From the NCBI GenBank assembly GCA_947631995.1, contig CANRNT010000009.1, positions 956 through 64,955 of the forward strand: a stretch of DNA of 64,000 nucleotides, written 5' to 3'. Shown one piece after another: positions 1 to 64,000 of this stretch; the stretch's first letter is position 1, and each line of letters starts with the position of its first letter. This stretch comes from an uncultured Clostridia bacterium (GTDB lineage: Bacteria; Bacillota; Clostridia; Oscillospirales; Ruminococcaceae). Position numbers and translations under genes: made by a program. The notes under the pieces were generated by a model. It was given only the letters and a program-made list of their open reading frames with translations. It searched no databases and was not told where the DNA came from.

Positions 1-13
1 TTTGACGGATACG

Positions 14-886
14 TCAGCGAGAGAGAGCTTTCGACATAAACTCTTCCGTTGAAATGCCGCTCGGACGGTTGTACCTGTTCATGCAGTACAGACATTCTTC
101 GCTGCGGGTGATGTAGTTGGGCTTTTCCTCGACCCCGTAGCTGGCAGAAAACCGACAGGCTTTGACAAGCTCCAGACTTTCCTCGCACACAAGACCGTAT
201 GGATATGTATACACCTGCGGAGTGATACCGCAGTTATTTTCCAGTCCGTCTATGCTGAGAAGCAGGTCGGAGACGAACGCGCTGCGGTATTCCTCATAGG
301 TTTCGCCCTCTTTCATAAGCGCGCCGCGTCTCATTCCCAGCTCGTGCATATCATAGCTGTGGCTGGCTATCTCGACATACCCGCATTTGGAGAGCTGTTC
401 TATCTGGCTGTAATTCAGATATGAATACGACGAGCTTTGCGGCTCACCGTTTTCCTTTTCGGCATACGAGCCCACTACGGACAGCACAGCCTTTGCTCCG
501 CTCTCGCGAAGTATCGGCTCAACATAGGTCAGGAAGTTATAGCAACCGTCATCAAAGGTCAGTATAACGGGCTTTTGCGGAAGCGGTCTGCCGTTCTTTA
601 CATACTCGATAACATCGGCTGTCAGCACGAACTGATAGCCGTGTTTTTTAAGATATTCTATGTCGCCGCGCAAAGCGTCGGGCGACAGGACATAATCGTT
701 CCAGCTTTCTTCGTCCTTCAGTATGCTGTGATACATTATAACGGGAAGAACTATTTCCTTTTGCTCTTTTTCCGCCGGCATATCCTTGTCCTGACTTTTG
801 CACGACGAGAATATCGCAGATATGAACAGCGCCGCCGCAACAGCGGTCAACAGCGCTCTTTTTCCGATTTTTGACCTGACAGTCAT
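14..886 (-). CDS. Polysaccharide deacetylase (NodB-homology) family lipoprotein
   Basis: ORF 14..1114 trimmed to the ATG at 884-886, which follows a GGTGGTG RBS-like stretch. The N-terminus is a signal peptide ending in the lipobox-like ...FSSC. The TFDDG motif is typical of NodB-type deacetylases. Confidence 0.8.
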   Translation of the reverse strand: MTVRSKIGKRALLTAVAAALFISAIFSSCKSQDKDMPAEKEQKEIVLPVIMYHSILKDEESWNDYVLSPDALRGDIEYLKKHGYQFVLTADVIEYVKNGRPLPQKPVILTFDDGCYNFLTYVEPILRESGAKAVLSVVGSYAEKENGEPQSSSYSYLNYSQIEQLSKCGYVEIASHSYDMHELGMRRGALMKEGETYEEYRSAFVSDLLLSIDGLENNCGITPQVYTYPYGLVCEESLELVKACRFSASYGVEEKPNYITRSEECLYCMNRYNRPSGISTEEFMSKALSR

Positions 887-969
887 TATAACACCACCGT
901 ATTTTTTGTTGATATATAACAATATATTGAGCCGTTTTTGTAAAAATACTAAAAACTTAAAAAATACTA

Positions 970-998
970 TTGAAAAAGTTGTGCAAATATGATAGAAT
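970..998 (+). promoter_or_regulatory. Candidate sigma-A promoter for the chemoreceptor gene
   Basis: TTGAAA (970-975), 17-nt spacer, then TGaTAGAAT (extended -10, 990-998), about 70 nt upstream of the ATG at 1066. Confidence 0.35.
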
Positions 999-1065
999 AT
1001 ATAGTGTATAAAATACCCTATCAAAATAATTCCGGACATTACGGAAACTAGGAACGGTGAGATTA

Positions 1066-2868
1066 ATGAAAAGTATTCGTGCGAAAATAATGACTTCAAT
1101 GCTGTGCGTAGCATTTGTTATTGTTATAACAGTATCATTGATTTTTATCGGTGCGATAAACAGTTCGACCAAGGCAGTACTGCAAAACAGTCTGCTTCCG
1201 CTCGCGACCCAGACCGCCGATAAGATAATAATGATAAAGGAAAGCAACAGAGAAACGGATATAAACAAGATCATCAACAGCATAGATGTGAGCGACAATA
1301 ATCTGGCTTTCGTTATAAACAAAGACGGTACGTTCGCCTACAAGGGCAAGAACACGGCTGATTTCTTTAACGAGGAAAATATCATCACCTCGAGCAGCGA
1401 GGAATTTGAGTCGATATCGGAATTTGCTGCTATAGCTGCCCGCAATTCGAGCGGATACGGCGTTTTTGACTACGGAAAGGAAGAGTATGTCGCAGGCTAT
1501 GCGGAGCTGAACGGCCGCGATCAGACGATAATAATCGCTGTTCCTACAGCTGATTTCTCAAAGTATACTGCCAACTCGATGAATACGGTAATAATAGCCT
1601 GCGCGATACTTATCGCCGCCGTTATCGTGTTCACGATACTGTTTGCAAAAACGTTCACTAAACCTATTACAAGCACTACTAACCGTCTGAGAGCTCTGGC
1701 TCAGGGCAACCTGACCGATCCAGTTGACGTTCACTATTCGCGCGACGAGCTGGGCGTACTTTCCAAATCGCTCGAAGAAACGATAGTTTCTCTTCGTCAG
1801 TATATCAATCTCATCACCGTTGCGCTGACAAATATATCGGAGGGCAATCTCTGCCACAGAATGGAAGGCACGTTCAAAGGCGACTTCCTGAAGATAAAGA
1901 GCACCTTTAATACGATACTTGAATCTCTGTCGGATACGTTCTCATCTATAAATACTGCCGCAGAGCAGGTAAACAGCGGCGCTATGCAGGTTTCAAACGC
2001 GGCTCAGGCGCTTTCGCAAGGCTCTACCGAGCAGGCAAGCTCCATTGAAGAGCTTTCCGCTACTCTCACCGATGTCGCCAATCAGATAACCTATAACGCC
2101 AACGCGGCTAAGGACGCTTACAAGATAGTTCACGACAACACCAATTCTATAAACGACTGCAACAATGACATGACTAAAATGCTGACGGCTATGAACGAGA
2201 TAAACGAGTCGTCGGAGCAGATATCCAAGATAATCAAGGTTATAGATGAGATAGCATTCCAGACCAACATTCTTGCACTTAACGCTGCCGTTGAGGCTGC
2301 AAGAGAAGGCTCAAAGGGCTTCAGCGTTGTTGCTGACGAGGTAAGACGTCTTGCGGCTAAGAGTGCGGAGGCTGCCAAGCAGACGGCTTCGCTCATTGAA
2401 GAGTCCAGCGCAGCTGTAAAGCGCGGCTCGGGAATTGCTACCGTTACGGCTGATTCGCTGCACACGATAGTTGAAAATTCGGCTCAGATAAAGAAGCTGG
2501 TCAAGGACATCTCGGAGGCTTCCGAACATCAGTCCGAAGCCGTTGTACAGATAAATGCGGGTGTAGACCAGATATCCGCAGTTGTTGCGGCTAACACTTC
2601 TTCCGCTGTAGGCTCTGCTTCGGCAAGCGAGGAGCTTTCAAGCCAGTCGCTGATACTCAAGAACATGATAGCAAGGTTCAAGCTCTCGGACAAACATTCA
2701 TCGGGCTCGTCACAGTACGATTACTACGATGATATCGAAGACCATAATAACGATACCCCCGAAGATACCCCGACAGCTTTTATGTCCAGATACGCGTACC
2801 CAAGCGACGATCCGGCAGATGACGGCGGTATAAAGATAGTTCTTGACGATGAGGACGATAAATATTGA
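1066..2868 (+). CDS. Methyl-accepting chemotaxis protein
   Basis: Architecture is N-terminal TM, extracellular sensor, second TM, HAMP-like segment. It carries the canonical signalling hairpin [21 protein letters not shown]...[10 protein letters not shown] and an acidic C-terminal tail. Start is ATG 1066, or alternatively GTG 1057. Confidence 0.9.
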
Positions 2869-2902
2869 TCTAATTTATCTATAAATCAGGAGGCTGTTCA
2901 CT

Positions 2903-3985
2903 ATGAAAAGAAGAATAGGTATTCTCACAAGCGGCGGAGACTGTCCCGGCCTTAACGCCACGATACGCGGAGTTGCTAAGGCTTGCTATGAAAAGTTCGG
3001 AAGCGACGGCATTGAGATAGTCGGCATTAACGACGGCTATTCGGGTCTTATCAACAATGAATGCAAGGAAATGGAGCCGTCAGATTTTTCGGGTATCCTG
3101 ACTATGGGCGGAACTATCTTCGGTACTAAGAGGACGCCGTTCAAGATGATGACCGTCGTTGAGGACGACAACATAGATAAAGTAAAAGCAATGAAGGAGA
3201 CCTACAAGAAGCAGAAGCTGGACTGCCTGTTCACCCTCGGCGGAAACGGTACGCATAAGACCTCAAATCTGCTCGCAAATGAAGGTCTGAACGTTATAGG
3301 ACTTCCTAAGACGATAGATAACGATATATTCGGAACTGACGTTACTTTCGGCTTTCACACGGCAGTTGACATAGCTACCGACGTTATAGACAGGCTTCAC
3401 ACTACCGCCAATTCTCACGGCAGGATAATGGTCGTTGAGATAATGGGCAATAAGGCAGGTTGGCTGACGCTGTATGCGGGAGTTGCAGGCGGTGCGGATA
3501 TGATAGTTATACCTGAGATACCGTTCGATATCGACAAGCTGTGCGAGGCTTGCGAAAAGCGTGAAAAAGCAGGAAAGGCGTTCTCGATAATGGCTGTCGC
3601 GGAGGGAGCTTTCGACACGGAAGAAGCTAAGATGAAAAAGAAAGAGCGTGCCAAAAAGAGGACAGAAGCCGGCGAAAAGACCGCTTCCGCCAGAATAGCC
3701 TCTACCATACAAGCTAATACCGGTATCGAAACGAGAGTATGCGTTCCGGGTCATATGCTCCGCGGAGGAAGTCCGTCGGCTTATGACAGAGTGCTTGCTA
3801 CTCAGTTCGGCACGCGCGCGGCGGAGCTTCTGTTCAAGGAGAAATTCGGCTACACAGTTGCAATGGTAGACGGCAAGATAACCGAGAACAAGCTGGAAGA
3901 TATCGCTGGCAAGACCAAATTCGTTCATAAGGACGACCAGATAGTTATGGCTGCCAGACGCATAGGCATATCTTTCGGCGACTGA
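2903..3985 (+). CDS. pfkA: 6-phosphofructokinase
   Basis: MKRRIGILTSGGDCPGLNA, LGGNGT, PKTIDND and MGNKAG motifs of the PFK-A family. RBS AGGAGG lies upstream. ATP versus PPi specificity is not resolvable by eye. Confidence 0.9.
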   Translation: MKRRIGILTSGGDCPGLNATIRGVAKACYEKFGSDGIEIVGINDGYSGLINNECKEMEPSDFSGILTMGGTIFGTKRTPFKMMTVVEDDNIDKVKAMKETYKKQKLDCLFTLGGNGTHKTSNLLANEGLNVIGLPKTIDNDIFGTDVTFGFHTAVDIATDVIDRLHTTANSHGRIMVVEIMGNKAGWLTLYAGVAGGADMIVIPEIPFDIDKLCEACEKREKAGKAFSIMAVAEGAFDTEEAKMKKKERAKKRTEAGEKTASARIASTIQANTGIETRVCVPGHMLRGGSPSAYDRVLATQFGTRAAELLFKEKFGYTVAMVDGKITENKLEDIAGKTKFVHKDDQIVMAARRIGISFGD

Positions 3986-4006
3986 TACGCGTTCATACTA
4001 AATCGA

Positions 4007-4038
4007 CCTGAGGGAATTTATTTCTCTCAGGTTTTTTT
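4007..4038 (+). terminator. Rho-independent terminator after pfk
   Basis: Hairpin CCTGAGGGA...TCTCTCAGG followed by a run of 7 T. Confidence 0.7.
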
Positions 4039-4143
4039 ATATCCGTTGGCTTGCAGAGCTCGGAGGCTTCGTCGACACGCTAAAAAGTCGCAGCTTATCC
4101 GGCTTTTCTATTTGTCCAAACAGCCGAATATACCGCGCTTTGA

Positions 4144-4172
4144 TTGACGAAACAGCGAATATATGTTATAAT
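4144..4172 (+). promoter_or_regulatory. Candidate sigma-A promoter for the HD-GYP gene
   Basis: TTGACG (4144-4149), 17-nt spacer, TGtTATAAT (extended -10, TATAAT at 4167-4172). Confidence 0.5.
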
Positions 4173-4236
4173 AAAATCAAAATCAAAAATAATTTTATTT
4201 TCTTACTATGCCTACTATTCTACACGGAGGAACGTT

Positions 4237-7209
4237 ATGAGAAAGAATATCATATGTTTTATTTTGGCTGCGGCAGTATTCATAACTTCAATGGGCAGTC
4301 CGCTCATTACTGCCTGCGCCGACTATCAAAACGACACATATGTTAAAACTATATATAACGAGCAGAACGGTTTGCCAACAGGCGAAGCCAATACCGTTTT
4401 GCAGACCTCCGACGGCTATATATGGATAGGAAGCTACGGCGGTCTTATCCGATATGACGGCAGCCGTTTCCGCAATTACAGCACCGACGGCTCTATATCC
4501 TCATCGTCTATACGTTCGCTTTTCGAGGACAGCAAGGGCAGACTGTGGATAGGCACGAACGACGCGGGAGTTTTTATATACGAGAACGGAGTTTTCAGCA
4601 CGATAAAAAGTCCCGGAGATTATTCTTTCCTATGTATAAGAGATTTTGCCGAGGATAAGGACGGCAGGATATATGCCGCTTCAACTTCGGGACTGGGCGA
4701 GATACAGGACGGCGCCGTAAAGGTATATACCGATGAACCCCTTGCAGGCGAAACGGTATATTCCATAGCCTGCGACCCTCAGGGACGAGTTTGGGCTGCA
4801 ATGAACTCAGGCAAATGCGCTATTGTCATGGACGGCAAGGTCGAGAAGCTCCTTGAACCGAAGGACATCTTCTCCTCTGCCGAAATATACTGCGTGGCTT
4901 CGGACAATGACGGCAAGCTGTATCTGGGTTCATCGGAGGACGAGATCGCTATCCTCACATTCGACCAAAACGGAGAGTATTCTTCAAAGGTATGCTCCGT
5001 AAGCCCGATATCCACCCACAACAGTATAGAGGTCGCTGATGACGGTACTATCGTTATTTGCGGTGAACACGGTTTTGCCGTGACAGACAGCGACGGCAGG
5101 ATACTTATGCTCGACGACACAGACCGTTCCCTGCCCACAAATGACGCCGATATAGATCACGAGGGCAATCTGTGGTTCGCCTCATCAACATACGGAGCTA
5201 TCAAATATACGGTCGGCTGCATATCGCCACTCGGAAAAGACACACCCGTCGCGGATATAGCAATAAACGCTGTTACGGAAGCGAACGGCGAGATATATGC
5301 CGTTCACGACAACGGCCTCAGTATCCTTTCTGCCGACGGCAATGAAAGGACGAACGAGCTTACCGAAATGCTTGACGGCATAAGGATACGTCATATAATG
5401 ACAGACAGCAAAGGTCAGGTATGGATATCTACATATTCCGACTACGGCGCTATATGCTACGACCCCAAAACCAAAAGCATTACAGAGTACGGCCCCGACA
5501 ACGGCTTGATAAGCAACCGCGTCAGAACGGTACTGGAGCTTTCAGACGGCTCTTACGCTGTTGCGACGCAGGAGGGTCTGAACATCATAGACAACGGCAA
5601 GGTCACCGAGAGCTACGGCTCTAAAGACGGTCTTAACGTTTCTGCGATACTTTGTCTCGCTCAGGACAAGGACGGAACTCTCTATATGGGAAGCGACGGC
5701 GGAGGAGTTTACGCTCTTAAAGACGGAAAAATAACCAACTACGGCTTTGAGCAGAAGCTGGAGGAGGGCGTTGTACTGCGTATGCTGCCCGAAAGCGGCG
5801 GCGACGGTTACTTTGTAAGCGCGGGAAGCAATCTGTATTATTGGGATAAAAACGATTTTCGCAAGCTGGTCAATTTCTCAAAGGGCGCAGGAAGCATTTT
5901 CGATTTCTACGACGTCAACGGAAAGCTGTGGCTGTTGCAGAACAACGGCATAATAGCTCTCGATAAAAAACAGCTTCTGAGCGGAGAGTTCACCAGAGGC
6001 AAGGAATACAGCTTCGGCAGCGGACTTACTGGCTCGCTTAACGCCAACACCTGGAATTATCTTTCTGACGACGGTAAGCTGTATATATCCACAAGAAAAG
6101 GTATAAGCGTTTTCGGCTTTGACGAAACTCAGACCGTCCTGCCAAGAATGGCTATCAACAGCGTAAATATAGACGGAAAGATAATCGAGCAGCCAAAAGA
6201 GATAAAGCTTACGGGAAACGCTCAGCGTATAACGATAGATCTTGCGGCGCTCTCATATATGGACAGCAGCGATCTTACCATTGCTTACAAGCTGGAAGGA
6301 TTTGACGACGCCGAAACGATACTTGACGGCACAAAGAGCGACATAATAAGCTACACGAACCTGCCCGGCGGTGATTACCGCTTTGTTGTAAAGGTGTATT
6401 CGTCAGAACACCCCGAAAATTCGCAGGAATATTCTATACTTATAAGCAAGACGAAGCGTTTGTATGAATATCCCCTGTTCTGGATACTGCTTGTCATACT
6501 GCTGCTTATCATAGTAGCTGCGGTAATGTATGTGATTTCTGCGGCGCGTCTGAGGGCGGCAAGGCACAGACAGGAAGCTTACAAAAAGATAGTCGAGCAA
6601 TCGCTCAAGACATTTGCGGAGACGATAGACGCAAAGGATAAGTATACGACGGGTCATTCGCTGAGAGTTGCGTCGTACTCCCGTGAATTGTCAAGAAGGA
6701 TAGGACTTTCCGAAGCGGAGCAGGAGCGTATTTATTACATCGCCCTGCTGCACGACATAGGCAAGATAGGCGTTCCTGACAGCATACTGACAAAGCCGGG
6801 CAAGCTCACGGACGAGGAAATGCAAATAATCCGCACTCACCCTGCCATAGGCGGCAAGATACTTGAAAACTTTACCGCTATCGACGGTATCTCACAGGGT
6901 GCAAGATATCATCACGAACGTTATGACGGCAACGGCTACTGCGAGAAAAAAGCGGGTACAGACATACCTTTGGAAGCGAGGATAATCGGCGTTGCGGATA
7001 CTTACGACGCTATGAGCAGCACGCGCTGTTACAGACAGGCGCTGTCGCAGGAGGCTATAATCGAGGAGCTGAAAAGGGTAAGCGGAAGTCAGCTGGACCC
7101 CGAAATAGTTCCGCATATGCTGTCTATGATAGCCGACGGCACAGCCCCGATGGAGACCGTATCGGAGCTTAGCAGGATACTTGACGAAAAAGAATTGTCC
7201 CATAGCTGA
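4237..7209 (+). CDS. Sensor protein: periplasmic two-component-regulator propeller / Y_Y_Y-type repeats, one TM, cytoplasmic HD-GYP-family domain
   Basis: ORF trimmed to ATG 4237, which follows a GGAGG RBS. Signal/TM at the N-terminus. Repeated GLPxxxxxxxxxDxxGxxWIGT-like propeller motifs. TM near residue ~770. C-terminal ...LLHDIGKIGVPD...HHERYDGNGYC (HD plus GYP-like, with GYC in place of GYP). Confidence 0.85.
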   Translation: MRKNIICFILAAAVFITSMGSPLITACADYQNDTYVKTIYNEQNGLPTGEANTVLQTSDGYIWIGSYGGLIRYDGSRFRNYSTDGSISSSSIRSLFEDSKGRLWIGTNDAGVFIYENGVFSTIKSPGDYSFLCIRDFAEDKDGRIYAASTSGLGEIQDGAVKVYTDEPLAGETVYSIACDPQGRVWAAMNSGKCAIVMDGKVEKLLEPKDIFSSAEIYCVASDNDGKLYLGSSEDEIAILTFDQNGEYSSKVCSVSPISTHNSIEVADDGTIVICGEHGFAVTDSDGRILMLDDTDRSLPTNDADIDHEGNLWFASSTYGAIKYTVGCISPLGKDTPVADIAINAVTEANGEIYAVHDNGLSILSADGNERTNELTEMLDGIRIRHIMTDSKGQVWISTYSDYGAICYDPKTKSITEYGPDNGLISNRVRTVLELSDGSYAVATQEGLNIIDNGKVTESYGSKDGLNVSAILCLAQDKDGTLYMGSDGGGVYALKDGKITNYGFEQKLEEGVVLRMLPESGGDGYFVSAGSNLYYWDKNDFRKLVNFSKGAGSIFDFYDVNGKLWLLQNNGIIALDKKQLLSGEFTRGKEYSFGSGLTGSLNANTWNYLSDDGKLYISTRKGISVFGFDETQTVLPRMAINSVNIDGKIIEQPKEIKLTGNAQRITIDLAALSYMDSSDLTIAYKLEGFDDAETILDGTKSDIISYTNLPGGDYRFVVKVYSSEHPENSQEYSILISKTKRLYEYPLFWILLVILLLIIVAAVMYVISAARLRAARHRQEAYKKIVEQSLKTFAETIDAKDKYTTGHSLRVASYSRELSRRIGLSEAEQERIYYIALLHDIGKIGVPDSILTKPGKLTDEEMQIIRTHPAIGGKILENFTAIDGISQGARYHHERYDGNGYCEKKAGTDIPLEARIIGVADTYDAMSSTRCYRQALSQEAIIEELKRVSGSQLDPEIVPHMLSMIADGTAPMETVSELSRILDEKELSHS

Positions 7210-7221
7210 GGAGCGTGACAT

Positions 7222-7935
7222 ATGGAGTTTACAGAGCTTTTGCAAAAGCGCACAAGCGTGCGTTCGTACACGGGCGAAAATATTTCAGGCGAGCAGATCA
7301 CCGAGATACTGGGCGCGGCTGTCCGCGCTCCCAATGCCTGCAACTTTCAGTCGTGGCATTTTTACGCCGTATGCGACAGAGAAAAAATAAAAGCCGTTCA
7401 CCCTGATATAGCCTTTATACCGTGGATAAACGACATTCCTCTGATGATAGTGATATGTACAGATGAAAATATCGCAGGGGCGCTTCAATCGAAATTTGGC
7501 AGCGAGCGAGGAAGAATGTTCGCTTATCAGGACGCGGCAGGCGCTGCAAATCACATTCTGCTCAAGGCGGCAGATATGGGGTTGGGCGGCTGTTGGATAG
7601 GCCCTATGGACACCGAAAAGTGCAAAGAGCATTTTTCAATTGCTGACGATCACACTCCCGTCGCCATAATAACTATCGGCGTACCCTCCTCCGATATGCC
7701 TGCCCGTCAGCGAAAGCCGCTTAGTGAGGCGGTCACGGTCATAGGCGGTATCGACTGTCAGATACCGAGCCAAAGCAAACCGTTCACGCTTTCAAACGCT
7801 TCGCTGAAAGGCGCGGTGTTTGCAAACCTTAATCTTACTGACGCTTCTTTCAAAAACGTAAAGCTGAAAAATGCGGTTTTTGACGGCTGCGATATCCGTG
7901 GACTGGTGATAAACGGAGAAGAGATAGGAAAATGA
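7222..7935 (+). CDS. Nitroreductase-family protein with C-terminal pentapeptide-repeat tail
   Basis: N-terminal RTSVRSYTGE...APNACNFQSWHFY nitroreductase fold motifs. C-terminal about 50 aa, SNASLKGAVFANLNLTDASFKNVKLKNAVFDGCDIRG, follows the A(D/N)LxX pentapeptide periodicity. Confidence 0.8.
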   Translation: MEFTELLQKRTSVRSYTGENISGEQITEILGAAVRAPNACNFQSWHFYAVCDREKIKAVHPDIAFIPWINDIPLMIVICTDENIAGALQSKFGSERGRMFAYQDAAGAANHILLKAADMGLGGCWIGPMDTEKCKEHFSIADDHTPVAIITIGVPSSDMPARQRKPLSEAVTVIGGIDCQIPSQSKPFTLSNASLKGAVFANLNLTDASFKNVKLKNAVFDGCDIRGLVINGEEIGK

Positions 7936-7970
7936 TATATAAAAAACATCTGAACAAGCTAAGAGACGGC

Positions 7971-8723
7971 TTATTCAGATGTTTTATTTTTTTTGCTCTC
8001 TGCCCTTTTTTTATGAAAGCTTTCAACTATCTTATTTCTGTAAATTATACCTATCGTTGAAAGCACCAGCACGCACACCGAGAACACGGCGGCGGCGATA
8101 TAATGTTCGTTGCGTATACAGCCGCCCACCACAGACGACAACACCAGCGCAGGCACTCTCGCGGGCATTATCACAAAAAAGAAGTCCTTTTTTGACAGCT
8201 TTGTAAGAGGCAGCACGAACGTAAGCATATCCTTAGGAAATCCGGGAACAAGAAACATTATCGCCATTATGGTAACGACCTTGTTCTCATCGTAGAGAAA
8301 TTTGAAGCGGTGCAGTTTTTTGTCATCTATCATTGTCTGTACAAAAGGATACCCTATCCATTTGACCAGAAAGAACACCACCGTTGAGCCGACAACTATA
8401 CCGACAATGGAAAGCACCGTTCCAAGCACTATTCCGAAAACCATTCCGCTGACTATCTGGAGCGGCGGCAGTACGGGTATTATGACCTGAAGCGCCTGAA
8501 ATGATGTGAAAAGCAGCACGCCCTTCAGCATATTGTCGTCAACTACGCTTTTAAGGTATTTCCTGCCCTCTTGTGTCTTTATGAACTCTACATACGGGTA
8601 GAGCTTCCACACAAGAAATATTGACAGGCAGACGACAAATACCAATGTTATCACTCTGACTATGATACGCCGTTTATAAGTAGACGAATTTTTGTCAAGC
8701 AGATACTTATCATATTCTCCCAT
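7971..8723 (-). CDS. TVP38/TMEM64 (SNARE-associated, DedA-like) family membrane protein
   Basis: Multi-TM protein whose VLPPLQIVSGMVFG...LVPGFPKD layout is characteristic of the family. Confidence 0.75.
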   Translation of the reverse strand: MGEYDKYLLDKNSSTYKRRIIVRVITLVFVVCLSIFLVWKLYPYVEFIKTQEGRKYLKSVVDDNMLKGVLLFTSFQALQVIIPVLPPLQIVSGMVFGIVLGTVLSIVGIVVGSTVVFFLVKWIGYPFVQTMIDDKKLHRFKFLYDENKVVTIMAIMFLVPGFPKDMLTFVLPLTKLSKKDFFFVIMPARVPALVLSSVVGGCIRNEHYIAAAVFSVCVLVLSTIGIIYRNKIVESFHKKRAESKKNKTSE

Positions 8724-8733
8724 GATATTTCCT

Positions 8734-9282
8734 TTACTTATCTATGTGTTTTATAAATTTCCTGCGGAACCACTTGATATATGCGGTCACAAGATTAGTA
8801 AGCGCGATATCGTATATGACAAATACTACGTTTGCCAGAACCGCCAAGATATAAAGCGAATATTTTCCATAGTCGTGAAAAGACTCCATTATCTCAGGGT
8901 CAGAAACGAGATATGTCAGCAGCTTATAATAGACCACCAGCGCAATATTGAAAAGTACGAGCTTTGCCGCCCACTGCACGGCTTTTTGCTTTATCTTCGT
9001 TTCAAAGACCGATTTAAGAATGGGATAATATCCCATAAATGTGATATACAGCAGTCCTGACTCTTTATTAGGTACAATAAAAAACGTCAGCAGCGCCACG
9101 GCTGCATACGAAAGAAACGCCCATCTGACATTTATCTCTATCACTATTATCATAAGCAGCATACCCGCCATGGCAGGTATCGCATATTCAAGACCGGGTA
9201 TTACTGCTGCCAGCAGCATAACTACAAGGCTCAGCGAGGAAACTATTCCGCCGAGCGCAATTTTATAACTTTTCTTTCTCAT
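8734..9282 (-). CDS. Hypothetical integral membrane protein (5-6 TM)
   Basis: Long ORF with uniformly hydrophobic segments and tight spacing to its neighbours. No family recognised with certainty. Confidence 0.6.
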   Translation of the reverse strand: MRKKSYKIALGGIVSSLSLVVMLLAAVIPGLEYAIPAMAGMLLMIIVIEINVRWAFLSYAAVALLTFFIVPNKESGLLYITFMGYYPILKSVFETKIKQKAVQWAAKLVLFNIALVVYYKLLTYLVSDPEIMESFHDYGKYSLYILAVLANVVFVIYDIALTNLVTAYIKWFRRKFIKHIDK

Positions 9283-9285
9283 GAC

Positions 9286-9900
9286 TTAACAGCAGGTTAT
9301 GCAGTCGCCGCCCATACATTCACAGCAGCAGTCTGTACATATAAGGGCATTACACATATCGCACGGGCCGCAGGCAGGTCTATCGCTGCCCATATTATAA
9401 TGCTGTGACGGAGCTCCGTTCATATATCCGCCGCGGTTACTGTTCATCTGATTGAGCGCGGCAGAATACTCTCTGTTTGAGGGGTCCATAGAGCTTGCCT
9501 TTGAAAAGTTTGCATATGCGTCGTTGAGCCAGCCTCTTGAATAGGCAACGCTGCCTTTCAGAAAATACCATTCCGCAGTCCTGTCATATTCGGGAACGGA
9601 ATTGAGTATATTGTCCGCTTCCGTTATATTGCCGTTTCTTATCAGGTCTCTTACCTGTGACATACCCGAAGAGCCGTAAGAGCTGCTCTCTCCGCGCTGT
9701 GAGCTTCCGCCCCTGCGCATATTCATTATCTCGTCATACGCCTCGTTTATCTGCGACATTTTTTCGTTAGCAAGCTCGCCGAGGGCGTCATCCGAATAAT
9801 TATCGGGGTGATATTTCTTTGCGAGTTCTCTGTACGCGGCTTTTATCTCGTCGTCGCTCGCTGACGGAGACACTCCAAGCACTTTATAAGGATCAGCCAT
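9286..9900 (-). CDS. J-domain protein with TPR-like middle region and cysteine-rich C-terminal tail
   Basis: DPYKVLGV...[12 protein letters not shown]-domain with HPD. The C-terminus is [28 protein letters not shown]. Confidence 0.85.
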
Positions 9901-9929
9901 ACTGATCTCCTTTCGTTATATGATGATTT

Positions 9930-10832
9930 TTACTGTTTTTCACTATTCTGCATATCGGGCTGAGAGGTAAAATGCTTATCAAGCACGGCGTCGCACGAAG
10001 CGCCAAGCCCCAGATAAATAATATTATCCAGTATCGGTCGAAAGCCGTTCATATCGAGCTTTACATATCTGTCGGCAAGCTCCGCAAGCGTCATATTCAC
10101 GCTGCCTCTGACATACTCCTTTATCCTTGCGCAGTCGCTTTCGGAAATATCTTCTCCCAGCTCAAGCTCTTTGATAAGCGGATTATACTCACCTTTTTTC
10201 AGATCGGATCTCAGATCGTCGGCTGCGTCGCACAGGTAGACAAATCTTCCTATGAAGTACCCAAATCCTTTAAGCAGAGGCTTTTTTGTCTCGTCGTCAG
10301 AAAGTCCCTGCGCTATATTTTCCATTATACAAGCGGACGGCTGTATAGCCTCGTCGATACTGATACCCTGCGTTTTTTCCGCTTGTAGCTGAAGCTTCAT
10401 CTGGTATTCTATGCTTTCCGCCAGAGCGGGATACTTTCCTCTTGCCTTTTTATACCCTTTTTTCATAAACAAGAGCATAAAGCGCGCTGTAAGCTTTTTG
10501 AAAACACCGCCGTCTGCAACGTCGTCTCTCAGCTTATGATATATAAGTATCTGCGCGGCGGCGGACGGATAGTCATACCCCTCATCACAGAACGCGCACG
10601 GACGCTTTTTCAACGGGTGTGCTATACATCTGCACGGTTTTACGGCAGGCAGCCTGTCGCAGAGTGAAAATGCTGACAGCGCAAGAAAAGCGAAATCGTA
10701 ACTCAGAGCCATACGCGGCACAAGTCCGTACTCCTTGCCGATATGCTTACAAAGTCCGCAATATACCGCTTTATACGTTTCATACTCGCAGATACGAAGC
10801 TGCGGCTTGAACACTTTTACATAACCGAACAT
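9930..10832 (-). CDS. DUF5685-like protein (function unknown)
   Basis: The N-terminal MFGYVKVFKPQLRICEYETYKAVYCGLCKHIG pattern is what I recognise as the DUF5685 family. It lies directly upstream of the J-domain gene. Confidence 0.7.
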   Translation of the reverse strand: MFGYVKVFKPQLRICEYETYKAVYCGLCKHIGKEYGLVPRMALSYDFAFLALSAFSLCDRLPAVKPCRCIAHPLKKRPCAFCDEGYDYPSAAAQILIYHKLRDDVADGGVFKKLTARFMLLFMKKGYKKARGKYPALAESIEYQMKLQLQAEKTQGISIDEAIQPSACIMENIAQGLSDDETKKPLLKGFGYFIGRFVYLCDAADDLRSDLKKGEYNPLIKELELGEDISESDCARIKEYVRGSVNMTLAELADRYVKLDMNGFRPILDNIIYLGLGASCDAVLDKHFTSQPDMQNSEKQ

Positions 10833-10856
10833 TACGTCTGCAAGCTCCCTCCGTTA

Positions 10857-10886
10857 ATTGTAACATATTTTGATATAAAAAGTCAA
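10857..10886 (-). promoter_or_regulatory. Candidate sigma-A promoter for the DUF5685 / J-domain pair
   Basis: Minus strand reads TTGACT (10886-10881), 17-18 nt spacer, TGtTACAAT (TACAAT at 10862-10857). A GGAGGGA RBS precedes the ATG. Confidence 0.4.
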
Positions 10887-10930
10887 TATATTTAAAAAAT
10901 TTTAAGATTTTACCTTATGCGGCAGGTCGG

Positions 10931-12607
10931 TCAGTTTTTATTGCGTGCTGACGATATAAGCTCTGCGGCATTTTTCATTGTAGTTTCCGAAATGTTCTCT
11001 CCGCCGATTATCCTTGCTATCTCGTCTATCCTGCCCTTTTCATCAAGGCAGAAAACGCCTGTCCGCGTCTTTCCGTTTTCGGTACGCTTTTCTATAAGCA
11101 AATGGTTATCCGCCTGAACTGCTATCTGCGACAAGTGCGTTACGCAAAGCACCTGTCTGTTTTTCGCTATATCATGCAGTTTTATACCTATCTTCTGCGC
11201 GGCTCTTCCGCTGACGCCCGTATCTATCTCGTCAAATATCATTGTAGGTATATCGTCCTTATCCGCAAGAACGCTTTTAAGCGCGAGCATTATCCTTGAA
11301 AGCTCTCCGCCGGAGGCTATCTTGCTTATCGGCTTTGGTTCTTCGCCGGCGTTTGCGCTGATGAGCAGCTCTATGCTGTCCATTCCGCTGACGGTGAGCT
11401 TGCCTTTAGTTTGTGTAAAGGCAAGCTTTACGTTTGGCATATTGAGAAATTCAAGCTCCTTTGCAACGCTGCTGCAAAAACGCTTTGCAGCCTCTTCCCT
11501 TATCTTTGACAGCTTTGCCGCCTTATGCGACACCTCCACCAACAACTGCTGACGCTGTTGATGAAGCTTATCTATATCGCTTTCGCTGCCCGTCAGTTTA
11601 AGCAGTTCTTCTCCCGAGCTTTCACAAAGCTCTATCAGGCCGTTCACATCGGTATCATACTTACGTTTCATTATAAGTATATCGTCCCTGCGTTTGCTTA
11701 TGCGCGCATACTCCTGCGGCTCTATCTCTATGCTGCCCGAAAACCTCATCAGCAGCGACGCGATATCGTCAAGCTCTATTTTAAGTGAAGCAAGCCTTTT
11801 TATTATAGGCTCAAGGTCGGAAAACTCTTCTGTAAAGGCTTCCAAGCTTTCCTGCGCTTCCGATATGAGCGTAGCGGCGCCAAAAGCCTCAGCCTCATCG
11901 CCGTATAGCTGTGCTATTGCGGCAGAAAGGGCTGTTGACAATTCCCTTGAAGCGTCGGCAAGCTCGAAGCGTTTTTCTATCTCGGTATCCTCGTCGGGAC
12001 GAAGCTCCATAGGCTTCAGGTCGTTTATGATCTCGGCAAGCTTTGCTATTCTCTGCGACCTGTTCTGCTCGTCGCCTGCGGCACGCTTTATTTCTCTTGA
12101 AACGCTTTGCAGCTTTTTGAAGCACGCCTTATAGTCCTCCAGCTCTGCGTCGTCATCGGCAAATATATCTATCAGCTCGAGGTGTCTTTCCGAAGACAGC
12201 AGCGACTGATTATCATGTTGACCGTGTATATTAACGAGCATAGGCGAAATACTTTTCAGCAATGCAACGCTTACGGGTCTGGAATTGAGCCTTACGACGC
12301 TTCCCCCGTCGGAGCTTATCTCTCTTGTTATGACTATCTGATCGCCGTCGCACTCAATGCCGTTTTCGTTGAGCAGAGATACAAGCTGCGCACCTATTCT
12401 GTCAAACACCGCGGTAATGACGGCTTTCTTTTCGCCGCTCCTTACGATATCCTTTGTAACTCGCTGACCGAGCACGGCGTTAATGCCGTTTATAAGTATA
12501 GACTTACCTGCTCCTGTTTCTCCCGTAAAAACGTTCAGACCGTCGGTAAAAACTATTTCGGCTTTCTCTATAACGGCAAGGTCCTCTATATAAAGCTCCT
12601 TCAACAT
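10931..12607 (-). CDS. recN: DNA repair protein RecN
   Basis: Walker A GETGAGKS near the N-terminus, long coiled-coil middle, C-terminal SGGELSRIMLA signature and Walker B MIFDEID. Confidence 0.95.
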   Translation of the reverse strand: MLKELYIEDLAVIEKAEIVFTDGLNVFTGETGAGKSILINGINAVLGQRVTKDIVRSGEKKAVITAVFDRIGAQLVSLLNENGIECDGDQIVITREISSDGGSVVRLNSRPVSVALLKSISPMLVNIHGQHDNQSLLSSERHLELIDIFADDDAELEDYKACFKKLQSVSREIKRAAGDEQNRSQRIAKLAEIINDLKPMELRPDEDTEIEKRFELADASRELSTALSAAIAQLYGDEAEAFGAATLISEAQESLEAFTEEFSDLEPIIKRLASLKIELDDIASLLMRFSGSIEIEPQEYARISKRRDDILIMKRKYDTDVNGLIELCESSGEELLKLTGSESDIDKLHQQRQQLLVEVSHKAAKLSKIREEAAKRFCSSVAKELEFLNMPNVKLAFTQTKGKLTVSGMDSIELLISANAGEEPKPISKIASGGELSRIMLALKSVLADKDDIPTMIFDEIDTGVSGRAAQKIGIKLHDIAKNRQVLCVTHLSQIAVQADNHLLIEKRTENGKTRTGVFCLDEKGRIDEIARIIGGENISETTMKNAAELISSARNKN

Positions 12608-12651
12608 CTGTGCGCGGCACCTCCTTACTTATAATATCATTCGGCTTACTG

Positions 12652-14145
12652 CTATGTCACGTCGTATTCGACCGTATTGCTTACGGGCACATAGTAGCCG
12701 TTAACATAAGCCAGCAGCGTTACCTCATAGTGACCCGGAACAGTCAATAAATCGATCTCCTGCCAAGGCAGTACTGTCTCATTCTCGGCGCCTCTTTCTA
12801 AAACCACGACGCCGTTTCGCTTTATTTCCCAAACCAGGTTGTTGTATGTTTCGATAACGTCTTCTTCACGGCAGGGGCGGCTGTTATCATCGAGCCATAT
12901 CTCCTCGGTTATGCCGTTTTTCTCGGAGGCGGCTGCTTTACCTCTCTCTGTACCCGAAAGGTAATTGCTTATGTCTTCTCCGTCGCACATAACGTTTGCT
13001 TTGCAGTCTTCCATATAAGAGCTTTGGTCTATACCAACGACCGAGCCTGCCTCTAAGCCTTCTACCTCGCCTTGAACGGTGCAGCCCGAAACGCGGCAGT
13101 CTCTTGCATAGCTTATAACTATTCCGGGGGATCTGCCCGAAACATAGGCGTTTTCAAAATTAAGATCACTTACCGTGCAATATTTGCCTTTGCCTATAAA
13201 GCCTGCATAGTCAAGACAGTCTATATACATATTTTTAATGGTATGACCGTTGCCGTTGACGCTGCCTGTGAAATCATAATCAATGCCTGCGGCATACCAG
13301 CCCATAGGCGCCCAGCTGTAGCCTTCAAGGTCTATATCGTTTTCAATATTTATGGCAATGGGATATTTGCCGTCTTTGTTTGCACAATTGTTGAAATACA
13401 CCGCGCTTGCAAGCTGCTCTGGCGTTGAGACATTGAACAGGTAGCTTCCGTCCGCTTGTTTGCAGGAATTTATATATTCTTCATCTGCAAGAGAAACTAT
13501 ATCGCCTACATAGCCGTGAAGCTCCCAAAGCTCGCTGTTTACAGGCTCTTCGGAGGGATCGTAACCGGGCTCCAAGCCGTTATCTGCAAGATCTGCTCCC
13601 CAAGCATTGAGCCATTCATACATATTTACGAGCATATATGTACCCGGGCGGTTTATTCCGACCGACATAGCGCAGTTATCCTTATCCAGCACGCCGCTTT
13701 CAAGCTCCTGATAGAAGCCGTTTTCCTCGTCATACCACAAAAACAGGAGCGCGTCGGGGCGCACGCCTTTAAGCTCATTCGGATCATATATAAAAACAAG
13801 CTTGCCGCCTGCCACTTTATCGGTATCGAATTCAACTTCAACAGGCGCGCCGACCAATCCCACAACACCGCTGTGCAGAACGTGCCTGCCGTACAGATCC
13901 TCAAAATATACATCTTTTGAAATATCGATATCGTCTTTCGGGATAAGAAGCACATCCGTTACTGCCTTTGCGCCGTTTTCTCCAACAGTCGCGTGGGCAG
14001 GCTTTTTTTCGCTTTCCGAAGCACTCGATGATGTTTCAGATGACACTATGCCTTTATCGTTATCAGCCTCAGCGCTGTCAGGTCCGCAGCCTACAAAAGC
14101 TGCGATGATAAGCGTTATCATCAAAATAAAAACTGTTTTCTTCAT
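12652..14145 (-). CDS. Secreted lipoprotein with beta-helix-like repeat region (function unknown)
   Basis: ORF trimmed to the ATG at 14145 behind an AGGAGG RBS. Lipobox LIIAAFVGC. The C-terminal half has repeated hydrophobic-G-x-G turns reminiscent of GLUG / parallel beta-helix surface proteins. Confidence 0.7.
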   Translation of the reverse strand: MKKTVFILMITLIIAAFVGCGPDSAEADNDKGIVSSETSSSASESEKKPAHATVGENGAKAVTDVLLIPKDDIDISKDVYFEDLYGRHVLHSGVVGLVGAPVEVEFDTDKVAGGKLVFIYDPNELKGVRPDALLFLWYDEENGFYQELESGVLDKDNCAMSVGINRPGTYMLVNMYEWLNAWGADLADNGLEPGYDPSEEPVNSELWELHGYVGDIVSLADEEYINSCKQADGSYLFNVSTPEQLASAVYFNNCANKDGKYPIAINIENDIDLEGYSWAPMGWYAAGIDYDFTGSVNGNGHTIKNMYIDCLDYAGFIGKGKYCTVSDLNFENAYVSGRSPGIVISYARDCRVSGCTVQGEVEGLEAGSVVGIDQSSYMEDCKANVMCDGEDISNYLSGTERGKAAASEKNGITEEIWLDDNSRPCREEDVIETYNNLVWEIKRNGVVVLERGAENETVLPWQEIDLLTVPGHYEVTLLAYVNGYYVPVSNTVEYDVT

Positions 14146-14164
14146 TATGCCTCCTATTTTCGTC

Positions 14165-14629
14165 TCATGCCTGCTCTGCCGCTTCACCGCCCAGAACTTC
14201 AGCGAGTTTTGCAGCGTCCTCCTGAGTTCTGACCAGTACAAATATGGTATCGTCGCCCGCCAGCGTACCTACCACCTGCTCGAACGCCGCGGCGTCAAGC
14301 TTTGCGCATACCGCCTGCGCCATGCCTGTATGGCAGCGTATCACGACGGTATTTCCCGCATGATCGACCGACACTGCAAGGTCTTTCATAAGAGAATAAA
14401 GCTCCTCCATCGGTGACATTCTATGCTCTCGGTGCGGCAAAATGCTGTACCTGTACTGACCTTGCTCGCTGAGAGTTTTGACAAGTCCCATATCCTTTAT
14501 ATCTCTTGACACCGTTGCTTGAGTGACCTTAAATCCTATGGCTTCAAGCTCTGATTTAAGACTTTCCTGCGTATCTATATTTTTCTGGACTATCAGTTCT
14601 CTTATAGCCTGCTGGCGTTCTCTTTTCAT
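14165..14629 (-). CDS. argR: Arginine repressor
   Basis: Winged-helix N-terminus (QQAIRELI...TQESL...GFKVTQATVSRDIKDMGL) and C-terminal GTLAGDDTIFV oligomerisation/arginine-binding motif. Start set at ATG 14629, 6 nt after AAGGAG. The TTG at 14650 is judged an ORF-track extension. Confidence 0.9.
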   Translation of the reverse strand: MKRERQQAIRELIVQKNIDTQESLKSELEAIGFKVTQATVSRDIKDMGLVKTLSEQGQYRYSILPHREHRMSPMEELYSLMKDLAVSVDHAGNTVVIRCHTGMAQAVCAKLDAAAFEQVVGTLAGDDTIFVLVRTQEDAAKLAEVLGGEAAEQA

Positions 14630-14656
14630 CTCCGACTCCTTACCTTTCAAAACTCA

Positions 14657-15520
14657 TTATTCGCCTTTCATCGGCGTCATAAGCTTTTTACTTATCGAAT
14701 TATAGAAGCTGTTTCCTGTTATATCTATCAGAGATACTCTGCTTGCGCACCGTCTTATCTCAACGCGGTCGCTTGGAGAAAGCGAAAGCTCGCCTACGCC
14801 GTCCGCCGTGAGTATGACGTTTCCGCTCCCCTTTGAGGAGAACGATACCGTCAGCACGGAATCGGGCGAGAATATCATTGAGCGCGCAAAAAGCGAGTGC
14901 GGACATATCTGCGTGAACTCGATACATTCAAGCTCGGGCTCTATGAGCGGTCCGCCTGCCGAAAGAGAATACGCTGTCGCCCCGGTCGGCGTTGAAAATA
15001 TCAACCCGTCGGCGCGAAGCTCCGACACGACCGCTTCTCCCTTTGTCACCTTGAAATCGGCTATTTTGCAGTCCTCGCTCTTCATAAAAACTATATCATT
15101 GAGCGCGGCAAAGCTCTTTACCTCGCCGCTTTTCAAAATCACCTTGGCTTCTATCATCATTCTGTCGGACACGCTGTAATGCCCTTTGCAAAAGTCCTCC
15201 AAAAGATAAAGCTCATCGTGTTCAAGCGTTGCCATAAATCCCAGTCTTCCGCAATTAAGACCCAATATCGCTTTGCCGTAGCCCGACAGCTTTTTTGAAT
15301 GTTTAAGTATCGTTCCGTCGCCGCCCGAAACGAGTATCAGGTCACAGCTCCCTACTATATCCTCAGGCGCGCCGAACACTATCCTGTCGTCCTTGATAAT
15401 GCTCTTCAGTTCCTCATCGGCGTAAAGCTCACAGCCGTTTGCCACAAGGATATCGCACGCTTTTTTTGTATATTCCAGACAATGCTCCTTTTCGGGATTG
15501 GGGGAAATATATATTTTCAC
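14657..15520 (-). CDS. nadK: NAD kinase
   Basis: GGDGT motif, NxGxLGF motif (LNCGRLGFM) and TPTGATAYSLSAGGP motif. Confidence 0.9.
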   Translation of the reverse strand: MKIYISPNPEKEHCLEYTKKACDILVANGCELYADEELKSIIKDDRIVFGAPEDIVGSCDLILVSGGDGTILKHSKKLSGYGKAILGLNCGRLGFMATLEHDELYLLEDFCKGHYSVSDRMMIEAKVILKSGEVKSFAALNDIVFMKSEDCKIADFKVTKGEAVVSELRADGLIFSTPTGATAYSLSAGGPLIEPELECIEFTQICPHSLFARSMIFSPDSVLTVSFSSKGSGNVILTADGVGELSLSPSDRVEIRRCASRVSLIDITGNSFYNSISKKLMTPMKGE

Positions 15521-15543
15521 AGCCGAAGTCCTCCTTAACTGTC

Positions 15544-16350
15544 TTACTTTTTATTCAGAACGTCAAACGCTTCTCTGACGATATTATCCGTATCTATACC
15601 GCACACGCTCGGCTTGCCGTTAAACAGGCCATATATGAGATACTCTATATTGCCGTCGCCGCCCTTAACGGGGGAATATGTCGCGCCAACGAGCTTACAG
15701 CCAAGCTGCGCGGCAAGCTCGCACACGCCGTTCAGCGCAGCAATATGCGCCTTTTTATCCCTGACTATGCCGCCCTTGCCGACGGCGCTTTTCCCTGCTT
15801 CAAACTGCGGCTTTACAAGGCACACCAATTCGGCGTCCGCTTCAAGCACCGACAGCATATACGGCAGAGAAGTCCTTAACGAAATGAACGACAGGTCGGC
15901 GGTCATGATATCTATACGCTCCGAAAACATTTTTCTGTTAAGTTGTTTTACGCTTACGCCCTCCATATTGACAACGCGTCTGTCCTGCGCAAGGCGCTTG
16001 ACAAGCTGACCGTGTCCGACGTCTACAGCATAGACCTTTTTAGCTCCGCTTTGAAGCATGAGGTCGGTAAATCCTCCCGTTGACGCTCCTATATCCGCGC
16101 ACACTTTGTTCTTGATATCTATCCCGAACAACAGCACCGCGCGCTCCAGTTTAAGACCTGCTCTTGAGGCATATTTCAGCTCTCCTCCAGTAACAGTAAG
16201 CTCGTCCTCCTCGCTGACGGCATATGACGGCTTTAAAACGGTCTTTCCGTTTACCGAAACATGACCTGCAAGTATCATATCTTTAGCTCTCTGTCTTGAA
16301 GCGACGATACCTCTTTCGGCAAGCGCGCTGTCCAGACGGCATTGGCTCAT
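15544..16350 (-). CDS. tlyA: TlyA-family rRNA 2'-O-methyltransferase (hemolysin A-like)
   Basis: S4 domain (RLDSALAERG...SRQRAKDMI) plus FtsJ-like SAM motif DIGASTGGFTD. The ATG at 16350 forms an ATGA overlap with the dxs stop. Confidence 0.9.
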   Translation of the reverse strand: MSQCRLDSALAERGIVASRQRAKDMILAGHVSVNGKTVLKPSYAVSEEDELTVTGGELKYASRAGLKLERAVLLFGIDIKNKVCADIGASTGGFTDLMLQSGAKKVYAVDVGHGQLVKRLAQDRRVVNMEGVSVKQLNRKMFSERIDIMTADLSFISLRTSLPYMLSVLEADAELVCLVKPQFEAGKSAVGKGGIVRDKKAHIAALNGVCELAAQLGCKLVGATYSPVKGGDGNIEYLIYGLFNGKPSVCGIDTDNIVREAFDVLNKK

Positions 16351-18200
16351 TGGTTTTCCCTTTCTATCATTTCGGCTATCTTCTCCGCAGAAAGCGAACA
16401 CCTGTCAAGCAGGTCGTCAACTTCCGCATGGGGCAAAAAGCCCTCTATACAAACGGGAACGCAGTTTTTGTTTACAAGAGCTATCCTTTCCGCAACAGAG
16501 CCTTCCTTATAGCTCTCCTCAAATATGTAGACTTTTTTATACTTTTTGACTATTTTACTTATATCCTCGCCAAGCGGAAATATCTTCACAAGCTTCAGCA
16601 CGTCGCACACTATGCCCTTTTCGGAAAGTGTTTCACAGGCTTCAAGAACATTGTTATACACTCTGCCATAGGTCACTATAAGTATCTTACTGCTGTTTTT
16701 GGCGTATGTATAATTCGCTGATATCTCATATCTGCCTTTACACTCAAAAGGTTCGCCCTTAGGATATCTTACCGCGCAAAGACCCGTATCCTCGTTCACG
16801 GCTTTTTCTATGCACAATTCAAGCTCCTCGCTGCACGACGGAGAATATATCGAGGTATTCGGGATACTTGTCAGCATAGGCACATCGAACATACCCTGAT
16901 GGGTTTCTCCGTCTCCTGCGACTATCCCCGCTCTGTCAATTCCGAGGACAACGTGCAGTCCTGCTATTGAAACATCGTGCACAAGCTGGTCGTAGCACCT
17001 TTGCAGAAACGTCGAATAAACGGCGAAAACGGGGATAAGTCCTGCGCTTGCAAGACCTGCGCAGAATGTGACTGCGTGCTCCTCGGCTATGCCGACATCA
17101 AAAAATCTTGACGGGTATTTCTGTGCGAACAAATGCAGTCCGGTTCCGTACTTCATAGCGGCTGTGACGGCACATATCTTTTTATTCCTTGAAGCGAGCG
17201 CGCACAACTTTTTACCAAAACGTATCGAATAGCTGTCGCACATCTCAATATCGGGGTGACCTGTTTTTATCTCAAAAGAGCCTATCGCGTGGTACTCGCC
17301 CGAATTTGCTTCGGCAGGGGCATAGCCCTTTCCCTTTACCGTATTTACATGAATGATAACGGGTCTTTTCATGGCTTTTGCCTGCTTCAGCGCAAATTCA
17401 AGCTCCGCAAGATTATGCCCGTCTATCGGGCCGATATACTCAAATCCCATATCCTCAAAGAACGTGCTGTGTATAATAGCCTCTTTTATGGCGTTTTTCG
17501 ACACTCTTATGGTATTGGCCAGCGGCTTGCCGACAATGGGCGTTTTATTGAGGACATTTTCCACAGCGCCCTTAGTTTTTATGTAACTGTCTGTAGTACG
17601 GAGAGTCGACAGATATTTAGCAAAGCCGCCAACGTTCTTTGATATGGACATCTCGTTATGATTAAGGATAACTATTGTATTGGTATCGCTTTTTCCTGCG
17701 TTATTTATTCCCTCAAAGAACATTCCGCCTGTCGCAGCTCCGTCGCCTACTACCGCTATGGCGCAATGACGCCTGTCCCCTGCCAGACGCATAGCCGTTG
17801 CGTATCCCAGAGCCGCGGAAACGGCAGTAGAGCTATGACCGCACACAAAACAGTCATGCACCGACTCCGACGGTCTTGAAAAACCCGATATGCCGCCGCT
17901 CTGCCGGAGCGTTGAAAATTCATTCAGTCTGCCTGTAAGTATCTTATGCGTATACGACTGGTGGCTAACGTCCCAGACTATCTTATCCTTTGGCGAATCA
18001 AACACGCGGTGTACAGCCATTGTGAGCTCAACGACACCGAGATTGGACGCCAGATGTCCGCCATTTTTGGATACGGTATCTATGAGCAGCTTGCGTATCT
18101 GTTCACACAGGCTGTTACATTCCGCTATACTGAGCTTTTTCAGGTCTGCGGGCAGGTCGAGCGAATACAGATCGACCAAAGCTTCATTACCCATTTTCAC
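16347..18200 (-). CDS. dxs: 1-deoxy-D-xylulose-5-phosphate synthase (housekeeping copy)
   Basis: GGHLASNLGVVELT, DVSHQSYTHKILTGR, ThDP motif GDGAATGGM...NHNEMSI, and the classical ispA-dxs-tlyA context. Confidence 0.95.
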   Translation of the reverse strand: MKMGNEALVDLYSLDLPADLKKLSIAECNSLCEQIRKLLIDTVSKNGGHLASNLGVVELTMAVHRVFDSPKDKIVWDVSHQSYTHKILTGRLNEFSTLRQSGGISGFSRPSESVHDCFVCGHSSTAVSAALGYATAMRLAGDRRHCAIAVVGDGAATGGMFFEGINNAGKSDTNTIVILNHNEMSISKNVGGFAKYLSTLRTTDSYIKTKGAVENVLNKTPIVGKPLANTIRVSKNAIKEAIIHSTFFEDMGFEYIGPIDGHNLAELEFALKQAKAMKRPVIIHVNTVKGKGYAPAEANSGEYHAIGSFEIKTGHPDIEMCDSYSIRFGKKLCALASRNKKICAVTAAMKYGTGLHLFAQKYPSRFFDVGIAEEHAVTFCAGLASAGLIPVFAVYSTFLQRCYDQLVHDVSIAGLHVVLGIDRAGIVAGDGETHQGMFDVPMLTSIPNTSIYSPSCSEELELCIEKAVNEDTGLCAVRYPKGEPFECKGRYEISANYTYAKNSSKILIVTYGRVYNNVLEACETLSEKGIVCDVLKLVKIFPLGEDISKIVKKYKKVYIFEESYKEGSVAERIALVNKNCVPVCIEGFLPHAEVDDLLDRCSLSAEKIAEMIERENQ

Positions 18201-18229
18201 ATCTCCGTTTCCGACATTTTTGCCGTTGT

Positions 18230-19117
18230 TTATTTTCTGCGGTCTGTCAGCGCTTTTGTAAGCTCAACAAGGAACTCGCTGTTATTGAACCCTGTCAATA
18301 TATCCGCTGCCTGCTGTGACAGCTCTCTGCAAAGCTGCTCGGCCTTTTCAAGCCCTAAAAGCGTAACATAGGTGGACTTTTTCTGCTCTTTGTCGCTGCC
18401 TACGGGTTTTCCCAGCTCCTCAAACGTACCCGTGACGTCGAGTATATCGTCCCTTATCTGAAATGCCAGACCCAGCTTGTCCGCATATTTTCTTGCCAAG
18501 ATAATTTTTTCTTCATCGGCGTTTGCCAGGATACAGCCCATTTCACAAGCAGCCGATATCAGCGCGCCTGTTTTTTTTCTTTGAAGCTCCGCGAGTATTT
18601 CCTCCGAAATATCGCTGTTCTCCGAAAGCATATCTATTACCTGACCGCCTATCATTCCCTCAATGCCTATCGCTTTGCTCAGCACCTGCGTTGCTTTGAC
18701 GGCAGTTTCATATGATATTATGCCTTTTTCCGCGCTGTCGGCTATTATCTCAAACGGCAGCACGCTAAGCGCGTCGCCTGCCAGAAGCGCAATAGCCTCG
18801 GGATACGCCTTATGGCAGGAAAGTCTGCCGCGGCGGTAATCATCATTGTCCATACACGGCAGGTCGTCGTGTATCAGCGAAAAGGTATGCACAAGCTCTA
18901 TCGTACAGAATATATCGGTCAATTTATCCGTTTCCCTGCCGCCGCACATCTCATAAAACTTCATCATCAGTATCGGGCGAAGTCTTTTTCCGCCGCCCGA
19001 CAATGAATAGACAGCCGCCTGAGATACTTCGTCCGTAAGCTTATTGCCCGCAGGTATCAGCTTGCACAGTCGCTCGTTTATGATACCACACAGGCGGTCA
19101 ATCTGCTGCTTCATCAT
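18230..19117 (-). CDS. ispA: Polyprenyl (farnesyl/geranylgeranyl) diphosphate synthase
   Basis: First and second Asp-rich motifs LIHDDLPCMDNDDYRRG and FQIRDDILD. Start trimmed to ATG 19117 behind AAAGGGA. Confidence 0.9.
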   Translation of the reverse strand: MMKQQIDRLCGIINERLCKLIPAGNKLTDEVSQAAVYSLSGGGKRLRPILMMKFYEMCGGRETDKLTDIFCTIELVHTFSLIHDDLPCMDNDDYRRGRLSCHKAYPEAIALLAGDALSVLPFEIIADSAEKGIISYETAVKATQVLSKAIGIEGMIGGQVIDMLSENSDISEEILAELQRKKTGALISAACEMGCILANADEEKIILARKYADKLGLAFQIRDDILDVTGTFEELGKPVGSDKEQKKSTYVTLLGLEKAEQLCRELSQQAADILTGFNNSEFLVELTKALTDRRK

Positions 19118-19310
19118 TATATTCCCTTTCAACGCCGTTTTCGTCCAACACGGATATCTGCATTTTTGCTCCGTCCAGTTTTTTCTTGCAGTCAGCCGCA
19201 AGCCCGATACCCTCTTTATACAGAGCTATCGACTCGTCCAGCGACAACTTGCCGCTCTCCAAAGACTCATTTATCTGTTCGAGGCGCTTAACAGCTTCCT
19301 CAAATGACAT
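19098..19310 (-). CDS. xseB: Exodeoxyribonuclease VII small subunit
   Basis: MSFEEAVKRLEQINESLESGKLSLDESIALYKEG is a typical XseB. It sits directly after xseA. Confidence 0.9.
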   Translation of the reverse strand: MSFEEAVKRLEQINESLESGKLSLDESIALYKEGIGLAADCKKKLDGAKMQISVLDENGVEREYNDEAAD

Positions 19311-19378
19311 ATCATTTTTCGTGCTTTCAACATTTCCCACTATGCACACTTCCTTTATACAGTCTATATTCCATACTG

Positions 19379-20578
19379 TCAGTCGGCGCTTACAGTCAGT
19401 ATCCTTGCCGACATCTCCATATCCTTGGTTTTTACACCGATCGTACCGCCTACCTGCGCGGTTTCGGGCTTGATCGTTTTTCCCTCGCTGTCAGTAACTA
19501 TTGCATAGCCTCTTCCCAACACCGCGAGCGGATCGAGGGCGTCCAATCTTGAATACTCCAGAGAAAGCTTCTGCTCTCCTCTTTTTACATACGCCGCTGC
19601 CGCTCTTTTCATTCTGACCCGATATTCGCTTACGCGTTCTTCGTACCCGGAAACGATAGTCATCGGAGTTGCGGCATACAGTCTGTCAATTTGCATGTCT
19701 GCATATCTTTCATATTCGGCTATCACTCGTCCGAAAGCGTTAGATATCGCCCTTTCGTAGGTCATTACCGTTCTTGATATACCCTCTGTCTGCGGCACAG
19801 CCAGCTCCGCCGCCGCAGAGGGAGTCGGCGCGCGCATATCTGCCGCATAGTCGGAAAGAGTGGTATCCGTTTCATGTCCGACCGCTGATATCATCGGCGT
19901 TTTGCAGTTGAACACAGCCATTGTAACTTTCTCGCTGTTGAAAGTCATGAGGTCCTCGCTGGAGCCGCCGCCCCTTGCCAGTATCAGCACATCGCAGCCT
20001 GCTTTATCCGCATTGCTTATAGCTCTGCAAATTTCCTCCTCCGCCTGCGCGCCCTGCACCGAGGCAGGAGAAAACACCACATTTGCGGCGGGAAAACGCC
20101 TTTTTATTACATTCAATATATCATGCTTCACAGCTCCGCTCATCGAGGTTATAACGCCTATCCTGCGCGGACTTTCGGGAAGCTTCTTCTTGTTCTCTTC
20201 CTTAAACACGCCCATTTTTTCCAGTCTGCGCTTTGTTTCCTCAACAGCCGCTCTTACCGCTCCCTCGCCTACGGGGGCAAGGTCGGTACATATGATCTGT
20301 AAATTTCCGTCGCGCTCGTAATACTCTACACTTCCGAGCGCAAGTATCTCCATACCGTCACGCGGCATAAATTTCAGCCTTTCAACATTGGAGCAGAACA
20401 TCACCGCTCTCAGCGACGCTTCGCTGTCCTTGACCGTAAAATAAATATGACCGCTGCGGTATCCTGCTTTGAGATTTGATATCTCGCCTTTGACGGCTAT
20501 ATTTTTAAGCTTTATATCCTGCTTCACGCTTGAAGCAAGATATCTGTTGAGCTGCGACACCGTCAATGTCGAAGCCAT
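19379..20578 (-). CDS. xseA: Exodeoxyribonuclease VII large subunit
   Basis: N-terminal OB fold (TVSQLNRYL...GEISN) and central catalytic region (IGVITS..GA...D, RGGGS.EDL). Confidence 0.95.
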   Translation of the reverse strand: MASTLTVSQLNRYLASSVKQDIKLKNIAVKGEISNLKAGYRSGHIYFTVKDSEASLRAVMFCSNVERLKFMPRDGMEILALGSVEYYERDGNLQIICTDLAPVGEGAVRAAVEETKRRLEKMGVFKEENKKKLPESPRRIGVITSMSGAVKHDILNVIKRRFPAANVVFSPASVQGAQAEEEICRAISNADKAGCDVLILARGGGSSEDLMTFNSEKVTMAVFNCKTPMISAVGHETDTTLSDYAADMRAPTPSAAAELAVPQTEGISRTVMTYERAISNAFGRVIAEYERYADMQIDRLYAATPMTIVSGYEERVSEYRVRMKRAAAAYVKRGEQKLSLEYSRLDALDPLAVLGRGYAIVTDSEGKTIKPETAQVGGTIGVKTKDMEMSARILTVSAD

Positions 20579-21531
20579 TTTGTCAGCCCCTTTCTCAACG
20601 CTGCATACAAGGCGATCCCGGCAGCGTTATCGCAGGAATACTCCGCCGAAGCAAAGCACGCGGCATACTTTGCCGAAACTGCGCTTTGCAGCAGCTTGTC
20701 CGACATGACCCCGCCTGCGTATATTATATTAAGTTCACCGTATTTTTTTACTGCGTGCTCCGTCATACCCATAACAGCTTCCGCTATACAGTCGAGGCAA
20801 TAAGCGGCGATATTCTCTCGCTTTTCGCCCTGCTCGAGCATTTTCGCGCATTGGTTCTCAACGCCCGAAAGGCAGCAGCAGCCGTCCTTAAAAGTTATCC
20901 TGCACTTATAATGCTTGTCCGCCTTTTCGGCGAGCTTTTCAAGCTGCTTGCCGCACGGAAAATCCAGTCCCAGCATAAGCCCTGTTCTGTCTACTGCCTG
21001 ACCTGCTTTCAGATCAAGCGAAGAAGCTATCGGCGATATATCGAGAAGCTTGTCCTTATCGGGCTTACATAGTAGCGCGTCAGTAGTTCCGCCGCTGACG
21101 TGGAAAGCGATGAACGGCTTGTCCTCATAAAGCCACGATAACCTGTCCGCCGAATAAAGCGCCGCCAGAACATGACCCGTCTGGTGAGAGGTGAAGTAAC
21201 TTTTGCACCCCGCCGCCGCGCTTATGCTCCTTGCCGCCCCCTCTCCGACGAGAAAACACGGCATATATGAGCCGTCTGCGTTTCTAGGCACATTTGAAGC
21301 GCACACGGCAGAGATATTTACATTTATTCTTCCGAAAAGCTTTTCCAGCAGCTCCGGCAACTGCTTCGTGTGATGAAAAACCGCGTCCGACTGACGCAGA
21401 CCTGCTTCGCCTTTATTAACGGGGAGCAGTTTTTTCTCCTGCATTATCTCTCCCGTACCACAGTTGAGCAGCGCGCACGAGGTAGTATAATTACTGGTAT
21501 CTATGCCTAATATATAAGATGTATCAGTCAT
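20563..21531 (-). CDS. Kae1/TsaD-like (peptidase M22 / ASKHA fold) protein
   Basis: ILGIDTS start, SHQTGHV (HxxxH metal motif position), HVSGGTTD and YAGGVMSD motifs parallel TsaD. It is shorter and more divergent than canonical TsaD. Confidence 0.7.
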   Translation of the reverse strand: MTDTSYILGIDTSNYTTSCALLNCGTGEIMQEKKLLPVNKGEAGLRQSDAVFHHTKQLPELLEKLFGRINVNISAVCASNVPRNADGSYMPCFLVGEGAARSISAAAGCKSYFTSHQTGHVLAALYSADRLSWLYEDKPFIAFHVSGGTTDALLCKPDKDKLLDISPIASSLDLKAGQAVDRTGLMLGLDFPCGKQLEKLAEKADKHYKCRITFKDGCCCLSGVENQCAKMLEQGEKRENIAAYCLDCIAEAVMGMTEHAVKKYGELNIIYAGGVMSDKLLQSAVSAKYAACFASAEYSCDNAAGIALYAALRKGLTKWLRH

Positions 21532-21937
21532 TTTTGATAACTTCGGGGTCGCGTGAAAAAGAGCCTAACACACCGTTGATAAAAGAAACATCGGTATCAT
21601 AAGAATATGCTCTTGCGAGCGTTACCGCCTCGCTTATCGCAACGTTTACGGGTACTCTGTCGCAATACAGAGACTCATATATAGCTATCCTCAGAATAGC
21701 GAGGTTGAGCCTGGGTATCCTGTCTACGCTTCTTTTATCGCTGTATTTAGCTATAATGGCGTCAAGCTCGTCCTTTTTCTCCAGAACGCCTTTTACAAGG
21801 CTCTTCACGTCGTCATTTACGGGAAGCCCCGAAAAGCTCTTAGCTATATCTAAAAGCTCGTCGATATCTCCGTTCCAGAAAAGCTCCTCGAAGCACAATA
21901 TAAATGCTGTTTCTCTTATCTCGTGTCTTGTAGGCAT
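21524..21937 (-). CDS. nusB: Transcription antitermination factor NusB
   Basis: RHEIRETAF..L....., LRIAIYE and ISEAVTLAR motifs. Start set at ATG 21937 (AAGGA upstream) rather than 21964. Confidence 0.9.
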   Translation of the reverse strand: MPTRHEIRETAFILCFEELFWNGDIDELLDIAKSFSGLPVNDDVKSLVKGVLEKKDELDAIIAKYSDKRSVDRIPRLNLAILRIAIYESLYCDRVPVNVAISEAVTLARAYSYDTDVSFINGVLGSFSRDPEVIKND

Positions 21938-22061
21938 ATTTTTACCGTCCTTATTTATGTTCATAGCGCAATCAGCGCAATAACGCAGTCTGACCTACGT
22001 CCGTCAGGGCGTAGGCAGCAGCCTCACACCGCACCGATACATCGGTACGGAGCTTAGATAT

Positions 22062-22412
22062 TTATTGGTCGAATACTATATCATCGACCGTAACGTTTAC
22101 TCTTGCCACGGTAAGCCCCGTCATTTCCTGAACGGCTGACTTTACCTTTTCCTGTACCTGCTCGGCGACGGCGGTCGCCTTAGCCGTACTCTTCACGGAG
22201 ATCTTTATCCCTATCTCGACGACATCATCGACATATCCTACCTTTACCTGCTGTCCCGCCGGCTTGTTGGATATGATATCTATCACCGATCTGGGCTGCG
22301 ATCTTATTTCCTGCACCGCTTCGATGTCCTTTACCGCATTTACAGCGATAGCAGATATAACATCTTCGCTTATCATAAGCCTGCCCTTTACATCGTTAGC
22401 TGTTTTCTCCAT
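22062..22412 (-). CDS. Asp23/Gls24-family envelope stress protein
   Basis: Typical ISEDVISAIA...AV..V.GV pattern, 116 aa, AGGAGG RBS. Same position as yqhY in B. subtilis. Confidence 0.85.
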   Translation of the reverse strand: MEKTANDVKGRLMISEDVISAIAVNAVKDIEAVQEIRSQPRSVIDIISNKPAGQQVKVGYVDDVVEIGIKISVKSTAKATAVAEQVQEKVKSAVQEMTGLTVARVNVTVDDIVFDQ

Positions 22413-22513
22413 GAGAATACCTCCTGTTAATAGAAGTCAGTATCGAGGCATTTTAGATAGTTATTACTAATTTTGTAGTTTTCTTCCTAAAACATCTCAT
22501 ACTACTTATTCTA

Positions 22514-22541
22514 TTATAGCACATATTTTCGCAGAGTACAA
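22514..22541 (-). promoter_or_regulatory. Candidate sigma-A promoter for the asp23-like / nusB unit
   Basis: Minus strand reads TTGTAC (22541-22536), 17-nt spacer, TGcTATAAT (TATAAT at 22519-22514). Confidence 0.45.
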
Positions 22542-23087
22542 CTAGTTTACATCAAAAATTCTTATATTTTCATTTTTAACGTCTACCTCGTTAAGCAGAA
22601 TGGATTTTATCTGCGCCGCCTGCTGAGCGGTAAGACCGTCGGATTTGACAACGATGTTTGCCTTTTCGCCGTCGAGATAGACAACGCAGTCCTCAAAGCC
22701 TGCGGCTATGATGAGGTTCTCTATCTTGCTCTCAGCTTCTATGAGCTTGCTCATAGCGACTGCGTTTTCGGTAGCTACCGTTTGTTCCTCGGAAGTGCTG
22801 TCGCCGCCGTTGATTATCATTGACAGAGTTTCGATAGCTTCATCTCTTGACTGTGTTCTGTCTATCCTTGCCTGCGCGAAGTATGCTGCATGGTCGGGCG
22901 CGCTTCCGCCTACCGACTGTGTATCGCCGTAGGCTATACTCGTTCCTCCCGCTATGACCTCCGTTGCTTCAAGCTCGGGAGCTGTCTGTGCCGCTACATA
23001 ATTTATGTACACAGCCAGCCCGAGTATCAGCGTCATACCTGCCAGTATGATCTGCTGCTTTCCGATGATAACGTGTGGTTTCTTCAT
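22542..23087 (-). CDS. spoIIIAH: Stage III sporulation protein AH
   Basis: Last gene of an eight-gene spoIIIA-like operon. One N-terminal TM, and a C-terminal YscJ/FliF-like region ending ...VVKSDGLTAQQAAQIKSIL. Start is ATG 23087 behind AAAGGAAG. Confidence 0.8.
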   Translation of the reverse strand: MKKPHVIIGKQQIILAGMTLILGLAVYINYVAAQTAPELEATEVIAGGTSIAYGDTQSVGGSAPDHAAYFAQARIDRTQSRDEAIETLSMIINGGDSTSEEQTVATENAVAMSKLIEAESKIENLIIAAGFEDCVVYLDGEKANIVVKSDGLTAQQAAQIKSILLNEVDVKNENIRIFDVN

Positions 23088-23127
23088 AAATGATCTTCCT
23101 TTCAAAATGATTGTATTTTATGATATT

Positions 23128-23673
23128 TTACCCCGTATGACCTGCCCTTTGGGCTACACATATATTTGCTGTCGATATGCCCAGAGCCGCAGCCGCGGCT
23201 TTTATGAGCTTTTCATCAAGAAGAGCGTTCCCCGCGCCGTCGGCGACTATCAGCACCCCCGTAATTCTCGGACTGACTACCTTGGATATTATCGGCGAAC
23301 CGTCGTCTATAACGACCGGCTCGCTGCGGTAATCATAGCTGTGGGCGCTGTCCTCGCTGTCCGATTTATTCTCTATCTTCTGAAGATAGACATACTCGGT
23401 AGAGCCTTCTATGGATATCATAACGTCTACCTTGCCTGCGCCCGAGATACCCGAAAGTATCTCCGACAGTCTTTTCTCCTGCTCCGCACGGTAATCGTCG
23501 GCGTCATCGGAAGTATTTTCCGTTTTCTGCACCGACGGTTTTTCGTTCTTGCCAAAGTCCAGACCCGACAGGAATATCAGCAATATACCTGCAAGACCGA
23601 GCGCGACGATAACGTTAGTTTTCAGCTTGCCCGTTTTCGGGTCGCACAACTTCTGCTTTATTTTCTTCAGCAC
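23128..23673 (-). CDS. spoIIIAG: Stage III sporulation protein AG
   Basis: Position in the operon, N-terminal TM, and C-terminal ...ITGVLIVADGAGN motif typical of SpoIIIAG. Confidence 0.8.
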   Translation of the reverse strand: MLKKIKQKLCDPKTGKLKTNVIVALGLAGILLIFLSGLDFGKNEKPSVQKTENTSDDADDYRAEQEKRLSEILSGISGAGKVDVMISIEGSTEYVYLQKIENKSDSEDSAHSYDYRSEPVVIDDGSPIISKVVSPRITGVLIVADGAGNALLDEKLIKAAAAALGISTANICVAQRAGHTG

Positions 23674-24145
23674 CTTTTTCCTCCCATGTTACGTTAACTT
23701 CTCCCTGCATCAGTTCATTGTCAACGATGCGCTTTATATCGTCGTAATACTTTATCTGGCTTTTCTCTATCGTAACGTCCGTTCTGACGACCTGTGCAAG
23801 TCCGTCTGACGTTACAGTTAATTCTATGCTGACTGACTTGGGTTTTATGCCCGCAGTTTCAAGTTTTGCCGCAATATACTGAGAAAGCCTGTTCTCTGCC
23901 TCGTCCATGACATCTTCCGACATAGTCTGCTGTATCCTCTGCTCCTGTATATCCTCAAGCTCGTCGATATACTGCGCTATGAATGTTTTAAAATCCGTTT
24001 TCATGAACGGCCCCGTAACGACCACTATCAGCAAGAGCGCAATTATAACTCTTATACCGCTGCGGAATTTTCCGCTTACCGTCACGTCCGCGAGCGATGC
24101 GGCTATCCCTACTATACAGCCCGATATCACAGCCGTTTTTATCAT
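23615..24145 (-). CDS. spoIIIAF: Stage III sporulation protein AF
   Basis: Position in the operon. Two N-terminal TMs plus a soluble C-terminal domain. Confidence 0.7.
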   Translation of the reverse strand: MIKTAVISGCIVGIAASLADVTVSGKFRSGIRVIIALLLIVVVTGPFMKTDFKTFIAQYIDELEDIQEQRIQQTMSEDVMDEAENRLSQYIAAKLETAGIKPKSVSIELTVTSDGLAQVVRTDVTIEKSQIKYYDDIKRIVDNELMQGEVNVTWEEKGAEENKAEVVRPENGQAEN

Positions 24146-24162
24146 ACTTCATCTCTCCCCTA

Positions 24163-25299
24163 TCAGACAGCGTTCATACATACAAGCATCATTATCGCCG
24201 TAGCGATGATGAATATAAGGCTCATAAGTATCGCAATCGTAAGTATTATGGAAAACACATCTCCTACTCCCGAGAGCAGCCGCGCTATGCTTTTCTGACC
24301 CAGTATATCGGCAAAGCCGCAGGATATCCTGACCGCGGCGCTGAGTGTAAGCACCGTAACAATGGGCGCCATAACGGTAAACATTACCGCCAGCACTCCC
24401 AGTCCTCCCGCCGCAGAACGTATCAGGGCAACGCTGCCGCTGACGGTCGTATATGCGTCGGCGACTGCGCTGCCTATTACGGGAACAAAACTGGAGGCGG
24501 TAAATTTGGCAGTCCTCACGGTCACGCTGTCGGCGGCGCAGGAAATTATGCTTTTTATTGAAAGCACGCCCACGAACGCCGTTGCTATAAGCCCCAAAGC
24601 CCATTGTATCCCCTTTTTCATCATGCCCGAGATACTCGAGCTGTAAAGCGGACATATACTCTCGGCTACCGACACCGCCAGTATGACGCTGCATATCGGT
24701 ACTATCAGCCGTTCGGACACGATATTTACGACCTCGCAGACCGACATCATAGCTATATAATACCCCGACGCGGAGGAAACGTAGCCTCCGCCCGTAAGCA
24801 GACTTACAAACACAGGTATATACGACAGCATAAAAGCGTTCAGCTCTGCGAGCATGGCGCATATTACGTCCAAAGCGTTCGATATCTGTTCATAAAGCAC
24901 CCCGACCGCCGAGAGCGTGCCGACCAGCCCGAGAACATAATTCAGCTCTCCTGCGCTGTCGGCAAGCGATGAGAACATAGTACAGATAAGTATTATCCCC
25001 AGCAGCTTGCCCGTCAGCCTTATAGGCAGCGACAACTGTTCCGCTATGGTATTTCCTATGTACTTCATGATATACCCGAAAGAAAGCTTGTCCGAAACGC
25101 CCTCGTCGAGAGTTATATCTCCGCCCTGCGATAGCGCTTCTTTTGCTTCGTCGTTCAGGTTTTCGTCAACAGCCTGCCCCAGTTGTTTTGTTACGTCCTC
25201 AACATAGTCCGCCTTTGCTTCGACAGCGGATACTGCCGCGAATATGGCTATCGTTATAACGGCAAGTATAACGCTTATTATCCTTTTTGACATTTCCAC
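24163..25299 (-). CDS. spoIIIAE: Stage III sporulation protein AE
   Basis: 378 aa polytopic membrane protein with a signal peptide, at the AE position of the operon. Confidence 0.85.
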   Translation of the reverse strand: MEMSKRIISVILAVITIAIFAAVSAVEAKADYVEDVTKQLGQAVDENLNDEAKEALSQGGDITLDEGVSDKLSFGYIMKYIGNTIAEQLSLPIRLTGKLLGIILICTMFSSLADSAGELNYVLGLVGTLSAVGVLYEQISNALDVICAMLAELNAFMLSYIPVFVSLLTGGGYVSSASGYYIAMMSVCEVVNIVSERLIVPICSVILAVSVAESICPLYSSSISGMMKKGIQWALGLIATAFVGVLSIKSIISCAADSVTVRTAKFTASSFVPVIGSAVADAYTTVSGSVALIRSAAGGLGVLAVMFTVMAPIVTVLTLSAAVRISCGFADILGQKSIARLLSGVGDVFSIILTIAILMSLIFIIATAIMMLVCMNAV

Positions 25300-25318
25300 A
25301 TTCCTATCCTATGATATT

Positions 25319-25708
25319 TTACCTGTCTATCAGCGCGATGACCAGCTCCGTCACAGCCGTATACAGAGGCAAAGATATTATCAGCAGGCTCACTCTTGCC
25401 GTTATCTCTACCTGCGAGGCTAAGGCGCTTTCTCCGCAGTCGCGGCAGCAGTCCGCAGCCAGCTGCGCTACTATACATATCCCCAGCGCTTTGAGCAGTA
25501 TGGAGATATATTCGCCATCTATCTGAGCTGTTTCAAACAGCTCCTTCAGTCTTTGCGATATATCGCTGAAGCTGTCCATATACCCTGCGGCTGTAAGTAT
25601 TATGACTGCAAGCGCTATAAGGACGCGCATATCGGGATCGTTTTTTCCTATGAGCTTTGCTGTCACACAGGCGCAGAGTATCAGTCCGCATATGCCGAAT
25701 ATGCTCAT
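25319..25708 (-). CDS. spoIIIAD: Stage III sporulation protein AD
   Basis: 129 aa four-TM protein following AC. Position and size fit. Confidence 0.8.
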   Translation of the reverse strand: MSIFGICGLILCACVTAKLIGKNDPDMRVLIALAVIILTAAGYMDSFSDISQRLKELFETAQIDGEYISILLKALGICIVAQLAADCCRDCGESALASQVEITARVSLLIISLPLYTAVTELVIALIDR

Positions 25709-25905
25709 CAGTATATACCGAATATGCTCTTGATAGACTCGAAAAGATCGCCTATCTCCGATATTATCATGAAAAGTACGACTATCAGCCCGGCAAGAGT
25801 TGTCATGAGAGCCTGCTCATCGCGTTCGGCACGCTTTAAAAGCTGATTTAGCACCGCTACTATTATACCTATGGCGGCGATCCTGAAAATGAGGTCTATA
25901 TCCAT
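25708..25905 (-). CDS. spoIIIAC: Stage III sporulation protein AC
   Basis: 65 aa two-TM protein (MDIDLIFRIAAIGIIVAVLNQLLK...) typical of SpoIIIAC. Confidence 0.8.
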   Translation of the reverse strand: MDIDLIFRIAAIGIIVAVLNQLLKRAERDEQALMTTLAGLIVVLFMIISEIGDLFESIKSIFGIY

Positions 25906-25936
25906 CCGTTATCCTTTCATATCCTTTATGATATTT

Positions 25937-26419
25937 TCATATTATCAGCAGAGAAACGAATATCCCGCCGAGAAATCCAAGCCTGTCATACAGACTGCAT
26001 TTGCGTGAACATTCCTCGCCGCACCTTGCCGCAGCGGCACCGATACGGGTCTTGTTATACTCTATCATGGCCAGCTGCGTGGCAAGGTCTGAGCCTCCGA
26101 GCCTTGAAAAAACGTCCTTTACTATCTCCCGCTCTTCGCTGTTTATATCAAGTCTGCGAAACTCCTCCGATCTGCTGAGAGATCCTGACAGGTCAAGAGG
26201 GTCGAGCTGCGAAAAAAAACCAAGCTTTCCGTCATGCTTCAACATATCGACTATTTCCGACGTTGTTGCAGATGTATACTGTAATGCGGTGGAGATATCA
26301 TAAAACGCCCGTTCTATCTGTCTCAGCTGTGTCAGCCTGTCCCTGAGAGAACGTGAACACCTCAGTCCGAGCGCTCCTGCGCTGGCTATGACGGCTATTA
26401 TGCCTATCATCTTAATCAT
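25937..26419 (-). CDS. spoIIIAB: Stage III sporulation protein AB
   Basis: 160 aa. N- and C-terminal TMs flank a GspF-like soluble domain. Position fits. Confidence 0.8.
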   Translation of the reverse strand: MIKMIGIIAVIASAGALGLRCSRSLRDRLTQLRQIERAFYDISTALQYTSATTSEIVDMLKHDGKLGFFSQLDPLDLSGSLSRSEEFRRLDINSEEREIVKDVFSRLGGSDLATQLAMIEYNKTRIGAAAARCGEECSRKCSLYDRLGFLGGIFVSLLII

Positions 26420-27350
26420 TGGTTATACGCACCAGCCTTGTTACCTTTCCGCACAGGCTTCCCGTACCGAGAACGCAGGCATAGTCGAACACCTTATCCT
26501 TTATCAGCTTGGATACACCGCTGCGGCGTTTGGCGCTGTCATAATCGGGAGCGTGAGTAGTAGCGACAAGCCTGACACCCGAATTTACGGCGTACTCCAG
26601 AGCGCGCATATCCTCCTTTGAACCTATCTCGTCGCATATCAGCACGGTCGGCGACATGACCTTGACAGCAGTCATGATAGCGTCATATTTATCGTATGAT
26701 GTGAAAACGTCGCTCATGATACCTATATCGTTATAAGCTGTTCCCTCCGATACGGCGGCTATCTCGTTTCTTTCATCTATGACCGACAGCCGCGCGGTCT
26801 TGCCGAGAGAACGGCAAAGGTCGCGCAGGACGGTAGTTTTTCCGCTGGAGGGAACACCTATTATCAGCAGACTTTTCAGCCCGTCGGAAAATACGCTCCT
26901 CATCAGCTCGTCAGCCGCACCTATCACCTCGCGCGCTATCCTTATGTTGACCGATGACACGTTCTTTATCGTTTCTATGCTTACATTCTGTGTTCTGCTC
27001 ATAACGGCAGTTCCGCAAAAGCCTATCCTGCACCCTCCCGCGACGGTCATATATCCGTCGGATATCTCTTTGGCATAGCTATGTACAGAGCATTGCAGCG
27101 CGCGCTTCATAAGCGTTTCTATCTGCTCACGGCTTACCCTTACTGCCTGCTCAAAGCTGCTGACGAGCTTACCGTCGCTTCTGATGAAATATTCCTTGTC
27201 AAAAACGGTGGCTGAAAGATATTTGTCTCTGCGCAGACGCAGCTCCTGTATTCTCATACGCTCCAGATCTGGTATGAGCCTTATCGGCTGTGAAAGCTCG
27301 TCCGGCAGCAGACCCAGCACTCCGTCTATTTTGCTGATATGCTTTTCCAT
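26412..27350 (-). CDS. spoIIIAA: Stage III sporulation protein AA (secretion-type ATPase)
   Basis: Walker A GVPSSGKTT, Walker B VLICDEIG. First gene of the operon. Confidence 0.9.
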   Translation of the reverse strand: MEKHISKIDGVLGLLPDELSQPIRLIPDLERMRIQELRLRRDKYLSATVFDKEYFIRSDGKLVSSFEQAVRVSREQIETLMKRALQCSVHSYAKEISDGYMTVAGGCRIGFCGTAVMSRTQNVSIETIKNVSSVNIRIAREVIGAADELMRSVFSDGLKSLLIIGVPSSGKTTVLRDLCRSLGKTARLSVIDERNEIAAVSEGTAYNDIGIMSDVFTSYDKYDAIMTAVKVMSPTVLICDEIGSKEDMRALEYAVNSGVRLVATTHAPDYDSAKRRSGVSKLIKDKVFDYACVLGTGSLCGKVTRLVRITND

Positions 27351-27435
27351 TTCTTTTTCTCCCTCCGAAAAATTATGTTTGTCCTACAAAATAATATGTA
27401 TGAATATCTTTACTTATGACTTGAATATATTACTC

Positions 27436-27463
27436 TTGCAAATTTGTCGAAAATATGTATAAT
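27436..27463 (+). promoter_or_regulatory. Candidate sigma-A promoter for the moxR operon
   Basis: TTGCAA (27436-27441), 16-nt spacer, TATAAT (27458-27463). This leaves a leader of about 150 nt. Confidence 0.4.
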
Positions 27464-27613
27464 AGTATATGTATGATAATTTTTAGCACAAAGCATTGTA
27501 ATTTAGGCTATTTTAGTATATTATACCTGAGAGACCGCCCGTTCCCTTGCTTTCGGAACTGCGCGGACACCGTATAAAACACAAGATCATTAAAAAAGGA
27601 AGGTAATAACATC

Positions 27614-28582
27614 ATGGGAACTGTTTCGGTGGAGCATGCCGCCGTTCTTCAGAGAGCAAGAGCGGTCGTTGACGAGGTTAAAAAAGTTATAGTCGGCAAG
27701 GACGATATCATTATATCAGTCCTGATTGCCATACTTTCAAAAGGTCATATATTATTGGAGGATAATCCGGGCGTTGGGAAAACAACTCTCGCTCTGGCGT
27801 TTTCAAAGGCGCTTTCGCTGGACTACAAGCGCGTTCAGTTCACGCCCGATGTTCTTCCGAGCGATATAACGGGTTTTTCGATATTCAATAAGGAAAAGGG
27901 TACGTTTGAATACTCCGAGGGAGCTGCGCTGTGCAATCTTCTGCTCGCGGACGAGATAAACAGGACTTCGAGCAAAACGCAGTCGGCGCTTCTGGAGGTA
28001 ATGGAAGAGGGAAAGATAACCGTTGAGGGCGTTACAAGAGAGATACCAAAGCCGTTCTTCGTTATAGCAACACAGAACCCGATAGGCTCTGTCGGAACGC
28101 AAATGCTGCCCGAGTCGCAGCTTGACAGATTTTTGGAAAAGCTGAGTATGGGCTACCCGAGCATTGAGAGCGAAATGGATATGCTTAAAGCCCGTCAGAA
28201 CGAAGACCCGCTCGATAAGGTATCCCCCGTTATAACAAAGGCTGAGCTTATCGAGGCACAAAAGGTCACGGAAAACATATTTGTGGCTGACTCGATACTC
28301 GAGTATATAACAAAGCTTGCGGACGCTACAAGAAAAAGTCCGCTCATCAAGCTGGGACTCAGTCCGAGAGGTTCTTTGGCGCTTTGCAGAGCCGCAAAGG
28401 CTACTGCGCTGCTGACGGGAAGAAATTATGTCACGCCTGACGACGTGAAATATATTTTCAACAATGTTGCCGCGCACAGGGTGATACTCAGCACGAGCGC
28501 AAAGGCAAACGGCTCGCAGCCCGCCGACGTTCTGGCGCAGATAGTGAGCACCATACCCGTTCCCCGCGTTACAAAGGACTGA
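27614..28582 (+). CDS. MoxR-family AAA+ ATPase
   Basis: Walker A EDNPGVGKT, Walker B LLADEINR, sensor motifs, and the typical 320-aa size. Confidence 0.9.
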   Translation: MGTVSVEHAAVLQRARAVVDEVKKVIVGKDDIIISVLIAILSKGHILLEDNPGVGKTTLALAFSKALSLDYKRVQFTPDVLPSDITGFSIFNKEKGTFEYSEGAALCNLLLADEINRTSSKTQSALLEVMEEGKITVEGVTREIPKPFFVIATQNPIGSVGTQMLPESQLDRFLEKLSMGYPSIESEMDMLKARQNEDPLDKVSPVITKAELIEAQKVTENIFVADSILEYITKLADATRKSPLIKLGLSPRGSLALCRAAKATALLTGRNYVTPDDVKYIFNNVAAHRVILSTSAKANGSQPADVLAQIVSTIPVPRVTKD

Positions 28583-28586
28583 CGGT

Positions 28587-29777
28587 ATGCTGATAATAGA
28601 TATATTTTATCTGGTGATCATCGTCGGCTGCATAATATTTTATGTAATGTATGTTGACATATTTTCGTTCTACCTTTTGCTGTTGGTGCTGATACTTCCT
28701 ATACTGCTGTTCGCGGCGCTCATATACGCAAAGAGAAAGCTGATAATGGAGCTTGACTGCACGGTCAAAAGCTGCACGGTGGGCGGGGTATCCCCCGTTA
28801 TACTGACCGTAAAAAACAATTCGCTGCTGTCCATAGCTTGCCTGAAGCTCACGGTATCGTATAAGAACCTGTTGGACGGAGCGCAGAGCAGTATGGTGAT
28901 ACACACTCCCGTATACTCGCGCAACGAGCAGAAGATATGTCTGAAGATATCGTCGGAATACTGCGGCATGATCGAGGTATCTGTCAGCAAAGCGAGGATA
29001 TACGATATGCTGAGGCTTTTCTCATTTAGGCTCAACACGAAAAATATGAGCACGTCGTTCATGCTATGCCCGAAAGTATATCCCGTAGAACCGCAGATAG
29101 CTCTTCATCAGAACTCGCAGAGCTTCGGTGAGAATTATTCAAAAAGATATGCCGGCGACGACCCGTCGGAGATATTTCAGCTCCACGAATACAGACCCGG
29201 CGACAAGATGAACAGGATACATTGGAAAGCTTCGGTGCGTCAGGACGAGCTTATCGTCAAGGACTATTCCCGTCCGCTGGCAAACGATATCGCTTTCATA
29301 ATTTGCTCGCCCAAAAGGAATGAGCCTCTGGAAAGCTACAACAGGATATTGAGCGCCGCGGCGTCTCTCAGCTTTTATCTTCTGGAAAATGACGCTAACC
29401 ATACTTTTATATGGTCAGTCGGCAAGGACAATGAATACTGCACCGTTGACAGCTCGGAGGGATATCTGAGTTTTCTGGCTTCCAATTTGTCAACAGAGCT
29501 GCGGAAAAACGACTGCTTCAAGGCGGTCAGCAGCTATTTCCATGATACGGACAACGGAGCTGCTCCTCGGTTCTCGCATATCATAGTGCTTACCGACAAC
29601 TGCGACAAGGAGCTGTTCACAGACCTTTCGGCGGACATATCCGAATGTAAAAAGACCATTTTGTGTGTCCTGCCTCCTTATGAGGACATACCCGACATAA
29701 GCTCCGACAAAGACACAGATATAGTCTATATTTCGGGAGAAGAGGGTATTTCGGTGCTTTCTGATATCGTTATCTGA
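28587..29777 (+). CDS. DUF58-domain protein (MoxR partner, vWA-like)
   Basis: Two N-terminal TMs. Conserved LHEYRPGDKMNRIHWKASVRQDELIVKDY motif characteristic of DUF58. Located immediately after moxR. Confidence 0.85.
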   Translation: MLIIDIFYLVIIVGCIIFYVMYVDIFSFYLLLLVLILPILLFAALIYAKRKLIMELDCTVKSCTVGGVSPVILTVKNNSLLSIACLKLTVSYKNLLDGAQSSMVIHTPVYSRNEQKICLKISSEYCGMIEVSVSKARIYDMLRLFSFRLNTKNMSTSFMLCPKVYPVEPQIALHQNSQSFGENYSKRYAGDDPSEIFQLHEYRPGDKMNRIHWKASVRQDELIVKDYSRPLANDIAFIICSPKRNEPLESYNRILSAAASLSFYLLENDANHTFIWSVGKDNEYCTVDSSEGYLSFLASNLSTELRKNDCFKAVSSYFHDTDNGAAPRFSHIIVLTDNCDKELFTDLSADISECKKTILCVLPPYEDIPDISSDKDTDIVYISGEEGISVLSDIVI

Positions 29778-29836
29778 TGAAGCGGAAAATGCCGTATCCA
29801 AAATTACAAAAGGCTTACAAGAGGCTATGATCAAAG

Positions 29837-32788
29837 ATGAGTAAAAGTACCAAACAAAAAAGAGAAAGCATATCAAAGATAACCGTCAGGACAGACTTTG
29901 ACATGATAACTGGCAGAAAAACGCTGTTCTCAAACGGTCTGATCATGTATCTGCTGATAAATATAATAATGATATCAACGCTTGCTACCGGCTTCAGCTA
30001 TATTGATATACAGCCGAACTATTTTGTTCTTACGCTGTTCGGGGCTTGCTTCAGCGCGCTGTTCTGCTTTCCCAAAAACAAAATTTTCGCCGCTGCCGCT
30101 ACCGTTGTGTCAGGCGCAATGCTGTTTTATCTGCGATACAACGTTGTTGCCGGCGGAGCATATGTCATATCCGAATTTCTCAAACTATTAAATATAGGTT
30201 ACTCTGCCGATCCGGAGTATTTGTACGCAAGCCTGCCGAGAGATACGAACATAACGCTGTTCCTGCTTACATATATCTTTCTGATGACTGTCATACTGTA
30301 TTACAGCGTTTATGTACACAAAAATTTTATACTCACTTTCGCCGTCACGTTCATACTTCCCGAGATAGGTCTGTACAACGGAAATGTGCCAAACTATGCA
30401 GCGGCGTTCATACTGCTCATATGCTGGATAAGCGTTTTTGCAATGCAGCTCAACGATTATCACGCCAACCGAAGCGGTAAAATGCTTATGTTTACAAAAC
30501 AGCGCAGGAAAAATATATTCTATCTTACCTCGCGCAAAATGAAAAACTCTGCATTTTCGCAGCTTTACATACAGATGAGTCTGTTCGCCATGGCGGCGAT
30601 ACTTATCGCGGTAACGGGAGCGTCCTTGTGCGGATATGAAAGAAGTGAAAATGTTGATCTGCTAAGGCGTAATCTTAGCAATGATTTTTCTTATAAAACT
30701 CTGGTAAGCACAATAAAAGAGATACGCGGCATAAATACGACCGAGCTTAACTTCAGCAAAAGCGAATTGGGAGCAGCCGTCACCTCGGGCGGACTGTCAA
30801 TGGGCAATCTCAAAAGCTCCTATAACATACATTTCACCAACAAAAAACTAATGGAACTGACGCTTTACGGTGATCCTCCGTCAGGCCCGCTGTATCTTCG
30901 CGGCTTCAGCGCAGGCAATTATTCCAACAGCAAATGGTCTGTCGATAACTCTTGGCGCGACGATCCGCGTTTTGAACAGTATATCAACTGCTATGATATC
31001 CTCTCGCAGGTATATAGAAATTCCAGCAGGTGGAACATTATCAATAACATAAATTCTCTTGAAAACCATTATATACGCATAAACGATCTCACAGGCTCAA
31101 AGCTGCTCTTTGCTCCGTACTTCTCATCATACGATCTCACAGTAAACAAAAATCTGAATATTACCCAGAAGCGAATGGAGTATTTCAACATCAACAGAGA
31201 CAGCTATGATCTGAGTTTCATAACGAACCTTTCCGCTGATACTTCGTACTATCTGGATATAATATTCGATCAGGGAAGTTATTATCTTACCGAGCTTTAT
31301 CTTGCGCGGCAGGACGATCCGTCCGTATCAGCGATGGAGGTGTTTGAAAACCTGCCGCTGTTGAATGTGTACGGCGGGCGCATGACCGACGAAAAACATA
31401 TTCTTGACGAGATCGCAAGCCGTCTCAACTCCATGGACGTTCCGACAACTATCGTCACTATTGGCGGGCAGTCGGAGGCTCTCAGCGACCGCTATAAGGC
31501 GGTAATGAACGATCGTGACGCTTCGTTGGAGGATATGTTCGAGACCGCTCTGGAATACTATTCAGACAGCATAAGCGATGACGATATATTTTCGGCGCTG
31601 TATGTAGATTATGTGCTGCAAAGCTATATGGACGTTGATATAGATATCGAACCGAACATCATAAACAGCATAAACGACAATGTTCTGGACAGCTTGGATC
31701 CACTTTTCTATGACGACCAGAGCAAAGGTGCTACTGCCGACAGGATAGGCATAACCCTCAACAACAGCTTCAACAACACTTATGTGACCTATGCTTCTTC
31801 GGTTATAGACGCGATCAAAGAATATTTCGAGGACAATTATATCTATTCTCTGACCGTTGACAGGACGCCGCGCGGTGAGGATTTTATAGAAAATTTCCTT
31901 AACAATATGTACAAAGGCTCCTGCACATATTTTGCGAGCGCGGCTGTGGAGCTTCTCCGCTATTACGGTATCCCTGCAAGGTACGTCGAGGGATTTATGA
32001 TATCGCATGACGATCTGGAAAATTCTTATTCTCCCGAGGACAGTAAATGCTATGTAGACGTTCTGGACAGGAGCGCTCACGCATGGGTAGAGGTATATTA
32101 TCCGTCGATAGGCTGGCTGCCCGTTGAGTTTACGGTAGCTCCGATACAAGAGGACGAATATACCGTAACGACAACGACTACAACGACGCCAAGCACTGAA
32201 CAGCCTTTGGAAACTTCGACCGACCTTACCTCCGACGTCACCAACACACAGACTACAACTTCGGCAGGTACTGCTGCTTCAGGCAGCGCTGACAGCGGAA
32301 ACGGTGGAAGCAGCACAAGCGCAGCAAGCAGCAAAAAGGTAAACGAAAAACTTATTTTTGCCATATTGATACCTCTGCTGACAGCCGCCATGCTGGTCGC
32401 CGCCTACTTCATCTGCATAAACACGGCTCGCAGGAACATTCACGAAAGCATACACACAGACTCCCCCAATAAAAACATCGTAAACATATACGACCTTATA
32501 CTGACTTATCTGTCGCTTATAGGCATAGTCTGCCACGATAACCTGAGCGATATGGACAGGTGTTCTGTGATATGCGAAAAGCTCTCGGAGATAACGTCCG
32601 ATGACATTACAGACGAGCTGAGGGAAGCTTGCGAGAAAGCCGTTGAAGCGGAAATGAGCCGCAATGAATTTTCCGATGAAGATACAGAAAGGCTGAGAGA
32701 GCTGCTTGAAAAGATAAAGTCGCTTTGCTATGAAAGAATGACAAAGTATCAAAGGTTCACGGCAAAACACATCAAGGCTCTGTACTAA
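29837..32788 (+). CDS. Large polytopic membrane protein with extracellular transglutaminase-like core
   Basis: Several N-terminal TMs. Transglutaminase core GSCTYFASAAVELLRYYGIPARYVEGF...HAWVEVYYPSIGWLPVEFT (Cys-His-Glu/Asp layout). Thr/Ser-rich linker, then one more TM and a cytoplasmic tail. Confidence 0.85.
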   Translation: MSKSTKQKRESISKITVRTDFDMITGRKTLFSNGLIMYLLINIIMISTLATGFSYIDIQPNYFVLTLFGACFSALFCFPKNKIFAAAATVVSGAMLFYLRYNVVAGGAYVISEFLKLLNIGYSADPEYLYASLPRDTNITLFLLTYIFLMTVILYYSVYVHKNFILTFAVTFILPEIGLYNGNVPNYAAAFILLICWISVFAMQLNDYHANRSGKMLMFTKQRRKNIFYLTSRKMKNSAFSQLYIQMSLFAMAAILIAVTGASLCGYERSENVDLLRRNLSNDFSYKTLVSTIKEIRGINTTELNFSKSELGAAVTSGGLSMGNLKSSYNIHFTNKKLMELTLYGDPPSGPLYLRGFSAGNYSNSKWSVDNSWRDDPRFEQYINCYDILSQVYRNSSRWNIINNINSLENHYIRINDLTGSKLLFAPYFSSYDLTVNKNLNITQKRMEYFNINRDSYDLSFITNLSADTSYYLDIIFDQGSYYLTELYLARQDDPSVSAMEVFENLPLLNVYGGRMTDEKHILDEIASRLNSMDVPTTIVTIGGQSEALSDRYKAVMNDRDASLEDMFETALEYYSDSISDDDIFSALYVDYVLQSYMDVDIDIEPNIINSINDNVLDSLDPLFYDDQSKGATADRIGITLNNSFNNTYVTYASSVIDAIKEYFEDNYIYSLTVDRTPRGEDFIENFLNNMYKGSCTYFASAAVELLRYYGIPARYVEGFMISHDDLENSYSPEDSKCYVDVLDRSAHAWVEVYYPSIGWLPVEFTVAPIQEDEYTVTTTTTTTPSTEQPLETSTDLTSDVTNTQTTTSAGTAASGSADSGNGGSSTSAASSKKVNEKLIFAILIPLLTAAMLVAAYFICINTARRNIHESIHTDSPNKNIVNIYDLILTYLSLIGIVCHDNLSDMDRCSVICEKLSEITSDDITDELREACEKAVEAEMSRNEFSDEDTERLRELLEKIKSLCYERMTKYQRFTAKHIKALY

Positions 32789-32796
32789 AGACAAAT

Positions 32797-32827
32797 AAAA
32801 AAACTTCCGCAAATTTGCTCGCGGAAG
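32797..32827 (-). terminator. Rho-independent terminator (minus-strand gene; also sits just after the plus-strand stop)
   Basis: CTTCCGC (32804-32810) pairs with GCGGAAG (32821-32827). On the minus strand the hairpin is followed by a run of 7 T (the A-run at 32797-32803). Confidence 0.65.
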
Positions 32828-32857
32828 TCTGAGCGTGTCGGCTTTTGTCGGCACGCT

Positions 32858-33271
32858 TTAATATCTGTGCTTTTTTGTGTTTACTCCTACTATTCCTCCT
32901 ACTGCGCCGCACAGCATGGTAAGGAACAGTTTTCCGGCAGATGATATGCCCAATGCGGCTTTTGCAAATACCGTACCTATTATCAGCACTACCATAAAGA
33001 TAGCTACTCCGCACAGCACGCCCATTAGCATACCGTTTTTATGCCGCTTTCTGGCGCACATATATCCTCCGAAGTATCCGCCTATCCCCAGCGCAGCGGT
33101 CGCAAGCACCGATACAAGAGCTGCGGGAGCGTTTATCCTGCTGAGTATGAACGCAAAGCCCATAAGGCATATCAGGATAGTAGCTATCCCGAACACTACC
33201 GATAAGACAATACAGTACCAGCCTGAATCATACATTCTTGAACGTCTGCGGCGGCGAACATATCTGGGCAA
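32858..33271 (-). CDS. TIGR04086-like small membrane protein
   Basis: Four TMs with Gly-rich GGYFGGYMCARK segments. TTG start at 33271 lies 7 nt after AGGAGG. Confidence 0.65.
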   Translation of the reverse strand: MPRYVRRRRRSRMYDSGWYCIVLSVVFGIATILICLMGFAFILSRINAPAALVSVLATAALGIGGYFGGYMCARKRHKNGMLMGVLCGVAIFMVVLIIGTVFAKAALGISSAGKLFLTMLCGAVGGIVGVNTKKHRY

Positions 33272-33375
33272 AAAAATCCCTCCTAAAACGATGCTCTTAC
33301 ATCATTTTATTCGGGAAATGACCGATATATGCCGATAGACCGCTCTGACCTATCTATGTCACGCGCAAGACGAGA

Positions 33376-33699
33376 TTATTCGTCATGCTCCGTATTGCAT
33401 TTTGCGATAGCCCACTTCATTATCCTTATCTTGCTCCTGTCACCGCCTGTTTCGACTACGACGGTATCGTCCTTGATAGAGAATATTATTCCTACTATAC
33501 CGCCCGCGGTAACTACCTCGTCGCCGACCTCGAGCTTTTCACGCATAGCCGCGTCAGCTTTTTCTTTTTTTCTCTGAGGTCTTATTATAAGAAAATAAAG
33601 CACCACGAACATCAGAACGAGCGGAAGTATTGAAACATACCACGGTATTGTCTGATTTGCGGCGGCTTCTTCCGCCATTATAGTAAACATAAGTTCCAT
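33376..33699 (-). CDS. yajC: Preprotein translocase subunit YajC
   Basis: Single TM followed by FLIIRPQRKKEK...L.VGDEVVTAGGIVG.I. Start is ATG 33699 behind AAAGGA. Confidence 0.9.
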   Translation of the reverse strand: MELMFTIMAEEAAANQTIPWYVSILPLVLMFVVLYFLIIRPQRKKEKADAAMREKLEVGDEVVTAGGIVGIIFSIKDDTVVVETGGDRSKIRIMKWAIAKCNTEHDE

Positions 33700-33777
33700 T
33701 TTAAAACATCCTTTCAAATCAACCTACATAATATAATAGCACATTATTTTCCATTTGGCAAGCGTTTGAGCAAAAAA

Positions 33778-35061
33778 TTAATAATTATCTCCGTCAGCAC
33801 CCGCAAGGCACTCGATTATCGCTTCTCTTTCGCTGTCCATTTTTTCGACAAGGCTCCCGTCATTGGTGAAAAGTGTTGAATAATTGTAAAATGCTACTCC
33901 GCTGACGTTATCCAGAGCGAGGGCGTCGTTCATCTGCTTGGCTATGATATTCTCCGTTTGGGCAAACTCCGTTTCCTCCGCTATCTTATAAACTCCCAGA
34001 CCGATAACAAGCTTCACGCCGCTGTCCGAGGTCATATCGCTCCATTTTTGTATGGTATCAAGATACGGCGAGCTGCTGCCGTAGCTGAAATACACCTGCG
34101 GTATGATATTGTCGCATATCAGCGGACTTGCGCACCAGCTACCCACATCTGCGTAAAGCTGGACATAGTTATTATTGATATTTCCCTGCGGCGATATTTC
34201 AAAGCAGACGGTAGGATTGGTATTCTTGATACTTATATTCATTTCAAGCACAAGCTTTGTAGTATTGCTCATCCGCCACTTTGAAAGGTCCTGCGCTCCG
34301 CTGTTTTCAAAGCACACTCTGTCGAAATCCTCCGAAGTTGTCGGGTAAAAATAGTCGTCTATGTGTATCCCGTCAACTTCGTAACGCGAGACTATCTCGG
34401 CTGCCGCGTCAGCTACATACTTTCTTACCTCGGGTACTGCGGGGTCAAGCCATACGAACGGACTTCCCTCCGCTGTATTCAGATATTCTCCGAAATGCTC
34501 GGTATAGAAGCTCTTCAGTCCGTATTTGCCGTCCACATTTTCAAAGCTCTCGGGCGTCATACAGCGCAGAGGATTAAGCCATGCGTGAAAGGAAAGACCC
34601 AGCTTATGGGCTTCTTCAACCATTATTTCAAGGGCGTCATACGGCTCTGTACTCCCGAAAGCAGTTGTATACGGGTACATAACGGACGGATAATAGGCGT
34701 CGGCAAAGGCTCTGACATGGACATATACCGTATTTGCGCCGACAGAAACGACATTGCGGTAAGCCTGACTTATACTTTCCCTGAACTCATCGGCAGTCCT
34801 GCCGTTCATCATACCGTCAAGGTCAATATACGATATCCACACGCCTATCTGCTCATCGTAATTCAAAGCCTGATAGTCGCTTTGAGGAAATATATGGTCG
34901 TTAAACAACCCTATCACATCTGACAGAGAGCATATCCGTTCCGCGCTCTTGCTTGCGACTGACTGCTGTTTTTCCCTGACTATGGGCTCTCTGCCCGTCA
35001 TCAGACCTACAAATACTATCGCCGCTGTCAAAAGCGGTATCAACAAAGATGTATGTTTCAT
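33778..35061 (-). CDS. Glycoside-hydrolase-like 10 (GHL10 / UPF0748, YngK-like) family protein, membrane-anchored
   Basis: N-terminal TM/signal, then a TIM-barrel-like region with the GIHIDDYFYP motif typical of the family. Confidence 0.7.
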   Translation of the reverse strand: MKHTSLLIPLLTAAIVFVGLMTGREPIVREKQQSVASKSAERICSLSDVIGLFNDHIFPQSDYQALNYDEQIGVWISYIDLDGMMNGRTADEFRESISQAYRNVVSVGANTVYVHVRAFADAYYPSVMYPYTTAFGSTEPYDALEIMVEEAHKLGLSFHAWLNPLRCMTPESFENVDGKYGLKSFYTEHFGEYLNTAEGSPFVWLDPAVPEVRKYVADAAAEIVSRYEVDGIHIDDYFYPTTSEDFDRVCFENSGAQDLSKWRMSNTTKLVLEMNISIKNTNPTVCFEISPQGNINNNYVQLYADVGSWCASPLICDNIIPQVYFSYGSSSPYLDTIQKWSDMTSDSGVKLVIGLGVYKIAEETEFAQTENIIAKQMNDALALDNVSGVAFYNYSTLFTNDGSLVEKMDSEREAIIECLAGADGDNY

Positions 35062-35160
35062 TGCTTGTCCCCTCCTCTCTAATAGTATATAGCAAAAATT
35101 GGTAAATAATTCAAAAGCCACACCGCATATCTGGCGATGTGGCTGTTCTGCTGTTTCAGC

Positions 35161-36024
35161 TCAAATACTGTAACCTACCGCTTCGCCCATCAGCACAGGG
35201 GTCTCGCAGTCTTTTTCGGTATTCATAAGTATATCGTGGTCAGGCGATACCGTATCTGCTTTAAAAAGCTGTATTATTGTTGAGCCGCCAAACTCGAACA
35301 TACCCTTTTCCTCGCCGCGCCTGAAGCTGCTCTTGCCGTGAAGATTGCTTATCCTGCCAACGCACAGCGCGCCGACTTCTATCTGCACGACCTCGGAAAA
35401 ATGCTTGGTTCTCATAAACGTGAACTCACGGCTGTTATGCTTGAACACCTTACACCTGTTTATCGCTATTGGCTGAACGGTATGCAGGACGCCTTTGATA
35501 TGGTAATTATCCGATTTAGCGCCGTCATCTATATAAGCATACCTATGGTAATTGCACGGCTCCAGCCGATATATAAAACACCAGCCGCCGCGAAATCTTT
35601 CGGCAAGCTTGCCGCTGTGCAAAAGCTCTTTCAGCGTATACGGAGTACCCTTAATTTCAAAAACGCTGTCGCTGTCTATTTTGTATACGGACAGCTTTCC
35701 GTCACACGGGGCGCACAGCTTTGTTTCATCTGTACAAAACGGTCTGGCTTCTTTATAGAGCTCACGCGTAAAAAAGTCATTAAAAGATGAAAAATGGTGC
35801 TTTTTTGCATAGGCCATATCAATGTCGTACTTCTTGATATACCTGTTTATCATAGGTCTTGAAAGTCGGCTGCTGAGAAAAACTGCGGCGGCCTTTGAAG
35901 CCCACGGCATAGTCAGAGGATAAAGCAGCACTCTTCCGACGGGGGTCTTGTACATAAAATGAAGAAAAGCATTGCTCTTGTTATAGTCTGCTTTTACGCC
36001 GACCCTGAAAACTTTACTGCTCAT
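35161..36024 (-). CDS. psd: Phosphatidylserine decarboxylase proenzyme
   Basis: FEFGGSTII contains the G-S-T self-cleavage site. It lies adjacent to pssA. Confidence 0.85.
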   Translation of the reverse strand: MSSKVFRVGVKADYNKSNAFLHFMYKTPVGRVLLYPLTMPWASKAAAVFLSSRLSRPMINRYIKKYDIDMAYAKKHHFSSFNDFFTRELYKEARPFCTDETKLCAPCDGKLSVYKIDSDSVFEIKGTPYTLKELLHSGKLAERFRGGWCFIYRLEPCNYHRYAYIDDGAKSDNYHIKGVLHTVQPIAINRCKVFKHNSREFTFMRTKHFSEVVQIEVGALCVGRISNLHGKSSFRRGEEKGMFEFGGSTIIQLFKADTVSPDHDILMNTEKDCETPVLMGEAVGYSI

Positions 36025-36039
36025 AAAAACCGCTCCATA

Positions 36040-36669
36040 TCAGAATTTTGAAAAGTCGATAAGCACCATGAAAAACTCTATCAGTCCGATTATTGACATT
36101 GCCACCATGCCCTTTGTTTTAGGCTTTTTGATACGCAGCGGCGATATATACGCTATTGCGGTAACAAAAGCGACAGCGGTATAAAGCAGCGAAAAATTGG
36201 GTATCGGCGCATACTTTATAAGGCAGTAGACAAGCGGCATGATAAGCGCTGATGAGGTTATCGGCAGACCTTTGAAATACTTTCTGTTCTCGTCCGTTTC
36301 GTCCTGACGTTCTTCCTCGGTAACGTTATAATAGGCAAGTCTTATAAGTCCGCAAAGCACGAACATACAGCCGACTATCGGATACAGTCTGCTGGATCTG
36401 TTGAGACTATATCCTATGACAGCGGGCAAAACGCCGAAACACACCAGATCGCAGAGGGAGTCTATCTGTATACCGAAACGCTTTTCCTCTTTTGTACGGG
36501 ACTTTTTCGTCCTCGCGATCTTTCCGTCAAACATATCGCACATACCCGACAGCATAAGACACACTATCGCCTCGTCTATATTGCCGTCGATAGCGCTGAA
36601 TATTCCCGACACGGAAATAAACAGGCTCAGATATGTAAGAACAACAGTATAATCGTAAAATCCTATCAT
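36040..36669 (-). CDS. pssA: CDP-diacylglycerol--serine O-phosphatidyltransferase
   Basis: CDP-alcohol phosphatidyltransferase motif DMFDGKIAR...G.QIDSLCDLVCFG. Polytopic. Confidence 0.85.
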   Translation of the reverse strand: MIGFYDYTVVLTYLSLFISVSGIFSAIDGNIDEAIVCLMLSGMCDMFDGKIARTKKSRTKEEKRFGIQIDSLCDLVCFGVLPAVIGYSLNRSSRLYPIVGCMFVLCGLIRLAYYNVTEEERQDETDENRKYFKGLPITSSALIMPLVYCLIKYAPIPNFSLLYTAVAFVTAIAYISPLRIKKPKTKGMVAMSIIGLIEFFMVLIDFSKF

Positions 36670-36714
36670 TTTATCCGGCTATGCCGAAACACCTCTATCT
36701 TTTATAACTTGCGG

Positions 36715-38775
36715 TCACTTCAGCAGCTTGAGCGCGCCTGTCGGGCAAGCCTCAACGCACTTTCCGCACTGAGCACACGCCGATATAACGCTTTCGTCGT
36801 TGAATTCGGGCTTTATGACCGTACCGAAGCCTCTGCCGACAAGACCCAGTATCCCCTTACCCGCGACCTCGTCGCACACTCTCACGCAAAGGCTGCAAAG
36901 TATGCACTTGTTTGGGTTGCGCTCTATGGAAACGAGCTTTCTTTCAACGGGGTTGTTGTTCTTTACGCCTGCAAATCTGGCAGGGTCTATCTCGCAGATG
37001 TTTGCATACTTTATCAGGCGGCAGTCTCCGTAATCGTGGCAGCCGCACTCGAGACATCTTTTTGCTTCGCTCTGCACTTTTTCTTCGTCGCCAATGCCGA
37101 GGTACACTTCATTGAAGTCGCGCTTCCTTTCTTCGGCAGGACGTGCAGGCATTTTAATTCTGTCCTTTTTATCGTACACGCTGAAATCTATATCCTTGAC
37201 GTCTCTCTTGGAAACGAAAGGCTTTCTGTAAGCGGTGAGATTTCCTGCGAGGTAGCTGTCAACTACTGCGGCGCACTTATTTGCCTCGCCTATTGCTTCT
37301 ATTGCTATTGAAGCGCCTCTGTTTGTGGCGTCGCCGACTGCGAAAACGCCGTCAACCGAGGTCATAAAGGTGGTCTCATCGGCGGCTATTGTGCCTTTTC
37401 TGGTCTTTTCAAGAGCGTCAAAACCGCTTGCTTCAATACTCTGACCGATAGCCATTATTACCTTGTCTACATCTATATACTCAAACTTGCCCTCAACGGG
37501 AACGGGTGAACGTCTGCCGCTTGCGTCTGGCTCGCCGAGCTGCATTACCTGAAGCTTCATCTGCTTTACCTTGCCGCCCTCGCCTATTATCTGAGCAGGG
37601 TTGGTAAGGAATTTGAAGTCAACGCCCTCTTCGATAGCTTCTTCTATCTCGATATCCTCGGCAGGCATTTCGTCTCTTGTTCTTCTGTAAACGACATAGA
37701 CCTTATCCGCTCCGCACCTTACCGCGCTTCGACAGGCGTCCATAGCGGTATTTCCGCCGCCGCACACAGCAACGGTGAGCCCTGAAAGGTCGGGTCTTTC
37801 GCCCTCGCCGGAAGAAATATTTCTGAGAAAATCTATACCGCCGACAACGCCTTCGAGCTCCTCGCCCTCAACGCGCATATTCATACTTTTCCACGCGCCG
37901 TTTGCAACTATGACTGCATCGTTGTCATTTTGAAGCTGCTCCAAGGTAACGTCCTTGCCTATCTTGCAGTTGTTCACAAATTCCACGCCCAGCGACTTTA
38001 TCTCCTGACACTCTCTTTCAAGAATATCTTTGGGAAGTCTGTATGCAGGGATACCGTAGCGCAGCATACCGCCCATTTTTGACATAGCGTCGTAAACGGT
38101 AACGCTGTGACCGCTTCTTCTGAGGAAAAACGCTGCTGTAAGTCCGGCAGGGCCGCCGCCGACTATCGCGACTTTTTTGCCGCTGTCTGCCTTGCACTTA
38201 GGCTTATATGTACCGTCGGCAAGGTCTTTATCTGCGGCATACGCTTTAAGAAAAGCTATTGAAAGCGGCTGCTCAACGTTTGCTCTGCGGCAGTTTTTCT
38301 CACACGGGTGGGGGCATACTCTGCCTATAGATGCAGGTATCGGGAAAGCCTCTTTTATGGTCTCGACCGCGCCGTGGTAGTCGCCGCCCGATATCTGTTT
38401 CAGATACTTCTGAATGTCCGTTCCTGCCGGGCAGTTGAGATGGCAAGGTGCAACGCAATCGCCGTCGTGGTCGCTCATCAAAAGCTCCAGCGCGACTTTT
38501 CTAGACCTGTTTACTCTTTCGGTATCATAGCTTACGACATAACCGTCCTGTGCTTTGGTGGCGCAGGCCCTCATAAGCTTAGGCAGGGCTTTGCCGTGAC
38601 CGTCATCGAGCACTTCTATCTGACACAGACCGCACGCGCCGTAGACGGCAACGCTGTCATCGTTACAAAGATTGGGAATATCTATGCCGTTATCCTGAGC
38701 GACTTTGAGTATATACTCGCCCTCATTGCATTTGCATACTTTTCCGTTTATAGTTATAGTTATCATCTTGCTCAC
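36715..38775 (-). CDS. Multidomain FeS flavoprotein: 2Fe-2S + HydA/NuoG-like FeS N-terminus, GltD/NfnB-like FAD/NAD(P)H core, C-terminal 4Fe-4S domains (StnC-like)
   Basis: N-terminal ITINGKV...CGLCQIEV. Rossmann motifs VAIVGGGPAGLTAA and VAVCGGGNTAMD of the GltD type. C-terminal CHDYGDC...CILCSLCVRVC...CAQCGKCVEACP clusters. Confidence 0.8.
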   Translation of the reverse strand: MSKMITITINGKVCKCNEGEYILKVAQDNGIDIPNLCNDDSVAVYGACGLCQIEVLDDGHGKALPKLMRACATKAQDGYVVSYDTERVNRSRKVALELLMSDHDGDCVAPCHLNCPAGTDIQKYLKQISGGDYHGAVETIKEAFPIPASIGRVCPHPCEKNCRRANVEQPLSIAFLKAYAADKDLADGTYKPKCKADSGKKVAIVGGGPAGLTAAFFLRRSGHSVTVYDAMSKMGGMLRYGIPAYRLPKDILERECQEIKSLGVEFVNNCKIGKDVTLEQLQNDNDAVIVANGAWKSMNMRVEGEELEGVVGGIDFLRNISSGEGERPDLSGLTVAVCGGGNTAMDACRSAVRCGADKVYVVYRRTRDEMPAEDIEIEEAIEEGVDFKFLTNPAQIIGEGGKVKQMKLQVMQLGEPDASGRRSPVPVEGKFEYIDVDKVIMAIGQSIEASGFDALEKTRKGTIAADETTFMTSVDGVFAVGDATNRGASIAIEAIGEANKCAAVVDSYLAGNLTAYRKPFVSKRDVKDIDFSVYDKKDRIKMPARPAEERKRDFNEVYLGIGDEEKVQSEAKRCLECGCHDYGDCRLIKYANICEIDPARFAGVKNNNPVERKLVSIERNPNKCILCSLCVRVCDEVAGKGILGLVGRGFGTVIKPEFNDESVISACAQCGKCVEACPTGALKLLK

Positions 38776-38776
38776 C

Positions 38777-40531
38777 TCAATCCACTTTTACTGCGCCGAA
38801 GCGGCAGACTGTTGCACATTGACCGCACTTGATACAAACTTCGGGGTCGATAGCGTGCGGCGCTTTGACCTCTCCGCTGATAGCCTTTGCGGGGCATTTT
38901 TTCGCGCAGAGAGTACAGCCGCGGCATTTGTCCGAATCTATGCTGTAGCTGATAAGCTCGCGGCATTCGTGCGCAGGGCACTTTTTATCGTTTATATGCG
39001 CTTCATACTCGTTTCTGAAATACTTTATAGTAGTAAGCACGGGGTTTGGCGCAGTCTGACCGAGACCGCAAAGAGCGCCCTCCTTGACGGCGGAGCAAAG
39101 CTCTTCGAGAAGCTCGATATCGCCCTCTTTGCCGCCTCCTTCTACTATTCTTGTAAGAATCTCCTGCATACGCTTTGTGCCTATACGACAATGAACGCAC
39201 TTACCGCAGGATTCTTTCGCGGTAAAGTCAAGGAAGAATTTCGCCATACCGACCATACAGGTGGTCTCGTCCATAACGACCATTCCGCCGCTGCCCATTA
39301 TCGCGCCCGTTGCGGAAAGCTCTTTATAGTCTATAACTGTATCGAGAAGCTGCTCGGGTATACAGCCTCCCGAAGGGCCTCCCATTTGCACGGCTTTGAA
39401 TTGTTTATCCTCTTTGATACCGCCGCCGATACCGAAAATGACGTCGCGCAGGGTCTTGCCCATAGGTATCTCTACCAAGCCGCCGCGCTTTATCTTACCG
39501 GTAAGAGCGAAAACTTTTGTACCCTTGGAATTTTCCGTACCCATAGCTGCAAAGGCAGCGCCGCCGTTGTTGATTATCCACGCGATGTTTGCAAAGGTCT
39601 CAACGTTGTTGATGTTGGAAGGCTTCTGCCAATAGCCTTTCTGCGCAGGGAACGGAGGTTTGAGCCTCGGCATACCTCTTTCGCCCTCAAGTGAAGCGAT
39701 AAGAGCTGTTTCCTCGCCGCACACAAACGCGCCTGCGCCTGCTTTTATAGTAAACTCACACGAAAAATTCGTACCGAAAATATTCTTGCCGATATAGCCT
39801 GCCTGCTTAGCCTGTGCAATTGCCTTTTTAAGGCGCACTATTGCCAGCGGATACTCGGCTCTTACATATACCACGGCTTCCGAAGCGCCTATGGCATACG
39901 CGGCGATAAGCATACCCTCTATAAGAGTATGGGGGTCGCTCTCGATAACGGCTCTGTCCATAAATGCGCCTGGGTCGCCCTCGTCGGCATTACAGATAAG
40001 GTACTTGGTCTCCCCTGCCGACTGGTTTGCGGCATTCCACTTGAACCATGTCGGGAAGCCTGCGCCGCCGCGTCCTGCGAGGCCCGAAGTTTTTATCTCA
40101 TCTATCACCTGCTGCTGAGTCATGGTGGTGACGACCTTTTCAAGAGCCTTATAGCCGCCTGCGTTTATGTAAGCCTCGATACTTTCGGGGTCGATAACGC
40201 CGCAGTTGCGAAGAGCAATTCTCGTTTGCTGGTCGAGAAAATCTTTATCATCGGCGGTTATCTCGTACTTAGAAAGAGCTGCAAAGTCGCCCGAAGAAAC
40301 AGCCGCGGCAATTTCTTCTGCGCTGTTTTCGTTGACCTTTACAAGTCTGTGGAGCTTGCCGTTTTCGTAAACGTCAACGATAGGCTCGAGCCAGCACATA
40401 CCTATACAGCCGACAATTCCGACATTTATGCCGCTGCCTGCAAGCTTTTCATCGAGGACTTTCTTTACCTTTCCTGCGCCTGCCGCTATACCGCAGCTGC
40501 CCTGTCCTACATTTATAATAGTATCGCTCAT
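38777..40531 (-). CDS. NuoF-like NADH-binding FMN/FeS subunit (HydB/StnB-like)
   Basis: N-terminal thioredoxin-like 2Fe-2S module. GLAGRGGAGFPT FMN/NADH motifs. ESCGKCVHCR 4Fe-4S site. C-terminal 2x[4Fe-4S] ferredoxin CRGCTLCAKKCP / CIKCGQCATVC. Confidence 0.9.
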   Translation of the reverse strand: MSDTIINVGQGSCGIAAGAGKVKKVLDEKLAGSGINVGIVGCIGMCWLEPIVDVYENGKLHRLVKVNENSAEEIAAAVSSGDFAALSKYEITADDKDFLDQQTRIALRNCGVIDPESIEAYINAGGYKALEKVVTTMTQQQVIDEIKTSGLAGRGGAGFPTWFKWNAANQSAGETKYLICNADEGDPGAFMDRAVIESDPHTLIEGMLIAAYAIGASEAVVYVRAEYPLAIVRLKKAIAQAKQAGYIGKNIFGTNFSCEFTIKAGAGAFVCGEETALIASLEGERGMPRLKPPFPAQKGYWQKPSNINNVETFANIAWIINNGGAAFAAMGTENSKGTKVFALTGKIKRGGLVEIPMGKTLRDVIFGIGGGIKEDKQFKAVQMGGPSGGCIPEQLLDTVIDYKELSATGAIMGSGGMVVMDETTCMVGMAKFFLDFTAKESCGKCVHCRIGTKRMQEILTRIVEGGGKEGDIELLEELCSAVKEGALCGLGQTAPNPVLTTIKYFRNEYEAHINDKKCPAHECRELISYSIDSDKCRGCTLCAKKCPAKAISGEVKAPHAIDPEVCIKCGQCATVCRFGAVKVD

Positions 40532-41010
40532 ACTGCCGCCTCCTTTGCCTGTATCTCGCTGATTATGCTCTTTACCTTTTCGGGCGTGAGCGAACCGTAT
40601 GTATCATCGTTTATAAGCATTACGGGTGACAGCGAACAGCAGCCGAGGCACGCAACGAATGTAAGCGAGAACAAACCGTCCTCGGTGGTCTCGCCGTCGG
40701 TTATGCCGAGCGTTTCGTAGATAGTTTTTGCTATCATATCGCTGCCGTTTACGTGGCAAGCCGTACCCTTACAAAGAAGTATCAGGTACTTGCCAACAGG
40801 CTTGAAACGGAACTGCGTATAAAACGTTGCAACTCCCAGAACGTGCGCGGGGCTTGAACCTGTTGCCTGCGCTACGTGATAAATTACCTCCTGCGGAAGA
40901 TAGCCGTATATCTCCTGCGCAGACTGCAAGATAGTGATAAGGCTGCCTTTAACGCCTGCATACTCGTCAAGAACGGGCTGAAGCAGCGAAAGGTCTGCGG
41001 TATTGCTCAT
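40528..41010 (-). CDS. NuoE-like 2Fe-2S subunit (HydC/StnA-like)
   Basis: Thioredoxin-like ferredoxin with C...C(35)C..C pattern (LLCKGTACHVNG...ACLGCCSLSP). Start trimmed to ATG 41010. Overlaps the NuoF-like start by 4 nt. Confidence 0.85.
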   Translation of the reverse strand: MSNTADLSLLQPVLDEYAGVKGSLITILQSAQEIYGYLPQEVIYHVAQATGSSPAHVLGVATFYTQFRFKPVGKYLILLCKGTACHVNGSDMIAKTIYETLGITDGETTEDGLFSLTFVACLGCCSLSPVMLINDDTYGSLTPEKVKSIISEIQAKEAAV

Positions 41011-41226
41011 AAAGATCTCTCCATTCAAAATCAACATTTTATTACATATTCTGCAATACATATATTATAATTGTATCACATCTATCTATAGATGTCAAGG
41101 AGTTAACTATCATTACATATATATACAATATGTAGACGTTTAAGAATTATTTTACATATTACAGGCGCTTGCCGATAAAGACAAACGCCCAAAAAACTTT
41201 ATTTTTTTATGTAATTATTCCGTACA

Positions 41227-41466
41227 TTACTTCTCCGGCTTACTATAAGGCAAAGTTCTGTTTCTCTCGAATTGGAGGTACATTTTCCAAGCCTTTTGGA
41301 AAGAAGCGAAGATGTCGTCTCCGACATTCATGTTGTGCAGATGAGCTTCTATGTACACTTTGGATCTTGTTTCGGGAAAATGCTCATCATCATGCACGAA
41401 GCTTGCAAGCTCGGCATACGGACTGTCCTTACCGTATCTTTTCAACACCCATTCTTTGAACGACAT
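41227..41466 (-). CDS. YozE-like (SAM-like fold, UPF0346) small protein
   Basis: 79 aa, with the pattern SFKEWVLKRYGKDSPYAELASFVHDDEHFP typical of the YozE family. Confidence 0.7.
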   Translation of the reverse strand: MSFKEWVLKRYGKDSPYAELASFVHDDEHFPETRSKVYIEAHLHNMNVGDDIFASFQKAWKMYLQFERNRTLPYSKPEK

Positions 41467-41572
41467 TTTCTATACCTCCCACAATATTATTATCCTGACT
41501 ATCGTATAATTTAATTGTACAACATAATTGTTAAATTTTCAATAACAAAATAAAAATATAAAGAAATTTACA

Positions 41573-41627
41573 TATCCCTGTAAGAAAATGGCGGCTCGCC
41601 GCTAATGCTTACAGGGATAATTTTTTT
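41573..41627 (+). terminator. Strong intrinsic terminator-like hairpin in the leader of the glycan locus
   Basis: Perfect 12-bp stem, TATCCCTGTAAG (41573-41584) with CTTACAGGGATA (41608-41619). 23-nt loop containing a GCGG/CCGC mini-stem. Followed by A + 7 T (41620-41627). Confidence 0.65.
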
Positions 41628-41818
41628 ATATATTATTTTATCGTATATAATGCCAAATTTACGCTTTTTCTCCCCTACCCTATTTGATTTATATCAATTT
41701 ATCGTGCTTTTTATGCTCATGTTCTTAGAAGTAAGATTATCCGAAGCAGAGAGAAAAAAATCGCAGAAAAAAGAGTACGCAAAAGTAAGGAAACAAAGAA
41801 AAGTGAGTGATTGTACAT

Positions 41819-42571
41819 ATGAGCGAAGATGTTGTAGGAAATGTAGCATTGGCAGATGCCCCCGAAGTCATCGAAACTACTACCAATGCTCCTGTCAAGC
41901 TCGAATATAAAAAGAAGCCAGTTTACGATTTTGTAAAGCGCACTTTTGATATTGTGTTTTCTGTACTGGCCAGTATTGTTCTTTTAATCCCGATATTGAT
42001 CATTGCTATTATTATAATGCTTAAAGATCCTGGTAATCCGTTTTACTTACATACCCGTGTCGGCAAAGACCGCAAGCCTATAAAAATACTTAAGCTGAGA
42101 TCAATGCGCAAGGGCGCAGACAAGCTGGAAAACATGCTTACGCCAAAGCAGCTTGAGGAGTATAGCAGAGAATACAAGATACAGGACGATCCGAGGCTTA
42201 TCGGGTGGAAGAAAACAGGCGATGGCAGCAAATGTTTTGGCGCAAGGGTGCGGCAGTTTAGCCTTGACGAGATAATGCAGATACCATATAACATTTTAAT
42301 AAAAAATGATCTGTCGCTTGTTGGTCCGAGACCAATAATGGAAGATGAGTTAATGGCAAACTATACACCTGAGGAGCAAAAAATATTGCTTTCTGTCAAG
42401 CCAGGGCTAACAGGCTACTGGCAGGCATATGCGAGAAACAACGCAAAGTATGAAACTGGCGAACGGCAGAAAATGGAGCTTTATTACATAGAAAGGCGCT
42501 CTTTCTTAATGGATATAAAGATTATTTTAGCTACCGTATCAGCAGTAGTAAGGAAAAATGGAGCAAAGTAA
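41819..42571 (+). CDS. Small monotopic phosphoglycosyl transferase (bacterial sugar transferase, PglC/EpsL-like priming enzyme)
   Basis: Re-entrant helix FDIVFSVLASIVLLIPILIIAI, KLRSM, DPR..., SLDEI...LSLVGPRP and KPGLTGYWQ motifs. Start is ATG 41819, or alternatively GTG 41807. Confidence 0.9.
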   Translation: MSEDVVGNVALADAPEVIETTTNAPVKLEYKKKPVYDFVKRTFDIVFSVLASIVLLIPILIIAIIIMLKDPGNPFYLHTRVGKDRKPIKILKLRSMRKGADKLENMLTPKQLEEYSREYKIQDDPRLIGWKKTGDGSKCFGARVRQFSLDEIMQIPYNILIKNDLSLVGPRPIMEDELMANYTPEEQKILLSVKPGLTGYWQAYARNNAKYETGERQKMELYYIERRSFLMDIKIILATVSAVVRKNGAK

Positions 42572-42573
42572 TT

Positions 42574-43126
42574 ATGGATAGAAATACTTTAATAAAAATC
42601 AGATGTTATTTGATTTTAAATCCGATTAAAAGAACAAAGTACCTTATTAAAAAAGGAGTATTTAATTCTGTTGGAAAAAACTTTTATTTTTGTCCGAGAA
42701 AAATACCGCAGGATCCGATGCTAATCAGATTTGGCGATAATGTCAAAGTAGCAACAGATGTGTTTTTTGTCACACATGACATTATTCATGATATGGTAAA
42801 TGATATTGAGCCGCCTTTTTCAGACAATAAGCTGGGTAAAGAATTCGGATGTATCGAAGTTAAGAATAATGTTTTTATCGGAGCAGGCTCTATAATTCTG
42901 CCTAATGTTACAATTGGTCCTGATGTAATAGTTGCTGCTGGCAGCGTAGTGACAAAATCTTTCGCGGGGGGTAATAATTGGCGGCAACCCTGCACGTGTA
43001 ATTGGCAGTGTTGAGGATTTGATAAAAAGACGTATAGCGCAAAATCTTGAAAATCCACGTTATAACAATAGGTTTTTTGAAGCAAGACGTCTTTGGACGA
43101 TATGGGATAATGAGGACATTAAATAG
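42574..43126 (+). pseudogene. Hexapeptide-repeat (LbH) acetyltransferase, reading frame broken at a G6 tract (42966-42971)
   Basis: Frame 1 (42574..43014) ends in the nonsense tail GGNNWRQPCTCNWQC*. The +1 frame from 42971 reads VIIGGNPARVIGSVEDLIKRRIAQNLENPRYNNRFFEARRLWTIWDNEDIK* (stop at 43124-43126), which is the canonical acetyltransferase C-terminus. Removing one G restores a product of about 183 aa. Confidence 0.7.
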
Positions 43127-44333
43127 TTTAAGCATATCTGAGTACTGTGGCAAAGGAGGAGAGATTACGAACAAAGGCAAGCTTAGAAGCAAAGTTGCTT
43201 ATATATTAAAACATAATAAGGTGTTATTGACTATCTATAAAACGATAATGAGTGCAGCAATAAAAACGCTAGGAATATTTGTCAAGCGTGATGACTTTCT
43301 CGCTCTGTTTGTTTCGTATAGCGGAAAAAAGTTTGATGACAGTCCACGGGTGTTGTTCGAAGCCATGAAAGCCGATCAACGATTCAAAGGTTTTCATTTT
43401 GTGTGGGCTTTTGAAGAACCTACAAAGTTTAAAATAGAAAATGCAGATACAGTAAGAATAGATTCTTTAAAATATTTTATAACAGCTTTAAAGGCCAAAA
43501 TATGGATAACAAACGTAAATATAGAACGCGGTTTGAATTTCAAAAAGAAAGGGACAATTTTTTTAAATTCTTGGCATGGGACAGGCCCCAAAAAGAACGG
43601 CAATGCCATTAAGACAAGAAATGACTACGATTTTTCAAATGTAGATATTTTTTGCTGTGATGGCGAATACACAAAGAGTCACTTTGTAAAGTGGTTTAAT
43701 GTCCGTGAATCCTCTATGCTGTGGTGCGGAAGACCGCGCGAAGATGAACTATTTGAATTTACGGATGCAGATACGATCAGAATCAGAAAAAAACTGAATA
43801 TTCCCGATGAAAAGCAGGTTCTGTTGTATATGCCTACGTGGAGAGACTATAAGAATTCAGACGCTGATTACTCTTTATGGGAAAAGAGGCTCTGCGATAA
43901 ATATGTTCTTTTGTGCAGAACTCACCACTTTGATATAAAAGTGAAAAGCGTTGAAAATTCAAACGGTTTTTTCATTGATGTTACAACATATCCCGATGTC
44001 AATGAACTGTATTGGGTGGCTGATATATTGATATCAGATTATTCCAGCGCTTTTTTTGACTTTGGCCTTTTAGGAAAACCGATGTTTTGTTTTGCAAACG
44101 ATTATGATAAATTTGCCTCTATTACAGGGCTGTTTATAGATTTAAGATCTGAGTTTCCAAACGGTATAATGGAATCTGACGAGGATTTGATTTCTGCTAT
44201 ATGCAAAATGGATTATGACAAGGAGTGTCAGAAAGTCAAACAATATGTGGCAAAATATGTGTCACACCCCGTGAACGCAACTCAAGCATGTTTAGATAGA
44301 ATGTATGAATTGCTTTGCAAGAAGCTGAGCTAA
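43110..44333 (+). CDS. CDP-glycerol/alditol-phosphate glycerophosphotransferase family protein (TagB/TagF-like)
   Basis: FVSYSGKKFDDSPRVLFEAM, WITNVN, LNSWHGTGPKK, YMPTWRD and LISDYSSAFFDF motifs of the TagF family. The start is uncertain: ATG 43110 is chosen, and the ORF is open from 43047. Confidence 0.8.
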   Translation: MRTLNSLSISEYCGKGGEITNKGKLRSKVAYILKHNKVLLTIYKTIMSAAIKTLGIFVKRDDFLALFVSYSGKKFDDSPRVLFEAMKADQRFKGFHFVWAFEEPTKFKIENADTVRIDSLKYFITALKAKIWITNVNIERGLNFKKKGTIFLNSWHGTGPKKNGNAIKTRNDYDFSNVDIFCCDGEYTKSHFVKWFNVRESSMLWCGRPREDELFEFTDADTIRIRKKLNIPDEKQVLLYMPTWRDYKNSDADYSLWEKRLCDKYVLLCRTHHFDIKVKSVENSNGFFIDVTTYPDVNELYWVADILISDYSSAFFDFGLLGKPMFCFANDYDKFASITGLFIDLRSEFPNGIMESDEDLISAICKMDYDKECQKVKQYVAKYVSHPVNATQACLDRMYELLCKKLS

Positions 44334-44382
44334 CGATAAGTTATGCCATATTGATATAAGCAAAAAAAGACGGTGAAGTCAA

Positions 44383-44832
44383 ATGAAAATTGCAATAGGA
44401 AACGACAGGCAAGGACTCCTTTTAAAAAAAGACTTATTGATTTGGCTGAGTGAAAGCGGCCATGAAGTGACAGACGTCGGAACAAACGAAGATGTTCCTT
44501 GCGATTACCCCATATTTGCTGAGAAAGTCGCGAATCTTGTTTCAAGCGGAGAATGTGAAAGGGGCATTGTTATATGCGCTACGGGCATAGGTATATCCAT
44601 TGCGGCCAATAAAGTTGACGGAATTCGCTGCGGTTTGGCATATGATGATGAAGTGACAAAACTTATGAGGCAACATAATGATGCTAACATGATTGCTTTC
44701 GGTCAAAGGTTTATGTATTTAGAAGATGTCAAGAGAAGACTGGAAATCTTTCTTGATACCGATTTTTCGGGAGGATATCATCAGGAAAGGATAAATCTTA
44801 TATCTCAAATAGAAGAAAGACAGAGGGCATGA
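44383..44832 (+). CDS. RpiB/LacA/LacB-family sugar-phosphate isomerase (divergent active-site motif)
   Basis: MKIAIGND...GIVICATGIGISIAANKV.GIR...HNDANMIAFG matches the RpiB fold. The N-terminal motif reads NDRQG where typical RpiB has SDHAG. Confidence 0.8.
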   Translation: MKIAIGNDRQGLLLKKDLLIWLSESGHEVTDVGTNEDVPCDYPIFAEKVANLVSSGECERGIVICATGIGISIAANKVDGIRCGLAYDDEVTKLMRQHNDANMIAFGQRFMYLEDVKRRLEIFLDTDFSGGYHQERINLISQIEERQRA

Positions 44833-44836
44833 AATA

Positions 44837-45550
44837 GTGAAAGTAAGTGTAGTGATACTTGCCGGAGGTACTGGCAGCAGAATGAAAATAGATATCCCCA
44901 AGCAATTTATTCAGGTCGATGATGTTCCGGTGATCGTAAACACAATCAGCAATTTCCAAAACAATACTCGAATCAACGACATTATCGTCGTTTGTTTGAA
45001 GGATTGGATCGGTTATTTACAGGAACTTGTCATGAAATATCATCTTGATAAAGTAATAAACATTGTCGAAGGTGGTGCTACGGGACATGATTCTACAAGA
45101 AATGGTATTTTTTCTCTATCGGAAACGATGAATGAAGATGATATCGTCGTGATTCATGACGCCGCTCGCCCGCTTATTCCTCAATTGATTATCAACGATA
45201 TGCTGGATACTGCAATCAAGCATGGAAATGCCTGTACTGCAATCAAGGTTCATGACACAGTCATTATTACCGAAGATCAGCAATCAGGTGATACACAAAT
45301 TGAACGCAGCAAAATCATGAGAGTACAAACGCCGCAGGCATACAGATATGGGACGATAAAGAATTTATATCAGCGTGCGGATAAGGAAAACAGACATGAT
45401 TTTATTTATGCCAACACAATGGCTATTACATACGGGGAACGAATTTATTTTTCCACGGGTTTTGACTGCAACATCAAATTGACCACCAAAGAAGATTTGG
45501 CATTTTACAAAGCAATGAAACAATTCAGTGAAGAGGAGTTAACCAAATGA
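44837..45550 (+). CDS. IspD/TarI-family cytidylyltransferase
   Basis: VVILAGGTGSRM...PKQF N-terminal signature, 237 aa. GTG start 4 nt after the preceding stop. Confidence 0.85.
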   Translation: MKVSVVILAGGTGSRMKIDIPKQFIQVDDVPVIVNTISNFQNNTRINDIIVVCLKDWIGYLQELVMKYHLDKVINIVEGGATGHDSTRNGIFSLSETMNEDDIVVIHDAARPLIPQLIINDMLDTAIKHGNACTAIKVHDTVIITEDQQSGDTQIERSKIMRVQTPQAYRYGTIKNLYQRADKENRHDFIYANTMAITYGERIYFSTGFDCNIKLTTKEDLAFYKAMKQFSEEELTK

Positions 45551-46578
45551 TTCTTTCGCCCATCGAAATTAATGAGTTTAAAATATATACAGAGCGATAT
45601 TCGTTCATACCATTTATAAAGGACAAGACTTTTCTTATCACAGGAAGTAATGGAATGATCAGTTCAGGAATAATTAAGTGGATGCTTTATGAAAATAAAA
45701 TTCATGGTGCTAATTGCCGCATTTTTGCGTCTACAAGACATCCTGAGAACATGCCCGATTATCTTGAAACGGACGATAATGTTGTCATGTGTCAGTTTGG
45801 GGCGGAAAGTCAGACTATCGGAAAAGAAAAGATCGATTACATTATTCATGCTGCTGCACCGACGGGCAGAAAATATTTTATATCAAAACCTGTTGAAACT
45901 ATTCGGGTTATAGTAGACGAAACCGAGAGGATGCTTGATTTAGCCAAAGAGAAAAATGCGCAAATGGTTTATCTGTCGTCAGTTGAAGCCTACGGTATCC
46001 CAAACGCCGACATCCCGATCAAGGAGACCTATGTTGGTGCCGTGGACAGCTTAGATATAAGAAATGGGTATCCGATGGGAAAGAAGGCGGCCGAGTTTTT
46101 ATGCTATGCGATGAGTAAAGAGTACGGAGTGAATGTTTACATTGTCAGGCTATCGTCTGTACAGGGGCTGCTCCAGCCCTACAATGAACAGAGAATCTTT
46201 AACGAAATTCTACGATGTGTAATCGAGGGCAAGGACTTGATCATGAAGTCCGATGGGCTCAGCAAAAAGTCAATTGTCTATTCTCTTGATGCAATTAGTG
46301 GCATTTTTACTGTATTGTTCAAAGGTGTATCCGGCGAGGCGTACAATATCACGGACCCATCCACTTATATGACGATGCGTGATTTGACATCCTATGTATT
46401 TGAAAAGTTTAACCCAAATTTGCATATTATTTTCGATATAGAAGATACATCAAAAACCGGATATTTGCCACATCTGGAATTTACTCAGGACATAACGAAG
46501 CTTCAAAAGCTGGGCTGGAAGCCGATTTCCGATTTGGAACACATATACAAAACAGATTTATCGAGATTCGGAGGATAA
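45547..46578 (+). CDS. NAD(P)-dependent epimerase/dehydratase-family SDR (putative reductase)
   Basis: Rossmann motif ITGSNGMISSG, catalytic YPMGKKAAE (YxxxK). ATGA overlap with the upstream gene. Confidence 0.8.
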   Translation: MILSPIEINEFKIYTERYSFIPFIKDKTFLITGSNGMISSGIIKWMLYENKIHGANCRIFASTRHPENMPDYLETDDNVVMCQFGAESQTIGKEKIDYIIHAAAPTGRKYFISKPVETIRVIVDETERMLDLAKEKNAQMVYLSSVEAYGIPNADIPIKETYVGAVDSLDIRNGYPMGKKAAEFLCYAMSKEYGVNVYIVRLSSVQGLLQPYNEQRIFNEILRCVIEGKDLIMKSDGLSKKSIVYSLDAISGIFTVLFKGVSGEAYNITDPSTYMTMRDLTSYVFEKFNPNLHIIFDIEDTSKTGYLPHLEFTQDITKLQKLGWKPISDLEHIYKTDLSRFGG

Positions 46579-46581
46579 GAA

Positions 46582-48369
46582 ATGATATTAGATAAAGTCA
46601 CATCTCCTGCGGATTTAAAAAAGATTCCTGCTGATAAGCTTCCGGAGTTAGCGCAGGAAATCAGAACAGCTCTGATCAATAAAACAAGCAGCTTTGGCGG
46701 GCATCTGGGGTCAAACCTTGGCGTTGTTGAATTGACGATTGCGCTTCACTATGTGTTTGATTCGCCTAAGGACAAAATTGTCTTTGATGTTTCCCATCAA
46801 TGCTATGTTCATAAGATACTGACTGGAAGAAAGGCCGCTTATCTTGATGAAAAGCTTTATCGAAGCGTAACAGGTTATACAAATCCTAAAGAAAGCATTC
46901 ACGATCAGTTCAATGTTGGCCATACCTCCACTTCCATTAGCTTGGCTTGCGGACTTGCTAAAGGCAGAAACATCTGTAACAGAAAAGAAAAAATAATTGC
47001 CGTTATCGGCGACGCGGCTTTAGATGGAGGAGAAGCGTTTGAAGCTTTGAACTCAGCCGTTGAGATTTGCGGAGGTCTTATAGTCGTTGTAAATGATAAC
47101 GACATGTCAATACCTGAAAATCATGGAGCACTTTGTGCGCATCTTGCCGAGCTTCGTAAAAATGAGGGTAAATGTGCAAACAACTTCTTTAAAGTGCTCG
47201 GCTTTGACTATTATTTTGTAAAAGACGGGCACAATATCGGGGATTTAATTGAGACGTTTAATAAGGTAAAAGATATTACATGCCCTGTGGTAGTACATTG
47301 CGTTACGAAAAAGGGAAAAGGATATAGTTTTGCGGAAAACAATCCCGAAAAATGGCATTGGGCGCATCCATTCGATATAGGGACCGGGGAGTTTCACAAA
47401 AGTACCTCTGTTCCGAAGGAAAATTACGGCTCCATTGTTGGGCAATATTTGATGCAAAAAATTAAAAACGATCCTACTGTTGTGGCTATGACAGCGTCAG
47501 TACCAGCGTACATCGGGTTTAATGTACAGAGGAGAAAAGAAGCCGTAAGTCAGTATGTTGATGTGGGAATAGCGGAAGCTAACGGTGTTACTATGGCAGC
47601 TGCAATTGCCAAAAGCGGCGGGAAGCCGGTATTTGTTACGGGCAGCTCGTTTTATCAACGGGCTTACGACCAAATTGAGCAGGAAATGTGTATAAACCGA
47701 TGCGCCGCTACCATGCTTGTCGCATTTTCCGGCATCAACGGACATGACAGCGATGCACATGCCGGTCTATACGACATTGCCTTATTAGGCAATATTCCCG
47801 GATTGATCTATTTAGCTCCATCTAATAAGCAGGAGTATTTGGCAATGCTTGACTGGAGCATTGAGCAAAATGAAAGCCCTGTTGCGATCCGCATCCCTTG
47901 GAACGGCGTTTATTACACAGACAAGCCTGTTCCTCAAGAGTATTCCAAGACGAAATACATGGTCAGAAAGAGCGGGGCGCAAGTTGCAATTCTCGGTCTT
48001 GGAAGCTTCTATCAGCTGGCGGAGCAGGTTGCAGAGCTGATTAATAAAGAACTGCATATTGAACCGACACTTATTGACCCTATGTTTATTACCGGCGTGG
48101 ACAAGCAGTTGCTGGAAGATTTAAAGCATGATCACAAGCTGATTGTCACCTTGGAGGACGGCATCGTTTCCGGCGGCTTTGGCGCAAGAATTTCGCAGTT
48201 TTACGGTATAGATGATATGAAAGTAATAAATTGCGGATTCCATACCGAGGTGCCAACGCAATTTACAGTTGAAGAAATGATGGAGAAAAACGGTCTTATG
48301 CCGGAACAGATACTGCAAAGAGTTAAAGATGTACTCAGTGTCGATGAGGCGAGTGAGGAGAAAAAATGA
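46582..48369 (+). CDS. DXS-like ThDP-dependent enzyme (second copy, glycan-locus paralog)
   Basis: Shares long blocks with the housekeeping Dxs in this window (GGHLGSNLGVVELT, FDSPKDKIVFDVSHQCYVHKILTGR, VGIAE, transketolase-like C-terminal half). The ThDP motif reads GDAALDGG...NDNDMSI, i.e. GDA instead of GDG. Confidence 0.85.
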   Translation: MILDKVTSPADLKKIPADKLPELAQEIRTALINKTSSFGGHLGSNLGVVELTIALHYVFDSPKDKIVFDVSHQCYVHKILTGRKAAYLDEKLYRSVTGYTNPKESIHDQFNVGHTSTSISLACGLAKGRNICNRKEKIIAVIGDAALDGGEAFEALNSAVEICGGLIVVVNDNDMSIPENHGALCAHLAELRKNEGKCANNFFKVLGFDYYFVKDGHNIGDLIETFNKVKDITCPVVVHCVTKKGKGYSFAENNPEKWHWAHPFDIGTGEFHKSTSVPKENYGSIVGQYLMQKIKNDPTVVAMTASVPAYIGFNVQRRKEAVSQYVDVGIAEANGVTMAAAIAKSGGKPVFVTGSSFYQRAYDQIEQEMCINRCAATMLVAFSGINGHDSDAHAGLYDIALLGNIPGLIYLAPSNKQEYLAMLDWSIEQNESPVAIRIPWNGVYYTDKPVPQEYSKTKYMVRKSGAQVAILGLGSFYQLAEQVAELINKELHIEPTLIDPMFITGVDKQLLEDLKHDHKLIVTLEDGIVSGGFGARISQFYGIDDMKVINCGFHTEVPTQFTVEEMMEKNGLMPEQILQRVKDVLSVDEASEEKK

Positions 48370-49343
48370 ATCCTTTAATCAGTTTAGTAATACCTGTATA
48401 TAACGTAGAAAAATATTTAGATAAATGTATGAAATCGGTCCTTGCACAAACCTATGATAACTTTGAGGTCATACTTGTCGACGATGGCTCGACTGATAAT
48501 AGCGGGAAAATGTGCGATGAGTATGCGGATATGGATAGTAAGGTCACTGTTTACCATAAGGCTAACGGCGGGCTTTCCGATGCTAGAAATTTTGGCGTTG
48601 AGCGCTGTAATGCCGACTTAGTTTCGTTCATTGATTCCGACGACTATGTGACCGTGGATTATCTTGAATACCTTTGGTATTTGATGAAAAAGTACAATGT
48701 AGATATTGCTTGCGCGACGGCAAAGAGAATTATCGAAACGTCTAAAATAAAGAATGACGATAACGGCAGCGAGATACTGTTAGACAGTTCGGAGGCAATA
48801 AAAAGAATATGTTATACATCATGCAGCGCATGCGTACGCCTTTATAAGAAACAATTACTTGTTGATAATCCTTATCCCGAAGGAAGATTATACGAAGATC
48901 TTGCGGCCACATGTAAAATATACGGGAACATTTCAAAAAGCGTATTCGGAGGGAAGACAATATATTATTGGGTTCAGCGACAAGGAGGAATAACACATAG
49001 CGAGATCGATAAAAAACAGTATGATTTGTTTTGGGCTGCCGATGAACAATTTAATTATATTTCCGAAAACTTTCCGGGGTCTGAGAGTGCATCGCGCACA
49101 AGATGCGTCATGGCATCTTGTGATTTTGTTACGCGGCTCTTTGGCGGAAAAAACAAAGATATGAAGCAACATTTTAAATATGCAAAAGACTACGCAAAAA
49201 AGCACTTGAAATATATTATAAAAGACAAAAGCACACCAAAACATGTAATCATTTCTGGATTGACTATATGTATGGGGTATACGGCGTCAAGAATCCTATG
49301 GCCGTTCAGACAAAGAATCAGAAAGGCGATTAGGGGTATTTAA
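48366..49343 (+). CDS. Family 2 glycosyltransferase
   Basis: ISLVIPVYNVEKYL...VDDGSTD...DSDD motifs. ATGA overlap with the upstream gene. Confidence 0.9.
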   Translation: MNPLISLVIPVYNVEKYLDKCMKSVLAQTYDNFEVILVDDGSTDNSGKMCDEYADMDSKVTVYHKANGGLSDARNFGVERCNADLVSFIDSDDYVTVDYLEYLWYLMKKYNVDIACATAKRIIETSKIKNDDNGSEILLDSSEAIKRICYTSCSACVRLYKKQLLVDNPYPEGRLYEDLAATCKIYGNISKSVFGGKTIYYWVQRQGGITHSEIDKKQYDLFWAADEQFNYISENFPGSESASRTRCVMASCDFVTRLFGGKNKDMKQHFKYAKDYAKKHLKYIIKDKSTPKHVIISGLTICMGYTASRILWPFRQRIRKAIRGI

Positions 49344-49347
49344 CAAA

Positions 49348-50418
49348 ATGTGGACATATTTCATTGCCACGTTACTGTCGGTTATTATAACATGGTTTGC
49401 TGTAAAATTACATAATGACAACATGAAAGCTAATTACAACAAAAATGTTATAAGCTCAGTTTTTGCTGTAATGTCATGCCTACCGCTTTTAATTGTTATG
49501 GCAGTAAGAAAAGGAGTCGGCACAGACTATTGGAGCTATCGAATATGGTTTAGCTCAAGTAATAGGGATGACTTGGAAATAGGATTTAAAACATTAAACA
49601 ACATTTTAAATATTATTTTCGGCGACCCTCAAAGCATATATATTGTTTGCGCAATCATAATATGCGGATTGTATTTTTATATGATTTATAAAGAGTCGAT
49701 ATCTCCGATTTACAGTGTGTTGCTTTTTGTTATATCGAAGGATTATTTTATAGCTATGAACGGCATGAGGCAATATGTGGCAGGGGCTATAGCTATGATG
49801 GCGTTCCCATATTTTAAAAAAAGAGATTGGAAAAAGTCGCTCCTAATTATTTTTATTGCATTTTTGTTCCATAAATCTGTCGTTATTCTAGTTGCTTTAT
49901 ATATTTTGATGGATATTGACATACATCCTGCTTGGGCAGTGGGTGTATTTGCGGGATTAGTATTGTTTTCAAATACAATAAAGAGGGTTATATTCCCCAT
50001 AATGAACAAAATCGGGTTTTATTCTAAATATCTTTCCACAACATCCCATTACAACAACTCCCAAGGAGAGTTTAACTGGCATGCCATACTGATATTTATG
50101 TGCTTTTTCATTCTGATTACGTATGAATATAAAAAGGTCAAAGCAAATCAGAGTCTGAAATTAGTTTACAGCGCGGTTTTGATAAGTCTGTTTATTGCTT
50201 CAATAGGTTCTATTCTGCCCCTTAATGCGCATCGTTTGACGTGGTATATGAATTCAGTTCTTGTACTGTATATACCGGAGGTTACACGGTCTTTAAGCGA
50301 CAAAAGGCTGAGAATGATCGTAGACATCATGATTATATTTGCATTTACGATTACTACTTTAATTGACATTTTAAACGGAAATCAGAATGTTATTCCGTAT
50401 CAGTCGATTTGGTCATAA
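49348..50418 (+). CDS. EpsG-family membrane protein (putative Wzy-type polymerase)
   Basis: About 10 TMs. The GxDYxxY-like motif (GTDYWSY) and MRQ..A motif are typical of the EpsG family. Confidence 0.75.
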   Translation: MWTYFIATLLSVIITWFAVKLHNDNMKANYNKNVISSVFAVMSCLPLLIVMAVRKGVGTDYWSYRIWFSSSNRDDLEIGFKTLNNILNIIFGDPQSIYIVCAIIICGLYFYMIYKESISPIYSVLLFVISKDYFIAMNGMRQYVAGAIAMMAFPYFKKRDWKKSLLIIFIAFLFHKSVVILVALYILMDIDIHPAWAVGVFAGLVLFSNTIKRVIFPIMNKIGFYSKYLSTTSHYNNSQGEFNWHAILIFMCFFILITYEYKKVKANQSLKLVYSAVLISLFIASIGSILPLNAHRLTWYMNSVLVLYIPEVTRSLSDKRLRMIVDIMIIFAFTITTLIDILNGNQNVIPYQSIWS

Positions 50419-50557
50419 AAATCGCCATGTTACCAATGCGCGATGCTTTTAGCGAATAAATTTTTGAATCCGAGGGAATATGCAACCGCTAAATAACCGT
50501 TTGTTTTAGAAGTTGAGAAGAGCGATGGTTAAAAATTTCATAGAGGATGGTGAAAAG

Positions 50558-51376
50558 ATGATACCTAAAATAATCCACTACTGTTGGTTCGGCGGAAAGC
50601 CATTGCCTGAATTGGCTCAGAAATGTATCGAGAGTTGGAAAAAATATTGTCCCGGTTACGAAATAAAACGGTGGGACGAAACTAATTTTGATATCAACTG
50701 TTGTGACTATGTACGCGAGGCATATGAGGCAAAGATGTGGGCTTTTGTCAGTGATTATGCAAGGTTCAAAATTCTTTATGAAAATGGCGGCGTTTACTTT
50801 GACACCGATGTGGAGCTTATAAAGCCCATAGACGACATCATTGCAAAAGGGTCTTTTATGGGTCTTGAAAAGTCAAGAAAGGAACACACAGCCCCCGGGC
50901 TCGGCCTGGCGGCCAACGCCGGGCTCGGCCTGGCGAAAGAAGTACTTGATAGCTATCATAATTCGCATTTTGAAAAAGACGAGAATGGGTCTTATGAAAC
51001 TGTCGTGACAAGAGTAACAAACATTATTTTAAAACATGGGGATATAAATCGTGATACAATAACAGAAATAGCAGAGATAACGATCTATCCGCCGGAATAC
51101 TTTTGCCCACTTAACTATTATACAGGTGAGATGAATATCACGGAAAATACAAGATCAATTCATCATTATATGGCAAGTTGGATTATTCCGGAGAGCAGAG
51201 TGGCACTATTAGTAAAGAAAAAGCTTTGCAGTAAAGGCGGAGTCCGAAAAGTTATTGGAAATATACTGGTCTTTGTATTAAGGGCTATAGGAAAGGTAAG
51301 AAAATTGGGAATCAGGAAAAGTTTAGAGTACATATTGAATAAGATCAAAATTACAAAATTTGGTTCGGGGGGGTAA
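50558..51376 (+). CDS. GT32-like glycosyltransferase (sugar-binding DXD family), copy 1
   Basis: IPKIIHYCWFGGKPLPE...ESWKKYCPGYEIKRWDE and DTD motif. Start trimmed to ATG 50558. Confidence 0.8.
   Translation: MIPKIIHYCWFGGKPLPELAQKCIESWKKYCPGYEIKRWDETNFDINCCDYVREAYEAKMWAFVSDYARFKILYENGGVYFDTDVELIKPIDDIIAKGSFMGLEKSRKEHTAPGLGLAANAGLGLAKEVLDSYHNSHFEKDENGSYETVVTRVTNIILKHGDINRDTITEIAEITIYPPEYFCPLNYYTGEMNITENTRSIHHYMASWIIPESRVALLVKKKLCSKGGVRKVIGNILVFVLRAIGKVRKLGIRKSLEYILNKIKITKFGSGG
50895..50935 (+). repeat. In-frame GC-rich direct repeat inside GT32-like copy 1
   Basis: CCGGGCTCGGCCTGGCG occurs at 50895-50911 and again at 50919-50935 (period 24 nt). It encodes PGLGLAAN-AGLGLA. The paralog lacks it. 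Confidence 0.9.
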
Positions 51377-51425
51377 TAACCTCATCTGAATATTATGCAT
51401 TGCACCTTCAAGTCGGAGGTGCGGC

Positions 51426-52217
51426 ATGATACCAAAAATAATTCATTATTGCTGGTTCGGCAAAAATCCTTTGCCGGAGCTCGCGCAGAAATGCATAGAG
51501 AGTTGGAAAAAGTATTGCCCTGACTATGAGATCAAACGGTGGGACGAGACTAATTTCGACTTGAATTACAATGCTTACGTTCGAGAAGCATATAATGCAA
51601 AGAAGTGGGCATTTGTAACGGACGTTGTTCGTCTTTATGCGTTGGTCAACTATGGCGGAATATATATGGATACCGATGTCGAGGTGATAAAACCCTTAGA
51701 TGATTTTTTGAAATATGAGGCTTTTTCCGGATTTGAATCACAAACCGAGATCCCTACAGGAATAATGGCAAGCGAAAATAATCAAGATCTTTTTATAGAA
51801 CTATTAGATGAATACAATGATGAGCATTTTTTAAATTCTGACGGTACATATAATGCTACTACAAACGTGATACGAATTACAAATACATGCTTAAAATATG
51901 GTTTTATCCCAAATAACAAATTTCAAATAATACGAGGTTTCGCTTTCTTCCCAAAAGACTATTTTTGTCCAAAAGATTATAAAACAAGAATAATTACTAT
52001 AACTAAAAACACATATACCATTCATCATTTTGATGGTTCATGGCTGAGTAAAGAAAAAAGATTAGCTAATCAATTGCAAACCAAATATCAGAAGTTTTTG
52101 CCGGTGCCAATAGCTCATTATTATGCAGAGTTTATTGCTATAAAACGCATACATGGTTTTAAGTCAGGCTTATTAGAAGTAAAGAATTGGATAAAAAACA
52201 AACTGAGTAAAAATTAG
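51426..52217 (+). CDS. GT32-like glycosyltransferase, copy 2
   Basis: The N-terminal 47 aa are nearly identical to copy 1 (MIPKIIHYCWFGKNPLPELAQKCIESWKKYCPDYEIKRWDETNFD). DTD motif present. Confidence 0.8.
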   Translation: MIPKIIHYCWFGKNPLPELAQKCIESWKKYCPDYEIKRWDETNFDLNYNAYVREAYNAKKWAFVTDVVRLYALVNYGGIYMDTDVEVIKPLDDFLKYEAFSGFESQTEIPTGIMASENNQDLFIELLDEYNDEHFLNSDGTYNATTNVIRITNTCLKYGFIPNNKFQIIRGFAFFPKDYFCPKDYKTRIITITKNTYTIHHFDGSWLSKEKRLANQLQTKYQKFLPVPIAHYYAEFIAIKRIHGFKSGLLEVKNWIKNKLSKN

Positions 52218-52231
52218 GAGAAACGTCGCAT

Positions 52232-53323
52232 ATGAAAACCATTCTTCTCGTCTTCGGCACACGACCCGAAGCGATAAAGATGTGCCCGCTTGTGAATGAA
52301 CTGAAGCGGCACAGCGAAATAAACACAATAGTTTGCGTAACAGGTCAGCACCGACAGATGCTGGATCAGGTTCTTGAAGCTTTCAATGTTGTTCCCGACT
52401 ATGACCTCTCAATTATGAAGGACAAGCAGACGCTTTTTGATATCACAACGAACATTCTGAACCGCATAAAGGAAGTCCTCGAAGAAGTAAAGCCCGATGT
52501 TGTGCTTGTTCACGGTGATACCACGACTACTTTCGTGACCGCGCTCGCGTGCTTCTATTTGCAGATACCCGTAGGTCACGTTGAGGCTGGTCTTCGTACA
52601 TACAACATATACAGCCCCTACCCCGAGGAATTCAACCGTCAGGCGGTAAGCATTATAAGTCGGTACAATTTCGCGCCGACAGAGCTTTCAAAGCAGAATC
52701 TTATCCGCGAGGGGAAAGACGAAAGTACTATCTATGTTACAGGCAACACGGCGATAGATGCGCTGAAGACTACGGTTCGTGAAAATTATCACCACCCCGA
52801 GCTTGACTGGGCAAACGGCAGCAGGCTGATACTCATTACCGCCCACCGCAGAGAAAATCTCGGCGAGCCTATGAAGCATATGTTTCGCGCAATCCGCCGA
52901 GTAATGGACGAGCACCCCGATGTTAAGGCAATTTATCCGATACATATGAATCCGATTGTCAGAGAAACGGCAGATGCGATTCTGGGCGGCGATGAGAGGA
53001 TACATATTATAGAACCACTCGACGTGCTTGATTTTCATAATTTTATGGCACGCAGCTATTTGATACTGACCGACAGCGGCGGAATACAGGAAGAAGCGCC
53101 GAGCCTTGGCAAGCCTGTGCTTGTTATGCGCGATACGACCGAGAGACCTGAGGGTATCAAGGCAGGAACGCTGAAGCTCGTCGGCACGGACGAAGAAACG
53201 ATCTATGCAGAATTCAAACGCCTGCTGACCGACAAGGAAGCGTATGACGCTATGTCTAAGGCGAGCAATCCGTATGGGGATGGACATGCGTGTGAGAGGA
53301 TAACCGCAATTATATTAAGTTAA
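52232..53323 (+). CDS. wecB: UDP-N-acetylglucosamine 2-epimerase (non-hydrolysing type by resemblance)
   Basis: FGTRPEAIKM, VHGDTTT, HVEAGLRT, TDSGGIQEEAP and ERPEG motifs. Confidence 0.9.
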   Translation: MKTILLVFGTRPEAIKMCPLVNELKRHSEINTIVCVTGQHRQMLDQVLEAFNVVPDYDLSIMKDKQTLFDITTNILNRIKEVLEEVKPDVVLVHGDTTTTFVTALACFYLQIPVGHVEAGLRTYNIYSPYPEEFNRQAVSIISRYNFAPTELSKQNLIREGKDESTIYVTGNTAIDALKTTVRENYHHPELDWANGSRLILITAHRRENLGEPMKHMFRAIRRVMDEHPDVKAIYPIHMNPIVRETADAILGGDERIHIIEPLDVLDFHNFMARSYLILTDSGGIQEEAPSLGKPVLVMRDTTERPEGIKAGTLKLVGTDEETIYAEFKRLLTDKEAYDAMSKASNPYGDGHACERITAIILS

Positions 53324-53344
53324 TAAATGTAAAGGAGTGTTAGA

Positions 53345-54184
53345 ATGATCCGTAAAATAAAACATATAGTTAAACCAATTATTGTGTTTCTATTTCATTT
53401 TATTTCGGTCATCTATGTTACAATAACAGGAAAAAGGAAAGAATCAGATACTTATTTAAATAATGTTAAAGATAAATACAAGGGTCAAAGGTGTTTTGTT
53501 ATAGGCAATGGACCGAGCTTGACTGCAAAAGATCTTGACAAACTGAAGAATGAAGTAACATTTGCATCTAACAGGATATATAAAATATTTGATCAGACAG
53601 ACTGGAGACCAACATATTTTACGATATTTGATGAGGGCGTAGGAAGAAGTGAAGGTGTAATAGATGGAATAAACTCATTTAAATGTGAAATGAAATTTGT
53701 TAGAGAAGAAGGGCAGTATATATTTGGTAAAATAAAAGGTCCTGTATGTTATGTTCGCTCGCTTTCTTCAAGAAAATATCTCGACAACCCGAATTTTTCC
53801 GAAGATATGACTGAAAAAACATATTCTATTGCAACTGTAACATATATTTCACTCCAGCTTGCACGGCATATGGGTTTTTCCGAAATTTATTTGTTAGGAA
53901 TGGATAACCAATATGCATTTTCTATGCTCAAAGATGGAACTATTGTTAAAAGTGACAATGGTAAAAACTATTTCAGTGATAAAGATGGTGAAAGTCAAAA
54001 GAAACATGAGCAGATTCCAAAATATGCACCGGCAACGTGGGAAATGGATGTAGCATACAGTTTTGCAGAAAAATACTCACGAGAGCATGGATTTAGGATA
54101 TACAATGCAACTCGTGGCGGCAAACTTGAAGTTTTTGAACGCATGGATTTTGACAGCTTGTTTCCGGAAGAAGATAAAAAATGA
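53345..54184 (+). CDS. DUF115 / MptE-like (GT42 CstII-like architecture) putative glycosyltransferase
   Basis: CFVIGNGPSL near the N-terminus and ...LARHMGFSEIYLLGMDNQY parallel the GNGPSL and GYKEIYLSGID motifs of CstII / Maf-type proteins. Confidence 0.6.
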   Translation: MIRKIKHIVKPIIVFLFHFISVIYVTITGKRKESDTYLNNVKDKYKGQRCFVIGNGPSLTAKDLDKLKNEVTFASNRIYKIFDQTDWRPTYFTIFDEGVGRSEGVIDGINSFKCEMKFVREEGQYIFGKIKGPVCYVRSLSSRKYLDNPNFSEDMTEKTYSIATVTYISLQLARHMGFSEIYLLGMDNQYAFSMLKDGTIVKSDNGKNYFSDKDGESQKKHEQIPKYAPATWEMDVAYSFAEKYSREHGFRIYNATRGGKLEVFERMDFDSLFPEEDKK

Positions 54185-55623
54185 ATATTTTATCAAAATA
54201 TAAAAGTTTGCCAACCCAAGTAAAAGCCACAATCTGGTTTGTAGCTTGCCAAGCAATTCAAAGCGGCTGCCGTTTTCTTGCAATGCCCTTTCTGGTGCGC
54301 CTGCTGACAACCGAACAGTACGGTATCTACAGTGTGTTTTTATCATGGCTGCAAATCATAACTTTATTTGCAACTTTGAATTTACATTGTGGCGTTTATA
54401 ACAATGCCATGTACAAATTTCCTGACCGCAGAAGCAGCTATACATCGGCATCGCAAAGCTTGTCCGTAGTCTGCACTTTTCTCTGCTTTGGAATCTATTT
54501 AATATTTCAAAATGCGTGGGATATGCTCTTTGGCATAAAACCTCTGTATGTTGTTCTTATTTTTGTTCAGCTATTGTTTACAGAGAGTTTCATGCTTTGG
54601 TCAGGTCGGCAACGATATGAATACAGATATATCAATCTGCTGATTTATACCGCCTTACTTGCTGTACTATACATGATTTTCCCCGTTGCAACGGCAGCAA
54701 TTTTTCCACAAGAACAGAGATTGACTGCTGTAATTGTAAGCGGTGTAATTGTTCATGCCGGTATAGGTCTTGGATTCATGATTTACAACTATATCAAAGG
54801 CAAGACATTTTATAATCGTGAATATTGGGGCTACTCTCTGAAATTCAATATTCCGCTGATACCGCACTATCTGTCTGGTATTGTTCTCGGACAAGCTGAT
54901 CGCATAATGATAAAAAAGTATATTGGCACGGCAGAAGCAGGTATTTACAGCTTTACATACAATATTTCACTTGTAATCAATATTATTACCGGTTCAATCA
55001 ATAATGCAATTGTCCCATATACTTATGAAAAACTAAAAAACAGGGATTACAAAAATCTAAAGAAAATATCTATTTTTCTTTTACTTATGATCGGCGGAAT
55101 GTGCCTTTCATTTTCGGCAATTGCTCCGGAATTACTGAAAATATTTGCAACAGAAGAATATTATGATGCAGTTTATCTTGTTCCGGTTATTTGTCTGAGT
55201 TCATACTTCACATTTCTTTACAGTTTGTTTGGAAACATCGAATTTTTCTTTGAAGCAAATAAATTTATCACAATGGCATCAATTACCGGCGCGGTCGTTA
55301 ATGTTATCTTAAATTACGTTTTAATGCCGATTTTCGGCTATTATGCGGCTGGATATACAACGCTTTTCTGCTATATTGTGTTCAGTCTGGGACATTACAT
55401 TTTTATGCGTATCGTTTGTAAGAAAAAGATTGACGGTGATAAAGTATACAATGGCACTGCAATTCTGTTGATTTCCATTGCATTTGTACTGTTGGCATTT
55501 GGTATGATGTTGATTTACGATTATCCGCTGATTCGCTACACGCTGATTCTTATAGCAATTGTGGTTTGCTTTATGAGGCGTGAACGTATCATAGGCTATT
55601 TTAAGATGATAAAGGAGAAATAA
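54181..55623 (+). CDS. Wzx-type oligosaccharide flippase (MOP superfamily)
   Basis: 480 aa, about 12-14 TMs, typical polysaccharide-biosynthesis-protein layout. ATGA overlap with the upstream gene. Confidence 0.8.
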   Translation: MNILSKYKSLPTQVKATIWFVACQAIQSGCRFLAMPFLVRLLTTEQYGIYSVFLSWLQIITLFATLNLHCGVYNNAMYKFPDRRSSYTSASQSLSVVCTFLCFGIYLIFQNAWDMLFGIKPLYVVLIFVQLLFTESFMLWSGRQRYEYRYINLLIYTALLAVLYMIFPVATAAIFPQEQRLTAVIVSGVIVHAGIGLGFMIYNYIKGKTFYNREYWGYSLKFNIPLIPHYLSGIVLGQADRIMIKKYIGTAEAGIYSFTYNISLVINIITGSINNAIVPYTYEKLKNRDYKNLKKISIFLLLMIGGMCLSFSAIAPELLKIFATEEYYDAVYLVPVICLSSYFTFLYSLFGNIEFFFEANKFITMASITGAVVNVILNYVLMPIFGYYAAGYTTLFCYIVFSLGHYIFMRIVCKKKIDGDKVYNGTAILLISIAFVLLAFGMMLIYDYPLIRYTLILIAIVVCFMRRERIIGYFKMIKEK

Positions 55624-55626
55624 ATT

Positions 55627-56280
55627 ATGAAAATTGTAGGAGTTACACCTGTCAAGATGAACAATGTAAGAACACCCGGCAAAAATACAAAACTATTAAG
55701 TGATGGAACTCCATTGATCCATCTTATCCAAAAAGCAATGTTAAATATTCCTGAAATTGATGACTACTATGTTTACTGTAGTAATGAAAAAATACAGGAC
55801 TTTTTGCTTGAAGGAACTAAATACATGAAACGTGATACAATGTTTGATACTGCTGAAGCTGATGTTATAGAAATGATGTATCAGTTTTCTTTGCTTGTTG
55901 ATGCAGATGTATATATACAAATTCACGCAACTACTCCGTTTATTTCAAGTAAATCTATTCAAAAAGGAATTGAAATGATAAAAAAAGGTTATGATTCCAC
56001 ATTCGCTGTAAAGAAAATGCAAGATTTTTTATGGACTAATGAGAAACCTTTGAACTATTCGTTAGAAAAAATACCAAGAACACAAGATATGCAGCCGTTT
56101 TTCATTGAAACAACAGGAATGTACATATATACAAAGGATGTAATACAAAAATTGCATCGTCGAATTGGAAACAACCCATATTTATTGGAAGTTTCTGAAA
56201 TCGAGTCTATTGATATTGATGACCCGATAGATTTTGAAATTGCAGATGCGATTTATTCAAAAATTGTCAAGAAAAAATGA
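55627..56280 (+). CDS. Acylneuraminate (NeuA/KdsB-type) cytidylyltransferase family protein
   Basis: 217 aa. N-terminal P-loop-like ...VKMNNVRTPGKNTKLL and ...IQIHATTPF motif resemble CTP_transf_3 enzymes. Confidence 0.7.
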   Translation: MKIVGVTPVKMNNVRTPGKNTKLLSDGTPLIHLIQKAMLNIPEIDDYYVYCSNEKIQDFLLEGTKYMKRDTMFDTAEADVIEMMYQFSLLVDADVYIQIHATTPFISSKSIQKGIEMIKKGYDSTFAVKKMQDFLWTNEKPLNYSLEKIPRTQDMQPFFIETTGMYIYTKDVIQKLHRRIGNNPYLLEVSEIESIDIDDPIDFEIADAIYSKIVKKK

Positions 56281-56289
56281 GGAATAAAA

Positions 56290-57867
56290 ATGCAGAATAT
56301 TCACGTTTTAGATTGCACCTTGCGTGACGGCGGATATGTGAACAATTGGGAATTTGGAGAAAAAAACATCAAAGAAATAGCTGAAAGGCTATGTGATTCA
56401 GCAATTGAATATCTTGAATGCGGATTTTTAAGCGAAACAAAATCAAGCACAGAACAACAAAGCATTTTTCAATCAATTCAAAATGCAAATGAAAAATTTG
56501 CTGGCTGTTCTCGTCATATTGCGCTTATGGTGAATTGCGGAGAAGTAAAAGCAGACGACATTCCGGTATATAACAGTGGAAAAGTATCTTTAATAAGAAT
56601 TGCTTTCCACAAACATCAGATAGAAGAAGCACAGGATTTATGCAGTAAGTTAAAGGAAAAAGGCTATAGAGTTTTCTTTCAGCCCATGGTAACAATGAGT
56701 TACAGCGACCAAGAATTGCTTGATTTGATCCAATGGGCAAATAGAAGCGAACCTGATGCGTTTTACATTGTTGACAGTTTTGGAACAATGAGAAAAAACG
56801 AGGTTATGCGCTTCTTTTATCTGATAGACAACAATCTGGATCCAAAAATAAAAATCGGTTTTCATTCGCATAATAATCTGCAATTGTCATTTTCCAACGC
56901 GCAAGAATTGATGATGATGAACTCAAAACGGGATATTATCATAGACTCCTCCGTCTTCGGTATGGGCAGGGGCGCAGGAAATCTCTGCACAGAGCTTCTG
57001 ACACAGTACATAAACGAAAATATAGAGAACAAATACGACCTTATACCGATTTTGGAGATAATGGACGAGTACATAATGACAATATATTCCACACGTCCGT
57101 GGGGGTATTCCGCGCCGTATTACATAGCCGCGATAAACAATTGTCACCCGAATTATGCAACATTTCTGATGAACAAGCAGACGCTGTGTATTCGCGACAT
57201 CAATACGATCATAAGAAGTATCCCGGAAGAAAACAAACGCCTATACAGCGTTGATCTTATCTCGGAACTTTACAAAAATTATCAGCAGCACAATATTGAC
57301 GACAGCGAAATGCTTCAAAAAGTAAAAGAGTTGTGCAGCGCAAGAAAAGTATTGATACTTGCTCCCGGAAAAAGTCTTGCAACTTATTCTGATAAGATCA
57401 GACAGTTCATTGAGGATAATTCTCCTGTAATTTTTGCTATAAATCACATTCCGAAAAAATTTCCGTATGACATTGTGTTTGTCAGCAATCTGAAACGTTT
57501 TAAGGGGCTAGACGATGCTGTTGAGAAACTTGGAGAGCATCTGATATGCACATCTAATATCTCAACAGAACACGCTGTAAATTATTCTTCGTATCTTAAT
57601 GAGGAGGAGATAATTTCAGACAACGCCGGACTTATGCTTATCAATTTTCTTAAAAAGGCGGCTGTGCATGATCTGTATCTTGCAGGCTTTGACGGTTTTC
57701 AGACATCGGGCGAGGAAAACTATTTTGACGGGAAAATGAATCTGAATATCCAGTATCAGAAACGCGAAGAAATGAATCTCGCGATCATAAGATATATTTT
57801 GAAACTAAAACAGAATCTGAACGTCAATTTCCTGACACCGACGATTTATGATACAGGTGATGCGTGA
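56290..57867 (+). CDS. DRE-TIM (HMGL-like) pyruvate aldolase/synthase domain fused to a C-terminal DUF115-like domain
   Basis: N-terminal VLDCTLRDGGY...HSHNN metal-site motifs of the HMGL-like / 4-hydroxy-2-oxovalerate-aldolase family. The C-terminal ~190 aa (VLILAPGKSL...LYLAGFDGF) echo the GNGPSL/..LGMD pattern of 53345..54184. Confidence 0.7.
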   Translation: MQNIHVLDCTLRDGGYVNNWEFGEKNIKEIAERLCDSAIEYLECGFLSETKSSTEQQSIFQSIQNANEKFAGCSRHIALMVNCGEVKADDIPVYNSGKVSLIRIAFHKHQIEEAQDLCSKLKEKGYRVFFQPMVTMSYSDQELLDLIQWANRSEPDAFYIVDSFGTMRKNEVMRFFYLIDNNLDPKIKIGFHSHNNLQLSFSNAQELMMMNSKRDIIIDSSVFGMGRGAGNLCTELLTQYINENIENKYDLIPILEIMDEYIMTIYSTRPWGYSAPYYIAAINNCHPNYATFLMNKQTLCIRDINTIIRSIPEENKRLYSVDLISELYKNYQQHNIDDSEMLQKVKELCSARKVLILAPGKSLATYSDKIRQFIEDNSPVIFAINHIPKKFPYDIVFVSNLKRFKGLDDAVEKLGEHLICTSNISTEHAVNYSSYLNEEEIISDNAGLMLINFLKKAAVHDLYLAGFDGFQTSGEENYFDGKMNLNIQYQKREEMNLAIIRYILKLKQNLNVNFLTPTIYDTGDA

Positions 57868-58502
57868 TGAAACAGCTTGTTATTTTTGATATGGACGGCA
57901 CGCTTGCCGACACTTCCGAAGGCATTTTTAACAGCATTCGCTGCACGCAAAAAATGATGGATCTGCCTGAGATCACATATGAGCAAATGCTTTCTCATGT
58001 AGGGCCGCCAATGGAAGAATCGTATCACAGAAATTTTGGACTTACGGGCGAAAAATTGCAGCAGGCGGTGAAATTTCACAAGGAATATGCCATGCAAAAA
58101 GGCTACCGCGAGCTGAAAGTTTATGACGGGATAATTGACCTGCTGAAAGAATTACGGAAAAACAAAATAAAAACGACGATTGCAACGCTTAAAGCGCAGT
58201 CAACGGCAGAGAAAATCGCAGATGAGTATTTCCCGGATCTGTTTGATCTAATTATAGGCGCTGATGTAAACACTCCCAAAACAAAGGTCCAAATGCTACT
58301 AGAATGTACAAATAAAACTCTGGTAAAAAAAGAAAATGCCGTCCTTGTCGGGGACAGCATTTATGATGTCAAAGGCGCAGCGGGAGCAGAAATTGATTTT
58401 ATTGCTGTGACTTATGGGTTTGGGTTTAAAGCCGATGAACAAACTTTGGCAGAGCATATTGCTGTTGCAAACGCTCCTGCGGACTTAATAAAGTATGTAT
58501 AG
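57867..58502 (+). CDS. HAD-superfamily phosphatase (subfamily IA-like)
   Basis: FDMDGTLADT motif I, a T/S motif II region, and a VGDSIYD motif IV region. ATG 57867 overlaps the upstream TGA (TGATG). GTG 57864 is an alternative start. Confidence 0.8.
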   Translation: MKQLVIFDMDGTLADTSEGIFNSIRCTQKMMDLPEITYEQMLSHVGPPMEESYHRNFGLTGEKLQQAVKFHKEYAMQKGYRELKVYDGIIDLLKELRKNKIKTTIATLKAQSTAEKIADEYFPDLFDLIIGADVNTPKTKVQMLLECTNKTLVKKENAVLVGDSIYDVKGAAGAEIDFIAVTYGFGFKADEQTLAEHIAVANAPADLIKYV

Positions 58503-58739
58503 CATGCTGCCCTGCTTATGCTGTCATGGAAGTTAAACCACGCAGCTAATTCGCCCTTGAGGACATCGAGCATTTCGACGGTAGTATTTTAGTCTACGCC
58601 TCTTGAAGTAACTCTGTTATAATATTTTCACCATTAAACAATGATGCATAAGCAAAGCAATAAATTTGTATATATTTTATAATTTAAGAATAACTTTTGC
58701 TTTGAAATTGTTTAATTATACAAAATATTTGCATATCTC

Positions 58740-58768
58740 TTGACAATCGCTCATAAAAGCAGTATATT
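58740..58768 (+). promoter_or_regulatory. Sigma-A promoter of the secreted-protein gene
   Basis: TTGACA (58740-58745), 17-nt spacer, TATATT (58763-58768). A GGAGGA RBS precedes ATG 58817. Confidence 0.55.
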
Positions 58769-58816
58769 AAGCTCGTAATAAATCTACAATAATCGACATA
58801 TTTTGGAGGACGTGCT

Positions 58817-59461
58817 ATGAAAAGACCTATTGCTTTTTTATCGGCGGCTATTTTGTTTTTATGCAGCTCGGCTGTAACAGCTTTTGCTGATGAGACCCCC
58901 AATTACAAGGTAGAGGTTGATAGGATATCCGACGGCGAAGTGGTCTTAGTTGGCGAAAACGGCATATATTCTTCTGCCGATGAATTGGCAAAGCTTACCT
59001 CCATTACACTTACAATAACAGTTGACCCCACTTCAGTCAACGCCACAGGAAGCTTTGTTATAGAAGCGGGAGACACTCAAACATACAGTTGGTCTCTTAA
59101 AGAGGAAACTGATATAGTTTTTACAGAGATAGCTGAGGACAGCAACATATACACCGCGGAAGTTACAGGCATAAGTATTCCATCAGGAAGCAAGTCCGTT
59201 AAGATAAAGTTTTTGCAGGACGGCGGCAATGATGTTTCGTTGACGGGAGTAACACTCAACGGAGCAGGCAAGCCTAAGGAAGTCGTGGTTGATCCTGCTT
59301 CATCGGAAGCAAGCTCACAGGAGGAAATATCATCGAGCGAGAGCAGCTCTTCAAATAAGCCTGCCGACAGCAGCAACAAACCGACGGGCGCAGGAGTAGG
59401 ACTGGTACTTGCGGGAACAGCTTTGGCTGCCGCTATGATAGTCTCCTCAAAGAAAAAGTGA
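58817..59461 (+). CDS. Secreted, C-terminally membrane-anchored protein of unknown function
   Basis: Signal peptide (...AVTAFADE), a domain of about 140 aa, a Ser-rich linker, and a C-terminal hydrophobic helix plus KKK. Confidence 0.7.
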   Translation: MKRPIAFLSAAILFLCSSAVTAFADETPNYKVEVDRISDGEVVLVGENGIYSSADELAKLTSITLTITVDPTSVNATGSFVIEAGDTQTYSWSLKEETDIVFTEIAEDSNIYTAEVTGISIPSGSKSVKIKFLQDGGNDVSLTGVTLNGAGKPKEVVVDPASSEASSQEEISSSESSSSNKPADSSNKPTGAGVGLVLAGTALAAAMIVSSKKK

Positions 59462-59479
59462 CAGATATTATACAACAAA

Positions 59480-59524
59480 CCCTTATCCCGAAGAAGCAGC
59501 TTTTCGGATAAGGGTATTTTATTT
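59480..59524 (+). terminator. Rho-independent terminator
   Basis: CCCTTATCC(C)G ... CGGATAAGGG stem followed by TATTTTATTT. Confidence 0.7.
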
Positions 59525-59587
59525 GCGTTATATGTTATGAAATCACAAAAAATGTAAGCTTTTATTAATAGGAGCATATTAATATAA

Positions 59588-59616
59588 TTGACAACTATAT
59601 TCATGTGTGATATAAT
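59588..59616 (+). promoter_or_regulatory. Near-consensus sigma-A promoter of the phosphonate operon
   Basis: TTGACA (59588-59593), 17-nt spacer, TGaTATAAT (extended -10, TATAAT at 59611-59616). Located 35 nt upstream of ATG 59651. Confidence 0.65.
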
Positions 59617-59650
59617 AATACTATTAGTAAATCATGAATGGGGTAAAAAA

Positions 59651-61660
59651 ATGAAGGCTTTAATACTAAACTCCGGTCTTGGCAGCAGAATGGGAGTGCT
59701 TACTTCGGAGCAGCCTAAGTGCATGACCGAGATATCGGCAAAAGAAACAATACTGAGCCGTCAGCTCAGACAGCTTGCAGATGCCGGGATCGAAGATGTC
59801 GTAATAACGACCGGATATTATGACAGCGTTCTTGTTAATTATTGCAATTCACTTGAATTGCCGCTGCATATCACTTTTGTGAAAAACCCTGTCTACGACA
59901 GTACAAATTACATTTACAGTATCTACTGTGCACGGAATTATCTTGATGATGATATCATTCTTATGCACGGCGACCTTGTGTTTGAAAATGAAGTCTTTGA
60001 TCGTGTGATCGCTTCCGATGTCTCGTGCATGACCGTATCTTCTACTCTGCCATTGCCCGAAAAGGATTTTAAAGCAAGAGTGGTTGACGGCAAGGTAATG
60101 CAGGTCGGTGTTGACATCTTTAATGAAGCGATGGAAGCGCAGGCGCTTTACAGGCTTAAAAAGGACGATTGGAAGATCTGGCTGAATAAGATCGTCGAGT
60201 TCTGCGAGAATGATAAGCGAAATGTATATGCCGAAAACGCGCTGAACGAGCTGAACGGAGCCGCTGATATTTCTGCTCTTGATGTCGAAAACCTCCTCTG
60301 CTCCGAGATCGACGACCCGAAGGATCTTGCTGTCGTAAGTGCAAAGCTTAATGAGATCGAATCCCGTACAGTATATATGTGCTTTTCAACAGACATCATT
60401 CACGGCGGGCACATTTCTATTATCAAAAAAGCACAGCGTCTCGGAAAGCTTATCGTTGGCGTGTTGTCAGACGAAGCGGTCACATCGTATAAACGGTTTC
60501 CGCTTGTTCCTGCAAAAGAGAGAAAGAAGCTCTTTGCAAATATCGCAGGAGTATATAAGGTCGTCGATCAAAAAACGCTGTCATATGCCGATAACCTTGA
60601 AAAATATAAGCCTGATATAGTTGTGCACGGCGACGACTGGGTCAGCGGATTTCAAAGACCTATACGCGATGAGGTAACATCAATTCTTTCGTCTTACGGC
60701 GGAAAATTGGTCGAATACCCTTATTCGTCAAACGAAAGATACCAAGAGCTTGAAAACCGCACACGTTCTGAGCTTTCCACACCGGATATGAGAAGAGCAA
60801 GACTACGCAGGATACTCTCCATGAAAGGCACAGTAACGGCAATGGAGGCGCACAGCGGTCTTACAGGTCTTATCGTGGAGAATACCGTGGTATACGAAAA
60901 CGGCGGTGCAAGACAGTTCGACGCTATGTGGATCAGTTCTCTCTGCGACTCTACGGCTAAGGGAAAGCCGGATATTGAATTGGTCGATATGACATCGCGT
61001 TTTCGCACAATAGACGATATATGCGAGGTAACTACCAAGCCTATTATCTTTGACGGCGATACAGGTGGTCTTACGGAGCATTTCGTGTATACCGTAAAGA
61101 GTCTTGAACGCATGGGCGTTTCCATGATAATAATAGAAGATAAAACAGGTCTGAAAAAGAATAGCCTTTTCGGCACGGAGGTAAGTCAGACCCAAGCGTC
61201 TATACCTGACTTCTGTGAAAAAATACGAGCAGGCAAAAAGGCGCAAAAGACAAAAGACCTTATGATATGTGCAAGGATAGAGAGCCTTATCCTTGAAAAA
61301 GGCATGGACGACGCGCTGGAGAGAGCATTCGCTTTTACTGATGCAGGCGCTGACGCTATCATGATACACAGCCGTAAAAAAGAACCCGATGAGATATTTG
61401 ATTTTGTCGCCAAGTTCAGAGAAAAGGATAAGACCACTCCTATCGTAGTAGTTCCGACCTCTTTCAATACAGTAACAGAGGAAGAATTCAAAGCGCGCGG
61501 CGTAAATATCATCATCTATGCAAATCAGTTGACAAGAGCAGGTTTTCCTGCTATGCAGAATGCGGCAAAGCTTATCCTTGAAAATCACAGAGCCAAAGAA
61601 TGTGACGATATATGTATGCCTTTCAAGGATATTATCCGCCTTATACCGGAGGAAAACTGA
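59651..61660 (+). CDS. Tri-domain fusion: LicC/PntC-like nucleotidyltransferase + HxGH cytidylyltransferase-like domain + phosphoenolpyruvate mutase
   Basis: N-terminal LILNSGLGSRMG (NTP-transferase). Middle FSTDIIHGGHISIIKKA (HxGH cytidylyltransferase fold). C-terminal PepM with DGDTGG and the EDKX5NS signature (IEDKTGLKKNS). Start trimmed to ATG 59651. Confidence 0.85.
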   Translation: MKALILNSGLGSRMGVLTSEQPKCMTEISAKETILSRQLRQLADAGIEDVVITTGYYDSVLVNYCNSLELPLHITFVKNPVYDSTNYIYSIYCARNYLDDDIILMHGDLVFENEVFDRVIASDVSCMTVSSTLPLPEKDFKARVVDGKVMQVGVDIFNEAMEAQALYRLKKDDWKIWLNKIVEFCENDKRNVYAENALNELNGAADISALDVENLLCSEIDDPKDLAVVSAKLNEIESRTVYMCFSTDIIHGGHISIIKKAQRLGKLIVGVLSDEAVTSYKRFPLVPAKERKKLFANIAGVYKVVDQKTLSYADNLEKYKPDIVVHGDDWVSGFQRPIRDEVTSILSSYGGKLVEYPYSSNERYQELENRTRSELSTPDMRRARLRRILSMKGTVTAMEAHSGLTGLIVENTVVYENGGARQFDAMWISSLCDSTAKGKPDIELVDMTSRFRTIDDICEVTTKPIIFDGDTGGLTEHFVYTVKSLERMGVSMIIIEDKTGLKKNSLFGTEVSQTQASIPDFCEKIRAGKKAQKTKDLMICARIESLILEKGMDDALERAFAFTDAGADAIMIHSRKKEPDEIFDFVAKFREKDKTTPIVVVPTSFNTVTEEEFKARGVNIIIYANQLTRAGFPAMQNAAKLILENHRAKECDDICMPFKDIIRLIPEEN

Positions 61661-62766
61661 TGCAGAAGATATTTACCGCAGAGGATTATAACAGCGCTCT
61701 GGACGGGTATTTCAAAGATTTGGGAGCAAAGAAAATACTGCTTGTGTGCGATGCTTTTGCAGAGAATTTGCGCCCATACGGATATTTTTCCGACTTAGGA
61801 AGACTAGGGATTGAGGTTATCAGGTTTAGTGATTTCGGGCCTAATCCGGAATATGATTCTGTAGTATCAGGAGTTAAGTCGTTTAATGAAAACGGCTGCG
61901 ATGCGGTTGCAGCGATTGGCGGAGGCTCGGCTTTAGATGTTGCCAAGTGCATAAAGCTGTTTGCCAAAATGGACAGCGGCAGCAATTTTCTCGAGCAGCA
62001 AGCAGCTTTCAATAACATTCCTCTTTTTGTTGTTCCTACTACCGCGGGAACAGGCAGCGAAGCGACACGTTTTGCAGTTATCTACTTTAATGGCGCGAAG
62101 CAAAGCGTTACTCATGACAGCATCATTCCGCAGGCTGTATTGCTTGATGCGGAGGTTTTAAAGTCGCTTCCCGAATATCAGAGAAAGTCCACAATGTTAG
62201 ATGCGCTTTGTCACGCGGCAGAATCATTTTGGTCGGTCAATTCCACGGAAGAGAGCAAGGCTCACAGCACGAAGGCTATAAGGCTCATACTCGACAACAT
62301 GGACGGATATCTTTCCAATATCCCCGAGGCGAACGCAAATATGCTTCTTGCCGCCAATATTGCAGGAAAAGCTATCAACATAACACAGACGACCGCAGGA
62401 CACGCCATGTGCTACAAGCTCACATCTCTTTACGGTATTGCGCACGGTCATGCTGCTGCTCTGTGTGTAAAAGAATTGTTTCCGTATATGATAAGTAACG
62501 TTGATAAATGTATCGATAAAAGGGGCCGTTCATACCTTGAAGATACTTTTGCCGATATAGCTTTGGCATTTGACTGTTCTTCCGCACAGGAGGCGGCAGC
62601 GCGGTTCGGCAAACTGTTTAAAGGACTGGAGCTGCCTGTCCCGAAAGCCGATGAAAAGGATTTTGAAATTTTGAAAAAATCAGTAAATCCTGTTCGCTTG
62701 AAGAACAATCCGATAGAGCTGGACGAGGATACAATAGATATGCTTTATCACAAAATACTTGACTGA
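61660..62766 (+). CDS. Iron-containing alcohol dehydrogenase (putative phosphonoacetaldehyde reductase)
   Basis: GGGSALDVAKC and H...H metal motifs (AGHAMCYKL...HGHAAA). TGATG overlap with the PepM fusion. Positioned between pepM and ppd. Confidence 0.75.
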   Translation: MQKIFTAEDYNSALDGYFKDLGAKKILLVCDAFAENLRPYGYFSDLGRLGIEVIRFSDFGPNPEYDSVVSGVKSFNENGCDAVAAIGGGSALDVAKCIKLFAKMDSGSNFLEQQAAFNNIPLFVVPTTAGTGSEATRFAVIYFNGAKQSVTHDSIIPQAVLLDAEVLKSLPEYQRKSTMLDALCHAAESFWSVNSTEESKAHSTKAIRLILDNMDGYLSNIPEANANMLLAANIAGKAINITQTTAGHAMCYKLTSLYGIAHGHAAALCVKELFPYMISNVDKCIDKRGRSYLEDTFADIALAFDCSSAQEAAARFGKLFKGLELPVPKADEKDFEILKKSVNPVRLKNNPIELDEDTIDMLYHKILD

Positions 62767-62776
62767 GGTAAATAAA

Positions 62777-63898
62777 ATGAAAGTACAAAAACTAGTTGAT
62801 ATAATAGGCTCAGATTTTTACACGGGCGTGCCTGACAGCCAGCTAAAGGCGCTGTGCAACTATCTTATGTCTGAATACGGCATAGACCCAAAGCACCACG
62901 TCATAGCCGCCAACGAGGGCAACGCCGTCGCTCTTGCCGCAGGTTATCACCTCGCAACGGGCGATACACCTGTTGTATATATGCAAAACAGCGGCGAGGG
63001 CAATATCATAAACCCCGTCGCAAGCCTTATGAACGATAAGGTTTACGCTATCCCTTGCGTGTTCGTCATAGGCTGGAGGGGCGAGCCCGGCGTTCACGAT
63101 GAACCTCAGCACATCTATCAGGGCGAGGTGACCCTTAAACTGCTCGAAGATATGGACATAGCCGCTTTTGTTATCTCAAAAGAAACGACGGAGAGCGAGC
63201 TTTCCGAAAAAATGGAAAGCTTCAGAAAACTTCTTGCAGTCGGAAAACAGGTCGCGTTTGTAGTAAGAAAGGGCGCGCTGGAGTTTGACGGCAAGGTGAA
63301 GTATGAAAACAGCAACAGTATGGTGCGTGAGGACATCATAAAGCATATCGTTGAATATACGGGTAACGACCCGATAGTTTCAACAACCGGCAAGGCGAGC
63401 CGTGAGCTGTTTGAGATACGCGAAGGCAGAGGAGAAGACCACAAGAGGGATTTTCTTACTGTCGGTTCTATGGGGCACGCTTCGTCTATCGCGCTCGGCA
63501 TAGCATTTCAAAAGCCCGACCAAAAGATATGGATAATAGACGGCGACGGCGCTGCGCTTATGCACTTGGGTGCTATGGCTGTGATAGGCGCGAATGCTCC
63601 AAAGAATATAGTACACATTGTTATAAATAACGGAGCGCATGAAACCGTTGGCGGTATGCCTACCGTTGCAGGAAACATCGACCTTGTCACGATAGCCAAA
63701 GGCTGCGGATATCCGTGTGCAATAAAGGCTGAAAGTTTTGAAGAGCTTGACCAAGCGTTGGCATTGGCAAAAGAACGCGATGGGCTTTGGCTGATAGAGG
63801 TTTCCTGCTCGATAGGGGCGCGCGACGACCTCGGCAGACCGACGACAACGGCAAGGGAGAACAAAGAGGCGTTTGTAGAAAATTTACGCGGCAAATAA
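62777..63898 (+). CDS. Phosphonopyruvate decarboxylase
   Basis: N-terminal FYTGVPDSQLK motif typical of Ppd/AepY. ThDP motif IDGDGAALMHLG...NNGAHETVGG. 373 aa from ATG 62777. Confidence 0.85.
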   Translation: MKVQKLVDIIGSDFYTGVPDSQLKALCNYLMSEYGIDPKHHVIAANEGNAVALAAGYHLATGDTPVVYMQNSGEGNIINPVASLMNDKVYAIPCVFVIGWRGEPGVHDEPQHIYQGEVTLKLLEDMDIAAFVISKETTESELSEKMESFRKLLAVGKQVAFVVRKGALEFDGKVKYENSNSMVREDIIKHIVEYTGNDPIVSTTGKASRELFEIREGRGEDHKRDFLTVGSMGHASSIALGIAFQKPDQKIWIIDGDGAALMHLGAMAVIGANAPKNIVHIVINNGAHETVGGMPTVAGNIDLVTIAKGCGYPCAIKAESFEELDQALALAKERDGLWLIEVSCSIGARDDLGRPTTTARENKEAFVENLRGK

Positions 63899-64000
63899 TT
63901 TTGCATAATAAATCACCCGACGATCTTCTGATCTGACCCCAAAAAGTTAGACAAAAATATAAAAATAAATTTATGCAAAGCGACTAAGAGCAATCTTGGT

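Follow-up and report, generated by a model that had tools for sequence, protein, structure and literature searches.

A DXS-like enzyme in a CDP-alditol-type module of a Clostridia glycan locus

Gene content of the locus

We analyzed a window of 64,000 nucleotides from an uncultured Clostridia bacterium (GenBank assembly GCA_947631995.1, contig CANRNT010000009.1). Its glycan genes include a TagF-like phosphotransferase, an RpiB-like isomerase, a cytidylyltransferase, a short-chain dehydrogenase/reductase (SDR), and a thiamine diphosphate (ThDP) enzyme resembling DXS, the synthase that makes 1-deoxy-D-xylulose-5-phosphate (Table 1). ORFs of the cassette region matched their Pfam and NCBIfam families with E values from 1e-28 to 1e-241. 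Direct reading of the sequence revealed two ATGA overlaps, one at 45547 joining the cytidylyltransferase stop to the SDR start and one at 48366 joining the end of the DXS-like gene to the start of the GT2 gene. The ORF listing and this reading placed every ORF, motif, and overlap where an earlier note on this DNA had put them, and the Pfam and NCBIfam matches bore out the families that it had assigned to the neighbors of the ThDP gene (SDR, GT2, IspD/TarI-like, RpiB-like, and TagF-like). Chance is ruled out as the source of this pattern of ORFs, motifs, and overlaps.

The TagF-like ORF (43047..44333) opens with a TTG at 43047; its start is probably the ATG at 43110, where the earlier note had also begun it, and a 91% identical homolog in locus L081 is called at 405 aa. 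Judged by their families, the genes downstream of the GT2 gene show a putative Wzy/flippase-type heteropolysaccharide locus. The GT2 gene, translationally coupled to the DXS-like gene, is kept solely in the closest locus, L081, and is locus context outside the conserved cassette set.

Table 1. Coordinates and family assignments of the cassette genes, their surroundings, and the comparison copy of dxs
Feature	Position	Strand	Profile match
Housekeeping dxs, comparison copy outside the cassette	16347..18200	-	TIGR00204 653 bits
Bac_transf initiating phosphoglycosyl transferase	41807..42571	+	PF02397 152 bits
Hexapeptide acetyltransferase	42574..43014	+	PF00132 42 bits
TagF/TarF-like CDP-polyol phosphotransferase	43110..44333	+	PF04464 Glyphos_transf 240 bits
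RpiB-like sugar-phosphate isomerase, cassette-specific "R/Y" subtype	44383..44832	+	TIGR01120 rpiB 146.8 (cutoff 138.65)
TarI/IspD-family cytidylyltransferase	44837..45550	+	PF01128 142 bits
Extended SDR, predicted CDP-ketose reductase	45547..46578	+	PF01370 99 bits
DXS-like ThDP-dependent carboligase (predicted), 595 aa	46582..48369	+	NF008968 803 bits (cutoff 510)
GT2 glycosyltransferase	48366..49343	+	PF00535 132 bits
EpsG-type polymerase	49348..50418	+	
Downstream region with EpsG-type polymerase, two Gly_transf_sug/Caps_synth glycosyltransferases, WecB 2-epimerase, MptE-like protein, and Polysacc_synt flippase	49348..55623	+	

The DXS-like protein and its clade

As the earlier note had recognized, the window carries two DXS-type genes: one in the classical context, which we read as xseA-xseB-ispA-dxs-tlyA(FtsJ/S4)-nadK-argR, and the paralog described here. 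The two proteins are 34% identical and share the blocks GGHL(G/A)SNLGVVELT and FDSPKDKIV(F/W)DVSHQ(C/S)Y(V/T)HKILTGR, and the paralog is without ∼36 residues found in dxs after position ∼190. Alignment reproduced the reported change of the ThDP motif, which reads GDAA in the paralog vs. GDGA in dxs. In addition to NF008968, the paralog passes TIGR00204 (485 bits; cutoff 466), and it contains the Pfam domain DXP_synthase_N (289 bits) together with Transket_pyr and Transketolase_C; transketolase models gave at most 114 bits against cutoffs of at least 488. A short-form protein named DXS (PDB ID code 9KPQ) matched it with 672 bits, and NCBI gives its relatives the name DXS. These scores assign the paralog to the short DXS-like subfamily NF008968/PRK12315, distinct from ordinary dxs; this subfamily existed already and lay beyond the sight of the earlier note.

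A neighbor-joining tree without support values set the paralog apart from ordinary dxs, in a separate clade within NF008968. This clade is monophyletic and comprises 122 presumed cassette-type sequences, as opposed to 80 non-cassette NF008968 homologs, with the cassette-type assignment of P0001-P0120 checked directly for a minority only. Signatures of the clade are the change from GDG to GD(A/S) (121 of 122) and, at E. coli positions 426 and 440, His and Trp (122 of 122 each). Non-cassette NF008968 homologs of ∼50% identity adjoin MerR, AraC, and flavodoxin genes, without glycan genes.

Comparison with DXS residues gave a divided answer. The catalytic and cofactor residues are kept, with the equivalents of His49, His80, Asp152, Asn181, His299, Glu370, Arg398, and His431 invariant in the clade. 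In contrast, Arg420 and Arg478 are missing across the whole NF008968 subfamily and Tyr392 is missing in the cassette clade; we take these three to be the residues by which canonical DXS binds the phosphate of glyceraldehyde-3-phosphate (GAP). Their loss makes GAP insecure as the acceptor, and a CDP-linked or other aldose may possibly take its place.

The kept catalytic residues, the TIGR00204 score, and the NCBI names would all suit an ordinary second DXS that, perhaps with a second IspD, simply increases MEP flux to the undecaprenyl-phosphate carrier while glycan is being made or provides DXP for thiamine. We consider this highly improbable. A normal dxs remains in its usual operon, so that the paralog is not needed for the isoprenoid pathway, and the cassette clade is linked to TagF, TarI-like, and SDR genes rather than to isoprenoid genes. 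Moreover, dxr and ispE-H were not found in the cassette, its cytidylyltransferase resembles TarI and stays under the cutoffs for IspD, and an AHAS-like enzyme can replace the DXS-like one (see below).

Partner enzymes and conservation of the cassette

The cytidylyltransferase falls under all NCBIfam cutoffs (IspD, 174 against 253; ribitol-5-phosphate cytidylyltransferase, 161.8 against 166). The solved structures closest to it are ribitol-5-phosphate cytidylyltransferases [PDB ID codes 4JIS (124 bits), 6XHP, and 2VSH], and E. coli IspD gave only 41 bits, which places it nearer the C5-specific TarI enzymes than IspD. It is predicted to join a ketose- or polyol-phosphate with CTP to form a CDP-linked intermediate. 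The SDR passes no NCBIfam model, and its translation contains the TGxxGxxG and YxxxK motifs. Its closest solved structure (146.7 bits) is the NADPH-dependent CDP-6-D-fructose reductase of Campylobacter jejuni HS:5 (PDB ID codes 8V4G/8V4H; PMC10918830). PF01128 and PF01370 pairs produce CDP-glucitol and CDP-mannitol (PMC10918830), and a passage of PMC10118250 cites AbpA/AbpB as producing CDP-arabinitol. The cassette's IspD and SDR resemble these characterized pairs, and the known routes akin to the cassette consist of a cytidylyltransferase and a CDP-ketose reductase.

The RpiB-like protein passes the rpiB model and matches Clostridium thermocellum RpiB (PDB ID code 3HE8) with 134 bits. Alignment confirmed the unusual N-terminal NDRQG that the earlier note had read: GNDRQG stands where E. 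coli has GCDHVG and C. thermocellum GSDHGG. The protein retains Cys66, Thr68, His99, Asn100, and Arg137 (E. coli numbering), and three changes covary (His10 to Arg, Arg133 to Tyr/His, and Arg40 to Pro), with Arg at position 10 in 102 of the 120 closest homologs. These substitutions point to a remodeled phosphate site. A ThDP enzyme was present in all 11 R/Y-type contexts examined. The RpiB-like gene is, nevertheless, an optional member, which the earlier note could not have known: cassettes L094 and L178 lack it and still have an IspD and an SDR with 54-59% identity to those of the window, and in P0215, it is fused to the SDR. The fusion and the absences argue that RpiB would act on an intermediate, leaving the chain length unchanged.

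We found the cassette in seven verified DXS-like contexts with 56-90% identity of the DXS-like protein and four gene orders. It contains TagF, IspD, SDR, and DXS-like genes, usually with RpiB, and it lies in glycan loci that are otherwise unrelated (L081, L082-84, L085/86, L087/88, L001, L094, L178, and L180), in both capsule-type and flagellin-adjacent settings. A further 17 DXS-like and SDR matches share a longest contig of the same size and were counted for the conserved cassette. The conserved five-gene cassette is a feature of gut Clostridia. This synteny, together with the likeness of the SDR to a CDP-ketose reductase and of the cytidylyltransferase to TarI, upholds the central claim of the earlier note that a DXS-type enzyme is wired into a CDP-alditol-type module.

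In four cassettes (L091, L174, L175/176, and L179), an AHAS-like ThDP enzyme stands in place of the DXS-like one, scoring 369 bits on TIGR00118, under its cutoff of 538. The surrounding genes are orthologous, with 74% identity between the IspD of L179 and L085 and 70% between the RpiB of L176 and L085. The DXS and AHAS families have in common the decarboxylation of a 2-oxoacid followed by C–C ligation. The replacement, thus, implies that the ThDP step is integral to the cassette, and that step would most likely be carboligation of a pyruvate-derived C2 unit rather than a transketolase-type supply of pentose.

The same replacement disfavors a suggestion of the earlier note, that the DXS-like enzyme acts as a transketolase and, with RpiB, feeds xylulose-5-phosphate or ribulose-5-phosphate to an AbpA/AbpB-like pair for ordinary CDP-arabinitol or CDP-ribitol; we know of no AHAS-family enzyme with a transketolase reaction. 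DXS and transketolase are homologous, the paralog has Transket_pyr and Transketolase_C domains, precursor-supply genes are frequent in glycan loci, and L177 has a cassette-type SDR (56% identical) with IspD and without any ThDP enzyme. We, nevertheless, judge such a private supply improbable: DXP_synthase_N and transketolase scores make the paralog clearly DXS-type, and pentulose phosphates are already central metabolites. The SDR is absent from cassette L179, and this absence, together with the arrangement in L177, indicates a module with more plasticity than one linear pathway would have.

A candidate route to a CDP-1-deoxy-pentitol

We tentatively propose that 43110..48369 is a mobile conserved cassette for the synthesis and installation of a CDP-activated polyol phosphate, with a skeleton supplied by a ThDP carboligase rather than by central metabolism and CDP-1-deoxy-pentitol as its likely product. 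A CDP-activated 1-deoxy-pentulose or 1-deoxy-pentitol phosphate was one of three readings offered by the earlier note, and it is the best supported of them.

We infer the substrates, the order of steps, the role of RpiB, and the product as follows. The DXS-like enzyme would decarboxylate pyruvate and join the C2 unit to GAP or its CDP-linked form, giving DXP (the 5-phosphate of 1-deoxy-D-xylulose) or a close analogue. DXP is the 1-deoxy analogue of xylulose-5-phosphate, the substrate of AbpA. The TarI-like enzyme would couple the ketose phosphate to CMP, and the SDR would then act on the open-chain CDP-ketose, reducing its methyl-ketone carbonyl to yield CDP-1-deoxy-pentitol. Where present, the R/Y-type RpiB-like enzyme may shift or epimerize the α-hydroxy-ketone before reduction, leading to a different stereoisomer. 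We searched the literature and found no description of this DXS-containing CDP-polyol route, in agreement with the earlier note, which knew of no route with a DXS-type enzyme. Counting against the proposal, our search found no report of a 1-deoxy-pentitol phosphate in a bacterial glycan, and an RpiB-type enzyme working through an enediol on a 1-deoxy-2-ketose would have no precedent known to us.

YerE, the ThDP enzyme known for sugar branching, is AHAS-like and acts on a CDP-linked keto sugar ahead of a reductase. By analogy, and in line with a second reading of the earlier note (yersiniose-type branching), a pentulose-5-phosphate, such as ribulose-5-phosphate formed by the RpiB-like enzyme, could be cytidylylated first; the ThDP enzyme would attach a C2 unit from pyruvate at the CDP-ketose carbonyl, and the SDR would reduce the new acetyl group to give a branched-chain CDP-polyol. 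The AHAS-like enzymes in four cassettes fit this scheme, as do the clade's loss of Arg420, Arg478, and Tyr392 and its gain of the invariant aromatic or His residues Trp440, His388, and Tyr358, which could accommodate a nucleotide, and RpiB would gain an ordinary upstream role. However, L094 and L178 do without RpiB, and its phosphate site is remodeled rather than ordinary. The acceptors known for DXS-family enzymes are aldehydes rather than ketones. Yersiniose-type CDP-glucose pathway genes were not found in the cassette. We, therefore, regard branching as doubtful.

Changes in the RpiB phosphate site and in the DXS-like acceptor pocket could also signal other substrates, for RpiB one that is not ribose-5-phosphate. 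RpiB might then make an unusual aldose phosphate, such as arabinose-5-phosphate or a tetrose-4-phosphate, to which the ThDP enzyme would add two carbons, giving a 1-deoxy-hexulose or -heptulose phosphate en route to CDP-1-deoxy-hexitol or -heptitol, and the closest characterized SDR does act on a C6 open-chain CDP-ketose. Such extension seems unlikely to us: the IspD and SDR of the RpiB-less cassettes are similar enough to those of the window to suggest that substrate size is the same, C5-specific TarI enzymes are the nearest relatives of the cytidylyltransferase, and the RpiB–SDR fusion better matches consecutive late steps than a first and a last one.

If the CDP-1-deoxy-pentitol model is correct, capsules and flagella would be decorated with an undescribed CDP-activated deoxy-sugar-alcohol phosphate. 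The TagF-like enzyme would take deoxy-pentitol phosphate from its CDP donor and attach it to a repeat-unit glycan as a phosphodiester-linked substituent, the acceptor being a Wzy/flippase-type polysaccharide here and probably a flagellin glycan in other loci. It scores 174 bits on the TarF model NF041712, under the cutoff of 550, and a Glyphos_transf gene lies within or beside every examined cassette with a sufficiently long contig. TagF-like proteins of different cassettes have only about 25% identity, which would be in keeping with different acceptor glycans.

The DXS-like protein and its relatives

ORF calling with Pfam and NCBIfam searches recovered every ORF, family, and motif described in the earlier note, and all families in the consecutive run from the TagF-like protein to the EpsG polymerase were assigned at very low E-values. 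Direct reading of the sequence confirmed both ATGA overlaps, at the DXS-like/GT2 and IspD/SDR junctions. The housekeeping dxs indeed lies in its classical context, with the order xseA-xseB-ispA-dxs-tlyA-nadK-argR. The DXS-like paralog is 34% identical to it, lacks ∼36 residues after position ∼190, and has the long N-terminal DXS blocks in common with it; its ThDP motif reads GDAA, in contrast to GDGA in dxs.

Positions of features in the window and in related database loci
Feature	Locus	Position	Strand	Basis or remark
Housekeeping dxs	window	16347..18200	-	TIGR00204, 653.2 bits
TagF-like protein	window	43047/43110..44333	+	consecutive ORF; Pfam/NCBIfam
RpiB-like protein	window	44383..44832	+	consecutive ORF; Pfam/NCBIfam
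IspD/TarI-like cytidylyltransferase	window	44837..45550	+	consecutive ORF; PF01128
Extended SDR	window	45547..46578	+	consecutive ORF; PF01370
DXS-like protein, 595 aa	window	46582..48369	+	consecutive ORF; NF008968
GT2	window	48366..49343	+	consecutive ORF; Pfam/NCBIfam
EpsG polymerase	window	49348..50418	+	consecutive ORF; Pfam/NCBIfam
MptE-like (DUF115), CTP_transf_3 cytidylyltransferase, 525-aa HMGL-like enzyme, HAD phosphatase	window	53345..58502	+	four genes in a row
Phosphonate-like module	window	59588..63898	+	
690-aa NTP_transf_3 + CTP_transf_like + PEP mutase fusion	window	within 59588..63898	+	
Fe-alcohol dehydrogenase	window	61612..62766	+	
Phosphonopyruvate-decarboxylase-like ThDP enzyme	window	62759..63898	+	third ThDP enzyme of the window
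Flagellin gene	L091	1..1635		adjoins cassette locus
SDR::RpiB fusion (P0215)	L091	8001..9542		SDR, residues 1-341; R/Y-type RpiB, residues 351-495
HMGL-like::MptE-like fusion with HpcH aldolase and HAD	L099	2897..6136		distant marine locus
SDR, IspD, second SDR, TagF-like gene, bifunctional IspD::adh_short	L177	9001..15268		first SDR 56% identical to the window's
Flagellin gene	L178	388..1218		adjoins cassette locus
TagF-IspD-RpiB-AHAS-like	L179	5030..13803		no SDR

The best model for the DXS-like protein is NF008968/PRK12315 (802.8 against a cutoff of 510), and its score together with the shortened loop region places it in that subfamily. The canonical DXS model TIGR00204 (EC 2.2.1.7) passes narrowly and in two stretches (484.9 against 465.95). 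A match at 672 bits is PDB ID code 9KPQ, a solved protein of the short form that carries the name DXS; it is identical to a Bacteroides xylanisolvens homolog within the aligned blocks inspected, and literature searches found no publication linked to the entry.

We mapped residues in E. coli DXS numbering. The cofactor and catalytic residues His49, His80, Asp152, Asn181, His299, Glu370, Arg398, and His431 are invariant. In the ThDP/Mg2+ motif GDG...NDN, the Asp and Asn residues are present, and GDG reads GDA in the window protein. The cassette clade (n = 122, the membership of most database matches being assigned by sequence only) is monophyletic with respect to 80 non-cassette homologs in a neighbor-joining tree without support values; its members are 58–100% identical to the window protein, against 44–55% for the other group. 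GD(A/S) replaces GDG in 121 of the 122, whereas GDG is kept in 78 of 78 of the non-cassette group. Arg420, Arg478, and Tyr392, which we take from the structural and mutagenesis literature to be the GAP phosphate-binding residues of canonical DXS, are missing across the clade: in the window protein, Arg420 is Phe, Tyr392 is Gly, and Arg478 has no counterpart (IRIPW). Further clade-specific changes are Tyr392 to Asn, Gly, or Glu, Leu396 to Tyr, an invariant His at position 426, and an invariant Trp440. At the AVRYPRG motif of E. coli, the window’s housekeeping DXS has AVRYPKG, so that its Arg478 equivalent is Lys.

The earlier note had asked whether the paralog might be an ordinary DXS or lack key residues. 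It clusters outside ordinary DXS, and its catalytic residues are retained in a core that is clearly constrained; the phosphate-site residues are lost. Because Arg420, Arg478, and Tyr392 are lost and aromatic and His residues are gained in the pocket, the acceptor may differ from free GAP and may, for example, be CDP-linked as in yersiniose-like chemistry.

The ∼36-residue deletion and the loss of Arg420 and Arg478, which are absent from the entire short subfamily, are features that the window protein shares with that subfamily, of which 9KPQ and the copy on pSOL1 of C. acetobutylicum are examples; the cassette proteins differ in forming their own clade, with GD(A/S) and their own pocket residues. 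A genome-collection scan with the DXS-like alignment returned mostly ∼50%-identical NF008968 homologs from many phyla, adjoining MerR, AraC, or flavodoxin genes and not glycan genes; its only cassette was L001, and the remaining homologs defined the outgroup. These non-cassette proteins are very widespread, occurring in Firmicutes, Bacteroidota, Treponema, Melainabacteria, Bifidobacterium, enterococci, and lactobacilli as well as on pSOL1. Examples among loci L002–L080 come from Ruminococcus bromii (L018), Bacteroides xylanisolvens (L027), Enterococcus (L063), and [Ruminococcus] torques (L072); CMD/cupin genes are also among the neighbors, and plasmid-borne members were found (matches H1–H12). 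The plasmid search gave non-cassette or canonical DXS only; among its matches there was no named organism whose EPS structure is known. The non-cassette family lacks equivalents of E. coli Arg420 and Arg478, and for its members, 9KPQ included, the name DXS may misstate the real acceptor.

Conservation of the cassette and its ThDP slot

A neighborhood search of the kind proposed in the earlier note gave the same partners in seven further independent cassette-clade contexts besides the window; two arrangements are new. The window order, TagF-RpiB-IspD-SDR-DXSL (DXSL being the DXS-like protein), recurs in L081 (90% identical) and L082–84 (70%, in a Wzz/CpsD/CpsB/LytR-type locus). L085/86 (63%), L087/88 (58%), and L001, where no TagF was detected, have TagF-IspD-RpiB-DXSL-SDR. 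L180 reads RpiB-acyltransferase-IspD-SDR-DXSL-TagF, and L094 and L178 have TagF-IspD-SDR-DXSL with a long TagF and without RpiB. The carriers are mostly metagenome contigs, the named ones being Lachnospiraceae MAGs. Seventeen DXS-like and SDR database matches agree in the length of their longest contig, which indicates further co-occurrences, the SDR search gave more than 120 clusters at 50% identity or above to the window SDR, and one DXS-like variant is present in 72 collection blocks. A metagenome scan with the SDR alignment yielded few close relatives and mostly distant SDRs in unrelated sugar pathways; two loci from it, L099 and L113, were set aside as resembling other keto-acid or yersiniose-type modules. 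No DXR-family ORF occurs in any cassette examined.

We examined 14 distinct contexts that have a cassette-type SDR or an R/Y-type RpiB, the cassette-specific subtype; in 13 of them the cassette also keeps a ThDP carboligase. The exception, L177, pairs a cassette-type SDR with IspD and lacks both the ThDP enzyme and RpiB. Its IspD::adh_short protein has what we take to be the architecture of a Bcs1-like CDP-ribitol synthase, and the locus may hold two different CDP-alditol routes.

The DXS-like slot is not always held by a DXS-like protein. In L091, L174, L175/176, and L179 it is filled by an AHAS-like ThDP enzyme of 578–581 aa (TPP_enzyme_N/M/C), whose TIGR00118 score of 369 bits misses the cutoff of 538 and whose best solved relative is AHAS II. 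The L091 example came from the SDR search, through the SDR::RpiB fusion P0215. The DXS-like and AHAS-like enzymes have no detectable similarity to each other. IspD is 74% identical between L179 and L085, RpiB is 70% identical between L176 and L085, and the SDRs of the two cassette types are 46–70% identical throughout; the partner genes of both types are orthologous and interleaved. In nature, then, one pathway slot of the cassette is held by either of two unrelated ThDP families, a notable instance of analogous enzyme replacement.

Enzymes of the DXS and AHAS families decarboxylate a 2-oxoacid, normally pyruvate, and ligate the resulting C2 unit, with a carbonyl compound as acceptor. Two ThDP families in one slot of one cassette imply this shared reaction, and the ThDP step is on that ground integral to the pathway. 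The same shared chemistry argues against a transketolase-like supply of pentose phosphate, one of the readings raised in the earlier note. We also rejected a nonligating ThDP decarboxylase that would give an aldose phosphate for RpiB, as each plausible 2-oxoacid phosphate would lead to an ordinary central metabolite.

L179, which has no SDR, is otherwise window-like: it contains a Caps_synth GT, a WecB epimerase, and a PEP mutase module. Either a gene at another site supplies its reductase, or the ketose phosphate is transferred without being reduced. At L091 and L178, GT2-TPR and FkbM-type methyltransferases lie near the flagellin genes. Given flagellin genes next to cassette loci, flagellin glycans, and not capsules, may be what carries the predicted polyol phosphate in some bacteria.

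Partner enzymes and the predicted pathway

The cytidylyltransferase falls short of IspD proper (TIGR00453, 167.2 against 181.3; NF001186, 174 against 253) and scores 124 bits with ribitol-5-phosphate cytidylyltransferase structures, compared with 41 bits with E. coli IspD. The closest solved relative of the window SDR is 8V4G/8V4H (146.7 bits); 8V4G is the NADPH-dependent CDP-6-D-fructose reductase HS5.17 of C. jejuni HS:5 (PMC10918830). The general pairing is that a PF01128 enzyme activates a ketose phosphate and a PF01370 SDR reduces the open-chain CDP-ketose (PMC10918830). Characterized pairs are HS5.18/HS5.17 for CDP-6-D-glucitol, Mnp1/Mnp2 of S. pneumoniae 35A for CDP-mannitol (cited in PMC10918830), and AbpA/AbpB of 17F for CDP-D-arabinitol (cited in PMC10118250). 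The cassette resembles them in its adjacent PF01128 and extended PF01370 genes, in the homology of its SDR to a characterized CDP-ketose reductase, and in a phosphotransferase that then installs the polyol phosphate.

The difference lies in the origin of the carbon skeleton. AbpA/AbpB follow the same cytidylyltransferase-plus-reductase logic and draw on the central metabolite xylulose-5-phosphate (Xu5P), the substrate of AbpA. The HS5 and Mnp pairs draw on F6P (PMC10918830). Environmental IspD-SDR pairs without a ThDP enzyme also occur (L097, L098, L100, L101, and L103). In contrast to a route that starts from a central metabolite with no skeleton-building enzyme, the cassette adds a dedicated, conserved ThDP carboligase and, in most cases, an isomerase of the RpiB-like kind, which implies that the ketose phosphate is not otherwise supplied by the cell. 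The earlier note knew of no described route with a DXS-type enzyme, and our full-text literature searches likewise gave no description of a DXS-like, RpiB-like, IspD-like, and SDR cassette and no report of a deoxy-pentitol phosphate in a glycan; the neighborhood analysis in the C. jejuni paper mentions no such cassette neighbors (PMC10918830). The cassette combines the known cytidylyltransferase and CDP-ketose reductase logic with an added ThDP skeleton-building step and an added isomerase, and its predicted product is new.

The substrates throughout are ones that we infer. The ThDP enzyme would form DXP, or a compound closely analogous to it, from a pyruvate-derived C2 unit and glyceraldehyde-3-phosphate; the TarI-like enzyme would convert this to a CDP-ketose; the SDR would reduce the methyl ketone to a CDP-1-deoxy-pentitol; and the TagF-like enzyme would install deoxy-pentitol phosphate on the glycan. 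Support for this version comes from DXP being the 1-deoxy analogue of the AbpA substrate, and from the order of cytidylylation and carboligation making no difference to the end product.

The RpiB-like protein scores 146.8 on TIGR01120 (cutoff, 138.65) and keeps the catalytic residues Cys66, Thr68, His99, and Asn100. Its N-terminal motif is aberrant, as the earlier note had remarked, reading GNDRQG against GCDHVG in E. coli and GSDHGG in C. thermocellum. His10, Arg133, and Arg40, presumably the phosphate-site residues of RpiB structures, are replaced by Arg, by Tyr or His (Tyr in the window), and by Pro, and these changes covary across ∼100 homolog clusters; Arg occupies position 10 in 102 of the 120 closest. 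A ThDP enzyme accompanied R/Y-type RpiB in 11 of 11 contexts examined. RpiB is an optional member (absent from L094 and L178) and is once naturally fused to the SDR, and RpiB-less cassettes use IspD and SDR orthologs 54–59% identical to the window’s. We infer from this that it isomerizes or epimerizes the α-hydroxy-ketone just before reduction, setting a different stereoisomer, and do not think that it supplies a longer acceptor.

TagF-like proteins are only ∼25% identical between cassettes, which is what differing acceptor glycans would lead one to expect, and the window’s lies below the TarF, TarL, and TarB equivalog cutoffs. Since the window locus is of the Wzy/flippase type, we expect the glycan to carry one substituent and not a chain of poly(alditol phosphate). 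A CDP-activated donor and a TagF-family phosphotransferase also characterize TarI/TarJ/TarL, TagF, and C. difficile CD0242/CD0244. In the type A flagellin glycan, the proposed role of CD0244 is to move phospho-threonine from its CDP-threonine donor to flagellin GlcNAc (PMC10714395), and some cassettes are likewise flagellin-adjacent. The cassette donor differs in being a predicted ThDP-derived deoxy-polyol.

Yersiniose biosynthesis offers the alternative in which the acceptor is nucleotide-linked. In the YerE/YerF system, a CDP-linked sugar receives the pyruvate C2 unit from a ThDP enzyme, after which the new carbonyl is reduced by a reductase, and the AHAS-like enzyme of the variant cassettes is a point of likeness. 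The cassette, however, contains no genes for a glucose-1-phosphate cytidylyltransferase, a 4,6-dehydratase, or 3-deoxygenation; it has a cytidylyltransferase of the polyol/ketose-5-phosphate type, and its final enzyme is a TagF-like phosphotransferase where the yersiniose route has a glycosyltransferase. Yersiniose-type architecture was seen in the distant locus L113.

The DXP-based route also parallels the MEP pathway (DXS, DXR/IspC, and IspD, leading to CDP-methylerythritol) in its order of carboligase, isomerase plus reductase, and cytidylyltransferase, in its CDP-linked C5 polyol end product, and in the homology of its ThDP enzyme and cytidylyltransferase to DXS and IspD. It differs in lacking DXR, in whose place stand an RpiB-type isomerase, whose enediol chemistry would give no methyl branch, and an extended SDR; its cytidylyltransferase is closer to TarI, and its output would pass to a TagF-like transferase, not IspE. 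A re-purposed look-alike of the MEP pathway for surface glycans in gut Clostridia can be drawn from this parallel. A ThDP carboligase, recruited independently from DXS-like and AHAS-like families, would build a DXP-type acyloin; R/Y-type RpiB and the extended SDR, split or sometimes fused, would act as a nonhomologous counterpart of DXR to give a 1-deoxy-pentitol stereoisomer; the TarI-like enzyme would turn this into a CDP donor; and the TagF-like enzyme would attach it to capsules and flagellin glycans. We regard this scheme as possible but less likely than not. The idea that RpiB and SDR make MEP itself was dropped as a leading one, enediol isomerase chemistry giving no methyl branch, and is kept only within this scheme.

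Implications and neighboring modules

If the DXP-based model is true, a surface-glycan unit would be built de novo by ThDP carboligation and not from a central sugar phosphate. The CDP-alditol pathways, so far for ribitol, arabinitol, mannitol, and glucitol, would gain a further branch, and the capsules and flagella of abundant gut Clostridia would bear a new epitope, a methyl-terminated deoxy-polyol phosphate. The MEP-like scheme, if true, would define a class of surface decoration not known before, with methyl-terminated polyol phosphates, and serotype-like diversity would arise from whether or not the isomerase is present. Current DXS, RpiB, and IspD names can mislead reconstructions of isoprenoid and pentose metabolism, and for inhibitor screens, the cassette shows which DXS-like proteins should not be assumed to be the essential DXS.

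Two further modules lie downstream in the window. The phosphonate-like module looks like one for nucleotide-activated 2-hydroxyethylphosphonate decoration of the same glycan. The MptE-like to HAD phosphatase row may be another keto-acid sugar or acid-decoration module; in the distant marine locus L099, HMGL-like and MptE-like domains are fused.

Follow-up and report, generated by a model that had tools for sequence, protein, structure and literature searches.

Two kinds of pathway to CMP-activated 2-ulosonic acids provide the closest described precedents. In the Kdo pathway (KdsD, KdsA, KdsC, KdsB) a 3-deoxy-2-ulosonate phosphate is formed by condensation, dephosphorylated and activated with CMP, KdsA belonging to the PEP-dependent DAHP/Kdo8P synthase family, while the sialic acid and Kdn pathways (NeuB, or NANS with the HAD phosphatase NANP, and NeuA/CMAS; a Kdn-9-P synthase and phosphatase in Bacteroides) follow the order synthase, HAD phosphatase, CMP-synthetase and sialyltransferase-like glycosyltransferase. 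Metal-dependent DRE-TIM barrels are found in the class II pyruvate aldolases DmpG and BphI of aromatic catabolism and in LeuA, CimA and homocitrate synthase, where the barrel catalyzes the first committed step of the pathway and is followed by a C-terminal accessory domain able to bind the end product. Pyruvate aldolases are reversible, and DRE-TIM enzymes also perform acyl-CoA Claisen condensations; sequence alone does not separate these chemistries.

The window analyzed here (the whole stretch of 64,000 nucleotides) is from a gut Firmicute and contains, within a surface-polysaccharide locus, a module of five tightly coupled and presumably co-transcribed genes at 53345-58502, for which the sequence-only reading had proposed a Kdo- or sialate-like logic built around a DRE-TIM aldolase instead of NeuB or KdsA. 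The open reading frames lie exactly where that reading had placed them, their spacing and Pfam domains agree with the gene set it had named (Table 1), and all motifs it had quoted occur in the translations (GNGPSL and YLLGMD in the DUF115 protein, LDCTLRDGGY and HSHNN in the barrel, APGKSL and YLAGFDGF in the C-terminal domain). The module begins 21 nt behind the end of wecB and its junctions are, in order, a 4-nt overlap of the flippase start with the stop of the DUF115 gene, gaps of 3 and 9 nt, and a further 4-nt overlap. The polysaccharide locus has a GC content of 36-43%, compared to 45-51% in its flanks, and its remainder encodes a Bac_transf initiating transferase, an acetyltransferase, a TarF-like transferase, RpiB, an IspD-like protein, an SDR, a DXS paralog, a GT2, an EpsG-type polymerase, two Gly_transf_sug glycosyltransferases and WecB.

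Table 1. Features of the five-gene module and of its surroundings, in window positions.
Feature	Position	Strand	Length, domain and proposed role
DUF115/MptE-like protein	53345..54184	+	279 aa; probable CstII/Maf-type (GT42-like) transferase using a CMP-activated sugar
Wzx-type flippase	54181..55623	+	480 aa; Pfam Polysacc_synt, E 4e-17
CMP-ulosonate synthetase-type cytidylyltransferase ("W-type")	55627..56280	+	217 aa; Pfam CTP_transf_3, E 1.5e-13
Aldolase fusion protein	56290..57867	+	525 aa; DRE-TIM barrel, linker and C-terminal domain
Fusion residues 1-257, DRE-TIM (HMGL-like) metal-dependent aldolase barrel	56290..57060	+	Pfam HMGL-like, residues 4-257, E 7e-22; proposed C-C bond-forming step
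Fusion residues 258-335, helical linker/subdomain after the barrel	57061..57294	+	helical in the AF2 model
Fusion residues 336-525 and stop, family-specific C-terminal alpha/beta domain	57295..57867	+	remote CstII/DUF115/MptE-like nucleotide-binding fold
HAD-IA (Gph/PpaX-like, COG0546) phosphatase	57864..58502	+	212 aa; Pfam HAD_2, E 1e-31; would dephosphorylate an ulosonate phosphate at its distal position
Context outside the module: remainder of the Wzx/Wzy-type polysaccharide locus	41807..53323	+	contents given in the text

In our reading, which we consider probable (roughly 60%), the module is self-contained and serves the synthesis, activation, attachment and export of an acidic sugar, a 3-deoxy-2-ulosonic acid of the Kdo/Kdn/KDG class, with the aldolase replacing KdsA/NeuB. 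The N-terminal DRE-TIM domain would bind pyruvate on a divalent metal (through D13, H192 and H194, with R12) and its enolate would react with an aldose phosphate from central metabolism to a 4-hydroxy-2-oxo acid phosphate, in place of the PEP-dependent reaction of KdsA/NeuB. The HAD phosphatase would then take off the distal phosphate, rendering the aldol step, by itself reversible, practically irreversible, the CTP_transf_3 enzyme would join CMP to the anomeric hydroxyl, the CstII/Maf-like DUF115 protein would move the sugar onto an undecaprenyl-linked repeat unit, and the adjacent Wzx would flip the latter. The observations comprise the gene content, the folds, the conserved residues of the active site, the conserved neighborhoods and the fusions of genes; from these we infer every chemical step and the identity of the sugar. 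Our best guess for the latter is an eight-carbon Kdo-like acid derived from arabinose-5-P, while a KDG-like C6 or a Kdn-like C9 acid is retained as an alternative product. No gene that would supply the aldehyde acceptor is conserved among the neighbors of the fusion loci, so that the identity of the acceptor is a guess.

Among the NCBIfam models the barrel matches 4-hydroxy-2-oxovalerate aldolase best, although far below the cut-off (95.6 vs. 229 bits). Its closest solved structure is 3dxi, the N-terminal domain of the putative aldolase BVU_2661 from Bacteroides vulgatus (structural genomics, 2008; sequence E 1.8e-32, Foldseek E 1.7e-15), followed by aldolases of the DmpG type. The alignment of the fusion to 3dxi extends as far as residue 315, with the LDCTLRDGGY and H.H.NLQL motifs common to both, and an invariant block (WGY..PYY..A..N.CHPNYA) is located in the linker. 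The 3dxi structure covers the barrel alone and carries no assigned function; the term "N-terminal domain" in its title implies the same two-part architecture for BVU_2661. Across the family the DRE-TIM metal ligands and the catalytic arginine (R12, D13, H192, H194) are invariant, as is Y16, which is aligned to the histidine of the RDGSH motif; since an invariant tyrosine thus stands in place of the base of DmpG/BphI, the mechanism may differ. In profile-HMM and structure comparisons the N-terminal half is not an ordinary isopropylmalate or homocitrate synthase; the 4-hydroxy-2-oxovalerate aldolases and 3dxi gave the top scores, albeit well under the cut-offs.

A rival reading is a Claisen-type synthase: acetyl- or acyl-CoA and a 2-oxo acid would be joined by the DRE-TIM domain, as in citramalate, homocitrate and isopropylmalate synthases, and the resulting hydroxy-acid, which is not a sugar, would be activated with CMP and added to the polymer. 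Such a reading, which we regard as improbable, could draw on matches, weaker but real, to structures and models (E 1e-13 to 1e-9) of homocitrate/isopropylmalate synthases, on the catalytic histidine of the aldolases that is not kept, and on the C-terminal accessory domains that are typical of DRE-TIM synthases. However, the aldolases and 3dxi score best by far (95.6 vs. ∼51 bits; PDB E 1e-32 and 4e-13 vs. 2e-6), and the partners of the fusion are KdsB- or CMP-sialate-synthetase-type enzymes and sialyltransferase-like glycosyltransferases, i.e., enzymes of cyclic 2-ulosonic acids. Moreover, variant loci carry a KDG kinase or a KdsD-like isomerase, and an open-chain alkylmalate would presumably offer no anomeric hydroxyl for CMP.

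The C-terminal domain has no Pfam match, and the DUF115-like pattern that the sequence-only reading had seen repeated there proved to be real but remote: hhalign aligned it to the DUF115 profile with a probability of 74% (E 2.9e-5, motifs in register; 42% in an earlier run), and the top Foldseek matches of its AF2 model (pLDDT 84.6) were the archaeal MptE pyrophosphokinase (HPPK) 8sd5 (E 8.7e-4, TM ∼0.5) and SteA. We place it, as a diverged member, in the CstII/DUF115/MptE superfamily of nucleotide-binding proteins. Invariant residues occupy 37 of its 195 columns, and a search of 1.84 billion representatives with its profile returned only 1226 matches, the best 150 of which are fusions of ∼520-540 aa, longer fusions, or shorter proteins that, among those inspected, look N-terminally truncated. 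Most likely the domain binds a CMP-sugar and serves as a second, or channelling, transferase, or else senses the end product in the way of the regulatory domains of LeuA and CimA; ATP binding as a kinase is less likely. The family alignment contains no invariant histidine downstream of the LAGFDG motif, which we take to be the expected site of the catalytic histidine of CstII.

The 279-aa protein belongs to Pfam PF01973 (MptE-like/DUF115, E 2.5e-17), with a weak NCBIfam match to PseD. Its resemblance to CstII (GT42) and to the Maf flagellin NulO transferases is borne out by a family profile (the protein and its locus homologs), which matches the CstII sialyltransferases 1ro7 and 2x63 (E ∼3e-7), the LOS alpha-2,3-sialyltransferase 9c08 (E 5.7e-7) and Maf 5mu5 (E 8e-6). 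The cytidylyltransferase falls under every NCBIfam cut-off for KdsB and PseF; its best PDB matches are PpNeuA 9t4z (2.6e-17) and the mouse CMP-Neu5Ac synthetase 1qwj (1.3e-12), and its catalytic motifs P-x-KN-K, QxTxPF, PRxQD and DIDxxxD are conserved and align with those of CMP-sialate synthetases. For the HAD phosphatase the best NCBIfam models are PpaX and phosphoglycolate phosphatase, both below their cut-offs, and its PDB relatives are COG0546 phosphatases without assigned function.

The fusion family comprises ∼8000 full-length clusters; in the species genomes of GTDB at least 592 loci encode it, in Clostridia, Bacilli, Bacteroidota, Spirochaetes, Melainabacteria, Fusobacteria and Proteobacteria. 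Gottfriedia acidiceleris DSM 18954, Proteocatella sphenisci DSM 23131 and Anaeromicropila herbilytica TB5 are carriers in culture. We counted neighbors over 80 related loci from different species. Of these, 73 contain a CTP_transf_3 gene, which in 66 is the immediate neighbor of the fusion gene in the same orientation. A HAD ortholog follows immediately in 28; against the proposed scheme, HAD is absent beside the fusion in ∼60%. Transferases of the GT52-like, polysialyltransferase-like or DUF115 type are found nearby in 58 loci (homologs of the DUF115 protein in 22-23, of the flippase in 27); they resemble sialyltransferases and not the known families of Kdo transferases, which also counts against the reading. 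In five loci the place of the HAD is taken by a KDG/KDGal kinase whose gene lies downstream of the fusion gene and is translationally coupled to it; this kinase echoes keto-deoxy-acid chemistry, but the simple scheme does not account for a kinase where others carry a phosphatase. The triad of cytidylyltransferase, fusion and HAD is kept across phyla, down to 25% identity on a Leisingera plasmid, where PGAP names an aldolase domain protein, a CMP-Kdo synthetase and a HAD. Cytidylyltransferase and aldolase are even joined in one protein, in either order (aldolase and C-terminal domain first in P0018, CTP_transf_3 first in P0094), and another protein (P0163) unites aldolase, C-terminal domain and HAD. 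Adjacency and gene fusions together place the association of cytidylyltransferase and fusion beyond chance.

Of the 36 partners that differ from the window type, 35 match KdsB models (E≤1e-20), those of two loci (L035 and L086) exceeding curated KdsB-subfamily cut-offs. Many of these KdsB-type partners are from Gram-positives, including Bacillaceae, Proteocatella, Flavonifractor and Dysosmobacter. In a similarity tree of the fusion proteins both partner types are interleaved, and the nearest relatives of the window protein have either type. One locus (L068) has a KdsD-like SIS isomerase followed by DUF115, KdsB, fusion and HAD genes. The queries for KdsD and NeuB gave sensible matches, and that for KdsA had no positive control; with them, a NeuB-like gene was detected close to the fusion in just three of the 80 loci, a KdsA-like gene in none, and neither within the 64-kb window. 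Linkage, fusions, partner types and the near absence of these synthases thus uphold the proposal that an aldolase probably provides a CMP-activated 3-deoxy-2-ulosonic acid.

Alternatively, a standard ulosonic acid (Kdo, Pse, Leg or Neu5Ac) might be made by a canonical KdsA or NeuB encoded elsewhere, and the fusion might cleave or recycle excess ulosonate like NanA or add a pyruvate-derived substituent. We judge this unlikely, albeit less so than the Claisen-type synthase: for the source genome the absence of KdsA/NeuB refers to the 64-kb window, the three loci with NeuB and the five with a coupled kinase of catabolic type would fit, as would the reversibility of pyruvate aldolases. But the aldolase has been fused to the cytidylyltransferase independently in either order, and also to the HAD, which points to consecutive steps of one pathway; adjacency extends across phyla, and in one locus (L084) the three-gene cassette stands alone with no other sugar-pathway gene nearby. 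In addition, Gram-positive lineages, in which an LPS Kdo pathway is not expected, are among those with KdsB-type partners.

Two further suggestions of the sequence-only reading, concerning genes on either side of the module, were not sustained. The wecB gene was thought to supply a ManNAc-type acceptor, but it is of the non-hydrolysing type (WecB model 526 bits, cut-off 210; NeuC model 119.5 bits, cut-off ∼236), so that its product is UDP-ManNAc and not free ManNAc, and of the 80 loci only three have a WecB homolog close to the fusion. On the other side, PepM, Ppd and Fe-ADH are encoded 1-5 kb downstream, and HMGL-like enzymes are reportedly branch points in phosphonate pathways; the DRE-TIM enzyme might thus act on phosphonopyruvate in the manner of FrbC, Pms or Psf2 as part of that cassette. 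This appears very improbable, as all 80 loci lack a PEP mutase within ±10 kb of the fusion gene, and the PepM operon is separated from the module by a surface-protein gene and then a hairpin with a T-run (read by eye), and has its own sigma70-like promoter site (12/12).

If the aldolase-based reading holds, an uncharacterized metal-dependent pyruvate aldolase fusion, on which full-text literature searches found no papers, stands in for KdsA/NeuB in a cassette recurring in hundreds of bacterial species. With the Kdo pathway the module would share its overall logic, as well as KdsB-type cytidylyltransferases in about half of the related loci and a KdsD-like isomerase in one, but its condensing enzyme is a DRE-TIM protein instead of KdsA, its phosphatase is of the Gph/COG0546 and not the KdsC type, its transferases are GT42-, GT52- or GT38-like and not GT30, GT99 or GT107, and the cytidylyltransferase in the window scores below the KdsB cut-offs. 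The order of functions, the cytidylyltransferase and the CstII/Maf-like protein connect it with the sialic acid and Kdn pathways, from which it differs in having neither a NeuB/SAF-domain synthase nor conserved amino-sugar tailoring or a hydrolysing NeuC. DmpG and BphI have the same TIM-barrel fold with aligned RD motif and HxH metal ligands and are the best-scoring named family, whereas the fusion has tyrosine for the RDGSH histidine, no DmpF-type dehydrogenase among its conserved neighbors, a biosynthetic context and an additional C-terminal domain of 190 aa. This domain is a remote relative of CstII, Maf and MptE, with its own relatives, among the matches listed, almost exclusively within this fusion. 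In its two-part architecture the protein finally resembles LeuA, CimA and homocitrate synthase, by analogy with which a regulatory role of the C-terminal domain may be envisaged, although its fold is not that of LeuA_dimer and the chemistry is probably aldol rather than Claisen.

The N-terminal part of the 525-aa fusion protein is a barrel of the DRE-TIM metallolyase superfamily, as the sequence-only reading had proposed in calling it HMGL-like: residues 4-257 score 78.5 bits against PF00682 (cut-off 29), and Foldseek matches the barrel to DRE-TIM structures with a probability of 1.0. Its nearest relative by far is 3dxi, the N-terminal domain of the putative aldolase BVU_2661 from Bacteroides vulgatus (sequence E 1.8e-32; Foldseek E 1.7e-15), followed by 4-hydroxy-2-oxovalerate aldolases of the DmpG type and then by homocitrate/isopropylmalate synthases. 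In a 20-sequence alignment of the fusion family, R12, D13, H192 and H194 are invariant; R12-D13, the predicted Arg-Asp pair closing strand 1, align with the TLRDG of 4lrs and 3dxi, and H192/H194, the predicted metal ligands, with their HxH.

Among curated family models, the fusion stays far under the cut-off of every named family. Compared with the DmpG/BphI aldolases it reaches 83.4 bits with TIGR03217 (cut-off 286) and 95.6 bits with NF006049 (cut-off 229), and the catalytic His of their RDGSH motif is missing from the fusion family, its position being occupied by an invariant Tyr16. A DmpF-like acylating aldehyde dehydrogenase was found neither in the window nor among the 30 commonest neighbour clusters of related loci. 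Nor does the protein model as an ordinary isopropylmalate or homocitrate synthase: its best score against the isopropylmalate/homocitrate/citramalate synthases is 50.9 bits (cut-off about 414), it has RDGGY instead of their RDGEQ, and in place of the LeuA_dimer-type C-terminal domain of isopropylmalate-type synthases it carries a domain without a Pfam match and with a probably CstII/MptE-like fold. By score, motif, partner and architecture, the fusion is thus a DRE-TIM enzyme outside both the DmpG and the LeuA families.

The fusion gene belongs to a five-gene module whose ORFs, strand and positions agree with what had been read from the sequence alone, and every motif quoted in that reading was found in the translations. 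The junctions within the module are, in gene order, -4, +3, +9 and -4 nt, and wecB precedes it by 21 nt. The stretch containing the module is low in GC (36-43% vs 45-51% in the flanks) and is a Wzx/Wzy-type polysaccharide locus, with a Bac_transf initiator, an EpsG-type polymerase, GT2 and Gly_transf_sug glycosyltransferases, a TarF-like transferase and WecB.

Coordinates of the module, of its surroundings in the window and of features in related loci (L numbers denote related loci with a fusion homologue)
Sequence	Coordinates	Strand	Feature	Length (aa)	Pfam match
Window	43047-48369	+	TarF-like glycerol/ribitol-phosphate transferase, RpiB, IspD-like cytidylyltransferase, SDR, DXP synthase paralog		
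Window	50513-51376	+	First tandem glycosyltransferase (DXD)		Gly_transf_sug
Window	51426-52217	+	Second tandem glycosyltransferase (DXD)		Gly_transf_sug
Window	53345-58502	+	Five-gene module		
Window		+	Module gene 1, transferase	279	MptE-like/DUF115
Window		+	Module gene 2, flippase	480	Polysacc_synt (Wzx)
Window		+	Module gene 3, cytidylyltransferase	217	CTP_transf_3
Window		+	Module gene 4, fusion	525	HMGL-like (residues 4-257 only)
Window		+	Module gene 5, HAD	212	HAD_2
Window	58817-59461	+	Secreted surface protein	214	None
Window	about 59480-59525		Hairpin plus T-run		
Window	59588-59616		Promoter-like site before PepM		
Window	59588-63898	+	PepM cassette, continuing past the window end		
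Window	59651		Probable PepM start (ATG)		
L013	3447-5462		DxDxT protein	about 670	None
L035	11590-12615		KDG/KDGal kinase		PfkB
L068	7320-7949		KdsD-like isomerase		
L084	6450-12233		KdsB-like/fusion/HAD cassette		
L086 (NZ_CP035420.1)	51079-54081		Triad on Leisingera sp. NJS204 plasmid		

Two further features of this locus may be recorded. A group of genes from the TarF-like transferase to the DXP synthase paralog looks like a pathway to a CDP-activated pentitol phosphate, possibly with a 1-deoxy-pentitol phosphate as its product instead; its IspD-like enzyme scores slightly below both the IspD and the ribitol-5-P cytidylyltransferase cut-offs, and the DXP synthase paralog, an unusual presence within a polysaccharide locus, is full-length (802.8 bits, cut-off 510). 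The tandem Gly_transf_sug glycosyltransferases look like a recent duplication, their N-terminal halves being almost the same (IPKIIHYCWFG..PLPELAQKCIESWKKYCP.YEIKRWDETNFD).

The DUF115 protein scores 63.6 bits against PF01973 (cut-off 34.6), and G56, P57, S58, G185 and D187 of its GxGPS and LxGxD motifs are invariant. A profile made from this protein and 18 homologues encoded beside related cassettes, searched against the PDB, matched the CstII alpha-2,3/2,8-sialyltransferases 1ro7 and 2x63 (E about 3e-7), the LOS alpha-2,3-sialyltransferase 9c08 (E 5.7e-7), Maf (5mu5, E 8e-6) and the archaeal MptE kinase 8sd5 (E 0.03). Judged by these sequence matches, it is a CstII/Maf-type (GT42-like) transferase. 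The cytidylyltransferase reaches 51.5 bits against PF02348 (cut-off 22.6) and about 30 bits against KdsB models (cut-offs 193-255), and none of the curated KdsB and PseF cut-offs is attained. Its closest PDB alignments are to CMP-sialic-acid synthetases, PpNeuA (9t4z, 2.6e-17) and mouse CMAS (1qwj, 1.3e-12), and it keeps the N-terminal P-x-KN-K loop, QxTxPF, PRxQD and the C-terminal DIDxxxD; as a CTP_transf_3 protein with conserved catalytic motifs it would count as a CMP-NulO synthetase. The HAD protein is a generic COG0546 (Gph/PpaX-like, IA) phosphatase and, by family models and PDB relatives, not a KdsC-type enzyme (HAD-IIIA, 8KDO).

The fusion family comprises ~8000 clusters, nearly all of 520-540 aa, and is annotated publicly only as 'aldolase catalytic domain-containing protein' or '4-hydroxy 2-oxovalerate aldolase'; in the full-text literature no description of the family or of the cassette was found. 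At least 592 homologues were listed among GTDB species genomes, with carriers in Clostridia, Bacilli, Bacteroidota, Treponema, Melainabacteria, Fusobacterium, Acholeplasmataceae, Alpha- and Gammaproteobacteria and Helicobacteraceae. Cultured carriers include Gottfriedia acidiceleris DSM 18954, Proteocatella sphenisci DSM 23131, Anaeromicropila herbilytica TB5, Polaribacter porphyrae NBRC 108759 and Flavonifractor sp. An82. No match was found by blastn in 5,426 E. coli genomes, which is uninformative at such divergence.

For the 80 best-scoring loci, ORFs within +/-10 kb were called mechanically, neighbours were clustered and HMMs were built. In this top-scoring, gut MAG-rich subset, counted with HMMs trained on the same loci, a CTP_transf_3 gene occurs in 73 of 80 loci and lies directly adjacent to the fusion gene on the same strand, usually immediately upstream, in 66, and a Gph-type HAD follows directly downstream in 28 (34 loci have a HAD anywhere). 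Sialyltransferase-type families accompany the cassette in 58/80 loci, counting those with at least one of GT52-like (28), polysialyltransferase-like (24) or DUF115 genes (22-23). The components are also joined in three independent fusion proteins, P0018 (aldolase-Cterm-cytidylyltransferase), P0094 (cytidylyltransferase-aldolase-Cterm) and P0163 (aldolase-Cterm-HAD). The same triad, at 25% identity, is found on a plasmid of the marine roseobacter Leisingera sp. NJS204 (Roseobacteraceae), where PGAP annotates an aldolase-domain protein, a 3-deoxy-manno-octulosonate cytidylyltransferase and a HAD hydrolase. The C-terminal domain of this version has LGAGSG as its Gly-rich loop, and GT2, sulfotransferase and GDP-fucose genes adjoin.

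Individual loci vary in composition. In two of them (L033, L066) the fusion gene is present twice and each copy is paired with a separate cytidylyltransferase; as many as four CTP_transf_3 genes occur in L033. In 21 of the 80 loci, the GT52-like and polysialyltransferase-like genes beside the cassette are accompanied by a family of proteins of about 670 aa that have a HAD-like DxDxT motif near the N-terminus and may act as a polymerase or as a modifying enzyme of the module's sugar. The L084 cassette, on a 108-kb contig and with no glycosyltransferase nearby, lies directly behind an MBOAT and DHHW/AlgX pair, components of extracytoplasmic polymer acylation.

As to the product, the adjacent cytidylyltransferases split into 29 orthologues of the window enzyme and 37 different ones. 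Of the latter, 35 of the 36 scanned match KdsB (CMP-Kdo synthetase) models (E<=1e-20), those of L035 and L086 exceeding curated KdsB-subfamily cut-offs, and KdsB-type partners were found in, among others, Bacillaceae, Proteocatella, Flavonifractor and Dysosmobacter loci. Window-type and KdsB-type partners are interleaved on the fusion-protein similarity tree, which speaks against their marking two fusion subfamilies and hence two products. Given this interleaving, and since the nearest relatives of the window fusion (L001, L002, L012) pair with either class, both classes probably act on one acid or on closely similar acids. The canonical synthases are scarce here: searches with approximate queries, that for KdsA lacking a positive control, found a KdsA-like ORF in 0/80 loci and a NeuB-like synthase near the fusion gene in 3/80, and neither within the window. 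A locus of a Dysosmobacter MAG (L068) encodes, in order, a single-SIS KdsD-like arabinose-5-P isomerase (E 1.8e-31), DUF115, a KdsB-like protein, the fusion and a HAD, which amounts to a Kdo-type operon complete except that KdsA is replaced; such an isomerase occurs in this one of the 80 loci only. Among the neighbours of the 80 loci there is no conserved precursor-supply gene and so no clue to chain length. In five loci (L028, L035, L047, L064, L065) the place of the HAD, just downstream of the fusion gene and translationally coupled to it, is taken by a KDG/KDGal kinase that matches the kinase portion of KHG/KDPG aldolase-kinase fusions (E 1e-165); this variant, with a kinase instead of a phosphatase, is not explained by the pathway proposed below. 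Together, the partners, missing synthases and variant loci point to 2-keto-3-deoxy sugar-acid chemistry without fixing the chain length. The E. coli K3 capsule, with its labile hexulosonic acid side branch, offers a loose lead only.

The C-terminal 190 residues of the fusion had been read as a repeat of the DUF115-like pattern. Pfam and PDB sequence searches returned only noise (SteA, E 0.1; D-lyxose isomerase in 7 members, E>=0.007), and the signal came from profile-profile and fold comparison alone. Against the DUF115/CstII-like family the domain aligned with 74% probability (E 2.9e-5; 42% in an earlier run), pairing APGKSL with GNGPSL and YLAGFDG with YLLGMDN, and the best Foldseek matches of its AF2 model (pLDDT 84.6) were the MptE pyrophosphokinase 8sd5 (E 8.7e-4, TM about 0.5) and SteA. 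The likeness is a remote one and does not extend to a Pfam or PDB sequence match. Conservation is as strong in the domain as in the barrel (37 invariant columns of 195), and its HMM found only 1226 relatives among 1.84 billion representatives. Since the best 150 of these truncated in the cases inspected, the domain appears specific to the fusion architecture. Candidate stand-alone copies of roughly 280 aa start within the helical linker and seem to be gene predictions cut short, and a 'glycosyltransferase' beside a broken fusion homologue on a Desulfobaculum plasmid has no homology to the domain. We rank first that the domain may be a CMP-sugar-binding module serving in channelling or as a second transferase; in L084 the three-gene cassette has no further transferase within 10 kb. 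It may alternatively sense the end product, as the regulatory domains of LeuA and CimA do. An ATP-dependent kinase, to which the structural neighbours MptE and SteA would point, is the least likely of the three.

Two connections drawn in the sequence-only reading fell away. WecB, proposed as a possible source of a ManNAc-type acceptor, is of the non-hydrolysing kind (526 bits, cut-off 210; NeuC model 119.5, cut-off about 236) and occurs near the fusion in only 3/80 loci; most likely its product enters the repeat as a ManNAc residue and is not the aldol acceptor. The suggested link to phosphonate metabolism is not borne out by the survey, a PEP mutase domain occurring within +/-10 kb of the fusion in 0/80 loci. 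Downstream of the HAD gene in the window come a 315-nt gap that contains an 11/12 promoter-like site, a surface-protein gene and the hairpin plus T-run, and PepM is preceded by a perfect 12/12 TTGACA-17-TATAAT, sigma70-like site with an upstream TG. The surface protein, lying between module and phosphonate operon, has a signal peptide, a Ser-rich stalk, a C-terminal hydrophobic anchor and a weak match to the Ruminococcus-type NPXTG anchor. The listed TTG start of PepM is the -35 box of the 12/12 site, which makes the downstream ATG the probable true start. PepM itself is an NTP_transf_3, CTP_transf_like and PEP mutase fusion, followed by an Fe-ADH, which suggests a hydroxyethylphosphonate-type head group, and a phosphonopyruvate decarboxylase.

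The Kdo/sialate-like logic as such agrees with gene content, neighbourhood and component fusions. We propose that the barrel would enolise metal-bound pyruvate and add it to an aldose phosphate of central metabolism; the HAD would then remove the distal phosphate, rendering the reversible aldol step irreversible, and the cytidylyltransferase would form the CMP-glycoside, from which the CstII-like DUF115 enzyme would transfer the sugar to the lipid-linked repeat for export by Wzx. A widespread KdsA/NeuB-independent route to CMP-3-deoxy-2-ulosonates, in which a metal-dependent pyruvate aldolase acts on an aldose phosphate, a dedicated phosphatase confers irreversibility and a CstII/MptE-like domain is permanently fused as CMP-sugar channel or sensor, is a reading to which we give somewhat less than even odds (roughly 45%).

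If the fusion is the condensing enzyme, it would be a second, evolutionarily unrelated solution to this condensation in hundreds of species, especially gut commensals, and would give a function to the large family annotated as 'aldolase catalytic domain-containing protein', to which the structural-genomics target 3dxi of 2008 belongs; it would also provide a pyruvate-based biocatalyst for making ulosonic acids. Gram-positive gut bacteria (Oscillospiraceae, Lachnospiraceae, Bacillaceae) would then bear Kdo-like surface sugars or an undescribed ulosonic acid, predicted to be acid-labile and sialic-acid-like, which could matter for immune recognition and for phage or lectin binding, and genome mining based on NeuB/KdsA would miss part of the bacteria displaying such sugars. 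The KdsB homologues found here in Gram-positive lineages would be explained. Arabinose-5-P isomerases have been reported in organisms lacking LPS, and these too would find an explanation.

To our knowledge, all characterised CMP-keto-deoxy-sugar pathways (Kdo, sialic, pseudaminic, legionaminic, Kdn) use a PEP-dependent synthase of the KdsA/NeuB family. Compared with the sialic/nonulosonic pathway (NeuB/PseI/LegI plus NeuA), the module shares the CTP_transf_3 motifs and has no NeuB-family synthase in its window; compared with the Kdo pathway, no KdsA-like ORF was found in the window or the 80 loci, and its HAD is Gph/PpaX-like rather than of the KdsC type. The module would thus work like the Kdo and sialate/Kdn pathways and differ from them at their defining step, the KdsA/NeuB synthase.

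Follow-up and report, generated by a model that had tools for sequence, protein, structure and literature searches.

Why would a phosphoenolpyruvate (PEP) mutase carry two different nucleotide-activating domains in one polypeptide, and where would the activated phosphonate go? Both questions are raised by a three-gene operon at the end of the window (the whole stretch of 64,000 nucleotides analyzed here). It encodes, in order and on the (+) strand, a triple-fusion protein, an Fe-dependent alcohol dehydrogenase (Fe-ADH) and a phosphonopyruvate decarboxylase (Ppd). From the predicted enzymes and their relatives we infer the substrates, CMP-2-hydroxyethylphosphonate (CMP-HEP) as the product, and its transfer to a glycan.

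Operon layout and core enzymes

The open reading frames (ORFs) are translationally coupled (Table 1). The Fe-ADH gene probably starts with the ATG at 61660, giving a 1-nt overlap with the TGA of the fusion gene, and ppd probably starts at 62777, given the GAGG ribosome-binding site ahead of it and the gene call in a related locus (L001). The upstream boundary of the cassette is the terminator of the preceding secreted-protein gene, for which RNA folding gives a dG of -19.3 kcal/mol (z -4.43; 0 of 200 shuffles as stable). The near-consensus extended -10 promoter reported in the preliminary description is indeed present, TG extension included; it is the sole match of its kind in 64 kb, and 0 of 100 shuffles gave any. 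Given this promoter and the terminator after the preceding gene, the cassette forms its own transcription unit. Downstream, the sequence ends 102 nt past the ppd stop codon and the view closes at position 64000.

Table 1. Coordinates of the features in and around the phosphonate cassette
Feature	Coordinates	Strand	Basis
Intrinsic terminator of preceding secreted-protein gene	59479..59525	+	Hairpin 59479-59515 + U-rich tract
Sigma-70 promoter	59588..59616	+	TTGACA, 17-nt spacer, TG-extended TATAAT (TTGACA-17-TGaTATAAT); 12/12
N domain (aa 1-236), LicC/PntC-fold nucleotidyltransferase	59651..60358	+	PF12804, profile, Foldseek
M domain (aa 240-375), Fom1-type HxGH cytidylyltransferase	60368..60775	+	PF01467, phmmer, Foldseek
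PEP mutase domain (aa 385-669)	60803..61660	+	TIGR02320; TGA stop 61658-61660
Fe-dependent alcohol dehydrogenase, 368 aa	61660..62766	+	PF00465 + PF25137
Phosphonopyruvate decarboxylase (Ppd), 373 aa	62777..63898	+	TIGR03297

The first ORF (59651-61660) encodes 669 amino acids plus a stop, the latter having been counted in the 670 residues given earlier. Its three domains, a nucleotidyltransferase (N), a cytidylyltransferase (M) and the PEP mutase (PepM), are matched by Pfam models PF12804 NTP_transf_3 (aa 3-121), PF01467 CTP_transf_like (aa 248-344) and PF13714 PEP_mutase (aa 386-642). The core pathway proposed at the outset, PEP mutase followed by Ppd, holds up, as both proteins score above their equivalog cut-offs: 398.5 bits against 319.55 for TIGR02320 and 468.8 bits against 312.5 for TIGR03297. 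The mutase carries the EDKX5NS motif as EDKTGLKKNS (aa 496-505, positions 61136-61165) and matches the PEP mutases 5UNC (E 4e-42) and 1M1B (E 1e-36) in the PDB, and the thiamine diphosphate (ThDP) motif GDG...NN of Ppd lies at 63542-63631.

The enzyme encoded between these two is a predicted phosphonoacetaldehyde reductase of the PhpC/FomC type. Its nearest NCBIfam models include the phosphonate-associated Fe-ADH TIGR03405 and sulfoacetaldehyde reductase; counting against the assignment, it reaches just 141 bits on TIGR03405, the sole curated phosphonate Fe-ADH model (cut-off 423.7). It is 46% identical to a Segatella copri protein named phosphonoacetaldehyde reductase in RefSeq, and its gene follows the fusion gene in 73 of 78 genome loci. 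Because an Fe-ADH is part of the cassette, 2-hydroxyethylphosphonate (HEP) is the likely product rather than 2-aminoethylphosphonate (AEP). This agrees with the preliminary description, and class-V aminotransferases are absent from the top neighbor families on either side of the fusion in related loci.

The two nucleotide-activating domains

Profile and fold matches bear out that both activating domains are real. A profile of N (58 family members) gives full-length matches to LicC of Streptococcus pneumoniae (1JYK, E 7e-28) and to PntC of Treponema denticola (6PD1, E 2e-22), and in Foldseek the top match is PntC-AEPT Tde1415 of the latter (6PD2, E 1e-15; Rice et al. 2019), with a TM of 0.81 for LicC. 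Identity is about 15-20% in structural alignments, but the fold is the same and N shares with PntC and LicC the GXG(T/S)RX4-8PK motif, the acidic pair of Mg ligands and an equivalent of Glu196 (E195). In N the motif takes the form GxGSRx8PK (aa 9-23, GLGSRMGVLTSEQPK), accompanied by H106-G-D108, K138/D139, E195 and E219/D221; the motif, D108, K138, E195 and E219/D221 vary little or not at all among homologues. The head-group residue differs: it is Glu104 in PntC, Asp105 in LicC and the nearly invariant His106 in N, which fits a hydroxyl head group instead of the AEP amine. Since this histidine replaces the glutamate that holds the amine in PntC, we read N as a putative HEP-adapted "PntC" feeding a transferase. 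The partner enzymes differ likewise, PntC being associated with a transaminase (AEP) and N with the ADH (predicted HEP); the N subfamily occurs elsewhere fused to the predicted HEP-forming ADH, mirroring the PntC-AEP-transaminase fusion of Treponema.

The M domain had been assigned to the HxGH cytidylyltransferase fold. That assignment stands but is too generic, as M specifically resembles the cytidylyltransferase (CyTase) domain of Fom1 (5X3D; phmmer E 3.7e-37, 49.6% identity), and its model superimposes on the HEP-CMP-bound structure with a TM of 0.93 and an rmsd of 1.0 A (Foldseek). The HxGH motif is present as HGGH (H251 to H254), next to a conserved PYSxDxKY. The Fom1 CyTase converts HEP and CTP to HEP-CMP (PMC9088020; PMC6697681). 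Judged by these similarities, M is the counterpart of the enzyme that makes CMP-HEP in fosfomycin biosynthesis, which strengthens the CMP-HEP assignment beyond what a generic HxGH fold would allow.

N and M occur together in every fusion permutation found: as N-M-PepM, as N-ADH with M-PepM, and as N-M-ADH. One related locus (L087) combines N-ADH, M-PepM and Ppd with three LicD genes, and in three proteins (P0164, P0289 and P0183) N, ADH and LicD form one polypeptide. The preliminary description had considered that one domain might be a degenerate linker; both retain their catalytic motifs and co-occur in every arrangement, so neither is a relic and the two are probably non-redundant. If both made CMP-HEP they would be redundant, which sits badly with their strict co-occurrence.

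One way out, which we consider unlikely though not negligible, is that N and M differ in substrate and CMP-HEP is not the sole product of the cassette: the final donor would come from one domain, and the other might cytidylylate phosphonopyruvate or phosphonoacetaldehyde, both earlier intermediates, or else a second head group. In a variant of this, CMP-HEP would also be an acceptor through its free hydroxyl, and LicD/TagF enzymes would build a teichoic-acid-like phosphonate chain (oligo- or poly-HEP). Besides the constant pairing, some clusters hold 3-4 nucleotidyltransferase domains and up to five LicD genes, and a Ppm-fused nucleotidyltransferase often shares a cluster with a separate PntC, the fused one having no assigned role (Rice et al. 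2019, PMC6697681). N-adjacent M domains share 61-77% identity among themselves irrespective of their fusion partner (PepM or ADH), against just 38-45% identity to the PepM-fused M domains of the same loci; N-M behaves as one evolutionary unit, and AlphaFold predicts it as a single compact one (pLDDT 91, pTM 0.85). Some related clusters (L089-L091) retain N, M, ADH and PepM without Ppd, so in this family the ADH and the nucleotidyltransferases can act on something besides HEP; a Metallophos gene in such clusters suggests cytidylylated intermediates other than HEP. Against this, the closest characterized relatives act on end-of-pathway C2 phosphonates (Fom1 on HEP, PntC on AEP), M alone suffices in the fosfomycin pathway, the minimal conserved cassette has no kinase or hydrolase as needed by a multi-step scheme, and the sequence points to no second substrate.

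That one of the two domains is non-catalytic, serving the mutase as a structural, oligomerization or CTP/CMP-sensing module, seems improbable to us. Such a role would explain the apparent redundancy of two enzymes with one predicted product in a single chain, the predicted rigid packing of N-M could be architectural, and M has PYSxDxKY in place of the classical C-terminal RTxGISTT of the HxGH family. Yet PYSxDxKY is itself conserved, and the active, crystallized Fom1 domain has PYTPG at the aligned position. Moreover, the signatures of N (GxGSRx8PK, D108, E219/D221) and M (HxGH) are intact, and both domains are about equally conserved among 75 homologues (0.75 for N, 0.755 for M and 0.85 for PepM as the mean identity to the residue in the window) and in the other architectures.

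Gene neighborhoods and the destination of the phosphonate

About 66-73 of 78 genome loci hold the fusion-ADH-Ppd trio, as do 30 of the 39 metagenome loci that extend far enough downstream; in a minority of cases (L134, L141) the triple-fusion gene has no ADH and Ppd genes behind it. Cultured carriers include Ruminococcaceae bacterium P7, Ruminococcus sp. FC2018, R. flavefaciens ND2009 and S. copri DSM 18205. Within variable glycan loci the trio is seen in more than 100 related loci, often straight after LicD or TagF-type phosphotransferase genes. The two genes preceding the fusion encode 125 proteins across about 64 loci; of these, 17 are LicD, 10 Glyphos_transf, 7 sulfatase-type and 3 Stealth proteins. 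In S. copri, the genes for aepX, aepY and phosphonoacetaldehyde reductase are followed in turn by those for a TagF-family transferase, Wzy and Wzx.

The proposed link to a glycan withstands comparison with homologues and solved structures and with more than 150 related loci, but the attachment to the window's own polymer suggested in the preliminary description does not follow from the window itself. The link rests on the relatives: the 64-kb window has no LicD (nor sulfatase-type or Stealth) gene, and between the cassette and the glycan genes lies a gene for a secreted protein, with a promoter and a terminator of its own. The single TagF-like gene of the window is located 15 kb upstream beside IspD-like, SDR and Dxs genes (its own CDP-polyol genes), neighbors that would supply this enzyme with a different donor.

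It might be argued that the cassette feeds a diffusible, fosfomycin-like natural product with transient cytidylylation instead of a surface glycan, given that M-PepM, Ppd and Fe-ADH equal Fom1, Fom2 and FomC in content, that the operon is free-standing here with a terminator and an unrelated gene before it, and that genes past position 64000 are outside the view. We regard this as very improbable, since the cassettes of relatives sit in Wzx/Wzy-type glycan loci beside LicD or TagF genes, and in a conspecific strain, whose flanking gene is 98% identical, the cassette lies in the middle of a glycan island, two genes after LicD. Radical-SAM, HppE and DUF402 families are absent from the recurrent neighbors of the fusion in related loci; the lone B12 radical-SAM gene observed (L002) is HpnJ-like, though below the cut-off of that family, and gives no Fom3 match.

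Proposed route and related systems

For glycan decoration, the PEP mutase domain would convert PEP to phosphonopyruvate, which Ppd would irreversibly decarboxylate to phosphonoacetaldehyde; the Fe-ADH would reduce the latter to HEP, and HEP and CTP would give CMP-HEP, an analogue of a CDP-alcohol. A CMP-releasing phosphotransferase of the LicD or TagF type may then form an ester between the phosphonate and a sugar hydroxyl.

The same logic is known from the CDP-ribitol synthase Bcs1/TarIJ and from TagD/TagF, where a reductase and a cytidylyltransferase yield a CDP-alcohol and a TagF-family enzyme transfers the alcohol moiety, releasing CMP. The N-ADH fusions of related loci mirror Bcs1, but the beta-phosphorus would be a phosphonate (C-P bond) here and is a phosphate ester there; to our knowledge, the cassette enzymes are not homologous to TarI/TarJ.

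Closest in content is the fosfomycin system of Streptomyces (Fom1/Fom2/FomC; Cho et al. 2017; PDB 5X3D), which likewise has an HxGH CyTase N-terminal to PEP mutase, with a phosphonopyruvate decarboxylase and an HEP-making Fe-ADH alongside. The fusion of the window differs by the additional LicC/PntC-like domain ahead of M, and the cassette lacks the Fom3 methyltransferase, FomD hydrolase and HppE epoxidase. Whereas fosfomycin belongs to an actinomycete antibiotic cluster in which CMP-HEP is a transient intermediate, the cassette is set in glycan loci, in anaerobes of the gut and rumen, and CMP-HEP is expected as the final donor. PntC clusters follow the same plan, with a Ppm-fused nucleotidyltransferase, Ppd, a PntC that is joined to the enzyme of the final pathway step, and LicD alongside. 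The HEP-phosphonoglycans of Stackebrandtia nassauensis and Glycomyces are the only PhpC-type glycan products isolated (PMC8942020); there too HEP derives from PepM, Ppd and a PhpC-type ADH and is esterified to exopolysaccharide, but the producers are actinomycetes with no triple fusion documented.

The triple-fusion architecture is already published and catalogued and thus not new here: 42 proteins with PF12804, PF01467 and PF13714 (2.8% of Ppm; Rice et al. 2019, Fig. 2b, PMC6697681) have the identical architecture, and the protein of the window belongs to this class. That survey gives counts alone, without biochemistry, gene neighborhoods or product; the literature searched contained no biochemistry on any member of the class. 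In RefSeq, a 73%-identical S. copri copy and its neighbors are already named aepX, aepY and phosphonoacetaldehyde reductase. The cassette design is widespread across gut and rumen bacteria, and we consider it fairly likely that the operon described here is a self-contained unit supplying an activated phosphonate (CMP-HEP) for the decoration of a cell-surface glycan.

Composition and expression of the cassette

The cassette holds three co-directional genes, encoding a fusion of two nucleotidyltransferase domains (N and M) with a PEP mutase (PepM, or Ppm), an iron-dependent alcohol dehydrogenase (ADH) and a phosphonopyruvate decarboxylase (Ppd). It is real and had been read correctly in the preliminary description, whose sequence observation was right in every detail: the three domains, the motif EDKTGLKKNS, the Fe-ADH, the Ppd and the promoter were all recovered. 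The architecture as such is already known: having PF12804, PF01467, PF13714 and EDKX5NS on one polypeptide, the fusion belongs to the triple-fusion Ppm class described by Rice et al. 2019 (PMC6697681, Fig. 2b). A literature search brought up no biochemical work on the triple fusion, nor on 2-hydroxyethylphosphonate (HEP) glycans in Clostridia.

Coordinates and assignments of the cassette features
Feature	Position in window	Direction	Assignment
Promoter	59588-59616		TTGACA-17-TGaTATAAT, perfect match
Fusion gene	ATG 59651, stop 61658-61660	co-directional with ADH and ppd	669 aa; PF12804 aa 3-121, PF01467 aa 248-344, PF13714 aa 386-642 (Pfam)
ADH gene	ATG 61660	co-directional	PF00465 (E 8.5e-37) and PF25137; start from gene calls on a near-identical contig
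ppd gene	start 62777	co-directional	GAGG ribosome-binding site 5' of the start; TIGR03297 468.8 bits (cut-off 312.5)

The core pathway of PepM and Ppd stands as proposed, since both enzymes score above their equivalog cut-offs (for PepM 398.5 bits against 319.55 for TIGR02320 of NCBIfam) and have intact motifs. The PepM domain matches PF13714 at E 3.8e-55 and its best PEP mutase in the PDB at E 4e-42. The motif EDKX5NS, which sets Ppm apart within the isocitrate-lyase superfamily, lies at aa 496-505; among 75 homologues its E, D, K, N and S never vary, and the five residues between them are 90-100% conserved. In Ppd the ThDP-binding motif (GDGAALMH...NN) occupies aa 256-285. All five catalytic modules are identified and have their motifs intact, and the operon structure and the neighbourhood statistics are established.

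Because the ADH starts at 61660, its ATG shares one base with the TGA of the fusion. The expectation that the operon has its own promoter was borne out: the perfect TTGACA-17-TGaTATAAT element is the sole instance in 64 kb (0 matches in 100 shuffles), and a strong terminator hairpin (dG -19.3, z -4.4) closes the preceding gene. The window ends 102 nt past the ppd stop, and a search of metagenome contigs for the junction between ppd and the following intergenic region gave no match. The 669-aa fusion protein has no exact database match; on near-identical contigs (at most 5 kb, ending inside ppd) gene callers chose an ATG further upstream, giving 685 aa.

The alcohol dehydrogenase and the phosphonate product

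The ADH, a PF00465 protein encoded together with pepM and ppd, follows the fusion in 73 of the 78 related loci in which genes were clustered, and Ppd is found in 66 (many exceptions are contig ends). It is 46% identical to a Segatella copri protein named phosphonoacetaldehyde reductase by RefSeq. With 141 bits the ADH stays below the 423.7-bit cut-off of TIGR03405, the curated equivalog for phosphonate Fe-ADHs of PsrA type; as PhpC-type enzymes reportedly diverge very strongly (PMC13576164), this result is still compatible with a phosphonoacetaldehyde reductase function. The enzyme is predicted to be a PhpC/FomC-type, NAD(P)H-dependent and HEP-forming phosphonoacetaldehyde reductase.

HEP had been considered a more probable product than 2-aminoethylphosphonate (AEP), and the neighbourhoods agree: the Fe-ADH is conserved, and class-V aminotransferases do not occur among the recurrent gene families on either side of the fusion (about 64 loci), so that we rejected the AEP pathway. 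HEP catabolism is ruled out because PepM and Ppd act in biosynthesis. The fosfomycin pathway combines Fom1, Fom2 and FomC with Fom3 (a B12 radical-SAM methyltransferase), FomD and HppE, whereas the last three are absent both from the cassette and from the recurrent neighbours in these loci. A B12 radical-SAM gene in a strain of the same species (locus L002) finds no support as Fom3; its best match is HpnJ, at a score below the HpnJ-family cut-off.

We infer a route in which PEP would be converted through phosphonopyruvate and phosphonoacetaldehyde to HEP and then to CMP-HEP, after which a CMP-releasing phosphotransferase would move the phosphonate to a surface glycan. Li and Horsman (2022) list PhpC-type neighbourhoods, and only one HEP-glycan product had then been isolated, from Stackebrandtia (PMC8942020).

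Two nucleotidyltransferase domains on one polypeptide

The closest solved structure to M is the cytidylyltransferase (CyTase) domain of Fom1 (5X3D; E 3.7e-37, 49.6% identity), which condenses HEP and CTP (PMC9088020; PMC6697681). An AlphaFold model of aa 1-384 (73 sequences; pLDDT 91.2, pTM 0.85) superposes in its M part on the HEP-CMP-bound structure 5X3D with a TM of 0.93 and an rmsd of 1.0 A (Foldseek). The HxGH motif is present as H251-G-G-H254 (H254 invariant, H251 and G253 at least 90% conserved), the C-terminal motif PYSxDxKY is conserved, and M sits directly N-terminal to PepM, as in Fom1-type CyTases fused to Ppm. M thus shares with the Fom1 domain its motif, about half of its residues, its fold and its placement, and would probably convert CTP and HEP to HEP-CMP.

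N has the LicC/PntC fold in full: a profile built from 58 family members aligns over its whole length with LicC (1JYK; E 7e-28, positions 2-238) and with PntC of Treponema denticola (Tde-PntC, 6PD1; E 2e-22), and Foldseek gives PntC-AEPT 6PD2 as best match (E 1e-15), LicC 1JYK reaching a TM of 0.81. The signature GXG(T/S)RX4-8PK, which includes Arg15 and Lys25 in Tde-PntC, reads G9-L-G-S-R13-x8-P22-K23 in N; G9, G11, R13 and K23 are invariant across architectures, and the signature as a whole, D108, K138/D139, E195 and E219/D221 are invariant or nearly so. In PntC, Glu104 and Glu196 hydrogen-bond the AEP amine, and the LicC equivalents are Asp105 and Asp192 (Rice et al., PMC6697681). In the profile alignment Glu196 of PntC corresponds to E195 of N, whereas Glu104 (motif E-S-D) corresponds to His106 (H106-G-D108), a residue at least 90% conserved in the subfamily. 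N has the signature and the second acid in common with Tde-PntC and LicC, but keeps only this one of the acidic pair and is therefore not an AEP- or choline-type member, although it appears to work like the LicC/PntC family. A pocket with one negative charge fewer would suit a neutral hydroxyl (HEP) better than an ammonium group.

The preliminary description had noted two stacked activation domains, allowing that one might be a degenerate linker. Both are real, of LicC/PntC fold and of Fom1 type, respectively. The mean identity to the window residue over 75 homologues is 0.75 for N and 0.755 for M (0.85 for PepM), N and M are equally conserved, and neither is decaying; given also their retained catalytic motifs, we rejected degeneration.

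Searching N alone against 1.8 billion representative proteins yielded 207 matches below 1e-30. Some are stand-alone proteins of about 240 aa and many others are fusions: N-ADH (about 600 aa), N-M-ADH (about 750 aa) and N-ADH-LicD (about 900 aa). Among hydroxy-phosphonate enzymes the N-ADH fusion is the exact equivalent of the characterised PntC-AEP-transaminase fusion, and this links N to the ADH product. Around these fusions the same catalytic modules recur in different combinations: one context has M-PepM, Ppd and N-ADH followed by three LicD genes; another N-ADH, a kinase-like gene, M-PepM, a methyltransferase and Ppd; a third N-M-ADH adjoining LicD, with PepM absent within 9 kb. Some clusters contain up to four nucleotidyltransferase domains, and Rice et al. 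noted clusters with a Ppm-fused nucleotidyltransferase plus a separate one (PMC6697681). M domains that adjoin N form a clade of their own, 61-77% identical to M of the window and fused to PepM or ADH alike; the PepM-fused M domains of those loci are only 38-45% identical to it. A tighter N alignment used in the related-locus search returned mostly close triple fusions and few distant stand-alone homologues. The stand-alone homologue P0125 lies on a 1.3-kb contig, too short to be informative on its context.

Several related loci (L089, L090 and L091, also L132, L144, L146 and L157) show the order M-PepM, a Metallophos phosphodiesterase-like gene and N-M-ADH with several LicD genes, some having three or four nucleotidyltransferase domains, and no phosphonopyruvate decarboxylase gene was found within 10 kb. 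Such clusters would then make something other than HEP, perhaps a hydroxy acid derived from phosphonopyruvate, or cytidylylated intermediates.

For the division of labour between N and M, only alternatives can be offered. N and M co-occur in every arrangement found, throughout the fusion permutations, which argues that both are needed; redundancy, with both domains making CMP-HEP, fits poorly with this strict co-occurrence. Conceivable alternatives are a second substrate or an oligo-HEP product. The AlphaFold model of the pair (window 59651-60802) further predicts that N and M hold a fixed mutual orientation and are not two beads on a string. In an extended proposal, which we regard as improbable, N-M would be an obligate two-enzyme module exclusive to hydroxy-phosphonate pathways, its domains cytidylylating different species (HEP and a second phosph(on)ate, or HEP and HEP-esterified HEP); LicD or TagF would then build an oligo- or poly-(hydroxyethylphosphonate), teichoic-acid-like and with C-P bonds in its backbone, on the surface of many Clostridia of gut and rumen and of some Bacteroidota. 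If it existed, a polymer of this kind would resist phosphodiesterases and phosphatases. With N and M on one polypeptide, the fusion offers a convenient system for the question, standing since 2019, of what PEP mutase-fused nucleotidyltransferases do, and the His-for-Glu prediction together with the fusion permutations makes the pairing directly testable.

Glycan surroundings and distribution

The preliminary description suggested that the phosphonate is attached to the adjoining glycan. A link to a surface glycan is supported by the related loci, which are of glycan type, often with LicD or TagF. In the window, the LicD gene that accompanies the cytidylyltransferase in Lic/Pnt-type surface tailoring is absent from the 64 kb, as are sulfatase-type and Stealth genes. 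The sole TagF-like gene (43047-44333) is only 20-38% identical to the TagF-like genes abutting the fusion in other loci and lies beside IspD-like, SDR and Dxs genes, which would supply a different donor; its candidacy as HEP transferase is unsupported.

The region 43047-48369 itself, part of the glycan locus, encodes a TarF-like glycerophosphotransferase with an IspD/TarI-like cytidylyltransferase and an SDR; it also holds a second dxs (the housekeeping one is at 16347-18200), which is bona fide (NF008968 at 803 bits, cut-off 510). These genes suggest that the glycan includes a CDP-activated polyol phosphate made from deoxyxylulose phosphate; such a constituent would be unusual. Further on (53345-58502), genes for a MptE-like/DUF115 protein and a Wzx flippase are joined by those for a CTP_transf_3 protein resembling CMP-ulosonic-acid synthetases, an HMGL-like aldolase extended C-terminally by about 270 aa, and a HAD phosphatase; the set looks like a NeuB-independent way to make a CMP-activated keto-acid sugar. 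The glycan genes are separated from the phosphonate operon by a gene with its own promoter (58740-58768) and terminator. It encodes a 214-aa secreted protein (58817-59461) with a signal peptide, a Ser-rich stalk and a KPTGAG segment, after which come a hydrophobic stretch and a tail of KKK. The protein has no Pfam match, and the part from KPTGAG onwards may be a variant sortase sorting signal.

The architecture is widely found: the best 120 database matches (81-100% identical) all cover the full-length fusion. Scanning one genome per species, we found about 490 relatives; the best 80 that were kept (75-85% identical) come from Ruminococcaceae, Lachnospiraceae, Oscillospiraceae and others, mostly in rumen and gut genomes. 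The closest copy in a species-representative genome is 85% identical, the genome of the window not being part of that set. In metagenome loci that extend far enough downstream, both ADH and Ppd are present in 30 of 39. The surroundings vary and are glycan-related (flippases, polymerases, glycosyltransferases): the commonest families in the two genes upstream of the fusion (about 64 loci) are LicD (17), flippases (13), TagF-type Glyphos_transf (10) and sulfatase-type (7), with Stealth in 3. LicD occurs in 28 of the 78 related loci; of 42 loci with full flanks, 23 have a gene of LicD, TagF, sulfatase or Stealth type no more than 10 kb away.

In L002 (ENA ERZ27249236 NODE_56) the cassette, with a fusion 87% identical, occupies the interior of a glycan island; the chromosomal site is that of the window, with a flanking NADH-oxidoreductase (Complex1_51K) gene 98% identical. 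Here the cassette lies two genes 3' of LicD, and GT9, Wzy and heptose genes come after it. Compared with window 36.7-64 kb the content of the island is entirely different (HpnJ-like B12 radical-SAM, acyltransferase, LicD, GT9, Wzy and heptose genes), and the two initiating transferases share only 77% identity. This glycan island is hypervariable, with the cassette inserted in it as a module, and by analogy with L002 the island of the window may well go on beyond position 64000.

Outside the Clostridia, a triple fusion 73% identical is found in Segatella copri DSM 18205 (Bacteroidota; NZ_CP085933.1, 116520-136526, on a 167-kb replicon), in the RefSeq order aepX, aepY, 'phosphonoacetaldehyde reductase', a CDP-glycerol glycerophosphotransferase-family (TagF-family) protein, Wzy and Wzx. 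This is an O-antigen-type locus of Bacteroidota, and 73% identity between two phyla suggests that the cassette has been transferred horizontally. Fusion homologues are also encoded on two short, unannotated human faecal contigs labelled 'Bacteriophage sp.' (GenBank MT837901.1 and MT836947.1), one 54.6% identical over aa 90-666 and the other 60.6% over aa 239-667.

Decoration with phosphonates changes how bacterial surfaces are charged, how antigenic they are and how well they resist enzymes, and to our knowledge the tailoring worked out biochemically so far concerns aminoethylphosphonate only. The HEP-type cassette is a compact, horizontally mobile module that fits hypervariable glycan islands. 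Its interest lies in the unexplained N-M pairing and in how widely gut and rumen anaerobes are likely to have HEP-decorated surfaces. Confirmation would make HEP-glycans a common but unrecognised surface trait of these organisms, relevant to phage receptors, to immune recognition and also to phosphorus cycling, given how widespread HEP catabolic genes are.
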